DNA from: Candidatus Enterousia sp.
GTDB taxonomy: Bacteria > Pseudomonadota > Alphaproteobacteria > Rs-D84
Assembly: GCA_045645065.1 (NCBI GenBank)
Contig: JAZRIB010000005.1
Location: forward strand, 33,746-97,745
Length of the DNA stretch: 64,000 nucleotides
Reading direction: 5' to 3'
Of this stretch, positions 1 to 64,000 are shown piece by piece (within the stretch, counting starts at the first letter, position 1; every line of letters begins with the position of its first letter). The translations under genes were made by a program, and so were the position numbers. A model generated the notes under the pieces. That model was not told the origin of the DNA and searched no databases. It worked only from the letters and a program-made list of their open reading frames with translations.

Positions 1-83
1 ATGATATAATTGGTAAAATTGTAAATATTCTTTTTCTCATATCGCTTATTATATCACAAATAGCAACCTGATAAAAACAGATT

Positions 84-1856
84 TTATTGCTGTTGAACAA
101 TTTCTTTGAAAATTTCCGCCGGTATTGTTCCACCTGTAATTTTATCGTTCATTGGTGTGAAATCATCATTTCCCATCCATACACCCATGACAATTTTATC
201 TGTTGCGCCAACAAACCAAGCGTCGCGATTTCCATTACTGGTTCCTGTTTTTCCGCCCATAACACCGTGTGTTCGTGCGCGTCCACCGGTTCCGCCTGGT
301 GCGATTACATCTGCCAGCATTTTTGTCATATGTTCAACTGTTTCTGGGTGCAAAACATTAATTGGTTCTGATGGGTTACGTTCATATAATACGTTACCTT
401 TTGCGTCTGTGATTTTTTTTATTGAATACGGACGTACAGAATTTCCATTGTTCCATATTACGGCATATATGTTTGTCAAATCCAACAATGTCATTTCAGA
501 TGCGCCCAATACAGTTGAATATTCGCGGCGCAGACGTGTTCCAACCCCCAAACGCCCCGCCATAGACAATATATTTTCAATACCATACATTTCAGTCAGT
601 TTAAGCGGGACAGAATTAACGCTTTTTGCAAAGGCCGTTGCCAACGTAATATCGCCATAATACTTTTCGTTATAGTTTTTAGGATTGTAATCCCCAATTG
701 CAAACGGAGAATCATTTACATAACTGTCTGGGGTTAATCCATTTTCTAATGCGACCAGATATACCACTGGCTTAAAACTGCTGCCGGGTTGACGTGGTGC
801 TGTTGCGCGATTAAATTGGCTGGCCTGATAATCTGTGCCACCAGACATAGCGCGAATTGCGCCATCTGTTTCCATTGCGACAACTGCGCCCTGGTATGGG
901 GGTGTTTTTTTTGATAGAGTTTCGGCAACGTGTTCTTGTAATTTCATATCCATTGTGGTATGCACGTACAGGTCTGATTCAAATGTTCCAATTCTTGATT
1001 TAACTTCGTCAATAACAAAATCTGTCCAGTATCGATACAGGTTTGTGTCTGCAACGCCAGTTGCGGGTTTTAATTGTCGCGCAGCCATTCGTGCCTGATC
1101 CAGTGTAATATATTCTTGGCGTACCATTTCTTGTAAAATTACACGTGCGCGTTGAATATTTTTTTCTGGATTACGCAACGGACTGTATGTTGTTGGGGCT
1201 TTTAACATTGCTGCAATCTGTGCGGCCTGGGCGATTGATAGTTTGTTTGCAGGTGTTTGGAACATCGCTTGTGCGGCGGCATCAATTCCGCGCAGTCCAC
1301 CAACCAGCGACACGCGATTCATATATAAATCCAGAATTTGATTTTTTGTAAAACGGTTTTCAAGCCAGTGTGATAAAATTAATTCTTGAACTTTGCGTGA
1401 TATTTTCTTTTCGCGACTTAAAAAAATATTTTTAGCAGTTTGTTGTGTTATTGTTGAACCGCCGGCCGCCACACGTTTTGATGCCAGATTTGCAAATGCT
1501 GCACGTGTAATTCCGCGCACATCGATTGGGCCGTGTTCAAAAAATCGTTTGTCTTCAATTGCGACGATTGCTTGCCATACATGCGGGGGCAGGGTATCAA
1601 CCGACACAGGCATTCCCATAATACGACCCGAAGAACGGATTTCATTGCCGTTTTTATCCAAGAACGTTAATGCTGCTGGGCGTGTTTCATTTAATATAGA
1701 ATCCAACGATGGCATACGCATATAAATAAATGCAACATATCCGCAAATGGTTAATCCGCCAATCAAGAACGCATTGAAAACCAATGCAAAAATTCGTCTT
1801 TTTATTGACGGTTTTTCTGGCGTATGTTTGCGATTTGCGGTTGTGGGATGTGCCAC
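84..1856 (-). CDS. Class A penicillin-binding protein (transglycosylase plus transpeptidase), 590 aa
   Basis: N-terminal TM anchor followed by the glycosyltransferase-51 motifs (EDKRFFEHGPIDVRG, GGSTITQQ). C-terminal transpeptidase-like region with a PGSSFKP-type SxxK serine. At 590 aa it is short for PBP1A, closer to PBP1C-sized. Confidence 0.8.
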   Translation of the reverse strand: MAHPTTANRKHTPEKPSIKRRIFALVFNAFLIGGLTICGYVAFIYMRMPSLDSILNETRPAALTFLDKNGNEIRSSGRIMGMPVSVDTLPPHVWQAIVAIEDKRFFEHGPIDVRGITRAAFANLASKRVAAGGSTITQQTAKNIFLSREKKISRKVQELILSHWLENRFTKNQILDLYMNRVSLVGGLRGIDAAAQAMFQTPANKLSIAQAAQIAAMLKAPTTYSPLRNPEKNIQRARVILQEMVRQEYITLDQARMAARQLKPATGVADTNLYRYWTDFVIDEVKSRIGTFESDLYVHTTMDMKLQEHVAETLSKKTPPYQGAVVAMETDGAIRAMSGGTDYQASQFNRATAPRQPGSSFKPVVYLVALENGLTPDSYVNDSPFAIGDYNPKNYNEKYYGDITLATAFAKSVNSVPLKLTEMYGIENILSMAGRLGVGTRLRREYSTVLGASEMTLLDLTNIYAVIWNNGNSVRPYSIKKITDAKGNVLYERNPSEPINVLHPETVEHMTKMLADVIAPGGTGGRARTHGVMGGKTGTSNGNRDAWFVGATDKIVMGVWMGNDDFTPMNDKITGGTIPAEIFKEIVQQQ

Positions 1857-1926
1857 GATTAAAACTCCTTGCCTTTTTTGTTGCTTTGTAATTATAATCC
1901 TAGCATATAAAAAAGGAAAGAGATAT

Positions 1927-2610
1927 ATGAAAAAAATAGCATTACTTGCATTAATGACTGTTGCGATGCCTGCGATGGCGAATGATTTTTATTACGCAGA
2001 ATACGCGTCCCCTGATACAGAACCCAGTACGGTAAATGTCACAACGCCACATACAACGAATGAAACGCACGATAACTATATAGGATTGCGTTTGCATAAA
2101 AACGAACGTATATCGTATGCGTTTGATGTTCGTGGTGGTGGCGGTACGACGTTGTACGATGATAACGTTGGCTGGGGGGTATATGTTGGTAATCGTTTGA
2201 CAGACTTTGTGCGAATTGAATTTGAAACGATGTATTCGGGTATTGATGACACAAAACGTAATTTAGATTTTAACTTTGATATATGGGCTAATATGGTAAA
2301 TATGTACCTGTATCGTACATATGGTAATGTTGTTGAACCATATGCTGGAATTGGTTTAGGTTTTTCTACAATTTGGTCTGATGTTGGCGGATGGGGGACA
2401 ACTGCAACCGATACGACATTTGACTTTTCTTATTCAGTTATGTTTGGTGTGAATTTTGCGTTAAACAATCGTGTTGATTTGAATTTAGGGTTCAAGTATA
2501 TCAAGTACGGTGATGCAGATCACACAACGTCGTCTGGCACATATGCGACCACAGACATAGACGCCACAGAATTTTATCTTGGTGCGGCGTACAAGTTTGG
2601 ATTGCGCTAA
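1927..2610 (+). CDS. Outer-membrane beta-barrel protein (OmpA/Opacity-like small porin family)
   Basis: Internal ATG at 1927 gives a signal peptide MKKIALLALMTVAMPAMA. The rest has alternating aromatic/hydrophobic beta-strand patterning and a C-terminal aromatic-rich end (YKFGLR). The upstream part of the listed ORF overlaps the PBP gene and has no RBS. Confidence 0.55.
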   Translation: MKKIALLALMTVAMPAMANDFYYAEYASPDTEPSTVNVTTPHTTNETHDNYIGLRLHKNERISYAFDVRGGGGTTLYDDNVGWGVYVGNRLTDFVRIEFETMYSGIDDTKRNLDFNFDIWANMVNMYLYRTYGNVVEPYAGIGLGFSTIWSDVGGWGTTATDTTFDFSYSVMFGVNFALNNRVDLNLGFKYIKYGDADHTTSSGTYATTDIDATEFYLGAAYKFGLR

Positions 2611-2640
2611 ACAAAAAAACGCCCGATTGGGCGTTTTTTT
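2611..2640. terminator. Bidirectional rho-independent terminator (AACGCCC-GATT-GGGCGTT flanked by A/T runs)
   Basis: GC hairpin with A-run upstream and T-run downstream. It sits between convergent genes. Confidence 0.5.
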
Positions 2641-2866
2641 ATTTTTTCTTTGCTTTTGATTTAGGTGTTGCTTTTGCTGGTGCTTTACGATATTCACGTG
2701 CCAATGCAACAATGCATGTGTATGCTAATAACGCAGATATTGCAGTGATTAATCCAGACAACAACCCATCAGAAAATATTGCAAACAATATAATAGCAGC
2801 AACTAAAACGACGGTATAGCCCAAATTTTTAGCCAACACATTTAACAATTTTTCAAAAGATTTCAT
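2639..2866 (-). CDS. Small membrane protein (75 aa, two predicted TM helices, Lys-rich C-terminus)
   Basis: ORF with hydrophobic stretches. No recognisable family. Confidence 0.35.
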   Translation of the reverse strand: MKSFEKLLNVLAKNLGYTVVLVAAIILFAIFSDGLLSGLITAISALLAYTCIVALAREYRKAPAKATPKSKAKKK

Positions 2867-2994
2867 GTTTTTCCCTTTGTTTGTACCATCTTATTATATC
2901 ACACCTGAATATGGTTTGCTATGAAAAAAGACCGCAAAAAAATCCACGGTCTTTTTTTCAGGGGGGAGAAAACATGAAAACTTAACTGTTTGTT

Positions 2995-3759
2995 TTATAA
3001 CACAACGTAACCGCCCAAACGCGCTGTGGCTGGGATTGGGCCGAACGAAGAAGTGGGGCTGACATAAATATTTCCAGTTACTGTAAAATCGCCACAGAAT
3101 TGTAACATATTTACATCGCGCAAGAACAAATTTCCATTAACATGAACACCGCATGGCAACGTATATTTGCGCATATTTTGCAGATATAAATTACCCTGGA
3201 TTTTTGTGTTGTGTTCAATCAGTGTTGCAGCATTGCGTCCATCAATAACCGCATCACCCATAATTTTATTTTCTTTTTCAACCTTAGCGATTTGTTTTGT
3301 TAACATTGGGCATGGTTTTGCAGGTGCGACAACGATTGGTTCGTTAATAACTTCGCGTGTATTTTTATTGTATGCCAACGGCAATGTATTTGTAATTGGT
3401 TTTACAGGTCGTGCAACAACGTTTCGTGATTTTGCCTGTTCTGATGGCAACACAGGTGTTTGTACAACATCGTCGCGCACAATCACCACAGAATCACGAT
3501 TACATTTTGTAAAATCAATAATCAATAATGAAAACAGTACGATAATCGCCACCACCAACGTCAGGTTAACGATACCAATTACATTCACGCCACACAGCCA
3601 TTTCCAAAACCATTTTAATCCACGTGCAATCATACGGAATGGCCAGCACAAAATATTCCAGATTTTATTCAATAATTGCTTAACAGATGCTTTGCGTGCA
3701 GATGTTTTTTTTGTTTGTACACGCTTTGTTGCGCGCTTAATCTGTTGTTTTTTTGACAT
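2995..3759 (-). CDS. Hypothetical membrane-anchored protein (basic N-terminus, one TM, C-terminal repetitive G/N-rich beta-rich domain)
   Basis: 254 aa ORF with a Lys/Arg-rich N-terminus, a TM helix (IGIVNLTLVVAIIVLFSLLII) and a C-terminal region with repeated G-N-[LI]-[YF] motifs. The terminator hairpin at 2935-2962 is downstream on the minus strand. Confidence 0.4.
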   Translation of the reverse strand: MSKKQQIKRATKRVQTKKTSARKASVKQLLNKIWNILCWPFRMIARGLKWFWKWLCGVNVIGIVNLTLVVAIIVLFSLLIIDFTKCNRDSVVIVRDDVVQTPVLPSEQAKSRNVVARPVKPITNTLPLAYNKNTREVINEPIVVAPAKPCPMLTKQIAKVEKENKIMGDAVIDGRNAATLIEHNTKIQGNLYLQNMRKYTLPCGVHVNGNLFLRDVNMLQFCGDFTVTGNIYVSPTSSFGPIPATARLGGYVVL

Positions 3760-3920
3760 AACATAAACTCCTTGTTCAGAACTATTTACTAGGATTATAG
3801 TCTAAAAAACGGTTTTGTCAACAGTTTTTTGTCAATATATTTTTTCTTGTTCTTTATTAAGGCGAATTTTGTAATGAAATATAAAAACAAAGAAAAAAAC
3901 CGGCATATGCCGGTTTTTTA

Positions 3921-5162
3921 TTATTTTGCGAATGAATAATCCATTTTCAAATGATCTGGATTATATGTACCGTTCATAATGGCCAGTGTGTCTTCAACGA
4001 TTACTAATTCTTCATTAGTTGCAATCATGAATATTTTTACACGACTGTCATCTGTGCTGATTACAGCCTGATCTATACCTTTGCGTGCCATTGTTGCGGC
4101 ATTTTTTTCTTTGTTTAATTTAATGCCCAGTTCTTCTAAACCTTCACAGAACTTTTCACGCAAATAATCGTCGTTTTCACCAACGCCTGCGGTGAATACT
4201 AATGCGTCCACATGCCCCAGTTCAGCCATATACGCACCGATATATTTTTTAACATTGTGTGCTTCCATATCAATAGCCAAACGACACAGGTCATTTGTAT
4301 CTTTGTTGCCTTCTACGTCGCGACGATCCGCAAAGCATTCTGTGACGCCCATTAATCCAGAATCTTTGTTCAAATGTTTTTGCATTTGGTCTGCGCTTAA
4401 ACCCAAACGGTTCATAACATATAATACAACACCTGGGTCTAAATCGCCTGGGCGTGTACCCATTGTTAATCCTGCCAATGGTGTCATCCCCAGCGATGTG
4501 TCAACACAAACACCGTTACGGATTGCCGTAGCAGATGCGCCCGATCCAATATGCAATGAAATCAGATTGCATTCATTTGCAGGTTTGCCCAACATTGTTG
4601 CTGCACGTTTTGAAACATATAAATGTGACGTTCCGTGGAAACCATATCGGCGAACACCTAATTCGCGATACCATGCACTTGGCACCGCATAGCGATACGC
4701 ATAATCTGGCATAGTCTGATGGAATGCTGTGTCAAACACAGCAACCTGGGTTGCGTTTGGTAACAATTGCTTTGCAGTTACAATCCCCATTAATGCAGGT
4801 GGATTATGCAATGGTGCAATTGCAGACAATTCATCAATTGTTTTGATAACTTCATCGTTAATTTCCACAGACGATGCAAATTTATCGCCACCCATAACGA
4901 CACGATGACCAACACCCTTAATTTCGTTCATATCCACAGACGCTTCACGCAACATAAACATAACGACGTTCAATGCTTCGTTATGATTCTGCATGCTGCA
5001 TTCTTTTTTCTGTTTTGTGCCGTCTGGGTATTTTTGTGTAACGAACGAATCCGGCAAACCGATTTTTTCAACGTTACCGCCGACGATTGCCTGTTTAGAA
5101 TCCGCGTCAAAAACCTGATATTTCAGTGATGACGAACCACAGTTCAATGCAAGTATGTACAT
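3921..5162 (-). CDS. ackA: Acetate kinase
   Basis: N-terminal ILALNCGSSSLKYQ ASKHA-fold motif, full-length 413 aa. Terminator hairpin at 3890-3925. Confidence 0.9.
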   Translation of the reverse strand: MYILALNCGSSSLKYQVFDADSKQAIVGGNVEKIGLPDSFVTQKYPDGTKQKKECSMQNHNEALNVVMFMLREASVDMNEIKGVGHRVVMGGDKFASSVEINDEVIKTIDELSAIAPLHNPPALMGIVTAKQLLPNATQVAVFDTAFHQTMPDYAYRYAVPSAWYRELGVRRYGFHGTSHLYVSKRAATMLGKPANECNLISLHIGSGASATAIRNGVCVDTSLGMTPLAGLTMGTRPGDLDPGVVLYVMNRLGLSADQMQKHLNKDSGLMGVTECFADRRDVEGNKDTNDLCRLAIDMEAHNVKKYIGAYMAELGHVDALVFTAGVGENDDYLREKFCEGLEELGIKLNKEKNAATMARKGIDQAVISTDDSRVKIFMIATNEELVIVEDTLAIMNGTYNPDHLKMDYSFAK

Positions 5163-5216
5163 TTTATCCCCTTTGATTAATTAACGCGGTCAGCATAGCA
5201 AACGTTTTTATTTTTT

Positions 5217-5810
5217 TCAACAGTAAACATAGAATATTAATCGCCAATTTTCTGGCATAACATTGGTTCGTACACCGTTTTGTTTATGGTTTACCCAGTA
5301 TTCTTCATTTGCGACCATAAATCTTACACGCAACTGATTATTTTCAATCCACATATTTGGGGTGGGGGCGGGGCGGTTGCCGACACCAAATGCATATACG
5401 ACATCGCCAATTGCATATCCTGCGTCTGGGGTTTGGCATTCCAGCACCGGTGTTATAATTGGTGGAATTTTATTGATGTTACCGAACATGCATTCTGTAT
5501 ATGGAATTGTGCTGTTTAGTTTTATTTTCGGGCTTTCTATTAATGTAAGTGATACAGGCGCGAAACGTGCGAATAATTCTTCCCAGAATTCATCAGATAC
5601 ATTTGAAATGTCGAATTGGCCGTCTGGGCCAACACCGTCACCGGGGGTCGGGATTTGATCAGCACGTGCCAATGCAAAACCACCCAACGTTTCGCCATCG
5701 TGTACGCGTAATGTTTTTGCGTCAACATCATAAGAAATTTCGCCCACCATACCTGTGAATTTATTGTGCGCTTCAGACGTTCCGCGCCGTACTTGCAGAA
5801 TTTTAGACAT
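5217..5810 (-). CDS. Protein with phage tail-fibre N-terminal motif (197 aa)
   Basis: N-terminus ILQVRRGTSEAHNKFTGMVGEISYDVDAKTLRVHDGETLGG matches the conserved RRGT...GE..yD.D...L.igDG.T.gg signature of phage/prophage tail-fibre N-domains. The remainder is unassigned. Confidence 0.45.
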   Translation of the reverse strand: MSKILQVRRGTSEAHNKFTGMVGEISYDVDAKTLRVHDGETLGGFALARADQIPTPGDGVGPDGQFDISNVSDEFWEELFARFAPVSLTLIESPKIKLNSTIPYTECMFGNINKIPPIITPVLECQTPDAGYAIGDVVYAFGVGNRPAPTPNMWIENNQLRVRFMVANEEYWVNHKQNGVRTNVMPENWRLIFYVYC

Positions 5811-5914
5811 ATTGTTTTTCCTTTATAAATATTGCTAGTGTTTTTTGTTAATAAAAAACACCGCTGAAACCAGCGGTGCGAATGATTGTATTATATCACA
5901 AATCGATCTAAAAA

Positions 5915-8434
5915 TCAAGCGGCAATGGAATGACGTCGTTGATATTCCGCAAACAGTGCCATCTTGTCCGCGTCCAATCTGCTCTGGGCTTTTTTCTTGG
6001 ACAATGTCAGTCGGTTATAGAATGGGCCGGTATGACTGTCGCGACCTGTTTCCAAGAAATTCCAATAATCGCGCAGTTCGTTCCATTGGTTTGTATGTTT
6101 GTCGTCCCATTCGTTTACAATCTTGTTGCGTCTTTCAATTTGAGTATCTAATTCTTTAATTTTGTCCCTAGAATTCTTAAATGTGTTGATGTTATCTGCG
6201 CGGTTCTGGTTGGCTGTCTGGGTTGCGTTATAGCGTTGTTCTGCACGATTAAATGCGTTTTCTTTAGCAGTCAGTGCCGTTTGTGCCGCATGTACATCGT
6301 TTTGTGCATTGGTGATACTGTTGTTGGCAACCTCATATTCGCCACCTGGGGCCATACCTGTGTGTAATTCATTTTGTAAAGTCTGGCGTTCTTGTAATTT
6401 TTGTTTTCGCAGGTCATACAGTTTTGTATATTGCGCCTGTAATTGCTGTGCCTTTAATTCATCCATAGCATTTGCATATGGTGTTGGAATTGCGTTTAAT
6501 TGTGATTTGATGCGCATATAATCGCTGCGCAGACGCGCGCTTTCTGTTGCTAAATCGGCAATTTTTCGTGGCAACTCAGTATTATATTTATCTATTGTTG
6601 CCTGGAATCCGTCTGCGACCTGTTGTTTTTGTTGTAAATCTTGGGCGGCGACATCTTTTTCTTGTTCTGCGTTTTCCAGATTGTCTTTTCGTCTTTTTTC
6701 CACATCTTTACCACGTTGTTGATGTCGTTCGTACATTGCAAGGGTATCATTTGTAATACCTGTGGCGTCGCGTCTGGTGATTTCAGTATGTTTTATTGTG
6801 TCGTCGCGTGCATTGTTTGTGTTTCTTTCTGCAATTGCAGCGTTTTTGTCTGCTGTGTTTTTTATTTCCCAATCTTGGGCTTTTGCATCAATTGCATCTG
6901 AGCGTCCTTTGAACTTACTGCCAGATTTATTGATTGTGTTCCCGATTATTGTAATAGAGTAACCAACAGCTTTTAACATTGTTTCCAGTGTTTTGTCCAT
7001 TACAACACCAAATGTTTTTGTAAATTCATTACTGTTTATGGACAGTTTTGGATCAGATAACAGAGTTATTTTTTCTTTGCTTAATTTGTCCATAATTTTA
7101 CTGGTGGTTAACCCATACTTACAAACCGAAATTACTTCCATTGCGGTTTTTGCTTCATCTATTTTTCCAGATTCAACTGCGCGTATAATCAATTCTTCGA
7201 TAACTGCATTTAATTGTGTGCCATGACTTAATGCGCCTGCGTATGCCTTTGGCATGACGGCTTCGATTTCACCCAGTGTTTTGTTTAACCAATCAAAATG
7301 TCCTGCCGCCGATGCAGATTTTTTTAGCAATGTGTTTTTAACCTTGCTTGCAGCATTGGTTATTCCACCAAGGCCATCTGTCGGTTTAACTTTTTCATTG
7401 TCCAGTGCGGCAACAATCTTGGATGCTTGGGGTGAAAAATACAAACGGTCACCCTGCAGCATTTTCCATTTTTCAAACACGTCGCTGTATGTGTCCTTGC
7501 GCCATTTTTCAAATTTCTGCATTGGGGTCAGCGTATCATGCTGGCTGTCCACCAAGAAATTTGGACTGTTTGAGTCATCGTATGCAGTTTTCTTTTTTGC
7601 TTCATCCAGCGCGGTTGTTATTTTGTTTGCAGGGAATTGTTCTTGTACTTTTTTATTCTGTGCAACAATTTGTAATAAATCATGATGACGTTCTTTGAAC
7701 GCGGCCAATTTGGTGGCGTCAACGTGCTTTGCATCAAATCCATTTTGGATTTTGCTAAAATCACACCCAGTCAGTCCCAACTCGTCTTTATAGTACGATA
7801 AATATTCAGAAACAGTTTTTAGTTTTTGCTGAAACTCATCATCTTCGTTGTATTGTTTTTTTGTTAATCCGTCTTTTAATTCGGATGCGGATATAATGCC
7901 CCATTCGCCCAACTTAACAGAAAACAGTGGTGCCAATGTCGCATTGTTTAGCATTCCTAACAGATTTGCAATTTCTGTTTCTGCATCTGGACTGGCGGAT
8001 ACTGTTGAAAACAATTTATCTGCTTGGGTACCAAAATTATCATGCAAGAACGCAGTTGCGACTTCGTTATACGTGTCTTTGTCGTCTGGATTTGCGAATT
8101 TCGATTTATTTGCATGCATTTTTCGAAATGCATCGCGGAATTCGATATAGAGTTTTTTCCACTCTTCATCATCCATTTCCCATGGATTAGATCCTGGTGC
8201 TGCTGGTGGTGTTGGGGCGCGTCCGTCTGGGATTTCGTTGTCAACCCATTCGCCATTTGTGTCTTTATGAACCAGGTCGCGTTTCCAGATTTTCATATCA
8301 CTATCTTTGGTGAAGTCATCGTCACCTTTGATGTAGTTGATAAAGGTTTCGCGCTTCATCAGTGGCATTTCATTGAAATGCAACTGCATAAAATATTGTA
8401 ATAAAAATTTATCCATTTTCACAGACATCGGCAT
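5915..8434 (-). CDS. Large hypothetical protein, 839 aa, Pro-rich linker plus long C-terminal coiled-coil, no signal peptide (candidate secreted effector)
   Basis: Long ORF with a good terminator at 5860-5890 on the minus strand. It has heptad-rich Q/K/E/R segments in the C-terminal third and a PTPPAAPGSNPW motif. Confidence 0.55.
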   Translation of the reverse strand: MPMSVKMDKFLLQYFMQLHFNEMPLMKRETFINYIKGDDDFTKDSDMKIWKRDLVHKDTNGEWVDNEIPDGRAPTPPAAPGSNPWEMDDEEWKKLYIEFRDAFRKMHANKSKFANPDDKDTYNEVATAFLHDNFGTQADKLFSTVSASPDAETEIANLLGMLNNATLAPLFSVKLGEWGIISASELKDGLTKKQYNEDDEFQQKLKTVSEYLSYYKDELGLTGCDFSKIQNGFDAKHVDATKLAAFKERHHDLLQIVAQNKKVQEQFPANKITTALDEAKKKTAYDDSNSPNFLVDSQHDTLTPMQKFEKWRKDTYSDVFEKWKMLQGDRLYFSPQASKIVAALDNEKVKPTDGLGGITNAASKVKNTLLKKSASAAGHFDWLNKTLGEIEAVMPKAYAGALSHGTQLNAVIEELIIRAVESGKIDEAKTAMEVISVCKYGLTTSKIMDKLSKEKITLLSDPKLSINSNEFTKTFGVVMDKTLETMLKAVGYSITIIGNTINKSGSKFKGRSDAIDAKAQDWEIKNTADKNAAIAERNTNNARDDTIKHTEITRRDATGITNDTLAMYERHQQRGKDVEKRRKDNLENAEQEKDVAAQDLQQKQQVADGFQATIDKYNTELPRKIADLATESARLRSDYMRIKSQLNAIPTPYANAMDELKAQQLQAQYTKLYDLRKQKLQERQTLQNELHTGMAPGGEYEVANNSITNAQNDVHAAQTALTAKENAFNRAEQRYNATQTANQNRADNINTFKNSRDKIKELDTQIERRNKIVNEWDDKHTNQWNELRDYWNFLETGRDSHTGPFYNRLTLSKKKAQSRLDADKMALFAEYQRRHSIAA

Positions 8435-8551
8435 ATCTCTTATGTTTTTATCTTAATAATTATAGTACAAATTTCCCTGAATTTCAATATTTTGGTGTTT
8501 TTTTGATGAAAAAAATGTATACTAATACACAGCCAAACATAAGGGGAACAA

Positions 8552-9712
8552 ATGCGACGTTTATTGTTGGGAATTTATGGATTTGCATTTTTTAATAAAT
8601 TTTTATTATTAACACCCGTATATGCTGTTTTTATGTTGCAAAACGGAATAGGGGAAACTTTGTTGTCGGCAATGTTTTTCATATCTGCGGCGGCAACCGT
8701 CCTGGGCCAGGTTCCAATTACCTATATGACAAATCGTTTTGGTGCGCGTTTTGCGATGATTTTTGCGCAAATATTAAAAGCCGTTGCAGTCATCATGTGG
8801 TTGCTTATGCCGGGGTATTTTGGTTTTATTTTTGGTATGATTTTATGGGGCGTCCAATCTGGGTTTCGTAATGTCGCATTCGAAGGATTGGTGTATGACC
8901 GTGTTTCCTCAGCGCATCATACGCGCGATTACACTCGTATCCTTGGGCGCAAGGCCACATATGAATCTGTTGGTGTTGCATTATCTGCATTTGGTTCGTT
9001 GTTAATGTTTATGGGCTATGATTGGGTAACATGGGCATCTGTGGCATCAATTGCGCTTTCTGTATTGTCGTTATTAATAATTCCTGGGAATGCGTCGTTT
9101 ACGTCTGTTTCAGGGGTTGGTTTAAGGAAAATGTTTCGTAACGGTTTGCGTGCGTGTACCCGTCGTGCATGTATGATGCCGATAATGTTATTGGCGTTAT
9201 TGGTGGTAAATATTCCGTATCTGGACGATTTTTTAAGTCCAATTGCATTACAGTTAGGTATCCCAACAGAATATGTTGGCGTTGTTCCATTCTTTTTGTT
9301 GCTGTGCGCGACATTAGGCCAGCGTTTTGCATACAAATTTTCTAGAATCCCAGACATAATCCTTTATTCTGCGATTGGGGTGGCTGGAATCTTGTATATG
9401 TTGTTTGCATATTGGTATTCGCCATATTCGTTGTGGTTGTTGGGTGTTGCGTATATTTTGATATGGGGCATTTATACATTGACGTATTCACGGTTCCAGC
9501 ATATGATTCCACGGCGTCACAGGTCTGTGATATTATCATTGTTCACAACATTAACATATCTGGTTTATATGTTGGTTTGTGTCGTTATTGGTGCCGGTGC
9601 CGCCATGGGCAGTTGGCGTTACGGTATTTTTGCATTGGGACTGGCGGTGGTTGGTGTGTGCGTATGGGCGATGTTGTACGTTCGTAAAAAATGTCCCCGT
9701 GATATGGGTTAA
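8552..9712 (+). CDS. MFS-type transporter (386 aa, ~12 TM)
   Basis: Hydrophobicity pattern and the loop motif GARFAMIFAQ between TM2 and TM3, typical of MFS. Confidence 0.55.
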   Translation: MRRLLLGIYGFAFFNKFLLLTPVYAVFMLQNGIGETLLSAMFFISAAATVLGQVPITYMTNRFGARFAMIFAQILKAVAVIMWLLMPGYFGFIFGMILWGVQSGFRNVAFEGLVYDRVSSAHHTRDYTRILGRKATYESVGVALSAFGSLLMFMGYDWVTWASVASIALSVLSLLIIPGNASFTSVSGVGLRKMFRNGLRACTRRACMMPIMLLALLVVNIPYLDDFLSPIALQLGIPTEYVGVVPFFLLLCATLGQRFAYKFSRIPDIILYSAIGVAGILYMLFAYWYSPYSLWLLGVAYILIWGIYTLTYSRFQHMIPRRHRSVILSLFTTLTYLVYMLVCVVIGAGAAMGSWRYGIFALGLAVVGVCVWAMLYVRKKCPRDMG

Positions 9713-9755
9713 TGTTCCTGTACATATAATACTGGAAACGTTCTAAAATACGGAT

Positions 9756-10442
9756 ATGCAAACAGGTGTCCGCAACTTTTTCTTAAAATTATTACCGTAT
9801 TTATTGTCAATTGCCGGCGGTATAATTTTATACACAGGTGCTATTGATAGTGCGCCAAATGCCAACATCCGTGATTTAGTAATAAATGTATCTGCATCAT
9901 TATTGTCGATACCATTAGTTTTTTTACTATACGATTATACTAATTCCCGAATTGCGAACCAAATGAAGAAATCTGTTGCCAACAATATGGCGGATAAATT
10001 GAATTCAGTGCTAGTCAATACTATATTGATGTTGCGTGATGCGTTGGCGGTTCGTAATAAATTAAATCTGGAAAATCTTAACAGAATGTTGGTATGGCGC
10101 GCCCCTGAAATATCGCGTCGGTTAAAAATTACACCACGGGTTCTGGACGCGTTGCATACATGTCATAATGATTTAGATACATTACTGTTCAGAAATTCTC
10201 AAACAAATATTCTGACCCCAGACCAGACTCAAATTTTATCTTCGATTGCGCGTTCAATGGCGCACTTGATTAACGAAAGTAAATTTCACAAAGACCGGCA
10301 TGTTTCTGCGAAATATATAGAAAATATGATGGGGCATATCTTGGATTGGCTGGACATGGACAGTGTAATTGCATTAAAGCTAGCGCATCATCTGTCGCCA
10401 TCAGAATCAGATGGCAAATTACCAGAAATAAATAAAAAGTAA
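9756..10442 (+). CDS. Hypothetical membrane protein (228 aa, two N-terminal TM helices)
   Basis: ORF only. No family recognised. Confidence 0.4.
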   Translation: MQTGVRNFFLKLLPYLLSIAGGIILYTGAIDSAPNANIRDLVINVSASLLSIPLVFLLYDYTNSRIANQMKKSVANNMADKLNSVLVNTILMLRDALAVRNKLNLENLNRMLVWRAPEISRRLKITPRVLDALHTCHNDLDTLLFRNSQTNILTPDQTQILSSIARSMAHLINESKFHKDRHVSAKYIENMMGHILDWLDMDSVIALKLAHHLSPSESDGKLPEINKK

Positions 10443-10545
10443 AATTTTTATTATTTTTGCTTGATTTTTGTTTTTATCTGTGTCAAAATTTCCCCCGACC
10501 TATGGAAAAAGAGTTGAAAAATTCTTGTTTTCCAGGTCCAGTTCT

Positions 10546-10621
10546 GGGGCTATAGCTCAGTTGGTAGAGCAAATGACTTTTAATCATTGGGTCCAGGGTT
10601 CGAGTCCCTGTGGCCCCACCA
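10546..10621 (+). tRNA. tRNA-Lys (anticodon TTT)
   Basis: Cloverleaf: acceptor GGGGCTA/TGGCCCC, anticodon loop CTTTTAA, T-arm CAGGGTTCGAGTCCCTG, encoded CCA. A terminator hairpin CCGCGGA-TTT-CCGCGG plus T-run follows at 10622-10655. Confidence 0.85.
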
Positions 10622-30789: not shown

Positions 30790-31137
30790 TTATTTCACTC
30801 TTTCTAATTGTTTGTGTTTCATTACACGAACAATGTTGTCGTATCGTATTTTGCGAATACATTGAACGCCATCTGCTAATGGACATTTATGGAACGTAGT
30901 AGCTGATGTGATAAAAGTATTATTTACCTGGTGGCTGGCCATATATTCAACCGCACCTGTCCATTTTGCAACTTTGTAATCTTTTTGTCTGCAATACGTG
31001 CCATCGTATGGACAATTGTAATCCAGATTTGGTACGCCGTCTTTATAAACCGCCGGTTTTATAGAAAAAGCACGTTCTTGGTTGCGTGTTGCACCACTTA
31101 ACATAATATCCGGGTTAACCAATTTATATTCAGACAT
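30790..31137 (-). CDS. Hypothetical Cys-containing protein (115 aa) between rpsP and rimM
   Basis: ORF with a 1-nt gap to rimM. No family recognised. Confidence 0.4.
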   Translation of the reverse strand: MSEYKLVNPDIMLSGATRNQERAFSIKPAVYKDGVPNLDYNCPYDGTYCRQKDYKVAKWTGAVEYMASHQVNNTFITSATTFHKCPLADGVQCIRKIRYDNIVRVMKHKQLERVK

Positions 31138-31220
31138 AATTATATCCCTTACTAGTTGCTAAATGCCCGACGCGCCAAAAACCGATTTTTTCCAGCGCGT
31201 CGGGCAGGGCAAAAATTATA

Positions 31221-31655
31221 TTATTCTGCAACAGCTTCTGCAGGTGCTGCCGCTTCTGCTTCTGCGGCGGCCTTTGCAGCGGCTTCAGCTGCGGCTTTTT
31301 CTTCTGCGATTTTAGCCAATTTATCTGCTTTATCTTTAATCTTCATCTGTGTTTTTTCAGATTGCAGATGTTTTTTTGTCTGAACTGGAATCGCCTTTGC
31401 TTTTACCAAGCCTGCTTTTGCCAAGAATTTGTGTACACGATCAGATGGCTGTGCACCTTTTGCCAACCAAGCTTTTACTTCGTCGATTTTCAAAGTAACG
31501 CGTTTGTCGCTGTCTTTTGCCTGCATTGGGTCGTATTTACCAACAACTTCCAAAACATTACCTGAATTACGTGCATTGCGTGAATCTGTCACAACAATGT
31601 GATAGTATGGGCGTTTTTTTGCACCGAAACGTGCCAAACGAATAACAGTTGCCAT
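31221..31655 (-). CDS. rpsP: 30S ribosomal protein S16 with KA-rich C-terminal extension
   Basis: MATVIRLARFGAKKRPYYHIVVTDSRNARNSG S16 core. The C-terminal AEAKAA low-complexity tail is typical of alphaproteobacterial S16. Confidence 0.9.
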   Translation of the reverse strand: MATVIRLARFGAKKRPYYHIVVTDSRNARNSGNVLEVVGKYDPMQAKDSDKRVTLKIDEVKAWLAKGAQPSDRVHKFLAKAGLVKAKAIPVQTKKHLQSEKTQMKIKDKADKLAKIAEEKAAAEAAAKAAAEAEAAAPAEAVAE

Positions 31656-31891
31656 AATTTTTGCTCCTTATTTTATTAACTGTTTTAACCACAAAGAAAA
31701 CCGCCATCAAGGATGAAAACTCATCGGATGATGTACCACACGCCTACTGCGAACTGGTGTTGTTATAATGGCAATCTTTGGGATTTGCTGGCGTATTATG
31801 GAATAAAAAATAAACAAAGTCAAATATTTATTAAAGAAATGGTTTTGTACTGGACATTTTGTAATAAATTATATAGAATGCACTGCACATC

Positions 31892-31965
31892 GCGGGCGTA
31901 GTATAATGGTAGAACGAAAGCTTCCCAAGCTTTAGGCGAGGGTTCGATTCCCTTCGCCCGCACCA
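31892..31965 (+). tRNA. tRNA-Gly (anticodon CCC)
   Basis: Acceptor GCGGGCG/CGCCCGC, anticodon stem-loop AAAGC-TTCCCAA-GCTTT, T-arm GAGGGTTCGATTCCCTT, CCA. Terminator at 31966-31998. Confidence 0.85.
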
Positions 31966-31998
31966 GAAATTAACCGGCCTTGTGCCGGTTTAATTGTT

Positions 31999-32157
31999 GG
32001 CTATGCGGCGACGGAATTGAACCCGGCCAAGAGGGTTCGGGGCGCCAGTTGACGAGAACAAGTGAATACGAAGTTCGAGTCTTACGTAGCGAAAGGGGCC
32101 CATGGAGTGAAAACGAACATGGGAATCAGACATTCCCTTCGCCCGCACCAGAAATTA
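31999..32157 (+). repeat. tRNA-linked repeat element, copy G (~150 nt), ending in an exact 26-nt copy (32132-32157) of the tRNA-Gly 3' end plus 7 nt (first copy 31947-31972), followed by its own terminator
   Basis: ATTCCCTTCGCCCGCACCAGAAATTA occurs twice, 26/26 identical. The internal sequence is homologous to elements at 36868-36992 and 60166-60292. Confidence 0.6.
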
Positions 32158-32180
32158 AGCCGACCAATTATGGTCGGCTT

Positions 32181-32609
32181 TTATCTTGATTTGCCTGAAT
32201 TGCGTTTTAAGTTTTTATACGGATCTTTTTTGTGTTTCTTGTTTGTTTCGTCTGGGCGTTTTTTATAGACAGCTTTTATTTGTACCGTGAACACAGTGTT
32301 TTTTATTTCATCACAAATGTCGTATGTGTAATCAGTTTTATAAAGCGTATTTTCTTTCTTTTCGTTGTTGCACGTCTTGTGCATAGGTTGCAGATTTGAT
32401 ATATCGTCGTCGCCACCTTCGGATTTCGGAATAATATGATCCCATGTAAAATCTTTGATGTTATAAATAGGTTCATCGCACCATGGACAGCGTGGGGGTT
32501 GACCGCTGGCAATTAACAGGGCATAAATCTTTTTCAAGTGTTTGCGTGTTAACTGTTTTGGTTCTTGTTCCAGTGTCGTCAGCAACGCCAATAAGTCTTT
32601 CTTTTTCAT
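32181..32609 (-). CDS. HNH endonuclease
   Basis: CPWCDEPI...DHIIPKSEGGDDDISNLQPMHKTCNNEK is a canonical HNH motif. Confidence 0.8.
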   Translation of the reverse strand: MKKKDLLALLTTLEQEPKQLTRKHLKKIYALLIASGQPPRCPWCDEPIYNIKDFTWDHIIPKSEGGDDDISNLQPMHKTCNNEKKENTLYKTDYTYDICDEIKNTVFTVQIKAVYKKRPDETNKKHKKDPYKNLKRNSGKSR

Positions 32610-32627
32610 ATCGGTGATTACGGTTTA

Positions 32628-33743
32628 TTATTTTTCTACTGGGATTTGCAACAGTTGTTTTGGGTAAATCAGATTGGGATTTTCAATATTGTTACGTTCT
32701 GCGATAATGCTGAATAAAATTCCACGGCGCAGGAAATTGCGTGCAATAATCCATAAACAATCGCCACGGCGCACGGTATAGAATGTATCATCATCGCCGG
32801 TCATTTCTGGCATAACAAAGTCGTGATTAACCGTTGCGACTGTGTTTCCATCGCCATCATGCAAACGAATGGACAATTTATATTCTTTGCCACTTTCCAA
32901 TTCGCCGATATCTGCGCCCAGACCAAAATGATGATGGTCTGATACGCGGGCAAAACCCATGTATTTTCCATTCAGTGATAATGATACCCGCAGGCGTGGC
33001 AACGCGTCCCCGGTTACTACTATGCGACCTGTGTCTAAATAGTCAATCTTAGATACTGACAAATCGCCATCGCGCAACATTGTTGGTGCTTGTAACAATG
33101 TACTGCCGTCACGCGTCATTAACAAGGATACAGAATTTTCTGCGCCAACCTCTGACACATATACAAATACTTTGTCTTCGGAATTAATGGTCGGATCTGC
33201 GCCCAATAACGATATTGTGTAATTACCGGCTGAAAAAGGCTTAACAGGCGCATAAACGAATTCGCCAGCAGAATCTGTACGTTCTGTTGCGATGATTTTA
33301 CCGTTCACAACAATTGAAATATTTTGATATGGAACCCAACGACCTGCAATAACAATATTGCCGTTTTTTTCAATGCGCACAATGTCAAAAGACGGTGCTG
33401 TTTTTGTATCAACCGCGTTAACTACTGGTTCTGGGATACTTGGTACAATTAAAACCTTGTGCGTTACAGGGGAACGAACGAATGCAACCCAAATTGCGAT
33501 AAAGATTACAACGATTGCACACAGTATTGGAAACCAATATTCGCGAATTGTGTTGCGTTGATATGTCGCAGGATTGTTATTTTGATTTTCTGGATTTTTG
33601 CGTGCAAATTTATCAATCTTTTTCAAGAATCCACGTGTAAAATTGCGACGATTTTTCAGCCACGCATTTTGCTTTGCAATTGCGTCATCGATAATAGAAT
33701 CTGTGGACTGTTTTTTCTTGGAATCAGTGTTGTTTTTTGACAT
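32628..33743 (-). CDS. LysM-domain membrane protein (371 aa, N-terminal TM, C-terminal LysM)
   Basis: C-terminal YTVRRGDCLWIIARNF...YPKQLLQIP LysM motif. TM helix ILCAIVVIFIAIWVAF. Confidence 0.7.
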   Translation of the reverse strand: MSKNNTDSKKKQSTDSIIDDAIAKQNAWLKNRRNFTRGFLKKIDKFARKNPENQNNNPATYQRNTIREYWFPILCAIVVIFIAIWVAFVRSPVTHKVLIVPSIPEPVVNAVDTKTAPSFDIVRIEKNGNIVIAGRWVPYQNISIVVNGKIIATERTDSAGEFVYAPVKPFSAGNYTISLLGADPTINSEDKVFVYVSEVGAENSVSLLMTRDGSTLLQAPTMLRDGDLSVSKIDYLDTGRIVVTGDALPRLRVSLSLNGKYMGFARVSDHHHFGLGADIGELESGKEYKLSIRLHDGDGNTVATVNHDFVMPEMTGDDDTFYTVRRGDCLWIIARNFLRRGILFSIIAERNNIENPNLIYPKQLLQIPVEK

Positions 33744-33847
33744 ATCAAAACCCTTATGTATAATTGCTAGACAAAATGTAGCAAATTATATTTCTTTGTC
33801 AACTTGTTTATGATATAATCAATTCTGTGGAAATAAAAGGCGTGAAA

Positions 33848-34933
33848 ATGAAAAAGAAAAAAATAGGCATAATGACAACTGGTGGCGATTGCAGCGGACT
33901 GAACACAGTTATACATCGTATTATTCGTGGTGCACATTTGCGCAATTGGCGTGTGATTGGTATTCTGGATGGAACAGACGGCCTGTGTGGTACGCCCCGT
34001 ACAATTGAATTAACCGAAGATGTTTTGCCTATTGAAAACGCCCGCCTTTCTGGCAGTTTTTTGCACAACGGTCATGCCGGCGCATTAAATTTTGAAACAG
34101 CGATTGCCCGTAACAAGGTCACGCAATTTAATAAACAGTTGCGTAAATCACTAATTGAACTAAAACTGGATGCATTGATTTTGATTGGCGGTAATGGCAG
34201 TACGTCTTTGGCATGGGCAAATCGTGAAATATACCAAGATGTGCAATTTATTTGCATTCCAAAAACAATTGATATGGATATGCCACTAACAGACCGTACA
34301 ATTGGTTTTGATACTGCTGTTCAACAATTAACATCGTTCTGTGATCAATTAATGTTAACCGCGCGCAGTCATCATCGTTGGTTTGTTGTTCAGACAATGG
34401 GGCGCGATTGTGGGAATTTAGCATTGAATGCCGGTGTTGCTGTTGGTGCATCTGCAATCTTGATACCTGAAATTAAATTTAATGTCGATGATTTAGTAGA
34501 ACATATTAAAAACGCCACAACCGACTATGGCATTATAATGGTTGCAGAAGGTATTACCCTGCGTGGTCATTCGGGCAGACCTGCGGATATGATTTCGCGC
34601 AAATTAACAGCGGCTGGCATTTCAAACCGTACTGCGTTTCCAGAACATACCCAGCGCGCAGGTGACACAACCGCTTCAGACAGAATATTGGCCACGAAAT
34701 TTGCAGAATGTGCATTAAAAGCAATCGAAAACGGCGAAACATATGTTGTTACTGTCCAAGAATGTGGTGAATGCAGAACTGTATCGTTGCCTGAATTTGT
34801 GTCTGCGGGCGAATGCGTGATTGACCCAAAAATACCTGGTTTATACACGTCTAATGCGTATGTTGAACCTGATGATCCGTTGTTGTCGGTTGCCCAGGGT
34901 ATGGGAATTTATATTGGGAATAAACATAAATAA
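33848..34933 (+). CDS. pfkA: ATP-dependent 6-phosphofructokinase
   Basis: IGIMTTGGDCSGLN, GGNGS and MGR motifs. Start at the second ATG (33848). Confidence 0.85.
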   Translation: MKKKKIGIMTTGGDCSGLNTVIHRIIRGAHLRNWRVIGILDGTDGLCGTPRTIELTEDVLPIENARLSGSFLHNGHAGALNFETAIARNKVTQFNKQLRKSLIELKLDALILIGGNGSTSLAWANREIYQDVQFICIPKTIDMDMPLTDRTIGFDTAVQQLTSFCDQLMLTARSHHRWFVVQTMGRDCGNLALNAGVAVGASAILIPEIKFNVDDLVEHIKNATTDYGIIMVAEGITLRGHSGRPADMISRKLTAAGISNRTAFPEHTQRAGDTTASDRILATKFAECALKAIENGETYVVTVQECGECRTVSLPEFVSAGECVIDPKIPGLYTSNAYVEPDDPLLSVAQGMGIYIGNKHK

Positions 34934-34945
34934 TATTTTTGTTTT

Positions 34946-36103
34946 CTATGCGTTTTGACCTGCAACACGTCCACTGGCCCATGCCCATTGCAGGTTAAAT
35001 CCACCCAAATCACCTGTAATATCTAATACTTCGCCTGCAAAAAACAGACCCGGACATAGTTTTGATTCCATTGTCTTGGATGATACTTCGTCGGTTGATA
35101 TGCCACCGCGAACAATTTCTGCGCTTTGCATATTGTACAGTTTAATGTCATGACCCGCGATATATAGTTTGTTGATTTTGTCGGCAATTGCGTGAATTTC
35201 GCTGTCCCGCCAATCTGCAATATTACGCGTGTCATTATGTGCAAAATATCTGGCAACACGTACCGGTAAGTATTCGGATAATATGGTTGCAATATTGCGT
35301 TTGCCATTTGTTTGTTTTGCGCGTTTTAACGTTTCAAAAATATCCACGCCCGGACACAGGTTTATTGTTATGCCATTCGATATATCACGAACACTGGCAC
35401 GATAGACTGCCGGCCCACCGATGCCAAAATGCGTAAACAGCATTGCGTCCAGAATCTTTTCACGTCCAATTGTAATTTCCACGTCCAACGAAATACCTGC
35501 TAATTCTGGGCCAAAGATTTGCGTTGCCATTGCGCACAGGGCAGGGCGCACAGGTACAATTTTATGCCCGAATTGTTTAGCGATTTTATATCCAAAATCT
35601 GATACCGCCAACGTTCCGAACGAAGTGCCACCCGTCGCAATAATCAGCGCATCGGATTGAAAATCAGAATTGTTTGCCCGAACCACAAATTTATCATCTT
35701 GCCGTGCCACAGATTCCACCGAATGATTATATCTGATGTCTGCGCCCGATGCGTCGGTCAACAATGCAGAAACAACTGTATTTGCCCCATCGGCACAAAA
35801 ATAACGTCCCGGTGTTTTTTCATACAGTTTTATTTTGTGGTTTTCGCACCATTGTAACACGTCAGATGGCCGGACACGGCTTAGCGCGCCACATACAAAG
35901 TTTGGATTTTCGCCAAAGTATCGTGTGACACCGGCGGCCATATTTGTAATGTTGCAATTTCCACCCCCAGACGCGGCCACTTTGCGTGCCGGCATACTTC
36001 CCATGTCCAGGATTAATGTACGTCGTTTGCGTGACACTAATTCGCCTGCTGCGGCCAATCCAGCGGCCCCTGCACCAATGATAATGACGTCATAATGTTT
36101 CAT
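34946..36103 (-). CDS. HI0933/BaiN-family FAD-dependent flavoprotein
   Basis: N-terminal YDVIIIGAGAAGLAAA Rossmann motif and family-typical length (385 aa). Confidence 0.75.
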   Translation of the reverse strand: MKHYDVIIIGAGAAGLAAAGELVSRKRRTLILDMGSMPARKVAASGGGNCNITNMAAGVTRYFGENPNFVCGALSRVRPSDVLQWCENHKIKLYEKTPGRYFCADGANTVVSALLTDASGADIRYNHSVESVARQDDKFVVRANNSDFQSDALIIATGGTSFGTLAVSDFGYKIAKQFGHKIVPVRPALCAMATQIFGPELAGISLDVEITIGREKILDAMLFTHFGIGGPAVYRASVRDISNGITINLCPGVDIFETLKRAKQTNGKRNIATILSEYLPVRVARYFAHNDTRNIADWRDSEIHAIADKINKLYIAGHDIKLYNMQSAEIVRGGISTDEVSSKTMESKLCPGLFFAGEVLDITGDLGGFNLQWAWASGRVAGQNA

Positions 36104-36107
36104 AGAA

Positions 36108-36656
36108 TTATCGTTTAGGGATAATGTTATTTTGAATATGCATAATCAATTTTAGCATATTTTTATCTGGATAACGATTAATAATTTCATCTGTGTTATT
36201 TTGAATTTCTTGGTTGGCAACCCTAAAAACATCTCCCATCGTCATTTGTTGCACGATTTCGATACGCTGTGCGCCACATTGGTACAGCTTGTTTTTATCA
36301 ATGCAACGTTGTTTATAAACTTGCGTCAGCGGATTAATTTCAAAAAAATAAACTTCTTGGTATGGTGATGTCAGCCCCATCCCAACATAGTACCACATAA
36401 GCATGTCAATAGTATTATCGGAAAAATGAATCACAGGCAGATGTGTTTGCAAAGACACTCTTGGATGCGCGGCTCCTGATTTAGAATACCACTGACACCA
36501 TTCATAAGGTTTTCCTTTTGCAGTAAATTGGCGTCCTGGATAAATATCTTCAATCTCAGATATGTAAAACTCGTCCATAAAACGAGAGTTCTGGACCGAT
36601 ACCATCTTAAAAAATCGTTTGTTTTCTTGCTGTTTCATAAAAAAGATGGTATACAA
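36108..36656 (-). CDS. Hypothetical protein, member of a local two-gene paralog family (182 aa)
   Basis: Clear similarity to the ORF at 37064-37591 (PGRQF.AK.K, VPV.HF.DN.iDmLMWY, W.CG...IEIV, EII.RYP). Confidence 0.45.
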   Translation of the reverse strand: MYTIFFMKQQENKRFFKMVSVQNSRFMDEFYISEIEDIYPGRQFTAKGKPYEWCQWYSKSGAAHPRVSLQTHLPVIHFSDNTIDMLMWYYVGMGLTSPYQEVYFFEINPLTQVYKQRCIDKNKLYQCGAQRIEIVQQMTMGDVFRVANQEIQNNTDEIINRYPDKNMLKLIMHIQNNIIPKR

Positions 36657-36744
36657 TTATGTTTGTTTGTCAAGTTGTAAAAAGATAATTTTTCCCACTT
36701 GCAATTATATTTATGATTATATATAATACGCAACGCAACCACAC

Positions 36745-36832
36745 GGAGCGTTGGCAGAGTGGTAATGCAGCAGATTGCTAATCTGTGACCGGTATTATCG
36801 GTCCATAGGTTCGAGTCCTATACGCTCCGCCA
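36745..36832 (+). tRNA. tRNA-Ser (anticodon GCT)
   Basis: Acceptor GGAGCGT/ACGCTCC, anticodon loop in CAGATTGCTAATCTG, long variable arm, T-arm GGTTCGAGTCC, CCA. Confidence 0.85.
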
Positions 36833-36867
36833 TAAAAATTCAACCCACCTTTTGGTGGGTTTAATTT

Positions 36868-37021
36868 TTATAAAGGAAAGTTGGACGAGAACCGTCAAGG
36901 TTCGATACGGAGTAGATTTGGCAAACGTAGTACAGCCAAATCGTCACGAGTGGAGAGGGGTATCCCCGCCCACTGTGTGGGCAGGGGAGTCCAGTCCTAT
37001 ACGCTCCGCCATAAAAATTCA
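36868..37021 (+). repeat. tRNA-linked repeat element, copy A (~125 nt), plus an exact 29-nt copy (36993-37021) of the tRNA-Ser(GCT) 3' end (first copy 36814-36842); possibly a degenerate pseudo-tRNA-Ser
   Basis: AGTCCTATACGCTCCGCCATAAAAATTCA is duplicated 29/29. The internal sequence GGTTCGATACGGAGTAGATTTGGCAAACGTAGTACAGCCAAATCGT is homologous to copy B at 60190-60240. Confidence 0.6.
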
Positions 37022-37063
37022 CCCCACCGCAAGGTAGGGTTAATTTTTTTGTCTCAGAATTAT

Positions 37064-37591
37064 TTACTTTGTTGCCTGGTTTTTTATTTTTGCACAATAT
37101 GCAATCATATCATAGTGTGGATATCGTGCGATTATTTCTGTGGGGTTTTGTGCTATTTCTTTGCATGCGTCTTGTGCCACCTGGGCCAGTGTGGTTTCCC
37201 TGACTATTTCAATTTTATTACATCCACATTGCCACAGTCTTGTTTCATCTGGAACGCGATTTTTATACACTTTCCCATGTGGTTTTATTTCAAAAAAATG
37301 TATTGTTTTTTCTGTGTCCTCAAAGAAATCCATAACTTCCCAATACCACATCAGTATATCAAGTGCGTTATCGCAAAAATGAAACACAGGCACCGATGCC
37401 AATACGCCAAAACGTTTGTAGGTATCTTTGAATTTTGCAACAAACTGACGTCCGGGTGTATATTCTTTGAAATCAGTAATGTTAAATGCTGCGCTTAAAC
37501 CATCTATAATGAATGGGTCGCGCCACATCATTTTATATGACTTGGTCATCAATGGTTTTTGTGTATCTATAGTATTCTTAGATTGTGTCAT
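37064..37591 (-). CDS. Hypothetical protein, paralog of 36108-36656 (175 aa)
   Basis: See the paralog entry above. Confidence 0.45.
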   Translation of the reverse strand: MTQSKNTIDTQKPLMTKSYKMMWRDPFIIDGLSAAFNITDFKEYTPGRQFVAKFKDTYKRFGVLASVPVFHFCDNALDILMWYWEVMDFFEDTEKTIHFFEIKPHGKVYKNRVPDETRLWQCGCNKIEIVRETTLAQVAQDACKEIAQNPTEIIARYPHYDMIAYCAKIKNQATK

Positions 37592-37779
37592 TTTTTATCT
37601 TTTTTTGTTGTTGTTCTTACAGAATAAATGTTTTTGTCAAATTGTCCAGCATAATTTTGACACAGGGTCTTGTGTATTTACCCGTTGCTATATTATTGCA
37701 AAAGGAATATAATCGTAACATCTGTCGCATATTCTAATATGCACGTTCGGTTTTTACAAAAAAAAAGAAAGGAGAAAAC

Positions 37780-38298
37780 ATGAAAAAAACAGCGTTTTTG
37801 TTATTGCCACTGGCATTGGCCGCGTGCGGAACAACATATCATACGGGTCGTATGGGTGCTACGATTGGTGGTGTTGATATGCAATTTATTCCGAAACAGG
37901 CAAAAATCAATGTTGATACAGACAAAAGAATAACAGGAACTGCTAAATGTACGTCAAATTTCTGGTTTTTTGAATCTGCACCCGAACGTCAAGCGTATGG
38001 TCCAGGCCTGCAAGAAGATGCTGGTAACTTTGCATCTAAGGCATGTATGGCGGCGGCAATGTATGACGCAATCAGTAAAACAAACGCTGACATCTTGGTT
38101 GCGCCACAATATACCGCGGTTCAAGATGGTGTGTTCTGCTTTGGTCGCAGATGTTTGCACGGCACGACCCAAGTCATAGTTTCTGGTTTTTCTGGAAAAA
38201 TATCATCTGTAACAGACGTTGACCCAGAAGTTGTCAAAGAATTACAGAAAGGTGCCGCTAGCAAAGAAGAAAAATCCAGTTTTCCATCGTTGTTCTAA
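37780..38298 (+). CDS. Lipoprotein, hypothetical (172 aa)
   Basis: Lipobox LALAACG after the signal peptide. Four Cys residues. Confidence 0.5.
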   Translation: MKKTAFLLLPLALAACGTTYHTGRMGATIGGVDMQFIPKQAKINVDTDKRITGTAKCTSNFWFFESAPERQAYGPGLQEDAGNFASKACMAAAMYDAISKTNADILVAPQYTAVQDGVFCFGRRCLHGTTQVIVSGFSGKISSVTDVDPEVVKELQKGAASKEEKSSFPSLF

Positions 38299-38320
38299 CA
38301 ATCAAGAATAAGGATAAATA

Positions 38321-39346
38321 ATGAAAAAATTATACACATCTGTATTGTGTATGACTTTGCTTGCGCCAATTGTGGCACAGGCAGAAATCTGCACAGATTT
38401 TGACGAAGATTTTAACATTATTGAATTTGACTGCGCCGAAGGTGTTAATGCTGCCCGTAAACGTATTGCCGCAGAATCCAAAAAGGCACAAGAGCAATAT
38501 CAGGCGGTTGCCGAAGATTTGCGCAAAGCAGAAGAGTTGTTAAAACAAGAAAGGGAAAAGCGTGGGGCGTTGGAGGCTATTAGTGTCGAATACGAAAAAC
38601 AGGTGGCTGCTGCTCGCGCTGAAAGCGACAAACAAGTCAAGCTTGAATCAGAACGCCTTGCCGAAGATTTGCGCAAAGTCGAAGACCAGTTAAAACAAGA
38701 AAAAGCAAAACGCAGAGCCTTAGAAAATGAAAAAATTGTATCGGATTTAGCCAAAACTGGCGGATGGAAGGTTATCGCAGGTCTAGGGGTAACTGGCTGG
38801 GTTGGTCCCAATGTGACCGCAGATGCTTTTCAGGGGCGTGATGTAAGCGGTTGGACGGTTTATAACGCAGACTATAATGCGAATGGTATTGGTTTTACAG
38901 CGTCATTGGGCGCGCGATACTATTTTAATCAAAGCAACAAATGGTTTTCTCAGATAAGTTTGTCTGTTGCTTCTGGCTATAATCATGAGGTTCAGATTAA
39001 CACCATCGAGCCGCCTCAGGGCGTCATTTCAAGCGCGCCGCAATTGTCTGAAATCAAAATAAATGATTTTATGTACATTGACGCAATCGTTGGGCGCCTG
39101 GTTTTGGATAAAACCTACTTATATGGTCGGTTTGGGTTTGGTGCAATGGATTATGATATGGGCGATTACGAGACAGCATATCCAGATTTCGAGCCCTATG
39201 CAGGTGCATGCATGTTTGGTCTTGGATTGGAACATAACGTGTGGCAGGGGTTGTTTGCTTATGCTGAAATGAATGTGTTGGTTGGTGACTTCTTTTTAGG
39301 AGATCATTTCTTGAAATTTGATTTAGGCGTCAAATATCAGTTCTAA
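38321..39346 (+). CDS. Outer-membrane protein with N-terminal periplasmic coiled-coil and C-terminal beta-barrel
   Basis: Signal peptide, two tandem coiled-coil repeats (AEDLRKAEELLKQEREKRGALE / AEDLRKVEDQLKQEKAKRRALE), Gly/aromatic-rich strands and an OMP-type C-terminal signature ...LGVKYQF. Terminator at 39347-39385. Confidence 0.55.
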   Translation: MKKLYTSVLCMTLLAPIVAQAEICTDFDEDFNIIEFDCAEGVNAARKRIAAESKKAQEQYQAVAEDLRKAEELLKQEREKRGALEAISVEYEKQVAAARAESDKQVKLESERLAEDLRKVEDQLKQEKAKRRALENEKIVSDLAKTGGWKVIAGLGVTGWVGPNVTADAFQGRDVSGWTVYNADYNANGIGFTASLGARYYFNQSNKWFSQISLSVASGYNHEVQINTIEPPQGVISSAPQLSEIKINDFMYIDAIVGRLVLDKTYLYGRFGFGAMDYDMGDYETAYPDFEPYAGACMFGLGLEHNVWQGLFAYAEMNVLVGDFFLGDHFLKFDLGVKYQF

Positions 39347-39555
39347 GAACCACATAACAACCCGCCATGTGGCGGGTTTTTCTTTGACTTGACTTTTATT
39401 GGCGGTCTGTGCCAGAATGCATCTGACATGACAATACGTTTTATCAATTTTTACTGTTGTTGTTAATCATTGCATTTTTGCAAACTGATTTTGTTTGCAT
39501 TTAAATAACCTGTTTACTAAACTCTACACATAAAATTAACAAAGGAAGAACGCAT

Positions 39556-40974
39556 ATGACAATCAGATTATATAACACATTGACGCGCAAGTTAGAAGAA
39601 TTTAAACCATTGGTTCCGGGTAAAATGGGCTTCTATACCTGTGGGCCAACGGTATATTGGGATGCGCACATTGGTAATATGCGTACTTTTGTTAACAGTG
39701 ATATTATCAAGCGTGTATTCATTGAAAACGGTTATGACGTCACACATGTCACAAATATTACAGATGTCGGCCATTTGACCAGTGACGAAGACGAAGGCGA
39801 CGATAAAATGGAAAAGGGGGCTGCCCGTGAAAATATGTCTGTATGGGACGTTGCACAAAAGTATATAGACGGTTTTTTATATGATGCGGATTTGTTAAAT
39901 ATTATCCGTCCAACACATATGCCACGTGCGACCGACCACGTTAACGAACAAATCGCATTGGTTAAGCAACTAGAAGAATTGGGCTATACATATGAAATTC
40001 CGGGCAATGGAATCTATTATGATACGTCACGGTTTGCATCATATGGTGCATTGGGGGGACAAAATTTATCGGAATTACGGGGTGGGGCACGTATTGATGA
40101 TACGGGCAAGCGTAATTCAACAGACTTTGCTTTGTGGAAATTTTCCCCAACGGATACCAAGCGTGCAATGGAATGGGACAGCCCGTGGGGCGTTGGATTC
40201 CCAGGCTGGCATATTGAATGCAGTGCAATGAGTATGAAATACCTGGGGCAGCATTTTGATTTGCATGTTGGTGGCAAAGAGCATGCCAAGGTTCATCATT
40301 CCAATGAAATTGCACAAAGTGAACCGGTTGTTGGTGCGCCTTGGGTTTCGTATTGGGTGCATTTTGAATGGCTTTTGTTAAAAGACGGTAAAATGTCCAA
40401 GTCGGCGGGGACGGCATATACTGTTCGTAATTTGGTTGAACGTGGATACGACCCGATGGCATATCGCTATTTGTTGTTACAGGGGCACTATCGTCAGCCA
40501 TTGGAATTTTCGTTTGAATCACTGGATGCTGCAACCACAGGTTATAAAAATATAGTGCGTAAATTAGCAGATTTGATTCAGTCAGAGAATCCCGGGGAAA
40601 AAGATTCAGTAGCTTATGACATGTGGCATGATAAAATTTTGGCACCGGCATCTGATAACTTTAAAACCGCAGAGTCATTGGTTGTGGTTCAGGAATTACT
40701 AAAAGACGGTTCGGTCAATCCTGCAACTAAAATCGCTTTGTTTGAATTTATAGACCGTTTGCTGGGGTTACAACTTATTGACCGTGCACAAAAATTGATT
40801 GCGCTGGAATCAGCGGTGGCACCGGCTGAAATTGTTGCGCTGGCCGAATCCCGTGCAGCTGCCAAGGCGTCCAAGGATTGGGTAACCGCGGATGCGTTGC
40901 GCGCCGAAATCGATGCAGCGGGTTGGACGGTTTTAGATTCCAAGGACGGTTATAAAATCGTCAAAAAGGCATAA
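39556..40974 (+). CDS. cysS: Cysteinyl-tRNA synthetase
   Basis: CGPTVYWDAHIGN HIGH region and GKMSKSAG KMSKS motif. Confidence 0.95.
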   Translation: MTIRLYNTLTRKLEEFKPLVPGKMGFYTCGPTVYWDAHIGNMRTFVNSDIIKRVFIENGYDVTHVTNITDVGHLTSDEDEGDDKMEKGAARENMSVWDVAQKYIDGFLYDADLLNIIRPTHMPRATDHVNEQIALVKQLEELGYTYEIPGNGIYYDTSRFASYGALGGQNLSELRGGARIDDTGKRNSTDFALWKFSPTDTKRAMEWDSPWGVGFPGWHIECSAMSMKYLGQHFDLHVGGKEHAKVHHSNEIAQSEPVVGAPWVSYWVHFEWLLLKDGKMSKSAGTAYTVRNLVERGYDPMAYRYLLLQGHYRQPLEFSFESLDAATTGYKNIVRKLADLIQSENPGEKDSVAYDMWHDKILAPASDNFKTAESLVVVQELLKDGSVNPATKIALFEFIDRLLGLQLIDRAQKLIALESAVAPAEIVALAESRAAAKASKDWVTADALRAEIDAAGWTVLDSKDGYKIVKKA

Positions 40975-41062
40975 ACACCCAAAATAAAAAAATAATAAAA
41001 ATCGGTTGAAATTGGGGTAATATTGGTGTATATTACCCCCGTAATTACAAGAGGAATTTTCC

Positions 41063-41617
41063 ATGAACTATCCATATATGCCAAAATCGACCGCCCTGTG
41101 GTTAATTGAAAATACAGCATTAACATTCGAACAAATCGCAGATTTCTGCGGTATGCACGAACTAGAAGTAAAAAGTATTGCTGATGCAGAAACATACAAA
41201 ATTCAACCATTGAACCCAGTTTTAAGCGGTCAATTAACACGCGAAGATATTGAAAGATGTGAAGCCGATGCGGACGCTCGTCTGACTTTGCGTTCTGAAA
41301 TTATTGCGGCCCAGAACAAACAAAACAAACGTGGTGTTGGTTATACGCCAAAATTACACCGTCAAAATCGCTTGGGTGGGATTTTGTGGATTGTGAAAAA
41401 TTATCCAGAATTATCCGATGGTCAAATTGCGCGTCTGATGCGCAGTACAAATCCAACGGTTGCATCTGTTCGCAATAAAACACACAATTCATATTCCTTG
41501 ATTCAAATTCAAAGCCCGATTGTGTTGGGTTTGGTGTCTGAATCTGCGATTCACGATGCAGTGGCTAAGGCGCAAAAAGCGGCCAGCAAACCTGCAAAAA
41601 AGAAAAAGAAAAAATAA
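41063..41617 (+). CDS. DUF1013-family protein conserved in alphaproteobacteria upstream of rpoD
   Basis: MPKSTALWLIENTALTFEQIADFCGMHELEV...GQLTREDI is characteristic of DUF1013. Lys-rich C-terminal tail. Confidence 0.65.
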   Translation: MNYPYMPKSTALWLIENTALTFEQIADFCGMHELEVKSIADAETYKIQPLNPVLSGQLTREDIERCEADADARLTLRSEIIAAQNKQNKRGVGYTPKLHRQNRLGGILWIVKNYPELSDGQIARLMRSTNPTVASVRNKTHNSYSLIQIQSPIVLGLVSESAIHDAVAKAQKAASKPAKKKKKK

Positions 41618-41672
41618 TAATTCTTTGCTTAAATCATAAAATTCAACATTAACAAACTGCACTGGGGTTTTA

Positions 41673-43766
41673 TTGATGGAAAGAAAACTGGATGACGCAA
41701 CAAGACTGTTAATCGAGTCTTTGCCAGAAAATTTGCAAAAATTAGCTGAATCCGCAATGGAAGTCGGCTATATGTCCCAAATGGACTTTGCGGCTGCGAC
41801 TGCTGCGGACGAAGTTCCCGATGAAGAACAGGACGAAGTTCTGGACTTTTTCCAACAGGATTTGGGCTTAGAGGTTTTAGAATCTGATTCATATCCCCGT
41901 GATTTGGGTAAATATTATGACGAAGACGACTCGGATGAGCCACGCGATAAAACACGTAATTTATTGAATGCGGATGCCGAACAGGTTGACGTCAACGATG
42001 ATGACTATGAACATTATGCCAAACAATTGGAACGCAGCCAGACGGGTTCGCTGGTTTTAGGGGTTCAGGATTCTGTTCAGTCTTATTTGAAACAAATTGG
42101 CACGGTGCAATTGTTGACCGCCGCTGGCGAAGTTGCAATTGCCCAGCGTATTGAGGCTGCATCACGTTTAATGGTATACGGCCTGTGCGAAAGTCCAATG
42201 ACGATTAAAGCAATGTTGGATTGGTATCAACAGTTGTTAAACGAAGATATTCGTCTGCGCTATATCGTCAACCTGGAAGTGATGTATTCCAGTGATTCTG
42301 AACAAAAATCATTGGCTGCATTATCCGAAGCCCTGAAATCTAAAGGGGTTGAACACGTTGATGAACTGGACGATGATGATTTAGATGATTTAGCAGACGC
42401 CACCGTTGATGACAGCGAAGATGACGAAGAAGATGATTTAGATGACGAAGAAGACGGTATCAAAAAAGAAGATACACCACGCAGCACGTCTGGGGTTCCA
42501 ATTCCTGTGATGGAAGAATCTTTGATGCCGATGGTGACGGAACTGTTTACCAAGATTAAGCGTATCTTTAACAGTATGCAGAAATTACAGGCAAAACGTT
42601 TGGAAAATCTGTTGACATCGGATACGCCGGATGCGGCCCTTGAAAAGAAATATAATAAAATGCGTCTGGAACTGTTCGAACACGTCAGCAAGATTCGCTT
42701 AAACGATGACCGTGTTGCAGAAATTCTGGAACAATTGACGAAACGCGACCAGTTGTTGATGGGGTTGGAAGGCAAGTTATTGCGTCTTGCCATGGCGAAC
42801 AAGGTTAAACGCGAAGATTTCTTGGCCGAATATGCTGGCAATGAATTAAACCGCAATTGGGTTAAAAAGTTAGCAAAACATAAAAATCCAGTATGGTCTA
42901 ATTTTGCGAAAAAACATGAAAAAGATATCTTGAAAATCCAAGAAGATATCACTGCAATCGCAACCGAAACAGGCCAGCCAACAACCGAATATAAAAAGGT
43001 CGTTGAATTGGTTCGTCGTGGCCAGGCCGAAGCTGCCCGTGCTAAACGTGAAATGATAGAAGCAAACTTGCGTTTGGTTATCAAATTTGCTAAAAAATCC
43101 AGCAATCGTGGTCTGGGGCTGGATTTTTCTGACTTGGTTCAAGATGGTAATATCGGTTTGATGAAGGCGGTTGATAAATTTGATTATCGTTTGGGTAATA
43201 AATTTTCAACCTATGCGACAAACTGGATTCAACAGGGGATTTCACGCAGTATCGCCGACCAGGCGCGTACAATCCGTATTCCTGTGCATATGATTGATAA
43301 TATCCACAAGATTCAGCGTGCCACACGCCAGTTTATGCATAAATATGGTCGTCAACCAACCGCCGAAGAATTGTCCAAGATTATCTATCTGCCGGTGGAC
43401 AAGATTCACAAAGCGATGAAGGTTAATCTGAAACCTATTTCCCTTGAAGCACCCGTCGGCACCGAAGACGACAGTTCGCGTATCGAAATTATTGCGGACG
43501 AAACGGCGAAAAATCCGTTCACATCGGCCGCACAAAAGAATCTGCGTAAAATTGTTACCCAGATTCTGTCCGAACTGGATCCTAAGGAAGAAACAGTCTT
43601 GCGTCAACGCTTTGGTATGTCGACGAACAAGACCAGCACCCTGGAAGAGGTTGGTGAATACATCGGTGTTACCCGTGAACGTATCCGCCAGATTGAACAA
43701 AAGGCGTTGAATAAATTGAAACACCCAACACGTGCACGCAAATTGCGCAGTTTCTTAGAGGATTAA
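41673..43766 (+). CDS. rpoD: RNA polymerase sigma factor RpoD (sigma-70) with acidic insertion
   Basis: Regions 1.2 to 4.2 recognisable ([35 protein letters not shown]-like, [12 protein letters not shown]). Asp/Glu-rich non-conserved region. Confidence 0.95.
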   Translation: [697 protein letters not shown]

Positions 43767-43780
43767 AAGGAGATACAGGT

Positions 43781-44179
43781 ATGAAGAATAACTTTAATTC
43801 GGCAAATCAGAAAATACAGAATCTAATGACGTTTTATGACAAGTTGGATCATTTGCCAAATCGTAATCAATGGCATTTTGAACCACAATACCAAGATGGT
43901 ATTTCCTGTGCGTTCGTGTTTTCTCATACAACAACCGATGTGTCAAAGCGATGGGATGATTTGAATCTGTTGGCGAACGTATTATCGCAAGGCGGAATTA
44001 AGGCTGGCATTATTGCCAGGAACGGCCTTGTGTCGGATGTTATTATTAAGCCAGAATATACTGAACTGGCCCGAAAAATATTCGCTAAATATCAGATAGG
44101 CGAACAAAATTCTGGCAAGATTAGTCATACGTTACTGGAACAGGAATGGTTGCGCAAGGTTCAAGAGAATCAGCTGTAA
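43781..44179 (+). CDS. Hypothetical protein (132 aa)
   Basis: ORF with an AAGGAG RBS 6 nt upstream. No family recognised. Confidence 0.45.
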   Translation: MKNNFNSANQKIQNLMTFYDKLDHLPNRNQWHFEPQYQDGISCAFVFSHTTTDVSKRWDDLNLLANVLSQGGIKAGIIARNGLVSDVIIKPEYTELARKIFAKYQIGEQNSGKISHTLLEQEWLRKVQENQL

Positions 44180-44231
44180 TGGCTGATTTTCTTTATTATA
44201 AAGGTGGATTAAAATAGATAAGAAAACGCTT

Positions 44232-44816
44232 TTGTTTTGTAATGGTTTATCAGGGGCTGGCAAAACTTATTTTATCCAAAATACATTGCCCGATGGGTTG
44301 TTTTATAATTTGCGATCCGCGACAACACGCCCAATGCGTCCAGGTGAATCCGAAGGATTACCGTACTTCTTTCGTGACGAAGCATATTTTGATACTGCGC
44401 CTTTGGCAACACGTTTGTGGGTAAATCGTGATTTTTGGACGCCTGGGACACCGAAATGGATGTACGGAATTCCAGAATTTGAAATTTATGAAAATCTGGG
44501 GAAAAATTTAATTTATGATGTTATCCAGCCATGCTATACCCGTCAATTAATTGATTGGTTCAAGTCGCACGGTCTGGATTGTGAATATAATTTTCGTGTT
44601 GCGTATTTTTTATCGCCAGAACAAAATCTTGAAACTGCGCGCGCTCGCGCAAATATGCCAAACGATGCCGCTGTACGCCAGACAAACACCTGTGACCCGA
44701 TTGATTTTTTAAAAGCGGGTATTGACCCAGATTATATATTAATGCCACGCCTTGGGCTTTATAATTCGCGTTTGGCGGCACATATTAAACGATTACAGCA
44801 TAATAAAACAAAATAA
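44232..44816 (+). CDS. Guanylate-kinase-like P-loop kinase (divergent), apparent TTG start
   Basis: NGLSGAGKT Walker A and RSATTRPMRPGESEGLPYFF resembling the Gmk motif S.TTR.PR.GE.dG..Y.F. The only in-frame start after the upstream stop is TTG at 44232. Confidence 0.45.
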   Translation: MFCNGLSGAGKTYFIQNTLPDGLFYNLRSATTRPMRPGESEGLPYFFRDEAYFDTAPLATRLWVNRDFWTPGTPKWMYGIPEFEIYENLGKNLIYDVIQPCYTRQLIDWFKSHGLDCEYNFRVAYFLSPEQNLETARARANMPNDAAVRQTNTCDPIDFLKAGIDPDYILMPRLGLYNSRLAAHIKRLQHNKTK

Positions 44817-44921
44817 ATATCCCGATAAAATTTTGTTGTATGATTTCACAATCAAAATTATCCCCTTGCACAAGGGTTGAATATTTAATACCATACACAC
44901 CAAGAAAGAAAGGGGATATAA

Positions 44922-46226
44922 ATGAAGCGCATTTTTGTTTTTCCTGCTTTGCTGTTATTGGCTGCGTGTTCCAGTGCGGGTGATGCATATAATATTGGTC
45001 GCAATATCGACAGTGTTGGTGCATCTAATGCCCGTGTAACAGGTATGCGTACCTCGGTTGACAACCGGCTTGAGGTTATAGATTATGCGCAAAAAACCGG
45101 TGTTTTATCTCTTTCGGAATCTGCATCTGATAATGGTGGTGCTGGCGTATCACGTGTTGGTTTTTATGGGCCTGGACTAAATCGTGAACCAAACGTTCGC
45201 GAACCCGAAAGTGAAAAATTAAGCACATATTATCAGGCTGCTTTGACTGCGTTCCAAGATATGCTTAAAATTCACAACGATGGAATTTCTGATGATATGT
45301 CGGTTAACGCTGTTAAAAACGCATATTTAATCGCGGGTGGTACTGACACATTCGAAGATTTAACAAATGATGAAGTTAAGGGCTTTATTGACGCAAATTA
45401 TGAATCTGTCTTAGATAGGTTTTTTAATTTTGATTTACAACAATCTGTCTGGCAGTTTGAGCCTAAACAACAATCCTTGCAAGATGTAAAAATGAAAATG
45501 GTTTCTGGGGATGATGTTTTGACATTTTCATTGGATGATAACGGTCAAATCATCGCCGCATATTTTGGGGACAACGGATATACCCGTACAGGTTCAAATA
45601 CACACGTTTTCTGGCGCAAAGACCCTGATTCAGGCGATGAAACAACAATGACTTTATCGGCGGGACATAAATTAAAATATTCTGATTATGGGCAAATTGT
45701 CATGACGACCAATCACACAGATTCATCCCCAAAAACTGTTGTGCGTAATGTGTTTGCTGGCGGTTATGATTTGAAAAATATCAATCGTGAAAAAGTGCGT
45801 GAAATGGTTCAAGAATCCGATGCGCTTTATTTCACTGGCACCGCATTGGGTATGGTTAGTGGCACAGACGGTTCTGTATTGCCGATAAGTGGTGATGCAA
45901 CCTTAAACGTTATGAATGATTCATCTGGAACAGAACGACTGGATATTAAATTTTCTGACAAGAATTGGTACGATGTTGTTGTTGTTAATAATGGTCTGAC
46001 CCAAGTCATAGAGTTTAAGCCAAATGATTCTGTTGCGACAAAATATACCCTTACGGAATTAAGTCCATCTGGGACATATGACGGAATGAATCTAGAATAT
46101 TATGGTGACCGTGGTGTTCCTGGGGAATTTGTTGGCACTATGACGTATACCGATGGCACAAATGGTGTTTCGATGAACGCTGCATTCGGTGGCACACTAA
46201 CAAAACCAGAAACCACAACACCATAA
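44922..46226 (+). CDS. Lipoprotein, hypothetical (434 aa)
   Basis: Lipobox LLAACS. Terminator hairpin at 46246-46285. Confidence 0.5.
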   Translation: MKRIFVFPALLLLAACSSAGDAYNIGRNIDSVGASNARVTGMRTSVDNRLEVIDYAQKTGVLSLSESASDNGGAGVSRVGFYGPGLNREPNVREPESEKLSTYYQAALTAFQDMLKIHNDGISDDMSVNAVKNAYLIAGGTDTFEDLTNDEVKGFIDANYESVLDRFFNFDLQQSVWQFEPKQQSLQDVKMKMVSGDDVLTFSLDDNGQIIAAYFGDNGYTRTGSNTHVFWRKDPDSGDETTMTLSAGHKLKYSDYGQIVMTTNHTDSSPKTVVRNVFAGGYDLKNINREKVREMVQESDALYFTGTALGMVSGTDGSVLPISGDATLNVMNDSSGTERLDIKFSDKNWYDVVVVNNGLTQVIEFKPNDSVATKYTLTELSPSGTYDGMNLEYYGDRGVPGEFVGTMTYTDGTNGVSMNAAFGGTLTKPETTTP

Positions 46227-46389
46227 CATATGTGTATTTAGATATACTGTACCAGACATCATTTTGTTATCATGATGTCTGTTTTTTTATGTCTAAATAC
46301 AGTGAAAAAATATGTAATTTTTCTTGTTTTTTTCATGATATTTTGCTTGCTCGAATTTTCTTAAATTTGCTACACTATCACATATAAGG

Positions 46390-49300
46390 ATGAAGGGATT
46401 TAAGTTGCTTTTTGCGCTGTGCCTTGCGTTGCCTGGGATTGGTGGTGCGTGGGGTGCTGAATCAGACGACGCTGTCCGCGCCGCTACACGTCGTGGTGCA
46501 ACAAATACTGTTACATCCAGTCGTCAAAAATCAAACACGCCAACCGCCGCCCAGAACACTGGTTCGATTGCCCGTATTACAAATGTAAATGACACATCGG
46601 GTACAAATGCCCGCGAACGTGCGGTATCATCGCGTGGCATTTCAAATGTTTCGCGTTCGGTTGTTGTGCCATCGGATAAATCTGTGTCATCACGTACTGC
46701 AACAAATGGTGTATCACGTCCATCGGTTGCGACGCGCGCATCAACAACGGGGTCTGGGGGGCGTTCATCTGTGGCGGGTCGTGTGGCGCGTACGGCGACG
46801 ACTGCATCTGCGACGCGTTCTGGGAACACGTCGACTGGCACGACGCGTCGCGCATCTGTATCACGTGGCGCGATTATTTCCGACACGGTTCAGTCAATGC
46901 GTGATGCGATTATGAATTCCAACGCGACAGAATGTCGTAATGTTTATTACCAGTGTATGGATGAATTTTGTGCCAACAAAGACAGCCAACTAAAACGTTG
47001 TGCATGTTCATCACGTCTGCATGAATTTGACAGCGTGAAAAAGCAACTTGAAACAGTCGAAGACAAAATGTTGGATTTTTCCCAACGTCTTTTGACGGTC
47101 AGTATGGATGCCGAAGATGCAGCGGCATTAAACATCGCCACCGAAGGGGAATTGGCGTTCAATAAAAAAGACACATCCCAGTCAAAAAAAATATTGGATG
47201 AAATAACCAAAAAATTAAATACAAAATTTGATGATGAATCATTTGATCGCAATTTAACTGCGATATCATTGTCGCTTAACGAAGACGCCGCATTTGATAA
47301 TGTAGATTCATTGATGGGTGCGTCAACAACATTAAAAACAGGCACAGCGTTATACAGTGCGGCATTACCTGTGTGTCGTCAAATGGCCTCAGAAGTATGC
47401 ACCCCTGACCAGTTATCCATTGCCGAAAGTGGTTATCAAATGATGATTGAACAGGATTGTAACACTGTGAAAAAATCATATCAAACACAAACAGACACCG
47501 CCCGTGCCAAGGTTCTTGAAAACAGTGCCTTGCTGGATATGTCCCGCCTTAGCACACACCAAGACAGAAATTCTGACGATATCTTAACATGCAAACGCAA
47601 AATGCTTGATATGTTAAGTGACACATCAATTTGTGGTGATGATTTGACCAAATGTCTGGACATGACTGGGCAATACATTGATCCGCTAACAGGGCAAGCA
47701 TTTTTAACCACAAACCTTGCAAATCTTAGCCAACTTATCACGCGTCCTGGTGCGAATGAAACATGGTCTGGGGTACCGGGCAACGAACCGTTTGTTCGTC
47801 ATCTGAATTCTAAAAAGAAATTTTTAGAACCTGCAATGGCGCATTGTGAAAATATTGCGGATTCTGTTTGGGACGGTTTTGTCGAAGATGCCTTGGCGCA
47901 AATCAAACTGGCCCAAGATGCCAAACTAGAAACCGTTCGTCAATCATGTACAACCTTAACGGCCCAGTGTTTATCAGACGCAACAAAAACATTGGCTGAT
48001 TTTGATGCACGCGCATTATCAACATTTGGCGTTATCGCTGACAAAACCGTTGGCGCGATGTGTGCAGATGTGAAAAACGCGTGCAGTGCGCTTATGAAGG
48101 GAACAACCAGTGACCGCGACGACAGTTGGACAGGCGGTATAACCGAAATCGCAGACGATCAAACATACGATACGATTATCAAAACCTGTCGAGAAGTTGG
48201 ACGCAACTGTATCATCCAGGCATGTAAATCTACGTCTGGTAATTTTGGTTTATGTGAAGATATTGAAAATTCCGTTAATCGCCAGTCGATTATTAACGGT
48301 ACCGCCTGTTGGCAAGAAGTTTTGGATTGTGTTGCCACCGCAGACAGTAACGCCATTGATCGTATTATGGAAAATCTGCTTGATCGTGAAATTGTAAATT
48401 CCTGGAAATTTCATCGACAAGTATGGTCTGGCACTTATAATGAAAATTCATTAATTACTCCGTTATATTCTTTCTATAATAATTTATACTTTAAAAGAGG
48501 TACTAGCACATATTGGCCATCAAGTGTTAGCAATTCTTCAACTTGCATATCAAAAGATAAGAATTGCGTATATGATTTATGTGTCGGCAAAGGTGAATGT
48601 AAACCAATTAATGCATCTGACGTAGAACAAAATATCAATACAAGATGCAAACGTTGTCGTATTGCCGAACGTATCTGGGGTAATTGTGAGGTTGAACCAC
48701 ATACTCCTTTAACACTAAAACAAGATCCGAATAATACAATTATACCGCATAATAAAATTAAAAAAACAATAAATGGTGATGATACATTGTTATATTGGTT
48801 TGCATTAAATACTGGTACCGAAGATGCAAACAATTCATGTGTGGATACATCATGTGGACCGGGGTATCGTAAGTATACAAACACGGACTTAGGCATAGAA
48901 GATATGTGTGTCAGCGAAGATAAGTTTACCATAGACGGCAAATTCTGTATGTCAACATCAACAGGTGAGGATTCCGAAACAGGTGAGGCTGCCGAACCCA
49001 CTACCGATGCAACTCTAGATGCGTTGACGCCTTTTAGTGTAGCCGCTGGGCAAGCCAACTGTTGTACAGAAGGCATACTGGATGCATGGGGTAATTGTTG
49101 CAGTAATTCTGTTACTGTGTCATACGATGCGGGTGATTCAAACATATATGGTAGCGTCGTCAATACTATTGAAAACGCCAAAGTATGCGTGCCAAATGAA
49201 AATGCGGAATACGTATTAACGTTTGCCGTTGATCATACTGCTGATACTGCTAAGTATTACACTGGTGATCAATACGCTTTGATATGCATAGGTACATTGA

Positions 49301-49626
49301 ATACAGATGGCGAAAACATAGAATGTGTCGGAACATACCTGATTGTAGATATTAATAATGGTCGTTATTATTATCCAGATTATGATGAACCAATCCCAGG
49401 ATTTAATATGTCATACATAATTGATAACGGAAAACTAAAATGTCAATATGAATATACTGAAAATAACGACAACACGTACTCGTGGAAGTGGGTTGCATAT
49501 ACCAGAACTAACATAAATACCGAAAACTGGAGCTTAGCCCCCACCAGAAATACTGAATGTAAGTCTGTATTTAATGCTACTAATACTGACGGTGACCCTT
49601 CGTATCAATACAATATATCTTTTTAA
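46390..49626 (+). CDS. Large secreted Cys-rich protein, paralog B (1078 aa)
   Basis: Signal peptide. A ~150 aa Ser/Thr/Arg/Asn/Gly low-complexity region. A Cys-rich region whose first block (ECRNVYYQCMDEFCANKDSQLKRCACSSRLHEFDSVKKQLE) aligns with the 19977 gene. More than 60 Cys. Confidence 0.6.
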   Translation: MKGFKLLFALCLALPGIGGAWGAESDDAVRAATRRGATNTVTSSRQKSNTPTAAQNTGSIARITNVNDTSGTNARERAVSSRGISNVSRSVVVPSDKSVSSRTATNGVSRPSVATRASTTGSGGRSSVAGRVARTATTASATRSGNTSTGTTRRASVSRGAIISDTVQSMRDAIMNSNATECRNVYYQCMDEFCANKDSQLKRCACSSRLHEFDSVKKQLETVEDKMLDFSQRLLTVSMDAEDAAALNIATEGELAFNKKDTSQSKKILDEITKKLNTKFDDESFDRNLTAISLSLNEDAAFDNVDSLMGASTTLKTGTALYSAALPVCRQMASEVCTPDQLSIAESGYQMMIEQDCNTVKKSYQTQTDTARAKVLENSALLDMSRLSTHQDRNSDDILTCKRKMLDMLSDTSICGDDLTKCLDMTGQYIDPLTGQAFLTTNLANLSQLITRPGANETWSGVPGNEPFVRHLNSKKKFLEPAMAHCENIADSVWDGFVEDALAQIKLAQDAKLETVRQSCTTLTAQCLSDATKTLADFDARALSTFGVIADKTVGAMCADVKNACSALMKGTTSDRDDSWTGGITEIADDQTYDTIIKTCREVGRNCIIQACKSTSGNFGLCEDIENSVNRQSIINGTACWQEVLDCVATADSNAIDRIMENLLDREIVNSWKFHRQVWSGTYNENSLITPLYSFYNNLYFKRGTSTYWPSSVSNSSTCISKDKNCVYDLCVGKGECKPINASDVEQNINTRCKRCRIAERIWGNCEVEPHTPLTLKQDPNNTIIPHNKIKKTINGDDTLLYWFALNTGTEDANNSCVDTSCGPGYRKYTNTDLGIEDMCVSEDKFTIDGKFCMSTSTGEDSETGEAAEPTTDATLDALTPFSVAAGQANCCTEGILDAWGNCCSNSVTVSYDAGDSNIYGSVVNTIENAKVCVPNENAEYVLTFAVDHTADTAKYYTGDQYALICIGTLNTDGENIECVGTYLIVDINNGRYYYPDYDEPIPGFNMSYIIDNGKLKCQYEYTENNDNTYSWKWVAYTRTNINTENWSLAPTRNTECKSVFNATNTDGDPSYQYNISF

Positions 49627-49702
49627 TCATACCAATAAAAACACCTGACAAAAATGCCATGTTGATTACACGGATTTAAGTTCAGGTGTTTTTTATATAT
49701 CC

Positions 49703-50461
49703 TCAGAATTGAATTTTTGGATATAATTGTTTCGTGTTTTCTTCCAGAATATGTTCCAGTTCGGATAATTTTACCCCCTTAACATCGGCCAGTACACGTG
49801 CTGTTTCAATAACCATTGCCGGTTCGCATGGTGTTCCGCGATATGGAACAGGTGCGCAATATGGGGCGTCTGTTTCGATAACGATACGATTGATTGGAAT
49901 CTTGGCAAACGTTTCACGCACTTCACTTGAATTTTTGAATGTTAAAATACCGCTGGCTGAAAACATAAAACCACGATCCAGCATTTTTTTTGCCAAATTC
50001 CATGAACTGGTATAGCAATGCATAACACCACGAACATCACCGGTCAAGATATTGGCGGTGTCATCTTCGGCTTCACGTGTATGGATTGCCACGGGCAGGG
50101 CGCATCTGCGTGCGATATCCAATTGGCGTTCAAACAATTCGATTTGTTGTGTTCGTGTATCTGCGCCATAGTGATAATCCAGTCCGATTTCACCAATTCC
50201 AACAACACGCGGATCGTTCAAAATATCATCTGTTAAAAACAAGTCTGGATTAGCATCAACATATTCTGGGTGAATACCAATGGTGCAATAAACATTATCG
50301 TGCAGGTGTGCTATGTGCAGTGCGCTGGGGATGTCGTTTGGATCGGCGGTTGGGCAAATCATAATTCCGACCCCTGCTGCCATTGCGTTTTCTATTGCGC
50401 GGTCTGCGTCGCCACCGCCGCATAATCTGTCTGTTAAATGACAATGTGTATCTATAAACAT
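49703..50461 (-). CDS. tatD: TatD-family metal-dependent DNase/hydrolase
   Basis: MFIDTHCHL start and conserved His/Asp/Glu TIM-barrel motifs. Confidence 0.85.
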   Translation of the reverse strand: MFIDTHCHLTDRLCGGGDADRAIENAMAAGVGIMICPTADPNDIPSALHIAHLHDNVYCTIGIHPEYVDANPDLFLTDDILNDPRVVGIGEIGLDYHYGADTRTQQIELFERQLDIARRCALPVAIHTREAEDDTANILTGDVRGVMHCYTSSWNLAKKMLDRGFMFSASGILTFKNSSEVRETFAKIPINRIVIETDAPYCAPVPYRGTPCEPAMVIETARVLADVKGVKLSELEHILEENTKQLYPKIQF

Positions 50462-51357
50462 TTTTTTATTTCGCTTATTATTTTGAATATTGCAATTTCT
50501 GGTTCCAGATATATACGATTAACGTCTGCGATTGCATGTGTTACCATCGGATATAAATCGGCTAAGCCAAAATAAGCCACTGCATCCAACAGTATTGGAT
50601 ATATTTCAGGGCTTGGTGCGATTTTTTTTGCGATTGTCATCATGTCGCCCGCATTTGCGCGTGGATTGTTTAATGTCGCAATCAAATTTTCATACAGCAC
50701 ATCCCCGCCTGATGATTTTAGGTTGGCAATTTTACCAAAGCATCCATTTGCCAACCGCAATGTATCTGTGCTTATGTCTTCTTCGGGCATAAAACGTGCG
50801 CACAGTTCCCGCATCTGGGATATTGTCAATGGGCGCATTTTTTCAACGCGCGCACGTGAACGTACGGTTGGTAAAACGTTGGATAATTGGTGTACAACCA
50901 ATAAAAACAACGTCTGTGCAGGCGGTTCTTCCAATAACTTCAAAATAGCATTTGATGCCGCCGCGTTTAATTCATCGACCGAGTCTATTAAAATCACGCG
51001 CCATCCCCCCGACATAGACGACATCTGCATTTTATCAATCATTGCGCGTACGGTATATACAGAAATTACTTTGCCATCTGGCTTTGGTTTGCCGTCTTTA
51101 TCAATATTTCGTTCTTGGTCAACGATAAAGAAATCTCCAATATTTCCGTAAACCATTTTAGCGATTTTATATGCCAATGTTGCTTTTCCGATACCGCGTG
51201 GCCCAGTCAGCATCCATACAGGATGAATTGGGTGCTTGTCGCGATTGTCCCACGCGTCCATAAATGTGCGCAGTGTATCCGTATGTCCCACCAATGACTC
51301 GCATTCCATTGGATGTGGAAAATTGTATTCAGAATTCTTTTTTTTCTTTGGTGCCAT
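50452..51357 (-). CDS. holB: DNA polymerase III delta-prime subunit
   Basis: LVGHTDTLRTFMDAW, GPRGIGKATLAYKIAKMV and a SRAR-like motif. 10-nt overlap with tatD. Confidence 0.8.
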   Translation of the reverse strand: MAPKKKKNSEYNFPHPMECESLVGHTDTLRTFMDAWDNRDKHPIHPVWMLTGPRGIGKATLAYKIAKMVYGNIGDFFIVDQERNIDKDGKPKPDGKVISVYTVRAMIDKMQMSSMSGGWRVILIDSVDELNAAASNAILKLLEEPPAQTLFLLVVHQLSNVLPTVRSRARVEKMRPLTISQMRELCARFMPEEDISTDTLRLANGCFGKIANLKSSGGDVLYENLIATLNNPRANAGDMMTIAKKIAPSPEIYPILLDAVAYFGLADLYPMVTHAIADVNRIYLEPEIAIFKIISEIKKCL

Positions 51358-51361
51358 TTGT

Positions 51362-52567
51362 TTATATCCCGAAAATTACCCTGATGTTTTTAATTACACG
51401 TCCAAAGAACTGAATTTTACGTACTCTGTCCTTGGCAACCAGTGGTGCGCGCGTAATAACACGACCATTTTGTTCTGCGATTAATTCGCCAATTTGTGCC
51501 CCCGCATCAATTGGTGCAGCAATCGGATCGTCAAATCGTGCTAAGACGCGAATGTTTTTCATTCCATCTTTTTTATCGACTGTAATTGCAAATGGCTTTT
51601 CAACAGTTGCAGCAACAGAATCCGCCTTGCCATACCACACAGGGATATCAACCACTTTGTCGCCCGGTCGATAGAATACTTTGGTTGTTGTGGTGTTGAA
51701 TCCGTGTGTTAACAGTTTTTTCATCTCGTTGGCCAGTGCATCGTGTCCTTTGCCGTTAAATCCATTTATAATCCCGACCAGACGACGTCCGCCAACCTTG
51801 GCACTGGCGACCATTCCATATCCGCCATCGTTTGTATGTCCTGTTTTCAGACCGTCTGCCCCCGGCATAATGAATAACAGTTTGTTGTAATTTACCGTAT
51901 GTGTCCGTCCCCATTCACGACACCAGTCGGTCTGGTGTTCATCAAATTCGAAACGTTTTGTCGCGAACATCGGGTACAGTTCTGGATAATCCCCAATCAG
52001 GTGTATTGCCAATGTTGCCAATTCTCGACTGGTCATCAGATTGTTTGGGTTTGGTAATCCACTTGCGTTTCCAAACGTTGATTGTTCCATTCCGATACTG
52101 CGTGCTTTTTGTTCCATTAATTGGGTGAATGCCTGTTCAGAACCGGCTAATTTTTCCGCCACCACCACAGATGCATCGCCGCCTGATAAAACAATCAACC
52201 CCAAAATCAAATCACGTACGGTAATTGTTTGACCCGCAACCAGACATATTTTACTGGCTGGATACCATTCTGGGCGATTATAGTCTGCATTTTCCCCAAC
52301 CGTAATACGGTCATCCAGCGTCAGGTTGCCTGCCTTAACTTCATCAAACAATACCGCCAACGTCATCAGTTTTATCATAGATGACGGCGGCATCAATTTG
52401 TCTGCATTTTTTGCGACAATTTCCGTCCCAGAATCATAATCGATTAAGAATGCAGATTTTGCCTTGGTCTTGAATTCTGTGGCATTTGCCACGCCACAAA
52501 CGAATGTTAAAAATAATATAAATAATTTCTTTTTCATGCTTTGGATAATAGCAATATAAAACGCCAT
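51362..52567 (-). CDS. D-alanyl-D-alanine carboxypeptidase (PBP5/6 family)
   Basis: Signal peptide and the SxxK active-site motif PPSSMIKLMT (the SGN/KTG motifs were not located). C-terminal beta-sandwich. Confidence 0.85.
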   Translation of the reverse strand: MAFYIAIIQSMKKKLFILFLTFVCGVANATEFKTKAKSAFLIDYDSGTEIVAKNADKLMPPSSMIKLMTLAVLFDEVKAGNLTLDDRITVGENADYNRPEWYPASKICLVAGQTITVRDLILGLIVLSGGDASVVVAEKLAGSEQAFTQLMEQKARSIGMEQSTFGNASGLPNPNNLMTSRELATLAIHLIGDYPELYPMFATKRFEFDEHQTDWCREWGRTHTVNYNKLLFIMPGADGLKTGHTNDGGYGMVASAKVGGRRLVGIINGFNGKGHDALANEMKKLLTHGFNTTTTKVFYRPGDKVVDIPVWYGKADSVAATVEKPFAITVDKKDGMKNIRVLARFDDPIAAPIDAGAQIGELIAEQNGRVITRAPLVAKDRVRKIQFFGRVIKNIRVIFGI

Positions 52568-52613
52568 TTCAAACAGATTTTTTATAAAAAAAGAACCCGC
52601 ATAACGCGGGCGA

Positions 52614-52985
52614 TTATTTTTGCTTTGATTTTTGTGTGTTTAACATATTGCACAACTCTTGATAACGTGTTTCAACACTGTCGCGCGCATATTGATTAAG
52701 CATTGTTCTGTATATTTCCTGGGTGCGTGGCGCGCAACCGCGTGCATTTTTGTATTTATTGTGTAATTCTTCATATCGCACCATGCGCGCGTTCAAGACT
52801 GAATCTTGTAACGTTTCAACTGTGGCTCGTTCTTTTGGTCTGATGGTTTCGCCCGGTGTGTAAAAGTCGGTTTTGTCAAATTGTTTTTGCATCTTGCCCA
52901 TAGCGGCGTATATCGGCAATACAAAAATAAGTGCAACGAATAACCCCGCTGCATCGTTTGAGTTTTGATTGTGTTTGTTTGTCAT
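52614..52985 (-). CDS. Hypothetical small membrane protein (123 aa, one TM)
   Basis: ORF only. Confidence 0.35.
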   Translation of the reverse strand: MTNKHNQNSNDAAGLFVALIFVLPIYAAMGKMQKQFDKTDFYTPGETIRPKERATVETLQDSVLNARMVRYEELHNKYKNARGCAPRTQEIYRTMLNQYARDSVETRYQELCNMLNTQKSKQK

Positions 52986-53030
52986 TCTTATACCTTATGT
53001 GCGAAAAAGTAATACAGTTATTTGCGTTTG

Positions 53031-54263
53031 TTAAGTGTTAAGGGTTCCAATAAACGTGTCACCAACAACATCTGTCAAAATTAAATCACAAATTGTACGT
53101 GGTGGGATATGTGCGCCGTCAATTTTTACAGAAATGTCGTGTGGACAACGTGCAATATTGTTTTCTTCAACTAACACTTGAACGTGTTGCCGCAACTGTT
53201 TTTGCATAAATTTAGCGCGATTTGTATTTGCAGCATCGTTTATTGTCTTAACTCGCTGTTTAGAAATGGCGCGATTCACTTGGTTTGGCATAGTCGCCGC
53301 CACAGTGTCAGGGCGGGGCGAATATGGAAAAGCATGAATTTTAATTGGCTTTAATTCGTGAACAAGATTCAGTGTTTCATTAAACAGTTCTTCTGATTCT
53401 CCTGGGAATCCACAGATTATATCCCAACTAAATGTAATATCATCGCCCGCCATTTGAACCCATTTACGAACTGTGTCTGCTGTGTGACGGCGACGCATTG
53501 CGCCCAGTATTGTATCTGAACCCGACTGCATTGAAAAATGCATATGTGGCATCATACGTTTATCAGATTTAATCAGTTCTATGATTTTTCCAACCTCACT
53601 CACCGCTGGGTCCATAGACGACAGACGCAGTCTTTGTATCCCCGGCACGTCGGCCAATAACTTTTTGCACAAATCAGAAATCATAAAAGCCTTGCCATCA
53701 TCAAGACGTGCGTATGATGCAATATCTACGCCGGTCAGAACGATTTCGCCAAAACCGTTATTTACCGCCGTGCGTACATCTGCCAAGATTTCGTCATATT
53801 CAAATGAAACCGCGCGTCCACGCAACAGGCGTGTCACACAGTACGTACAATCGTGATTGCACCCATTTTGAATCTGAATAAACTTTTTAGATAATTTTTC
53901 ATCTGTATCACGGAAATTATCTATGCGGGCATGCCCAACGATGTTACATGGTGTGCGTTCCATTGCATCTGTGTACGCGTTAATATTTCTTTTTTGGAAA
54001 TTATCTATCACTATTACGTTTGGTATATCACAAAACAATGCCGGGTTACGAGTTGCCGCACATCCCGTCACAAAAATAGGGGTGTTTGGATTTTCGCGTG
54101 CGGTACGGCGAACGAATTGTCCAGATTGACGTTCTGCTTCACCGGTCACTGCGCATGTATTGACTACAATTGCTGTATCAACAACGGCTGCCAACATATT
54201 TTGAATCTTTTCAGATTCTAATGCATTCAATCGACATCCAAAAGATAGTGTTTTTATACTCAT
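53031..54263 (-). CDS. Radical-SAM methylthiotransferase, MtaB/MiaB-like (tRNA ms2t6A/ms2i6A)
   Basis: N-terminal MTTase domain (FGCRLN), CNHDCTYC radical-SAM motif, C-terminal TRAM region. At 410 aa it is closer to MtaB than MiaB. Confidence 0.8.
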   Translation of the reverse strand: MSIKTLSFGCRLNALESEKIQNMLAAVVDTAIVVNTCAVTGEAERQSGQFVRRTARENPNTPIFVTGCAATRNPALFCDIPNVIVIDNFQKRNINAYTDAMERTPCNIVGHARIDNFRDTDEKLSKKFIQIQNGCNHDCTYCVTRLLRGRAVSFEYDEILADVRTAVNNGFGEIVLTGVDIASYARLDDGKAFMISDLCKKLLADVPGIQRLRLSSMDPAVSEVGKIIELIKSDKRMMPHMHFSMQSGSDTILGAMRRRHTADTVRKWVQMAGDDITFSWDIICGFPGESEELFNETLNLVHELKPIKIHAFPYSPRPDTVAATMPNQVNRAISKQRVKTINDAANTNRAKFMQKQLRQHVQVLVEENNIARCPHDISVKIDGAHIPPRTICDLILTDVVGDTFIGTLNT

Positions 54264-54339
54264 TGTTGTTCAATTATACTTCTGTCTAAAACAAATTCAA
54301 GTCCCCATATGTTATTAAAAATCCCCTGACGGGGGATTT

Positions 54340-54807
54340 TTATCTTTGCTTAGAATCGATATTTGCATATTTATACTTGGCGCGTTTTCTGCACTCTTCT
54401 TTCAGGGTCTGTTCATGTCTCAGAATTAATCTTGAATACTCTTTTAATGTTGGTTGTTTTCCATAAATTGGTTTGTATATAAGGCTTGCGCTATCAACAG
54501 GTTGTTGCCGCCATGTCAGTTTTTCCACCATGTTCAGTTCATTACGTATACGATAAAAGTCTTCAACGTACAATGTGTGACTTTTAATACTGGCCTTAAT
54601 ATCCTTGTCCTGAACCACGATTTGACGCTGTGGGTTTGGAACATTTTCAACTGGATTAAATTTTTCCAATTGAGGTGTGGCAAGTATTTGTCTGCCTACC
54701 AGATTCAGCCCCAGCACAGATGCTACAAAAATCAAAGCCGGACGAATGTTGTAATTACTATTTCTGCCCAGTCTGCGCTGCCAAATATCATTAGTGTTTT
54801 TTGTCAT
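54340..54807 (-). CDS. Hypothetical signal-anchored protein (155 aa)
   Basis: ORF only. Confidence 0.35.
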   Translation of the reverse strand: MTKNTNDIWQRRLGRNSNYNIRPALIFVASVLGLNLVGRQILATPQLEKFNPVENVPNPQRQIVVQDKDIKASIKSHTLYVEDFYRIRNELNMVEKLTWRQQPVDSASLIYKPIYGKQPTLKEYSRLILRHEQTLKEECRKRAKYKYANIDSKQR

Positions 54808-54984
54808 TTTTCGCCTTTTTCTTTATCGATACATAATTATTTTAGTGCAAAAATATATTTTGTCAATATTTTGTAAAAAATCAAAGCATTAATTTTTTTA
54901 GAAATTTTTATTTTTCTGCTTGCATTTTTGCTATCTATAAGGCATTATAACCAGGCTAAAAATTATTTCAACAAAGGATATAAA

Positions 54985-55377
54985 ATGGCCCGTACAACAA
55001 ATTCAGACACATTACCATATGTAGAAAGCCGTTATGAACTGGGGATGTTGGCATCTCAACGCGTTCGTGATTTGAACGGTGGTGCGGAACCGGTTGTGGA
55101 AAAAAACAAAGATAAATTGACAGTTGTTGCATTGCGCGAAATTGCCAGTGGTAAATTGGATGTAAACGCTGTACGTCACGAATTTGTTCAGTCTTACAAA
55201 GAAGCACCTGCTGTTGCAGATGGTGAAGAATCTTTGGAAATCGGTACCGAAGATCCATTGTTGCGTGAAATTGATGCGGAATTGGAAAATGCGTTGACTG
55301 ATGATGCGCCAATTGCGGATGCAGGGGACGTTATGGACGAAGTAATGGCGGACGATGTCGCCATTGACGAAGAATAA
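54985..55377 (+). CDS. rpoZ: DNA-directed RNA polymerase omega subunit
   Basis: MARTT..D....ESRYELGMLASQRVRDL is the typical RpoZ N-terminus. Start set at the internal ATG (54985). Acidic C-terminal tail. Confidence 0.85.
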   Translation: MARTTNSDTLPYVESRYELGMLASQRVRDLNGGAEPVVEKNKDKLTVVALREIASGKLDVNAVRHEFVQSYKEAPAVADGEESLEIGTEDPLLREIDAELENALTDDAPIADAGDVMDEVMADDVAIDEE

Positions 55378-55392
55378 CAAGGTCAAAGACTC

Positions 55393-55483
55393 GGAGTCGT
55401 CGCATAGTTGGTCTAGTGCGCTACATTGGAAATGTAGTATACTCGCAAGGGTATCAAGGGTTCGAATCCCTTCGACTCCGCCA
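55393..55483 (+). tRNA. tRNA-Ser (anticodon GGA)
   Basis: Acceptor GGAGTCG/CGACTCC, anticodon stem-loop CTACA-TTGGAAA-TGTAG, long variable arm, T-arm AAGGGTTCGAATCCCTT, CCA. Confidence 0.8.
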
Positions 55484-55522
55484 CAAAAATCAAACGCCCA
55501 AATTGGGCGTTTTATTTTTGTG
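55477..55522 (+). repeat. Direct repeat DR1 (attL-like): last 7 nt of tRNA-Ser(GGA) plus its terminator hairpin
   Basis: TCCGCCACAAAAATCAAACGCCCAAATTGGGCGTTTTATTTTTGTG. A near-identical copy lies at 60118-60165. Confidence 0.6.
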
Positions 55523-55649
55523 TTGACAGTTAAGAAAAAGCATATTAACATTAGTAGCGTGACTTGTGATAATTAATATTATCATAAGCATTGTCCACTA
55601 ATGTGGATAGATATAAATAGGGTTCATCGCCCAAAACTCAAAGGAGTTA

Positions 55650-56624
55650 ATGATGAAAAAAATTTACGACGATCCCAATGTCGTTATATACTCAAAAACT
55701 GAAACAGATCCCGTCTTTCAAGAAATAAAAACCTCTGATGGCAAACTTTTTAATACGCCAAAACCAACGATTTATGACCTGGGAATTGGGCTGGGGGCTG
55801 CGGAATTGATGTTTATAAACCCAAATACCGGCGAATGGCTACATGGTGGCGATGGTGAAATTATACCAATAAGCAAAAAGTCGAATAAAGTTGTGTTTAA
55901 CGAAAAAGTCTGGTCGTTAAGTGGTTTGGCGACGCATTTGCAAAGTAAATACCCCGAATCTAAATGTTCGGATGCCCAAGTGTATGATTTTTTTGCCTAC
56001 GTATATGAAGGTCGTACATTGGCAAAGATGGAGCGTGAGTTTTTGGAAAAATACTATAACATTTCCATACAAAGGGGGCGTTTTGAATTGTTGGCAGAAC
56101 AAAGGTATTTAGCAGAACAAAAACAATACGACGCAAATGATTTACATAACGATGTATATAAAATCGTAGATTGGCAAAACGATGATTTGACATCTGTAAA
56201 AGGGTTTAAATGGACTATAGATGGTACAAAATTTGCTGGCGAAACACGAAAGTTTAAAGAAATGTTCAAGCAAATCATTTCTTGTTTATATAATCATGCT
56301 CCACAGGTTTTGGATGTTGAGATGATACGCATCTTGTCGAACTCCGACGCATTATTTAATCCTACAATTAAAAAAATTATTAGTGTTTCTGGTGAAGTAC
56401 CTGTGGTAAATGGTAATATTGGTGGGTTAGAAGTTTCAAATATGCCAAATAATCATAGACATATTGATACGTATACCGATAGCATGTGGATAGAGGTGGT
56501 GTCTGGCTGGCTTTACATTTGGGGGCTATATTCCAATAATGATTTAAAAAAGAAGCTACAAGCGCTATTAAAGTTATACGGAATAGAGCCGAATAAGCTT
56601 ACAATATCAATTCAAGAACGCTAA
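55650..56624 (+). CDS. Hypothetical protein (324 aa), first gene of the candidate island
   Basis: ORF with a GGAG RBS. No family recognised. Confidence 0.45.
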   Translation: MMKKIYDDPNVVIYSKTETDPVFQEIKTSDGKLFNTPKPTIYDLGIGLGAAELMFINPNTGEWLHGGDGEIIPISKKSNKVVFNEKVWSLSGLATHLQSKYPESKCSDAQVYDFFAYVYEGRTLAKMEREFLEKYYNISIQRGRFELLAEQRYLAEQKQYDANDLHNDVYKIVDWQNDDLTSVKGFKWTIDGTKFAGETRKFKEMFKQIISCLYNHAPQVLDVEMIRILSNSDALFNPTIKKIISVSGEVPVVNGNIGGLEVSNMPNNHRHIDTYTDSMWIEVVSGWLYIWGLYSNNDLKKKLQALLKLYGIEPNKLTISIQER

Positions 56625-56655
56625 AATAAAAGACATCGCTATTTGGCGATGTTTT

Positions 56656-57714
56656 TTATTTGTGCAAAGTGTAAAACACGCCACGGGTTGTGCCTTGCTT
56701 TGATATGTGTCCCCGTTTAACCAACGCTTGTACCGCCTTGCGAATGGTTTCTGGATTTTTATCCATCGCAGATACAATCTGTGGCATGGTCAATTCTGGT
56801 GTTTTATGAAACAGTTCCAAAATCTGATTCTGTGTTGCAGACAGTTTTGCAACACTTGCACCACGTGCCTTTGCGATTTTGTCTTCCAGTTGGCGTTTTT
56901 GTGCAACCAATGCCCGAACAAAGAAAGTCAGCCATGGTTCATAGTTGATCTTGTCGCCCCAGATGGTTTTTTGCGTGCCACGTAATGCACGATAGTATGC
57001 GTCCTTGGTCGCTTCTATAATAGACTCCATAGATGCATATGGCATATATGTATATCCACTTTTCAGCATCAGCATAACAGTCAATGCACGCGACAAACGC
57101 CCATTACCATCGGTAAATGGATGGATGGACAGAAAATGTATCACAAACACCCCAATAGCAATAATAGGGTGAAAGAATTTGTCGGCCAACGCATCATTGG
57201 TCCATTTTACTGTTTCACTCATCAGGCGTGGCGTATCAAATGGTGTAGCGGTTTCGAATATAGAACCGATTTCATTACCGTTTGCGTCAAATGCAGCGAC
57301 ACGGTTGCCGTCTTTTTTATATTCGCCACGATGGCGGGTGTCCTTGTCAGAGTAATTCAATAATATTTTATGCAACTGCTTAATATAATTCTCACTAAGC
57401 GGTATAGACGCATAGTTTTCAAATATGGTATTGATTACATCTGAATATCCGGCAACTTCCTGCTCGTCTCTGGTGGCAAATGACTGACGATTGATATTGG
57501 CAAATAATGCCTCAATTTCAGTATCTGTCATACGATTGCCTTCTATACGATTAGATGACCCAACAGATTCAATTGTTGCAACACGACGCATAACACGCAG
57601 ATCATCTGCGGACAGTTTTACTGCCCCGCCAGTCCACGCACCATTAAATGCATCAATCTCGGCAATGCCGTTCAGCATTTCTGGGGTTATAATAATATCT
57701 CGATTATTAGGCAT
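56656..57714 (-). CDS. Fic-family protein (class II, N-terminal inhibitory SxxxEG motif) with C-terminal winged-helix domain
   Basis: Fic motif HPFTDGNGRLSRAL. Inhibitory-helix motif SNRIEG lies upstream in the same polypeptide. C-terminal HTH-like region (KNPETIRKAVQALVKRGHISKQGTTRGVFY). Confidence 0.85.
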   Translation of the reverse strand: MPNNRDIIITPEMLNGIAEIDAFNGAWTGGAVKLSADDLRVMRRVATIESVGSSNRIEGNRMTDTEIEALFANINRQSFATRDEQEVAGYSDVINTIFENYASIPLSENYIKQLHKILLNYSDKDTRHRGEYKKDGNRVAAFDANGNEIGSIFETATPFDTPRLMSETVKWTNDALADKFFHPIIAIGVFVIHFLSIHPFTDGNGRLSRALTVMLMLKSGYTYMPYASMESIIEATKDAYYRALRGTQKTIWGDKINYEPWLTFFVRALVAQKRQLEDKIAKARGASVAKLSATQNQILELFHKTPELTMPQIVSAMDKNPETIRKAVQALVKRGHISKQGTTRGVFYTLHK

Positions 57715-57809
57715 ACCAAATCCTTTTTATGTTTTACCAGATTTTACCAGATGATTCCCAGAAAGTCAATATTTTTCCCAGATAGCACATCGGCTTTATT
57801 GCGATATAA

Positions 57810-58487
57810 TCATTCTTCTATGTTGGAATATGATATGGCTTCATCTATTTTGTCCATCAACAAGCTAGCAAAAATCAATCGCTTTATAGCCATGTCCTTC
57901 GATATGATCTGATTTTCGTGTGCCTTGGGGTTTCTTATGCCTGTCATTGCGCCAGCAAATATGTTCATATATCCAATTTGGACATCTTTGCCAGTCTGTG
58001 TTTCTATGTTCTCAAAAGTTAACAGTGGGTTATTAGGCGAAAATACATGATTCATTAGGGCACTACCGTCTAGTTCCTCATTTCGAAATTTGCGATATAA
58101 CTTCTTTAATCTAGAGTTAATTTCCTTGAATGCAGACTCTACACAATCGGCATATTGTTGTGCTAGGAATTTGGGTTGTATAATTGGCAACAATAAGGGG
58201 TGAATACACTTCCAGAAAGGTTCGTCCCGAGCCTGTAAAATATGACGTCGTAAAAGCTCTAGATTTTTTGATATAATGCCAGCTTCTGGTAGTGTCATAT
58301 ATTCCGTTGCTGTATACAATAAATTGTCGGATATTTTCTTCCAATACATAGTGTCTTCCAGGTGGTTTTCATAGATAAAATCCGTAAGACTCCTATGGAA
58401 ACTGACGTATTCTGGGGTATTAAATCTGAACTTTCCCTTATAATCATGCAGTTTATAAAATTCGTTTATAATATCATCAATATTCAT
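57810..58487 (-). CDS. Hypoth_ymh/TIGR02391-like protein (abortive-infection-associated domain family)
   Basis: C-terminal FAGAMTGIRNPKAHENQIISKDMAIKRLIFASLLMDKID matches the conserved GxRNxxAH core of this family. Confidence 0.5.
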   Translation of the reverse strand: MNIDDIINEFYKLHDYKGKFRFNTPEYVSFHRSLTDFIYENHLEDTMYWKKISDNLLYTATEYMTLPEAGIISKNLELLRRHILQARDEPFWKCIHPLLLPIIQPKFLAQQYADCVESAFKEINSRLKKLYRKFRNEELDGSALMNHVFSPNNPLLTFENIETQTGKDVQIGYMNIFAGAMTGIRNPKAHENQIISKDMAIKRLIFASLLMDKIDEAISYSNIEE

Positions 58488-58815
58488 GTCTATTTATCCT
58501 TTATTCTTGTATATAGGATTTTATATGAAAAATACAAGAGTTTTATAGTGGGAAAATCCCTGTAAATTCCTTGTAAAAATGGAATTTGTATATGGTTGTT
58601 CGTGATAAAATCATACTCCGCCAGTATTCGGGCATGTATGCCGATACAGATAAAAAGCCCGCTCTCTAGCGGGATTTTTCATGCATTGACTCTGGTATGG
58701 ACGAAAACAGCCCATTTTTAGGCGGTGAAATACGGTTTTCTATACAACGCCCTTTTTTCGATAGTCAATGGTAAAAAAACAAAACTTGCACTTCTGCAAG
58801 TTTGTTATTTAACGG

Positions 58816-60024
58816 TTATTTTTTGTCATTGGTGTATTTTCCAATTTGGATATATATGAATGTCGCGATAATCCTTAATACCGCCAATATTATAAGAAGA
58901 TACGGTAATATGTTATATCCACCAAACATACCAACATACATCAATGCAATAGTTCCGCCCCATCTTCCAATAAAAGACATAACCTGGCGCGCGGCAAGGT
59001 ATTCTGCGCGATATGATTGTGTTACTAATTTTGTTTTTGCAAGGTTTAATATATTAACCGAAGACACTTGATCCATCGTCGCAACACCTAATGATACAGC
59101 ACCTGCATATACCAATGTGCTAAATCTGTTAAGTTCAGACATAAGGTATATTATCGATCCGATTAGTAATATTGAACAAAGTCCTACGACCCATTTAAAA
59201 TCTCGATTTGAACAAAAACGTCCAAACAACCACATAGCCATTGCAGTAAGAAGCGCAAAGAATGTTGTCCATGCACCCAAAGTTATATCTGTGTGAAAAA
59301 TATAAACAATGTACAATATTCCCACACTTTCTAATTCATATGCAAGCCCCCGCAAGAATTCTGCTAAAAATAATTTCCTCATACATAGTATCTTCACTGA
59401 TTTATGCATAAAACCGACCAGATCAGCCGATTTTTTAGCATAATTTTGTACAGGCGGCATTATAAATAGTAAATAACATTCAATTACTCCCATAAATACT
59501 AAAAGCCATGCTATATTTTGCAACGAACCTATCGTTATCAACACCCCTAATGTAATCGGGAGCAGAATTTTTACAATATTTGTTATCGCGACATCGGTTC
59601 CATAGAAAAACATCATACGGCATGCAGATACTTTATCTATCACCATTTGCTGTTGTGCCATACTGTATAATGCATGTTGTATACCATACAACATCCCTAA
59701 AATCATAATCCAATTGGCGGCATGAACACCTAACAATGCAATCAAAATTACCAGAATAAGTTGCACAACTATGTGTGATCCAAAAACAACCTTGATATTA
59801 CCATGCTTACATCGGTTTATCATCAAAACAAATGAAGCCATAATGGCAAAATAAAAAAATAAGTCATATATAGATACTGATATAAATTCATTAATTGAAT
59901 TACGTATCAAAAAAGATACAACAAATGTCCCTAAAAATAATTGTGAAATACCACGAAACACAGAAAAACTGATTAATATCCATTCTGTTTTATTTAGTTT
60001 ATACGTGATATCTTTCTCTCTCAT
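58816..60024 (-). CDS. Polytopic membrane protein, MFS-like permease (402 aa)
   Basis: About 12 hydrophobic helices. Terminator at 58778-58812 on the minus strand. Confidence 0.5.
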   Translation of the reverse strand: MREKDITYKLNKTEWILISFSVFRGISQLFLGTFVVSFLIRNSINEFISVSIYDLFFYFAIMASFVLMINRCKHGNIKVVFGSHIVVQLILVILIALLGVHAANWIMILGMLYGIQHALYSMAQQQMVIDKVSACRMMFFYGTDVAITNIVKILLPITLGVLITIGSLQNIAWLLVFMGVIECYLLFIMPPVQNYAKKSADLVGFMHKSVKILCMRKLFLAEFLRGLAYELESVGILYIVYIFHTDITLGAWTTFFALLTAMAMWLFGRFCSNRDFKWVVGLCSILLIGSIIYLMSELNRFSTLVYAGAVSLGVATMDQVSSVNILNLAKTKLVTQSYRAEYLAARQVMSFIGRWGGTIALMYVGMFGGYNILPYLLIILAVLRIIATFIYIQIGKYTNDKK

Positions 60025-60117
60025 GGTATGAGAAAAATATCATATATAAAAATTTAAAACAATAAAAAACTTATTTAGGTATACCAAATTGTGCAATAGA
60101 ATTTTAGTCCGCCAGAA

Positions 60118-60165
60118 ATAATCAAACGCCCCATTGTGGGCGTTTTATTTTTGTGCCGAAATCGG
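60118..60165 (+). repeat. Direct repeat DR2 (attR-like copy of tRNA-Ser(GGA) 3' end plus terminator)
   Basis: TCCGCCAGAAATAATCAAACGCCCCATTGTGGGCGTTTTATTTTTGTG versus DR1, about 42/46 identical with a 2-nt indel. Confidence 0.6.
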
Positions 60166-60340
60166 GGTTCGAACCCGGTAAAGCCACGATAGTGGCGTGG
60201 GTTCGACAAAGAGTAGGTTTTGCAAACATAGTACGGCAAAACCGTTAGGAATGCCCCACAGCACCGCCGTCCGCGGGGCGAGGGAATACTTCGCCCCCGC
60301 CAGGATAATAAAAACACCCCACAAAATACTTGTGGGGGTT
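60166..60340 (+). repeat. tRNA-linked repeat element, copy B (~127 nt), followed by a third degenerate copy of the CCGCCA-N-AAATAAT-hairpin-T-run motif (60286-60340)
   Basis: GGTTCGACAAAGAGTAGGTTTTGCAAACATAGTACGGCAAAACCGT is homologous to copy A. GGGGTTCGAACCCGGTAAAG is homologous to copy G (GGAATTGAACCCGGCCAAG). It ends ...TTCGCCCCCGCCAGGATAATAAAAACACCCC-hairpin. Confidence 0.55.
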
Positions 60341-60361
60341 GATTTTTATTCTTGGGCGGGA

Positions 60362-62971
60362 CTATTGTGCTGATTCCAGCTGACCCAAGGTTATATCACA
60401 CACAGACAATTCATCTGCAACGGTATAAGATGCTGCGTCTGTGGTCAGATTTCCAACATTAACCAAGTCTTCTTGACCCTGTTTGATTACATCAATGATG
60501 CGGGCAGGCGCCTTAATCTGAATGTTTGTAACAGGTGTTTTCAGACTAACATTAGCGTTGGTTTTTTCTTTTCTGATTTCACTGCTTATGACACTTAATG
60601 CATCATACAGTTCGGTATCGTCTGATATAATGTTTGCAAATTCATCCATATTTGGCCATGGTTCCAAATGGATTGTTTTGCCGTTTGTCCAACTGCATGC
60701 TTGATATATTTCTTCTGTAACAAATGGACAGAATGGTGCAAACAACTTAATAAACGTATCCAGTGTAAACATCAACGCGTTGACCGCAGATTTATTTTCG
60801 GAATTATACGCGCGTCCTTTTACTATTTCCAGATAGTTATTACAGAAATCCCAAAAAGCTTTTTCGATAATATCTAACGCTTGGGCATAATCGTTTTGTG
60901 CAAAACTCTTACTCGCGCCTTTTACTGCATCAGACAATCTTTTTAACCAAGATTTATCAGTTGCTTCTGTGATATTTGTTTTATAGTCATCGTCAATATT
61001 AATCTTAGAATTTTCAACGATGTTCATAACGAACTTGCTAGCATTAAAGATTTTTGTAACTAATTTTTTGCCTTGTTCCATTATTTGTTCTTCAAATATC
61101 GCGTCCGCCCCCAGTTTTGAACGTGCCGCCCAGTAACGAACCGCATCCGAAGAATGTTTTACAATCAAATTCATTGGTGTAATAACATTCCCTTTGGATT
61201 TGCTCATTTTCTTGCGGTCTGGATCCATAATAAATCCACTGATAAAACAGCGTTTCCATGGGATAGTATTTTCATGCAATAACGCCTTGGCTATTGTGTA
61301 AAACGCCCATGTTCTGATAATGTCGTGTGATTGCGGTCTGACATCAAATGGTAACGACAAATTTGTCTTGTCAGAAGCACAATTGATTGCAATTTGTGGT
61401 GTCAGCGAAGATGTCGCCCATGTATCCATAACGTCTTTGTCGCCAACAAAACCATTTTTTTGTCCGCGTTGACTTTCTGTATAGCCTGCTGGGGCGTCTG
61501 CCATTGGGTCTACGGGTAAATCTTTTTTGTCTGCGAAAATAGGGTGGTTATAGTCGACGTTGCCATTTTCGTCTATTGGATACCAAACAGGGAACGGAAC
61601 GCCAAAGAAACGTTGGCGACTGATACACCAGTCTTGATTTAATCCGCGTGTCCAGTTTTCATATCTGCTGTGCATGTGTGATGGGAACCAATCGATTTTA
61701 TTGCCCGCTTCAATCATGCGTTCTTTTTCGTCCATCAAATTAACAAACCATTGTCTGGATGATACGAATTCCAGTGGCAAATTACCTTTTTCATAGAACT
61801 TAACAGGGTGCACGATTTCTTTCAAATCGCCTTTCAAAGAACCGTCCGCACGCAACATTTCTACTATTTTGTCTTGGGCGTCTTTGATTGTCAGGCCTGC
61901 AATTTGATTAAAATTACGCTGTGCTTTTTCTTTGTTTAATGTAACAAATGCGCCTTCGCCATATTCAATGTTTGCGATTTTGCCATCTTTGTTAATGATT
62001 TGTTTGATTGGCAACCCAGACTGCTTCCACCATTGAACGTCTGTGATGTCGCCAAATGTGCAAACCATCATTATACCCGTACCTTTGTCCATTTCTGCAT
62101 TTTCAGATGCAACAATCGGAACAGGAATATCGAACAGTGGTGTAATTGCGCGTTTGCCAAAGAATTTTTTATATCTTTCGTCTGCTGGATTTGCGACGAT
62201 TGCAATACATGCCGGCAATAACACAGGACGTGTAGTTGCAATTATAAATGTGTCATCTTCGCCTTCTATTTTGAATTCGATATCGTGGAAGTGTCCTTTG
62301 ACTTCACGGTCTTCGATTTCTGCTTGGGCGATTGCAGACTGGAATGTAATATCCCACATTGTTGGTGCTTCAACAGATTGTGCCTTGCCCGCGGCGACTA
62401 AATCCAAGAAAGATGCCTGGGATATTGCGATTGAATCTTTGCCAATAGTAGAATATTGCAAATCCCAATCATAAGAATTGCCGATTTGTTTGAATATTTC
62501 TTCAAAAATCTTTTCGTCTTCTTTTGTTAATATCTCGCATGCTTCGATAAAATTCTTTCTAGAAATTTCCGTACGTGGTGATTCATCGCCTGGGTTGTGA
62601 ACTGGCTTAAAATTTGGGTCGTATGGGATTTCTGGGTTGCATGCAATGTTATAATAGTTTTGTACGCGACGTTCCGTAGGCAACCCGTTATCGTCCCAAC
62701 CAATTGGAAAGAATATGTTTTTCCCAGACATTCTTTGGAAACGTGCGATAACGTCTGTTTGAACGTAACTGAATATATGACCGATATGCAAAGAACCAGA
62801 CACGGTTGGGGGTGGTGTATCAATCATATATGTTTCACCACGTGGTGTGTTCGGATTGTATTTATAAACCGCATTATCAGCCCAAAAATTAACGCATCTT
62901 TGTTCGATTTCTTCAAAGTTGAGTTTTTTATCTAAGCCTTTTTGTTCTTTGTATGTCATATCAAAATCCAT
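60362..62971 (-). CDS. valS: Valyl-tRNA synthetase (Rickettsia-like TPPPTVSGSLHIGH form)
   Basis: TPPPTVSGSLHIGH and KMSKSKGN motifs. 869 aa. Confidence 0.9.
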   Translation of the reverse strand: MDFDMTYKEQKGLDKKLNFEEIEQRCVNFWADNAVYKYNPNTPRGETYMIDTPPPTVSGSLHIGHIFSYVQTDVIARFQRMSGKNIFFPIGWDDNGLPTERRVQNYYNIACNPEIPYDPNFKPVHNPGDESPRTEISRKNFIEACEILTKEDEKIFEEIFKQIGNSYDWDLQYSTIGKDSIAISQASFLDLVAAGKAQSVEAPTMWDITFQSAIAQAEIEDREVKGHFHDIEFKIEGEDDTFIIATTRPVLLPACIAIVANPADERYKKFFGKRAITPLFDIPVPIVASENAEMDKGTGIMMVCTFGDITDVQWWKQSGLPIKQIINKDGKIANIEYGEGAFVTLNKEKAQRNFNQIAGLTIKDAQDKIVEMLRADGSLKGDLKEIVHPVKFYEKGNLPLEFVSSRQWFVNLMDEKERMIEAGNKIDWFPSHMHSRYENWTRGLNQDWCISRQRFFGVPFPVWYPIDENGNVDYNHPIFADKKDLPVDPMADAPAGYTESQRGQKNGFVGDKDVMDTWATSSLTPQIAINCASDKTNLSLPFDVRPQSHDIIRTWAFYTIAKALLHENTIPWKRCFISGFIMDPDRKKMSKSKGNVITPMNLIVKHSSDAVRYWAARSKLGADAIFEEQIMEQGKKLVTKIFNASKFVMNIVENSKINIDDDYKTNITEATDKSWLKRLSDAVKGASKSFAQNDYAQALDIIEKAFWDFCNNYLEIVKGRAYNSENKSAVNALMFTLDTFIKLFAPFCPFVTEEIYQACSWTNGKTIHLEPWPNMDEFANIISDDTELYDALSVISSEIRKEKTNANVSLKTPVTNIQIKAPARIIDVIKQGQEDLVNVGNLTTDAASYTVADELSVCDITLGQLESAQ

Positions 62972-63202
62972 AAAATTTATTTGTTGTTAAAAAAAGTTTC
63001 GTTTATTTTACAAAAAAAAAGCCTTAAAGCAAGAAATAATTTGTCAAAATCCCACAAACACGCCACTTGGTTTCGTGAGATAAATATTCTTGTGCAACGC
63101 CACACAGAACAGGTCGTATCAGGCCTGAAACAGCGAGAAAAAAGACTTGTGTTACATAAAAATACTGCTACTATAAGCGCAACTGCTCCAAAGGTTTTTT
63201 CA

Positions 63203-64000
63203 ATGTCTTTATCGCATTACGTTGCCGGAATTGATTTCGGGACGACTAATTCTGCGGTGTCTGTCTCAGATGGTGGTACGCCCCGTATGGTTCAGATTGC
63301 CCCAGCCCAAGATACAATTCCATCAGCATTATTTTTTGATGATAACGATAAACAGGTTTATATGGGCAACGCTGCCCATGACAAATATCGCGAACCTTTT
63401 TCAGAGGGACGCTTTATGCGCAGTTTGAAACGTATATTGGGGACGTCTGCGATGACAACTGGCACACAAATACGTGGTCGATACGTAAAATTCGAAGACA
63501 TTATCGGATATTTTATTCGACATTTAAAAGAAAAGCTTGATGAATCAGTGGGGCAATCCGTGGTTGATGTGGTTTTAGGGCGTCCTGTACATTTTCGTGA
63601 CAATGATTCTGATGGTGATATGGCCGCCCAGAATCAGTTGGAACAAATTGCACGTAATGTTGGTTTTCAAAACATTGGTTTCCAGTTCGAACCAATCGCT
63701 GCGGCATTTTCGCACGAACGTCAATTGACGTCTGAACACCTTGCGATTGTTATTGATGTTGGTGGCGGAACATCTGATTTTACAGTAATTCGATTGGGGC
63801 CAAATTTAATGCATAAAATGGATCGGTCTGATGATATTCTGGCGAACACCGGCATCAGGATTGGCGGAAATGATTTTGATCGTGCTTTTGCGCTTGATAA
63901 ATTTATGCCGTTGTACGGTCTGGGAACGTTATATCGCAGTGGCGACAAAGTGCTGCCTGTGCCAAATGCCCCGTATATAGATTTATCGACATGGTCTTTT
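63203..64000 (+). CDS. Hsp70-family protein (YegD/HscC-like), 5' partial, runs off the window end
   Basis: GIDFGTTNS phosphate-1 motif and DVGGGTSDF phosphate-2 motif. The ORF is open to the window end in frame 2 and is missed by the ORF track because it has no stop. Confidence 0.75.
   Translation, partial: MSLSHYVAGIDFGTTNSAVSVSDGGTPRMVQIAPAQDTIPSALFFDDNDKQVYMGNAAHDKYREPFSEGRFMRSLKRILGTSAMTTGTQIRGRYVKFEDIIGYFIRHLKEKLDESVGQSVVDVVLGRPVHFRDNDSDGDMAAQNQLEQIARNVGFQNIGFQFEPIAAAFSHERQLTSEHLAIVIDVGGGTSDFTVIRLGPNLMHKMDRSDDILANTGIRIGGNDFDRAFALDKFMPLYGLGTLYRSGDKVLPVPNAPYIDLSTWSF

Follow-up and report, generated by a model that had tools for sequence, protein, structure and literature searches.

Three of the eight tRNA genes in the window, by which we mean the whole stretch of 64,000 nucleotides analysed here, are accompanied by extra copies of their own 3' ends, and the remaining five have no such copies. 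With somewhat better than even confidence, we favour the explanation that each such pair of tRNA 3' ends consists of att-type repeats marking a hot spot of recombination, and that the DNA segments associated with them, which we call inserts or fillers, are recombinase-less islets or remnants. These inserts (G at tRNA-Gly(CCC), S at tRNA-Ser(GCT) and X beyond tRNA-Ser(GGA), together with allelic variants in related strains) are 95–160 nt long, contain neither an open reading frame (ORF) of note nor a promoter-like site, and show no terminal inverted repeats besides terminator hairpins.

The window is chromosomal DNA of a gut alphaproteobacterium and not phage DNA. The neighbouring genes are housekeeping genes, including those for S16, RimM, TrmD, GroEL, LigA, SmpB, two class I tRNA synthetases and a sigma-70 factor, and the sole close DNA relatives are metagenome-assembled genomes (MAGs) of gut Alphaproteobacteria, namely Candidatus Enterousia and relatives. 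All eight tRNA genes (found with ARAGORN and Rfam) pass the Rfam threshold; apart from them, no Rfam 15 family reached its gathering threshold in the window, and permissive scans gave matches at chance level. Among the approximately 50 window ORFs scanned, no tyrosine integrase, transposase or reverse transcriptase was found, and no TnpB, IscB or IS110 gene.

At tRNA-Gly(CCC), a terminator comes first after the gene, then a non-coding stretch of 141 nt, then the tRNA 3' end once more, repeated exactly over 27 nt, and finally another terminator; the two repeat copies have a spacing of 185:

31851–31879, promoter-like site of tRNA-Gly(CCC), from a promoter scan.
31892–31965, plus strand, tRNA-Gly(CCC), intact and with CCA encoded (ARAGORN; Rfam, 68 bits).
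31947–31973, plus strand, R1, the 27-nt repeat in its first copy, beginning at A58 of the T loop and ending 8 nt into the trailer after CCA.
31972–31990, term1, bidirectional terminator hairpin, orthologous to the native tRNA-Gly terminator of related species (L138, L142 and L144).
31991–32131, plus strand, filler G, 141 nt, non-coding.
32132–32158, plus strand, R2, second exact copy of the tRNA-Gly 3' end.
32157–32180, term2, bidirectional terminator, common to the convergent HNH gene.
32181–32609, minus strand, HNH endonuclease gene, 142 aa, syntenic after a LysM gene in other species.

An earlier note on this DNA had described the repeat and both terminators; all three are borne out, the repeat being 27 nt long rather than 26 nt. 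Filler G opens, directly after the first terminator, with an inverted stretch that resembles the tRNA-Gly 3' end (32007–32024), and positions 32070–32083 match the T arm of tRNA-Leu(CAG) at 14 of 14 nucleotides. G is a patchwork in which tRNA T-arm fragments are included; its fold z-score is −1.8, and it is one variable allele, probably without a function of its own. The T-arm pieces in the fillers could stem from earlier T-loop recombination, from template switching or from RNA T-loop modules. As a point against att-type repeats, they fit template switching equally well.

The tRNA-Gly site is an insertion hot spot with at least four alleles within one species. Comparison of orthologous loci, which the earlier note had suggested, found the insert present, absent or different between the same two tRNA-Gly repeats in near-identical conspecific strains (none, G, H and H'). 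The HNH protein of the window is also encoded on two other contigs. The flanks of L134 match the window almost base for base with exactly 185 bp missing, and here tRNA-Gly is followed directly by a single repeat, term2 and the HNH gene, with no insert. L148, L149 and L150, the HNH proteins of which are 98% identical to that of the window, each contain two tRNA-end copies and no terminator after the first of them. Between the copies lies a 96-nt filler unrelated to G in L148, and a 95-nt variant in L149 and L150 that has its first 74 nt in common with the L148 filler. Filler H is not structured (fold z-score +0.66, about +0.7). R2, term2 and the HNH gene are constant in all conspecific contigs. 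In three other species, the HNH gene likewise follows the LysM gene at this position, other genes separate it from tRNA-Gly, and the native tRNA-Gly terminator is of the term1 type. Because of this synteny after the LysM gene, the HNH gene is a neighbour and not part of the insert. A candidate cassette of 640 bp consisting of G, R2, term2 and the HNH gene, with a 7-bp duplication CGGTTTA, was rejected, since the HNH gene is syntenic after the LysM gene in several species; L138, a relative that has no HNH gene, is better read as a deletion between two copies of TAAACCG. Since term1 is a native-type terminator, L134 may represent a secondary deletion by recombination between the repeats rather than a site that was never occupied. 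The position of term1 also speaks against the att-type reading in one respect: in the G allele it adjoins the intact tRNA, and the simplest integration would place the native flank after the fragment.

The same layout is found at tRNA-Ser(GCT):

36745–36832, plus strand, tRNA-Ser(GCT) (ARAGORN, Rfam).
36814–36842, plus strand, R1 of the S locus, 29-nt exact repeat, from A58 of the T loop through CCA and 10 nt beyond.
36862–36992, plus strand, scaffold S, with a core at 36900–36951 consisting of predicted helix P2 and hairpin H2 (loop AAACGUAGUACA), followed by a GC-rich hairpin.
36993–37021, plus strand, R2 of the S locus, followed by a terminator at 37021–37040.

The exact repeat measures 29 nt at a spacing of 179 and, like the 27-nt repeat at tRNA-Gly, starts at A58 of the T loop. 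It sits in a longer repeat of 59 nt with 86% identity, which runs through the terminator. S is absent from the sister species L139–L141, in which the flanking oxidoreductase is 82–86% identical and the tRNA is followed by one terminator and then cysS. L138, the closest relative (94%), has no S and instead carries at the same site a cassette of approximately 490 bp with a DUF559 endonuclease, flanked by CTCCGCCATATTATT and similar hairpin sequences. S is therefore a lineage-specific insertion. A metagenome scan with an S-specific pattern returned three matches, all by chance.

A small island separates insert X from tRNA-Ser(GGA), which is 4.6 kb upstream:

55393–55483, plus strand, tRNA-Ser(GGA) (ARAGORN), the gene directly before X in related genomes.
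55484–60107, no strand assigned, recombinase-less 4.6-kb island between tRNA-Ser(GGA) and X, with a 324-aa ORF of unknown kind, Fic/DOC, Hypoth_Ymh and MFS.
60108–60145, plus strand, tRNA-Ser 3' fragment TCCGCCA with trailer and terminator, an attR-like junction.
60147–60288, plus strand, scaffold X, with a 5' module containing GGGGTTCGAACCC, a predicted P2/H2 core at 60201–60252 and hairpin H3 at about 60261–60279.
60289–60302, plus strand, degenerate copy of the tRNA-Ser(GGA) 3' end, CTTCGCCCCCGCCA, with two mismatches, followed by a terminator at 60317–60337.

The island is flanked by repeats of 35–50 nt that consist of tRNA end and terminator, and the fragment and terminator in front of X closely resemble the 3' end and terminator of tRNA-Ser(GGA). 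Ten true X loci, all in gut alphaproteobacterial MAGs, emerged when 185,579 species-representative genomes were scanned with a sequence pattern. In six of these, X directly follows tRNA-Ser(GGA) and its terminator, and in three (L124, L127 and L132) it stands just after a short tRNA-Ser-end fragment. Wherever X is apart from the tRNA, that is in the window and in these three loci, it is preceded by (C)TCCGCCA and a terminator, which mark the far junction of an inserted island. X and S always have the orientation of the tRNA, with a terminator directly after them. In the six adjacent loci, the last 14 nt of X equal the tRNA 3' end of the same species through four acceptor/T-stem variants; in the window, where 4.6 kb separate the two, R2 has drifted by the two mismatches noted above. 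Because R2 tracks the tRNA when adjacent and drifts when apart, this suggests that their identity is upheld by recombination between nearby copies and not by selection on R2. X further holds tRNA-Gly-like (GGCGTGGGTTCGA) and tRNA-Ser-like T-arm pieces. A BLAST search of X against phages and plasmids gave no match, the strict motif was not found in viral contigs, and more than 120 matches of a loose motif in viral contigs proved irrelevant, all being one conserved phage coding region. No S/X-type elements were found near other tRNAs or near serine-recombinase loci.

The earlier note had placed all three inserts in one family with a common core motif, and had proposed formal alignment and a covariance model as a check. 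Both were run on the three copies, and they recover S and X. Judged by alignment, S and X are clearly homologous: their Smith-Waterman score is 48, against 16 ± 2.8 for shuffled sequences (0 of 500 as high), they have a core of 54 nt in common, and the motif GAGTAG-N5-GCAAAC-N-TAGTAC occurs in the window only at 36910 and 60211, with a chance expectation of 0. A covariance model built from S and X scores 123 bits on X and 75 bits on S, and does not report G even with all filters off. The alignment of G with X is not significant (equalled in 164 of 500 shuffles), and G and S have a single 13-nt motif in common, GTTG(G)ACGAGAAC (21 of 500 shuffles). Because G has neither the core nor a match to the model, it has the architecture of S and X and not their sequence, and is not demonstrably related to them; the proposed family and its core motif hold for S and X and fail at G. 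Compared with the 5' parts of their own tRNAs, the scaffolds gave only T-arm-sized matches.

X is more conserved than the tRNA it accompanies. Mean pairwise identity over the six loci where X adjoins tRNA-Ser(GGA), each from a different species, is 98% for the X core, compared with 94% for tRNA-Ser(GGA) and 74% for rpoZ; it is 80% for the first terminator and 59% for the second, and within hairpin H3 the 3' side is 100% identical and the 5-nt loop 53%. Because this freely drifting loop lies within an otherwise frozen 100 nt, the pattern indicates long-term purifying selection rather than recent spread. It is also unlike a mere scar, which counts against the att-type reading of X. RNAalifold predicts a helix P2, in which GUUCGAC pairs with GUCAGGAAU, enclosing an 8-bp hairpin H2 with a conserved 12-nt loop, AAACRUAGUACR. 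A pairing test covered twelve sequences, of which seven are distinct and which effectively represent two or three lineages. Every one of the 105 cells is a standard pair, compared with 30–55% when the partner is slid, and the observed score is reached by 6 of 500 shuffles of these few distinct sequences. All 8 pairs of H2 are retained, S and X differing there by two double compensatory changes, and the 7 pairs of P2 persist despite three one-sided changes to G-U, which are compatible with the plus strand only. Fold z-scores are −3.9 for S and −2.8 for X. In L131, one base is changed on each side of a possible 5'/3' helix, turning two mismatches into pairs.

These features argue for the possibility, which we rate as real although unlikely as a full account, that S, X and perhaps G are small RNA genes, encoding tRNA-trailer RNAs that are made by terminator read-through and trimmed at the 3' end by tRNA maturation. 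The repeat would then be a functional 3' module, an acceptor/T strand with CCA, and not a recombination footprint. The constant tRNA orientation and the terminator directly after the scaffold are in line with this, as is the finding that the inserts match no Rfam family even at E = 10. Several observations weigh against it. A terminator stands in front of the scaffold, and no promoter-like site was found between the first terminator and the scaffold at the G, S or X inserts, so that an S/X RNA could arise only by transcription that continues from the tRNA promoter past the terminator. When X is folded on its own, P2 is not part of the minimum-energy structure, changes in R2 are not matched by compensating ones in the 5' strand of the 3' minihelix, and the covariation comes from the few lineages named above, with seven distinct rows. 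Moreover, S, G and H are dispensable strain or species variants, of which H is unstructured and G only weakly structured, and inverted-repeat protein sites can also vary on both sides. For the S/X core, the small-RNA account overlaps with the explanation that we favour.

The structured RNA domain raised in the earlier note thus finds some support, for S and X only, in the retained pairs, compensatory changes and z-scores. The tandem pseudo-tRNA also raised there does not stand: ARAGORN and Rfam made no second call in 31850–32250, 36830–37060 or 60050–60400, even at E ≤ 10. Two further candidates were rejected. One was that X is coding, for which there is an open frame and the ATG in CAATGAG; it lacks a ribosome-binding site, S and X differ mostly by paired changes in stems, and the variable loop alters amino acids freely. 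The tmRNA-like reading, in which GGGUUCGAC and GCAAAC recall a tmRNA 5' end and tag start, is not supported by ARAGORN, which called no tmRNA (including the two-piece form of Alphaproteobacteria), or by Rfam. The sole tmRNA-like match (tmRNA_permuted, 12.9 bits, E = 1.5, 31938–32047) extends from within the tRNA-Gly T arm across term1 and takes in roughly the first 57 nt of filler G.

On these sequence comparisons, the S/X core does not look like a plain scar, and we regard it as a candidate for a structured RNA or for a site bound by protein, which might serve as a landing pad. More speculatively, and with greater doubt than for small RNAs in general, it might represent a new family of tRNA-trailer structured RNAs, or an RNA/DNA landing pad, behind serine tRNAs in gut Alphaproteobacteria. 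Its tRNA 3'-end copies (R2 and CCCCGCCA in H3) might then either divert serine-recombinase islands from the end of the tRNA itself, or provide the RNA with a CCA terminus like that of a tRNA, by which it could be processed or even charged.

In this clade, tRNA-Ser 3' ends (...CTCCGCCA) are junctions of larger islands, some of which carry a large serine recombinase, and island junctions at (C)TCCGCCA are found in the window, L124, L127 and L132. X itself is cut in L128, inside hairpin H3 at CAGCCCCGCCA, and the adjoining DNA encodes a 538-aa large serine recombinase with thousands of close homologues in the clade (85–93% identity). One identical recombinase protein adjoins tRNA-Ser(TGA) in some genomes and tRNA-Ser(GGA) in others, and the junction of the recombinase islands is constant, with CCGCCA directly followed by GAAATATTAGAC. 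In L124, a homologous island end, approximately 90% identical over its first 100 nt or so, follows the R2 of X. Nuclease genes occur at similar sites, DUF559 in L138 and CoiA-like in L124. The tRNA-Ser 3' ends and the look-alikes inside X are thus entry points for islands, and from the junctions we infer that a serine recombinase acts on them. Among the ten X loci, a recombinase was found near L128 and near none of the other nine; this, and the lack of one among the window ORFs scanned, runs counter to the att-type reading, as do two properties of the chemistry. Integration by a serine recombinase would in itself give no 27–29-nt duplication unless attP already had the sequence, and a circle of 180–185 bp is very small for integrase chemistry.

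On the att-type reading, incoming DNA would carry its own tRNA 3' end, from A58 through CCA and a few trailer bases and often including a terminator, and would recombine with the tRNA gene to give the order tRNA, repeat, insert, repeat. One copy would complete the working tRNA and the other would be an extra fragment of the displaced type, with a gene-less insert between them; recombination between the two repeats would remove the insert again. Because the inserts encode no recombinase, they would either be what is left of decayed larger islands or, as non-autonomous islets, rely on being moved in trans or together with islands nearby. S and X would constitute a separate homologous type on serine tRNAs with a core under strong constraint, probably either a plus-strand structured RNA made by read-through from the tRNA promoter or a protein-bound DNA site, and islands would use the look-alikes in X as entry points. 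The mobile element or attL/attR scar envisaged in the earlier note is supported in this general form by the strain polymorphism, the absence of S from sister species and the island junctions, though not as one family of three members.

It is rather unlikely, in our view, that no site-specific recombinase was involved at all, and that a partial tandem duplication of tRNA 3' end and terminator arose through unequal crossing-over, or through replication template switching at the palindromic terminator and the conserved T-loop sequence, after which the second copy decayed and the fillers were left as rearrangement debris. For the fillers, duplication with template switching is nonetheless a serious rival. 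The S repeat covers both tRNA end and terminator, the T arm or 3' end of the local tRNA recurs in inverted form at the start of fillers (in G, the stretch given above), and T-arm pieces of other tRNAs are present in G (tRNA-Leu(CAG)) and X (tRNA-Gly-like); a direct-inverted-direct pattern is the expectation for two template switches. Furthermore, what the H allele retains of the tRNA-Gly T arm is diverged and longer than in G or H', and in L144 and L146 the flanks surround a tRNA-Gly of the opposite orientation. Yet the S and X scaffolds are homologous at two different tRNA genes and unlike their own tRNAs, and so would not have arisen independently in place. S, with its exact 29-nt repeat, occurs in one lineage, and the site in sister species shows only one clean terminator. 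Larger islands that contain recombinase genes share the same junctions, and the conservation of X is unlike that of debris.

A guide-type RNA, in which a scaffold and a target-matching 3' segment would guide a nuclease or recombinase towards the tRNA gene (candidates being the HNH protein next to G, a TnpB/IscB-type omega-RNA or an IS110-type bridge RNA), is highly improbable and close to refuted: the layout of scaffold, 27–29 nt identical to the target and terminator would suit it, as would the HNH gene abutting G and the DUF559 and CoiA-like genes in L138 and L124, but the 142-aa HNH protein is syntenic after LysM in species without G and accompanies each of the four alleles, the insert-free one among them, no nuclease or recombinase is paired with S or X, and neither a TnpB, IscB or IS110 gene among the window ORFs scanned nor a HEARO or omega-RNA match in Rfam was found. 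It is equally hard to credit that a reverse transcriptase copied tRNA-linked transcripts and stopped at position 58 of the T loop. All repeats do start at A58, and m1A58 is a known reverse-transcriptase stop (PMC8599865), but the repeats include 8–10 nt of untranscribed-type trailer past CCA, and in S the terminator too, so that they would derive from DNA or precursor and not from mature tRNA, and no reverse transcriptase is among the window ORFs scanned.

Returning to att-type repeats as the preferred explanation, displaced tRNA fragments are standard markers of islands, and island finders discard cases that lack an integrase; the window shows how much such integrase filters miss in an uncultured gut lineage. 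One tRNA site has four alleles of tiny gene-less inserts, the ends of serine tRNAs are shared by several kinds of cargo, and behind tRNA-Ser(GGA) stands a 100-nt element more conserved than the tRNA. If this X element is a true RNA or landing pad, it would add a new part to the means by which small genomes handle integration at tRNA genes, and would be useful as an anchor for mapping islands in these MAGs.

Among known systems, MITEs differ in that the only inverted repeats here are terminator hairpins and the duplication spans 27–59 nt. A likeness to tRNA-trailer small RNAs such as E. coli 3'ETS-leuZ, a non-coding segment between the last tRNA of a transcription unit and the terminator that depends on the tRNA promoter, is limited: 3'ETS RNAs are not known to have a terminator in front or a tRNA 3'-end copy, or to be polymorphic insertions. 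Elements with large serine recombinases, which insert themselves at fixed positions in chromosomes, are comparable as a very abundant family of this clade at tRNA-Ser 3' ends with a constant junction (CCGCCA followed by GAAATATT), of which one member's island abuts the tRNA-end look-alike inside X; none lies in the window, however, and they would not explain the tRNA-Gly site. Closer parallels exist with tRNA-integrated islands, for which the Islander survey found a 3' tDNA fragment in 3760 of 3919 islands and a T-stem-region attP in 1836, about half (PMC4383910). As in those islands, an intact regenerated tRNA and a same-orientation 3' fragment form a direct repeat from the T loop past the 3' end, the insert brings a terminator for the tRNA, and it varies between strains. 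Its boundary is a cognate fragment, exact over 27 or 29 nt, and it is absent from relatives with the break exactly at the repeat (L134, which may be a secondary deletion, and L139–L141). Unlike Islander islands, the present inserts measure only 95–160 bp and contain no integrase or any gene, no integrase being found among the window ORFs scanned either, and in the G allele the native-type terminator follows the intact tRNA, not the fragment. CIMEs, cis-mobilizable elements left over from ICEs or IMEs, are kilobases long and demonstrably ICE-derived, whereas the present inserts are far smaller, and searches of phages, plasmids and viral contigs turned up no parent element containing the G, H, S or X sequence. 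With CIMEs, the inserts have in common that they are flanked by attL/attR-type repeats, are devoid of recombination and transfer genes, and stand in tandem with larger elements, as at 55.4–60.3 kb in the window and in L124.

The stretch between tRNA-Ser(GGA) and scaffold X (60147-60288), a homologue of scaffold S found after tRNA-Ser(GCT), is occupied by an island bounded by 35-50-nt repeats that each consist of a tRNA end and a terminator. It carries a 324-aa ORF and genes for a Fic/DOC protein, a Hypoth_Ymh protein and an MFS transporter.

Window 55484-60107: recombinase-less island of 4.6 kb, from tRNA-Ser(GGA) to X.

X itself is composite, with a 5' module preceding the core that it shares with S. 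An alternative 5' module replaces the usual one in L123, L131 and L132, DNA pieces from gut alphaproteobacterial relatives, and in another such piece (L129:1255-1320) its start (GCAGTGTGGACAACGCGTTCGTAATCTGTGATTCC) follows X and the X terminator without a core; we therefore conclude that modules are shuffled between X copies. In viral contigs (L001-L120), the loose motif GAGTAG-N7-AAACNTAGTAC belongs to a conserved part of the coding sequence in a single widespread phage gene family, and it was rejected as a relative of the tRNA-end inserts.

At tRNA-Gly(CCC), the 141-nt non-coding filler G (31991-32131) and the second copy of the tRNA 3' end, R2, lie between the two copies of a short direct repeat.

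Window 31984-31990 and 32621-32627: 7-bp direct repeat CGGTTTA, at the end of the first terminator after the tRNA and just past the LysM stop codon.

All DNA between these copies, namely G, R2, the terminator after R2 and the HNH gene, is absent from the relative L138, a loss that looks like a microhomology deletion. The tRNA (window 31892-31965; L144:3992-4065) has A at discriminator position 73. With respect to HNH and rpsP, its gene points the opposite way in L144 and L146 from its orientation in the window and L142. Terminators and repeats also follow tRNA-Gly(GCC) in L131.

L131:260-520, minus strand: two terminators, each followed by repeat GCAAAGGGGCGAGTTGCGAGGCGAGGG, downstream of tRNA-Gly(GCC).

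The repeat holds the reverse complement of the T-stem and acceptor 3' strand of this tRNA, and hairpin GGGGGGTATCCCCCC in the same region is similar to GGGGTATCCCC of S.

Elsewhere in the window, the SmpB gene (18902-19393) adjoins a minus-strand cluster of four tRNAs; no tmRNA gene was detected within the window. Paralogous genes, for which no Pfam match was found, bracket tRNA-Ser(GCT) and S. In L138, a single-gene cassette is inserted directly after this tRNA, with CTCCGCCATATTATT and hairpin sequences resembling it on its flanks.

Window 36108-36656 and 37064-37591, both minus strand: paralogous gene pair, 182 and 175 aa.
L138:2017-2475, minus strand: DUF559 (Vsr-like) endonuclease cassette, ~490 bp.

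Serine tRNA ends also harbour a recombinase gene, with a DUF2924 gene before it and a CoiA_N-like gene after it.

L128:1081-2694 and L151-L157:4001-5620: large serine recombinase.

The identical protein is located at either tRNA-Ser(TGA) or tRNA-Ser(GGA), where the junction reads CCGCCA|GAAATATTAGAC, and has ~8000 close homologues (85-93% at the amino acid level) in gut alphaproteobacterial MAGs.

Follow-up and report, generated by a model that had tools for sequence, protein, structure and literature searches.

The window analysed here, a stretch of 64,000 nucleotides from a genome assembly of Candidatus Enterousia sp., belongs to a bacterial chromosome and carries the genes for S16, RimM, TrmD, PFK, CysRS, RpoD, LeuRS, ValRS, GroEL and LigA. 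ARAGORN called eight tRNA genes in it, in agreement with the Rfam tRNA model, and one of these, tRNA-Ser(GCT), is intact on the plus strand at 36745-36832 (60.1 bits under the Rfam model). Directly behind this gene lies a cassette of ~180 bp, hereafter A, which has no protein gene and no ORF inside it and is bounded by an exact repeat: the 29-mer AGTCCTATACGCTCCGCCATAAAAATTCA occurs twice, at 36814-36842 and at 36993-37021, and no match was obtained in 100 shuffles. The parts of the locus are as follows.

36699-36727: promoter-like TTGCAA-17-TATAAT upstream of tRNA-Ser(GCT) (promoter scan)
36814-36842, plus strand: first copy of the repeat, from mid T-loop (A58) to CCA (19 nt) with 10 nt of trailer (exact match)
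36842-36871, plus strand: terminator T1, an 8-bp stem with a T tract, at once the end of the tRNA unit and the cassette's left part
36872-36908, plus strand: 5' module GGAAAGTTGGACGAGAACCGTCAAGGTTCGATAC, with a T-loop-like GGTTCGA at 36899-36905 that forms the left joint of the core
36896-36953, plus strand: conserved core hairpin (covariance model R1, 75.7 bits)
36964-36987, plus strand: GC-rich hairpin P3, CCCC GCCCAC TGT GTGGGC A GGGG
36993-37021, plus strand: second copy of the repeat, with the partial tRNA at 36993-37011 and trailer at 37012-37021; the right end of the cassette, with a homologue in L025
37021-37050, plus strand: terminator T2, bidirectional, 3' of the second repeat (terminator scan)

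The first-pass annotation had reported the repeat at these same positions and terminators after both flanks, and both observations held: intrinsic-terminator-like, bidirectional hairpins were found 3' of the two repeats, at 36842-36861 and 37021-37040. Its view that the 3' part of the segment copies the tRNA 3' end likewise agrees with the exact 29-nt match. The internal boundaries had to be redrawn. The GGAGTAG that had been placed at 36868 begins at 36909, 36843-36908 being the first terminator and the 5' module, and what had been described as a T-arm-like hairpin before the second repeat is the GC-rich stem at 36964-36987, the T-arm being copied in its 3' half only. Within the core, the base helix consists of GUUC/GAGU and GAU/GUC followed by an 8-nt bulge, and the P2 stem comprises 8 bp (36915-36922 with 36935-36942) with a 12-nt tip that contains 2 inner pairs. 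The GTTG(G)ACGAGAAC..GTTCGA motif of the 5' module is shared with element C, described below. In L025, the one relative in which another copy of A was found (fetched loci are given as L numbers), T1 is kept with a different loop; the loop and some pairs of P3 are changed there and in the copies of B.

Two paralogous minus-strand ORFs flank tRNA-Ser(GCT) and A, at 36108-36656 (182 aa) and 37064-37591 (175 aa), and one, both or neither of them is present in relatives. A terminator homologous to that of the relatives' tRNA-Ser(GCT) lies at ~39360-39390, just 5' of the CysRS leader, so that 36843-39358 is extra relative to L020, L021 and L023; this extra stretch holds, besides cassette A, three ORFs: the one of 175 aa on the minus strand, one of 172 aa that is lipoprotein-like and one of 341 aa that is beta-barrel-like. 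Inside the last of these is a 67-nt direct repeat (38508-38724, 79% identity, 150-nt spacing), which suggests an internal protein repeat. Far upstream, a 197-aa protein with an Mtd_N domain, which is the N-terminus of the tropism determinant of diversity-generating retroelements, is encoded at 5217-5810 on the minus strand and adjoins an 839-aa ORF without a family match (5915-8434, minus strand).

Two other cassettes with the layout of A were found in the window. One is copy B, which had been reported to share its conserved core with A and does so (B at ~60150-60302); the other, C, was absent from the earlier entry on copy A and has a different core.

55393-55483: tRNA-Ser(GGA), separated from cassette B by a 4.6-kb island
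60106-60337, plus strand: sister cassette B, with the core shared with A
60124-60145, plus strand: terminator of B, after a remnant AGTCCGCCA and trailer
60197-60254, plus strand: core hairpin of B (covariance model), preceded by the 5' module V1 and followed by P3
to 60302, plus strand: tail CTTCGCCCCCGCCA of B, with a terminator at 60317-60337
31892-31965: tRNA-Gly(CCC)
31966-32180, plus strand: cassette C, after tRNA-Gly(CCC), with terminator, 5' module, core, repeat and terminator
31947-31973 and 32132-32158: exact 27-nt repeat of the tRNA-Gly(CCC) 3' end
32033-32131, plus strand: core of C, structured and unlike that of A and B (GGGTTCG...CAGAC)

In C, a terminator is followed by ~140 nt of different sequence, the 27-nt repeat and a second terminator. 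The att-type duplications are exact over 29 nt at A, 27 nt at C and at least 14 nt at B. Fourteen nucleotides of C, GAAGTTCGAGTCTT at 32070-32083, are identical to the T-arm of tRNA-Leu(CAG) (19757-19843), so that the core of C contains a T-arm-like hairpin matching a third tRNA. An HNH endonuclease ORF of 142 aa adjoins C at 32181-32609 (minus strand); C and this ORF are both absent from L019, a 94% relative, and in L013, which has the HNH gene, the tRNA-Gly repeat recurs with a 95-nt insert of unrelated sequence. We rejected the idea that this ORF is part of an RNA-guided nuclease of the IscB/HEARO type, as the HNH domain alone matches in a protein of 142 aa. No recombinase gene was found in or beside A, B or C, the neighbouring ORFs having no recombinase domain; none of the ~40 window ORFs scanned encodes a recombinase or transposase, and neither these ORFs nor the gene tables of 48 loci contain TnpA, TnpB or Y1.

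In other genomes the B-type element stands directly behind tRNA-Ser(GGA). The attL and attR of the 4.6-kb island that intervenes in the window are reciprocal hybrids of an L007-like attB and the island attP, with the crossover in the trailer aatcaaacg, which shows classical site-specific recombination to be at work on the tRNA-Ser(GGA) site. The island itself (55531-60105) encodes a 324-aa protein without assigned function, Fic, Hypoth_Ymh and MFS, carries an internal remnant ACTCCGCCAG at 58617 and has no recombinase gene; the start of the same island (the ORF without assigned function, Fic and Ymh) follows tRNA-Ser(GGA) in L043.

We scanned 185,579 species genomes for the A/B core pattern and obtained 10 loci, all from gut metagenome-assembled genomes named 'Candidatus Enterousia' or Alphaproteobacteria. 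The core is present in at least 12 genomes, behind two different tRNAs, and the 64 kb window holds two A/B cores, with none at its many other GTTCG sites. Two exact-pattern scans of viral contigs and blastn searches of phage and plasmid collections gave no match to the core, and a phage or plasmid origin was rejected on these grounds.

Relatives were obtained through neighbouring proteins, which for B yielded 18 loci around two identical RpoZ proteins. Copy A was absent from four of five close relatives (L019, L020, L021 and L023), in all of which tRNA-Ser(GCT) was kept, and was present in the fifth, L025. The empty A sites are those of L020, L021 and L023, where the tRNA is followed by one terminator and then by CysRS; in L019, whose flavoprotein is 94% identical, a DUF559 endonuclease cassette stands in place of A. 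These A-less relatives also lack the neighbouring genes, so at the A locus a deletion may have taken place instead of an insertion. The C site is empty in L019, with the tRNA and its terminator followed by LysM, and neither C nor A showed similarity to a 350-nt non-coding stretch in that relative. As for the DUF559 (Vsr-like endonuclease) gene of L019, which encodes 123 aa, it forms a single-gene cassette just 3' of tRNA-Ser(GCT), flanked by ~57-nt direct repeats that begin CTCCGCCA / CTCCGCCATATTATT and have GC-rich hairpins within them.

At the RpoZ loci the empty sites are precise. B is carried by four of the 18 (L036, L038, L041 and L048). In four others (L040, L042, L044 and L047), from strains whose RpoZ is the same as in L041 and L048, the trailer ggaataatcaaa, a terminator and the flank come immediately after the tRNA, in the sequence that follows the tail of B in L036, L038 and L008; the remaining loci are occupied by different islands, many of which have large serine recombinases. 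Where the site is filled, the tRNA has the cassette-specific caaaaatcaaacg as its trailer and the native ggaataatcaaa stands after the tail, as is to be expected of a cassette that supplies the tRNA with a new 3' flank.

The tail of the cassettes follows the tRNA next to it. In nine genomes, the tail of B equals the last 14 nt of the adjoining tRNA across four variants of tRNA-Ser(GGA) (CTTCGACTCC, CTTCGTCTCC, CTTCATCTCC and CATCGACTCC), the variant of L007 including a T-stem change; the exception is the window, whose B tail, CTTCGCCCCC, does not match tRNA-Ser(GGA). In L048 two cassettes stand in tandem, one of C-type and one of B-type. The core of the first is homologous to window C from GGGTTCGGGGCG to GGGAATCAGAC, with conserved stems and variable tips, and the cassette ends in AATCCCTTCGACTCCGCCA, which is the 3' end of tRNA-Ser(GGA) and not of tRNA-Gly. 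From A58 onward, the tail of C agrees exactly with the neighbouring tRNA in both places; the tail thus depends on which tRNA is resident, and the core can be separated from it as a module. The 5' modules are likewise separable, V2 being attached to B cores in L001, L009 and L010, to an island in L007 and to the C core of L048. These comparisons demonstrated a family of cassettes that is gained and lost between close strains, stacks in tandem, swaps modules and takes the tail of the resident tRNA.

The segment had been taken for a degenerate second tRNA-Ser, a reading contradicted by the invariance of GGAGTAG against varying tails and by the absence of the unit from relatives that keep the tRNA. 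The related notion of a decayed tRNA duplicate fails on the sister cassette with its precise empty sites and on the different core that takes the resident tRNA's tail. Conservation of the repeat in sister genomes had been named as a test of the degenerate-tRNA reading, and the exact repeat is not kept: in L025, the only other copy of A, 6 of the 19 tail positions disagree with the tRNA. Copy A is inserted DNA flanked by a partial tRNA copy and not a decayed duplicate.

Islands with recombinase genes were found at the same tRNA sites, with a PF00589 integrase in L026 and large serine recombinases in L006 and L031-L046. In L026 (~3825-4490), tRNA-Ser(GCT) is truncated in its anticodon stem, and a DUF3631 gene lies beside it together with the PF00589 tyrosine integrase; the element is of the conventional integrative kind and uses the same tRNA, at another position within it. 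Many of the rpoZ-tRNA-Ser(GGA) loci (L031-L046) have islands that combine a serine recombinase with Abi_C, HNH_3 or, in the case of L044, a gene for Cas9. In L006 (3233-3361, minus strand), an island with a 538-aa large serine recombinase interrupts B after CAGCCCCGCCA, and in L002, from the same genome bin, a complete B stands at the right end of island-type DNA with a ParB-like gene upstream; the two contigs are probably the two ends of one island. Several island right ends show CCCTGTAAATTCCCTG ~40 nt before a CTCCGCCA remnant. L027 (GCA_045645945.1) has three B-related copies in 12 kb, one behind the tRNA, one 11 kb off and one truncated and abutting the ValRS stop, and its two full copies share an altered P2 stem and tip; the gene 3' of B in L001-L010 is not ValRS, which tblastn finds only in L027. 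In L009, two inverted 12-nt copies of the tRNA-Gly(GCC) 3' end (GAGCAAAGGGGC) lie in GC-rich repeats 3' of that tRNA (526-602, minus strand), and the GGGGTATCCCC hairpin motif occurs both in this region and in the A cores.

The set used to analyse covariation in the core included L025 (A-type) and L027 (B-type, with altered stem and tip) and represents ~4 independent lineages, a small sample, in which the 18 pairs of the 57-nt hairpin are formed in 98.4% of cells. Six pairs are changed on both sides and four on one side, all of the latter to G·U; none of 500 shuffles reached the covariation score, and in slid controls at most 46% of cells were paired. The base helix common to all cores is GUUCGAC/GUC..GAAU. 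The 12-nt tip is constant in length and in having its 2 inner pairs (A-U or G-C; C-G or U-A) but not in sequence, and the loop of P3 differs in nearly every genome while the stem holds, including one U·G. Paired and unpaired positions of the core are strongly conserved between genomes whose RpoZ proteins are only 77-93% identical, the loops being saturated with changes and the stems and single-stranded core positions constant. Read as the minus strand, the hairpin is paired at 87.3% instead of 98.4%, since each of the 14 G·U turns into A·C. Folding energy is better than in shuffles on both strands (z -3.7 and -3.3) and so does not discriminate between them. These patterns support a reading of the A/B core as a structured plus-strand RNA, or plus-strand single-stranded DNA, and the hairpin points to a putative transcribed structured RNA. 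No sigma-70-like promoter of their own was found for A, B or C on either strand; with no promoter between the first terminator and the core, transcription would need read-through. Two further structural elements were considered and rejected, namely the V1 helix TCGAACCC/GGGTTCGA as a general stem P1, which is absent from V2 and from the A copies, and a pseudoknot between the P2 loop and the tail, for which complementarities of 4-5 nt occur in different registers in window A and L025 and are probably due to chance.

Consistent with the first-pass annotation, neither ARAGORN nor Rfam called a tRNA or tmRNA in the segment: ARAGORN gave nothing at 36833-37060, Rfam at E up to 10 returned only the true tRNA within 36700-37100, and Rfam 15 at E up to 10 gave no meaningful match to A, B or C. 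A tRNA or tRNA pseudogene was rejected by acceptor pairing, since GAGTAG is invariant against the tails CGACTCC, CGTCTCC, CATCTCC, GCCCCC and TGCGCCC. Acceptor-like pairing of 5-6 bp is predicted in window A and lost in L025 and the B copies; the constancy of GGAGTAG, the would-be 5' strand, while the tails vary means that no acceptor stem is conserved. A hidden or odd tRNA (Sec-like or allo-tRNA) was rejected because a cloverleaf is missing and the strand that would form the 5' side of the acceptor shows no covariation. A tmRNA, including the two-piece alphaproteobacterial form hinted at by GGTTCGAC and GGAC, was rejected for lack of an ARAGORN or Rfam call, a tag frame and an acceptor stem, and no tmRNA was called in the window or in any fetched locus. 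A small ORF through B (ATGAGTAGG...) has no ATG in window B and both A copies, and its frame crosses terminators; a universal housekeeping RNA is refuted by the precise empty sites. The cassette resembles tmRNA, YrlA and tRNA pseudogenes in its tRNA-identical 3' end with CCA, in GGTTCGA and in its integrase-used site, but differs from them in having no acceptor stem, cloverleaf, tag frame or ARAGORN or Rfam call.

tRNA genes are classic landing sites of islands and prophages, and the partial tRNAs that adjoin them usually pass for passive scars. Williams reportedly distinguished sublocation classes of tRNA integration sites in 2002. On balance, and with moderate confidence, we consider A to be a gene-less integrative cassette in the 3' end of tRNA-Ser(GCT) that would be moved in trans, its enzyme, transcription and function being putative. 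In order, the cassette would comprise a new trailer and terminator that replace those of the tRNA, a 5' module with GGTTCGA at its end, a module of ~90 nt with two conserved hairpins, and a copy of the tRNA from mid T-loop to 10 nt past the CCA, with a terminator behind it. The 29-nt repeat would be an attL/attR-type duplication (a 'partial tRNA') produced by recombination into the 3' part of the tRNA, with the gene left intact. Because the same tRNA sites carry integrase-bearing and serine-recombinase-bearing islands, we infer that a site-specific recombinase encoded elsewhere could move the cassette in trans, by way of the stretch shared with the tRNA 3' end. The cassette would give the tRNA a new 3' end and terminator and leave the partial tRNA copy at its far end; its module may be transcribed by read-through from the strong tRNA promoter as far as the second terminator, and the fold may be kept either for the spread of the cassette or as a useful small RNA. 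The match between tail and tRNA would follow from insertion, one copy being the host's own displaced end, and mismatched replacement ends would cripple the tRNA and hence be selected against, with no need for an acceptor stem in the RNA. Against this integrative reading, no recombinase or transposase gene was found in or beside the cassettes, transcription would need read-through, a ~180-bp circle would be unusually small for integrase chemistry, a simple attP/attB model leaves the constant GGTTCG(A) before the core unaccounted for, and the tails of L025 and window B mismatch their tRNAs.

Islands bounded by partial tRNAs, such as P4-like integrase islands and tycheposon arrays (10.1101/2020.12.28.424599), are like the cassettes in the intact tRNA with a 3' repeat, in tandem stacks split by partial tRNAs, in empty sites and in integrase islands on the same tRNA. 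However, the cassettes are ~180-205 bp long, encode no integrase or other protein, carry a conserved folded module as their only cargo and have modules reshuffled at the T-loop-like GGTTCGA. Size, the lack of a gene, the RNA-type fold and module shuffling at a T-loop-like joint set the cassettes apart from the integrative elements known at tRNA genes. CIMEs (cis-mobilizable elements) are non-autonomous derivatives of integrative elements, are att-flanked, lack a recombination gene, are kilobases long and bear genes, while MITEs have terminal inverted repeats and short target duplications; the cassettes are CIME- or MITE-like in their att-type flanks, in lacking a recombination gene and in presumably using the enzyme of a larger element at the same site, and no CIME or MITE is known to have a conserved RNA-type structure and a replacement tRNA end. 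Integron attC cassettes are also small, arrayed by a fixed site and joined at imperfect hairpins with variable tips, but IntI and GTTRRRY/RYYYAAC core sites are absent here, and the repeated unit is a tRNA 3' end with a terminator.

The constant joint bears on the main rival. GGTTCG(A) stands directly before all ~20 cores, and GGTTCG could itself be core sequence; removal of the core rebuilds a T-arm and 3' end at C (GAGGGTTCG joined to ATTCCCTTCGCCCGCACCA), in L048 (GGGTTCG joined to AATCCCTTCGACTCCGCCA) and at A (AGGTTCG(A) joined to AGTCCTAT). The core could thus belong to a second layer, as an element whose insertion site is the T-loop of partial tRNA copies. According to this rival, which we regard as unlikely, the core alone (~85-115 nt) is mobile as an IS200/IS605-type miniature single-stranded DNA transposon (PATE) or similar element, inserted into a T-loop immediately 3' of GTTCG, the T-loop being that of a harmless partial tRNA copy from an earlier integration, with the two hairpins as left-end and right-end recognition hairpins and the tail as target flank. 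It would explain why every core lies between GGTTCG(A) and the tRNA from A58, why the two hairpins are subterminal, why no target duplication surrounds the core and why the same core occurs with different tails and 5' modules. The cassettes may share with IS200/IS605 PATEs and their right-end RNAs (omega RNA/reRNA) an insertion 3' of a short fixed sequence without duplication, two subterminal hairpins and, after the scaffold, a 3' stretch equal to the flanking target DNA. However, the fetched loci and the scanned window ORFs have no Y1 transposase or TnpB, the two A/B cores are the only ones in 64 kb with so many other GTTCG sites free, GGGTTCG may just as well be core sequence, and the G·U pattern is as compatible with RNA as with single-stranded DNA. 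Unlike IS200/IS605 elements, the cassettes have no nearby TnpA or TnpB, no Rfam match and very few copies; unlike the arrangement for an omega RNA, an intact tRNA target lies 180 bp from the cassette, which an active guided nuclease would cut.

The conservation of the core could also reflect a small-RNA gene with a functional tRNA-like 3' end, in which selection keeps the tail equal to the tRNA and the cassette-like distribution is secondary; the tail might then serve 3' processing or CCA maintenance, mimicry or sequestration of tRNA-Ser factors, or pairing with the tRNA 5' strand. Such a gene would account for the constancy of paired and unpaired core positions at 77-93% RpoZ identity, for RNA-type covariation on the tRNA strand, for a tail that tracks four tRNA variants including the T-stem change of L007, and for a trailer and terminator layout that copies that of the tRNA. 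We nevertheless think it improbable, as the cassette is dispensable (precise empty sites at identical RpoZ, and A missing from four of five relatives), the tails of L025 and window B have mismatches, the tail has no covarying partner strand and no promoter was found.

A bolder pair of readings, which we consider quite improbable, is that the cores form a new class of tiny mobile elements (85-115 nt) in the T-loop of tRNA-gene copies after GGTTCG, or that they are RNAs whose tRNA-identical tail programs a trans recombinase or nuclease to the matching tRNA gene. On the T-loop-insertion reading, they would be what the mobile T-loop introns are to archaeal tRNAs, in bacteria, and if either were true, the target would be specified by the RNA or single-stranded DNA of the cassette itself and not by a dedicated integrase. 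That A is an inert scar, either the remnant attachment region of a larger island stripped of its genes or a decayed tandem tRNA copy, is very unlikely: the region is clearly a hot spot, and hot spots of integration at tRNAs commonly contain partial tRNA copies along with degenerate remnants (10.1101/2020.12.28.424599), but loops saturated with changes beside constant stems and single-stranded core, 6 compensatory pairs, the same core in at least 12 genomes at two different tRNAs and the lack of residual tRNA signal at E up to 10 all count against decay.

Under the integrative reading that we prefer, the scars at these tRNA genes bracket protein-free cassettes of ~200 bp in uncultured gut alphaproteobacteria with reduced genomes. 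Such cassettes can mislead the annotation of tRNAs, pseudogenes and island boundaries in metagenome-assembled genomes, and they offer a simple system for the minimal requirements of an attachment site. If they are mobilised in trans, they would be among the smallest integrative elements described, and if their fold is expressed as RNA, they would represent an uncatalogued RNA family riding on tRNA promoters.

Follow-up and report, generated by a model that had tools for sequence, protein, structure and literature searches.

The interval between tRNA-Ser(GGA) and valS in the window (the analysed 64,000-nt stretch of Candidatus Enterousia sp.) appears to be a hot spot for variable regions, occupied by a head-to-tail array of small units. 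With a probability of about 60%, we read this array as built up by site-specific insertion, one after another, of mostly defence-related cassettes that lack an integrase and were recombined in trans, resembling an array of CIMEs or tycheposon remnants. From left to right the order is tRNA, unit 1, unit 2, terminator, small element B, tRNA-end copy, terminator and valS (Table 1). The right-hand chromosomal flank, valS, is 90% identical in amino acids to that of the related locus L001 and 57–64% identical to those of other Alphaproteobacteria MAG loci. The initial annotation had described three repeats at this tRNA (DR1–DR3) and a single island between the first two; its observations were partly confirmed and its interpretation is partly supported.

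Table 1. Features of the tRNA-Ser(GGA)–valS interval and two sister elements, in window coordinates
Feature	Position	Strand	Evidence or content
Sister small element after tRNA-Gly(CCC)	31966-32158	+	terminator, 'Gly-type' core, tRNA-end copy
Sister small element after tRNA-Ser(GCT)	36833-37048	+	terminator, B-like core
tRNA-Ser(GGA), intact, CCA encoded	55393-55483	+	ARAGORN; Rfam tRNA, 58.4 bits
att core copy 1, ACTCCGCCA, last 9 nt of tRNA-Ser(GGA)	55475-55483	+	sequence
DR1 terminator part, left end of unit 1	55484-55522	+	bidirectional intrinsic terminator, hairpin 55492-55512
Promoter/operator region of 324-aa gene	55523-55649	+	TTGACA-17-TAACAT; palindrome TGTGATAATTAATATTATCA
324-aa protein	55650-56624	+	family searches (Pfam, NCBIfam, PADLOC); AF2
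Fic-domain protein, C-terminal winged-helix domain	56656-57714	-	Pfam Fic, 2.5e-16
Hypoth_Ymh/TIGR02391 (HEPN-like) protein	57810-58487	-	Pfam, 1.5e-25; TIGR02391, 5e-17
Conserved island right end, AAATCCCTGTAAATTCCTTGTAAAAATGGAATTTGTATATGG...ATCAT	58553-58614	+	comparison with related loci
att core copy 2, ACTCCGCCA, right boundary of unit 1	58615-58623	+	L081 breakpoint overlap; sequence
Unit 2	58624-60105	.	leader and MFS-like permease gene
MFS-like permease gene, unit 2	58816-60024	-	MFS_1, 3.6e-08
DR2: att core copy 3 and bidirectional terminator	60106-60155	+	hairpin 60124-60145
Small element B	60156-60289	+	GC 0.585; fold z = -3.7; covariation
DR3: att core copy 4 and bidirectional terminator (60317-60337)	60290-60345	+	sequence; terminator scan
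valS (valyl-tRNA synthetase)	60362-62971	-	ORF

The repeats join a short copy of the tRNA 3′ end to an intrinsic terminator. As first described, DR1 consists of the tRNA-Ser(GGA) 3′ end followed by a terminator, here found to be bidirectional (CCGCCA + CAAAAATCAAACGCCC-AAAT-TGGGCGTTTTATTTTTGTG, ending at 55522; 9-bp stem, T-run on both strands). DR2, reported as a near-identical copy at 60118-60165, is such a copy, with ~40 of 46 positions identical (~87%) when 60110-60155 is aligned to DR1, ~4.6 kb upstream; the reported coordinates were shifted ~8–10 nt to the right, into element B. Its att core is degenerate (AGTCCGCCA, 60106-60114), matching the tRNA at 8 of 9 positions. DR3 was correctly recognized as a degenerate third copy: its 13-nt tRNA-like end (TTCGCCCCCGCCA, 60290-60302) is identical to the tRNA end at 11 of 13 positions, and its terminator, which also ends valS, differs from those of DR1 and DR2. 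A fourth, overlooked tRNA-end copy at the right boundary of unit 1 splits the supposed single 4.6 kb island in two; its 9-mer, ACTCCGCCA, occurs twice in the 64 kb, against 0.23 occurrences expected. In DR1 and DR2 the tRNA accounts for only 7–9 nt, the remainder being terminator, and 7-mers such as YCCGCCA are frequent by chance. The identity block among the att cores is short (9–13 nt). Because all cassette junctions in ~15 related metagenome or genome loci (denoted L plus a number) carry this ‘tRNA end + terminator’ module, the repeats are, on this comparison, not chance resemblances. DR2-type modules also precede B-type elements in L001, L089, L133, L154, L156 and L174.

The extent of unit 1 is given by a single conspecific metagenome contig of 2.6 kb, L081, which is the sole documentation of an empty site. 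L081 is 99.3% identical to the window over 2,325 nt upstream, and its tRNA CCA then runs directly into window position 58624 onwards; it is precisely without 55484-58623, including the DR1 terminator, and the stretch common to both alignments is exactly ACTCCGCCA. Because L081 joins the tRNA directly to 58624, the variable unit is 55484-58623 (3,140 bp, bounded by the 9-bp repeat). This conspecific contig documents an empty tRNA-Ser(GGA) site of the kind that the initial annotation proposed to look for, with unit 2 still present. At the level of sequence, the repeats and a precise presence/absence polymorphism bounded by 9 bp are thereby documented; the L081 polymorphism could be a deletion instead of an insertion.

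The MFS-like permease gene, previously assigned to the same island as the Fic and Ymh genes, belongs to unit 2 and is kept in L081 though unit 1 is absent. The permease scores 33.1 bits against Pfam MFS_1, just below the cut-off of 33.4. Ahead of it lie a leader of ~145 nt, with a hairpin and a terminator (58658-58673), and a second bidirectional terminator (58782-58803). Joined straight to the tRNA in L081, unit 2 recurs in L154 through its leader, which there follows a right end and core; no recognizable right end was found in unit 2 itself or in the downstream genes of L171.

Unit 1, in turn, is best explained by its gene content as a small anti-phage cassette. It encodes a 324-aa protein, a Fic protein of the SoFic type and a HEPN-like Hypoth_Ymh protein. 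The gene content given by the initial annotation without database searches (class II Fic, Hypoth_ymh, a 324-aa protein and an MFS-like permease) was upheld by Pfam, NCBIfam and PADLOC. The Fic protein matches PADLOC SoFic (1.9e-48) and scores 53.9 against the NCBIfam SoFic model, far under its cut-off of 550, making it a candidate anti-phage protein of the SoFic type. In PADLOC the Hypoth_Ymh protein matches PD-Lambda-3_B (5e-11) and Aga_HEPN (9e-06). The 324-aa protein has no family in Pfam, NCBIfam or PADLOC, and a PDB fold search with its AF2 model (pLDDT 72) gave no match; its homologues form 13 clusters, and both the single source name available and all contexts inspected belong to Alphaproteobacteria MAGs. 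Relatives carry Cas9-Cas1-Cas2, HamA with a DEAD helicase, WYL/WCX and DUF2779 genes at the same hot spot. Hachiman is among the defence-like genes there.

The left part of unit 1 (terminator, promoter and 324-aa gene, 55484-56661) recurs at 78–87% identity in several places. The promoter region, with a 10/12 promoter match, is conserved in five other contexts and is the constant start of the cassette (TTGACAGTTAAG...) in all relatives; the 324-aa gene is the first gene after an att core in every context seen. This cassette directly follows the tRNA in the window, the tRNA-like end of B in L174, another small element in L171 and L172 and, in L168 and L173, right ends that belong to other islands; terminators akin to that of DR1 stand before it in L168, L171, L173 and L174. 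In L174, B has the 324-aa/Fic cassette on its opposite side relative to the window, and the cassette closes with the same right end and core. The alignments place one cassette after several different cores, in some loci before B and in others beyond it, and together with L081 they support the earlier proposal of repeated insertions at one tRNA 3′-end site in a nested array devoid of integrase.

These contexts also bear on whether the locus is mobile at all. Vertically inherited genes, with the repeats being convergent tRNA-type terminators, would explain why several species have the 324-aa gene close to rpoZ and tRNA-Ser(GGA), with identities like those of housekeeping genes, why DR1, DR2 and DR3 all look like functional terminators, and why composition is near-native. 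The deviation from the backbone looked for in GC is present but mild: unit 1 has a GC of 0.377 and the MFS unit one of 0.339, versus 0.411 for the window. We nevertheless regard immobility as very improbable, as L081 is precisely without unit 1, B and the cassette stand in opposite order in the window and in L174, the cassette stands behind unrelated islands in L168 and L173, and the repeats contain the tRNA 3′ end and not just hairpins. L081 and L174 contradict this reading, which covers the two objections raised at the outset, invariant synteny and convergent terminators.

At its other end, unit 1 closes with a conserved, non-coding right end containing a direct repeat of TCCNTGTAAA (two copies, one helical turn apart) and the dyad AAATTCC/GGAATTT. 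This segment (62–70 nt before the core) is 84–93% identical in L001, L132, L154, L173 and L174, beside unrelated cargo, such as a radical-SAM/ATP-grasp cluster or an Hsp70-like gene; its first ~45 nt match L085 at 91%, and L168 shares the CCCTGTAA motif and the core behind HamAB. With its two TCCNTGTAAA repeats and dyad, the right end is probably the arm to which the recombinase binds.

The junction modules (~46 nt, ~87% identical) could also serve as substrates for homologous recombination. Cassettes would then have been gained, lost and reordered with no site-specific enzyme. RecA-dependent recombination would act on the many dispersed ‘tRNA end + terminator (+ small element)’ copies and on the conserved flanks, tRNA and valS, using DNA brought in by transformation or GTA transfer or exchanged within the genome. 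Junction modules of 46–200 nt and 80–94% identity do recur within single genomes (twice in the window, two to three times in L001, L134 and L154), L134 and L152 contain a 2.7-kb insert between ~85-nt direct repeats, and L001 and L173 show large rearrangements of valS/tRNA synteny exactly at these repeats, with valS itself between units; the empty recombinase search described below points the same way. Three observations make this reading unlikely in our judgement. First, the window/L081 breakpoint is a 9-bp repeat, too short for efficient RecA recombination. Second, junctions fall at ...CCGCCA in every unit regardless of the terminator that comes after. Third, unrelated cargo carries a dedicated, conserved right end of repeat and dyad beside the core, for which homologous recombination has no need.

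No integrase, excisionase or circular junction was seen anywhere in the material. Units 1 and 2 have no recombinase or integrase among their ORFs, in agreement with the initial annotation; three ORFs fill unit 1. The remaining window has none among ORFs of at least 140 aa (judged by reading the ORF list). Arrays L001, L085, L132 and L154 lack an integrase by Pfam, and L134 and L152 by reading. In these comparisons, integrases are absent and the right end is common to unrelated cargo.

Another reading takes the locus as the decayed remnant of at least one larger integrative element (prophage, ICE or IME) that once had an integrase, unit 1 being the now fixed and immobile attR-proximal end of a defence hot spot and L081 a different ancestral acquisition. 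Defence genes usually lie at the ends of prophages and satellites, L172 has an element with a large serine recombinase beside tRNA-Glu, and the right end in L168 follows HamAB within a few kb of ParB-methylase, DUF5681 and terminase genes. The L168 terminase was rejected as a prophage sign: it is a lineage-wide chromosomal gene, 83–87% identical on many contigs of at least 0.5 Mb. Six independent arrays without an integrase fragment, and viral-contig scans that yielded no phage of this lineage with these ends, further make decay quite improbable. The left end of unit 1 (terminator and promoter) is moreover intact and is kept as the cassette start in five contexts, which argues against random decay, as this would not yield such starts.

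Element B probably has a different history from the passenger at the island's distal end that it was first taken to be. It does lie between DR2 and DR3, spanning 60156-60302 when its tRNA-like end is included. In relatives such as L089, L156 and L174, however, the ‘terminator + small element + tRNA-end copy’ module directly adjoins tRNA-Ser(GGA), and in at least eight related loci tRNA-Ser(GGA) is followed, without interruption, by this terminator, a small element, a tRNA-end copy and then another terminator. Because of this adjacency, DR2-B-DR3 looks like an older, lineage-wide neighbour of the tRNA, displaced distally by later insertions.

Serial site-specific insertion would thus have started from an ancestral locus of tRNA, terminator, B, tRNA-end, terminator and valS, still present in relatives. 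Cassettes would have entered successively by site-specific recombination at the tRNA 3′ end, each supplying a replacement tRNA end and terminator and displacing older material distally. Each unit closes with a short tRNA 3′-end copy (...CCGCCA), after which comes an intrinsic terminator. Site-specific recombination, its direction and a trans-acting enzyme are what we infer from the array; because no unit encodes a recombinase, the enzyme would have to work in trans, supplied by another part of the genome or by a transient element.

Arrays of this kind have partial precedents. Integrase-less CIMEs and accretion at tRNA or 3′-gene att sites are described for Streptococcus ICEs and IMEs (PMC5704250). 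As in CIMEs, the units stand in tandem at one site between attL- and attR-like repeats of the target 3′ end and have no integration or transfer genes; unlike CIMEs, they have no cognate integrase-bearing ICE or IME that we found, share att identity of 9–13 nt, are very small (1.5–3 kb), carry a conserved ~70-nt right end with an adjoining structured small element, and belong to an uncultured gut alphaproteobacterium. Prochlorococcus tycheposons integrate successively at one tRNA, pushing older elements inward and leaving partial tRNAs (10.1101/2020.12.28.424599). Their islands share the tRNA-anchored variable region, scattered partial tRNAs and degenerate remnants, but a tycheposon by definition has its own tyrosine recombinase and replication modules, which are not seen in ~100 kb of related arrays, and defence genes, not genes for nutrient acquisition, make up most of the cargo here. 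The ssrA islands of Dehalococcoides are likewise tandem, bounded by the tmRNA gene or a 20-bp 3′ repeat, with extra conserved nucleotides just upstream of the repeats, and some lack an integrase (PMC3146451). Tandem units, target-end repeats and conserved sequence upstream of the repeat are common to both, whereas Dehalococcoides islands usually have an integration module with a CcrB-like serine recombinase beside attL and the conserved module here is a non-coding right end beside attR with no recombinase. The locus is also like defence islands and integration hot spots: it holds SoFic and HEPN-like genes in the window, and its counterparts in relatives hold Cas9, Hachiman and WYL regulators. 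Unlike other such hot spots, its repeats follow an explicit grammar (tRNA-end core, then terminator, with a small element as an option).

Small elements follow 23 of 81 tRNAs surveyed and are conserved, structured elements of ~150 nt behind many tRNA genes in the lineage; Rfam returned no family match for them. The structured core (~80–110 nt), whose hairpins show covariation, directly follows the T-loop pentanucleotide TTCGA or TCCGA, makes no target duplication of its own and is followed by ~19 nt of flank (tRNA A58 to CCA). For the small elements only, this layout is a lead towards non-autonomous IS200/IS605 derivatives (PATEs) and TnpB omega/reRNAs, whose scaffold and 3′ guide may be what the core and flank resemble. 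That model leaves the upstream intact tRNA, the terminator and a complementary #1/#2 hairpin unaccounted for, and no TnpA, TnpB or IscB gene or full-length IS with small-element ends was found in any sequence searched. Element B carries an invariant GGGTTCGA motif, a copy of the 5′ half of the T-arm, and a covarying hairpin at 60217-60244. B may be the minimal mobile unit that the initial annotation suggested, for its type varies among close relatives and cores are common to different tRNAs, which fits mobility; but it is also 85–94% identical to orthologous copies, versus 67–70% at synonymous sites of neighbouring rpoZ, a conservation that fits function. Both sister elements in the window repeat their tRNA: the tRNA-Gly(CCC) element reproduces 27 nt of the tRNA end exactly (32132-32158), and the tRNA-Ser(GCT) element has, besides a 46-nt motif of the B-like core (36899-36944), 59 nt that match the tRNA end and terminator at 86%.

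The segment behind tRNA-Ser(GGA) is composed of two units and is not the single 4.6-kb island that the initial annotation had described. An exact-match look-up of RpoZ retrieved a 2.6-kb contig of the same species, L081 from sample ERZ27256955, that is 99.3% identical to window 53159–55483 and, after the CCA of the tRNA, runs on as window 58624–58897 with 94.7% identity. The two alignments share an overlap of exactly ACTCCGCCA, the 9-nt end of the tRNA, and therefore the strain-variable unit is the 3,140-bp unit 1, bordered by a 9-bp direct repeat. This one contig documents the presence/absence polymorphism, and its empty site is exact; the strain lacks unit 1 but has the MFS gene, which lies outside that unit. 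Among exact-match protein look-ups, only RpoZ returned conspecific contigs, and the 324-aa, Fic, Ymh, MFS and ValRS proteins had no identical record. Comparing GC and codon usage with the rest of the window, as the initial annotation had suggested, gave a mixed answer: GC contents of 0.377 and 0.339, against 0.411 for the window, are only mildly atypical, and GC3 lies inside the core-gene range for three of the four genes.

Coordinates of the tRNA-Ser(GGA) array, of other tRNA-linked features of the window and of features in related loci
Feature	Sequence	Position	Strand	Basis
tRNA-Ser(GGA), intact	window	55393–55483		ARAGORN, Rfam
End of the tRNA, ACTCCGCCA	window	55475–55483
Second copy of ACTCCGCCA	window	58615–58623
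Degenerate tRNA-end copy	window	60106–60114
Second copy of CGCCA + terminator	window	60110–60155
Third, looser tRNA-end copy, TTCGCCCCCGCCA	window	60290–60302
Different terminator	window	60317–60337
Unit 1 (324-aa gene, Fic, Ymh)	window	55484–58623
Hypoth_Ymh/TIGR02391 (HEPN-like) protein	window	in unit 1		family profiles
Unit 2 (leader, MFS-like permease)	window	58624–60105
Four ORFs between tRNA-end copies (324-aa protein, Fic, Hypoth_Ymh, MFS-like permease)	window			Pfam, NCBIfam, PADLOC
324-aa cassette (terminator, TTGACAGTTAAG... promoter, gene)	window	55484–56661
Small element B	window	60156–60289
Promoter-like match TCGACA-18-CATAGT in B	window	60203–60232
Small element after tRNA-Gly(CCC)	window	31966–32158
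142-aa ORF with HNH-type motif	window	32181–32609	minus	motif by eye
Small element after tRNA-Ser(GCT)	window	36833–37048
182-aa ORF	window	36108–36656	minus
175-aa ORF	window	37064–37591	minus
43-nt repeat	window	36307 and 37257
tRNA-Lys(TTT), terminator, 355-aa ORF	window	10546–11937
913-aa Cys-rich protein	window	19791–22532
1,078-aa Cys-rich protein	window	46390–49626
ParB-methylase, DUF5681, Terminase_6C	L168/L169	1–2751
524-aa large serine recombinase	L172	772–2381		Resolvase + Recombinase domains
valS side with radical-SAM/ATP-grasp/amidotransferase cluster	L001	1–12720
valS side with radical-SAM/ATP-grasp/amidotransferase cluster	L173	1–7823

The 9-mer occurs only twice in the 64-kb window, against 0.23 occurrences expected. 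The insertion sits at the 3′ end of the tRNA, and its distal boundary directly repeats the tRNA end. Directly 3′ of the CCA of tRNA-Ser(GGA), the sequence contains a bidirectional intrinsic terminator, CAAAAATCAAACGCCC-AAAT-TGGGCGTTTTATTTTTGTG. The second copy of CGCCA plus terminator is identical at about 40 of 46 aligned positions, and behind the looser third tRNA-end copy stands a terminator of a different kind. The repeats, four genes and missing recombinase reported in the initial annotation stand, with two corrections: the second repeat is real, but had been placed about 8–10 nt away from its position, and the copy of ACTCCGCCA that closes unit 1 had been omitted.

The search for a recombinase agrees with that annotation. 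Pfam, NCBIfam and PADLOC return no tyrosine or serine recombinase among the four ORFs, and the unit has no room left for another gene. None was seen on reading the list of ORFs of at least 140 aa in the rest of the window, in the related arrays L001, L085, L132 and L154 (Pfam) or in the arrays L134 and L152 (ORFs read). Scans of viral contigs returned nothing from this lineage; the tRNA-Ser 3′ end proved too unspecific a query for them, as many unrelated sequences carry it. At a different tRNA, a large serine recombinase in the related locus L172 abuts tRNA-Glu(TTC), and L171 has the same neighbour genes, its sequence starting just short of the recombinase position. Such enzymes are thus available in trans within the lineage, which does not tie any of them to the tRNA-Ser(GGA) site, and the L172 integrase-bearing element is a candidate source of a trans-acting recombinase. 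Separately, the ParB-methylase, DUF5681 and Terminase_6C genes of L168 and L169 are 83–87% identical on many large chromosomal contigs of the lineage. The terminase near the L168 island was rejected as a prophage marker, or a route to the left end, because it is a lineage-wide conserved chromosomal gene; it may be domesticated and GTA-like.

The window ValRS, encoded in the right-hand flank, falls among homologues from MAGs of uncultured Alphaproteobacteria of gut and rumen. L001, which is rearranged relative to the window, has the nearest one, at 90% amino acid identity; other MAG relatives share about 57–64%, and no synteny at valS was found in the other relatives (ValRS about 62% identical). 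One metagenome scan with the 3′ half of the terminator yielded around 15 relevant loci. At least 8 of them carry tRNA-Ser(GGA), the same terminator, a small element of 123–167 nt, a tRNA-end copy and a second terminator, with no insert (examples of the uninterrupted module are L089, L117/L144, L134, L136 and L156, and also L171 and L174), and in L001, L085, L132 and L154 an island right end and core adjoin the terminator and small element. The uninterrupted modules point to the block from the second terminator through B to the third tRNA-end copy as an old, lineage-wide neighbour of the tRNA, and the locus is best read as one in which cassettes were inserted between this block and the tRNA. 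The initial annotation had taken B for a distal-end piece of the island; in the relatives, terminator, small element and tRNA end follow right behind the tRNA.

The variable occupation of the site that the annotation had supposed is borne out, as the island genes are not fixed at one position: L081 lacks unit 1, and the 324-aa cassette, 78–87% identical in relatives, occupies four kinds of position. In the window it lies directly behind the true tRNA. In L174 it lies behind the tRNA-like end of B and is followed by a different Fic gene (23% identical), the same right end and core, and then Cas9-Cas1-Cas2. In L171 and L172 it follows another small element, and in L168 and L173 it follows the right ends of a Hachiman island and a radical-SAM island, respectively. 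Relative to the cassette, B is thus on the tRNA side in L174 and on the far side in the window. Evidently, cassettes can attach both at the 3′ end of the true tRNA and at the tRNA-like 3′ end of the element.

The right end comprises the 62–70 nt preceding the second core (AAATCCCTGTAAATTCCTTGTAAAAATGGAATTTGTATATGG...ATCAT), with a 10-nt direct repeat as well as a 7-bp dyad. It is 84–93% identical and in the same place before ...ACTCCGCCA in L001, L132, L154, L173 and L174; its first ~45 nt are matched at 91% in L085, and the CCCTGTAA motif stands ahead of the core in L168, as it does in the window. Upstream of the right ends, the relatives carry cargo with no relation to that of unit 1, namely a radical-SAM/ATP-grasp cluster, HamA with a DEAD helicase, and an Hsp70-like gene. 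A non-coding end common to different cargoes resembles a recombinase-binding arm, and such a putative arm would look like this. The junction of right end, core and terminator in L001, L085 and L132 fits attR or attP equally. Elsewhere, a 21-nt right-end motif, CCCTGTAAATTCCTTGTAAAA, is found exactly in nine IMG/VR viral contigs (L159–L167) with near-identical flanks and in an unrelated, non-tRNA context, which is probably a coincidence. In L001 and L173, the upstream side of valS adjoins a possibly RiPP-like radical-SAM/ATP-grasp/amidotransferase cluster that terminates in the same right end and ACTCCGCCA; the same repeats are rearrangement breakpoints in both loci, and the valS 3′ end truncates element B in L001.

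We favour, with a probability of about 60%, serial site-specific insertion of integrase-less cassettes at the tRNA 3′ end by a recombinase acting in trans. Each cassette would carry a replacement tRNA end and terminator at its left and a recombinase-binding arm at its right, and the recombinase would be supplied from outside. This reading retains from the initial annotation the serial insertion at a tRNA end without an integrase, and abandons the 4.6-kb unit and the role given to B. Homologous recombination between dispersed junction modules, the main rival, certainly adds rearrangements, valS itself lying between units in L001 and L173, but it is an unlikely account of the array, as it leaves both the 9-bp breakpoint and the dedicated right end unexplained. 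Serial insertion has counterparts in known systems. The array matches the CIME/accretion model (PMC5704250), unit 1 keeping attL and attR without integration or transfer genes, and also matches, as models, the tycheposon islands (10.1101/2020.12.28.424599) and the Dehalococcoides tandem ssrA islands (PMC3146451). It departs from all three in its very short identity block, its structured small elements and its lack of a cognate integrase-bearing element; no cognate ICE/IME with an integrase at the same site was found in the surveyed loci of the lineage or the viral scans. Unlike an integron cassette array, with IntI beside attI and attC after each cassette, it has junctions of tRNA end plus terminator in place of attC, and no IntI was found. 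As a tRNA-anchored, integrase-less defence islet, the island belongs to a familiar type; unusual are its host, from the poorly known uncultured gut/rumen Alphaproteobacteria, and the clarity of its grammar.

Among the cargo genes, the Fic protein matches PADLOC SoFic at 1.9e-48 over residues 41–348 and scores 53.9 bits against the NCBIfam equivalog NF046030 (cut-off 550); it is a relative, not an equivalog, and a putative defence protein. The 324-aa protein belongs to no Pfam, NCBIfam or PADLOC family and has only 13 homologue clusters, those with a source name or genomic context coming from Alphaproteobacteria MAGs. AF2 models it with moderate confidence (pLDDT 72, pTM 0.48), and the model has no Foldseek match in the PDB better than E = 0.67, giving no support to the idea of a hidden recombinase. 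The junction grammar of tRNA-end core, terminator and conserved right end makes cassette borders predictable, a possible route to mining new defence genes such as that for the always-first 324-aa protein.

What is most novel about the locus, and of more interest than the island itself, is the small-element family. Of 81 surveyed tRNAs, 23 (~28%) have their own last 13 nt copied 162–207 nt downstream, and L117 has a second tandem copy at 348 nt. Small elements follow tRNA-Ser(GGA) in 10 of 13 cases and tRNA-Thr(GGT) in 7 of 13, and are also found at Ser-TGA, Ser-CGA, Ser-GCT, Gly-CCC, Gly-GCC and Glu-TTC; family members lie at L007, L008, L010, L013, L015, L016, L022 (tRNA-Thr), L027, L063, L142 and L147, and tandem arrays at L117, L013 and L092. 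About 125–165 nt long, they share one plan: tRNA, terminator, spacer, segment #1, loop, segment #2, core, tRNA copy and second terminator. The 19-nt tRNA copy runs from T-loop A58 through the CCA of the local tRNA, and segment #2 copies its T-stem 5′ strand and the first half of its T-loop, so that the core falls precisely at the 57/58 boundary within a partial copy of the tRNA. Segment #1 is complementary to segment #2, the hairpin masking the T-stem upstream of the core. Cores of at least three kinds occur (B, 'Gly-type' and type 3); they are common to different tRNAs, the element ends being tailored to the local one, and close relatives differ in core type at tRNA-Ser(GGA). tRNA-primed reverse transcription is an unlikely source of the 19-nt copies, since at tRNA-Gly(CCC) and tRNA-Ser(GCT) the repeats run past the CCA into the flank and terminator.

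Several lines of evidence support structure and constraint in these elements. First, they fold much better than shuffled sequences on the plus strand (z −2.3 to −4.7), more weakly on the minus strand, and several G-U pairs work on the tRNA strand only. Second, compensatory changes are seen at 4 of the 26 pairs of the B alignment and at 8 of the 19 pairs of type 3, from only four sequences. Third, conservation far exceeds that of synonymous sites: B is 85–94% identical between species, against 67–70% at synonymous third positions of the adjacent rpoZ. The elements are also rich in GC, with 0.585 for B against 0.41 for the window. Rfam 15 gave no small-element match in the window at the gathering score, and nothing credible at E ≤ 1–10 for B, type-2/Gly-type or type-3 elements. 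Known RNA classes were rejected in turn: ARAGORN and Rfam find no tmRNA; a tRNA-like RNA has no Rfam match, a 5′/3′-closed acceptor stem being plausible by eye for the Gly-type only; the hammerhead-like UGAYGA...GAAA motif is non-canonical by eye, again with no Rfam match; and GCAAAC... in B was rejected as a tag-peptide sequence because no ORF is conserved in the Ser(GCT) copy. B also contains a promoter-like match, at a place shared with its invariant GGGTTCGACA motif and with the covarying hairpin's loop; a genuine promoter there would yield an RNA of ~65 nt ending in a tRNA-like CCA.

In the surveyed DNA, the core motifs are confined to tRNA-linked contexts without an adjacent ORF. The elements may be any of three things: small mobile elements specific for the T-loop, with survivors in partial tRNA copies only; cargo-less 'attP-only' integrative units; or tRNA-linked structured RNA genes. 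The core position is IS200/IS605-like, but no transposase is seen for the elements here, and the surveyed DNA contains no TnpA, TnpB or full-length IS sharing their ends, as a PATE or omega-RNA would have. It is very improbable that they form a new T-loop-targeting class of scaffold-plus-guide RNAs that direct or mark cassette loading in an RNA-guided or RNA-assisted attachment-site system; the elements would then be transcribed, the 3′ segment of the RNA would match the tRNA gene, and the enzyme would be either the 324-aa protein, which is always adjacent, or a trans factor not yet seen. Whether they are mobile elements, recombination sites or RNA genes would bear on the way in which tRNA hot spots recruit cassettes that lack an integrase.

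Other tRNAs of the window have neighbours of their own. Directly after the tRNA-Gly(CCC) small element lies a 142-aa ORF with the HNH-type motif DHIIPKSEGGDDDISNLQPMHKTCNNEKK, which may be cargo at another hot spot. Paralogous 182- and 175-aa ORFs lie on either side of tRNA-Ser(GCT) with its small element; the region also contains a 43-nt repeat. Behind tRNA-Lys(TTT), for which no end repeat was found within 8 kb, a terminator precedes a 355-aa ORF whose N terminus has a Cys-rich motif resembling HNH (CIFCG...NKEHVLPQW); the ORF may be a further tRNA-adjacent cargo gene. Finally, the window encodes two large Cys-rich paralogues of 913 and 1,078 aa with the motif Y(F/Y)xCMDxFCAxK...RCxCS, which are probably secreted.
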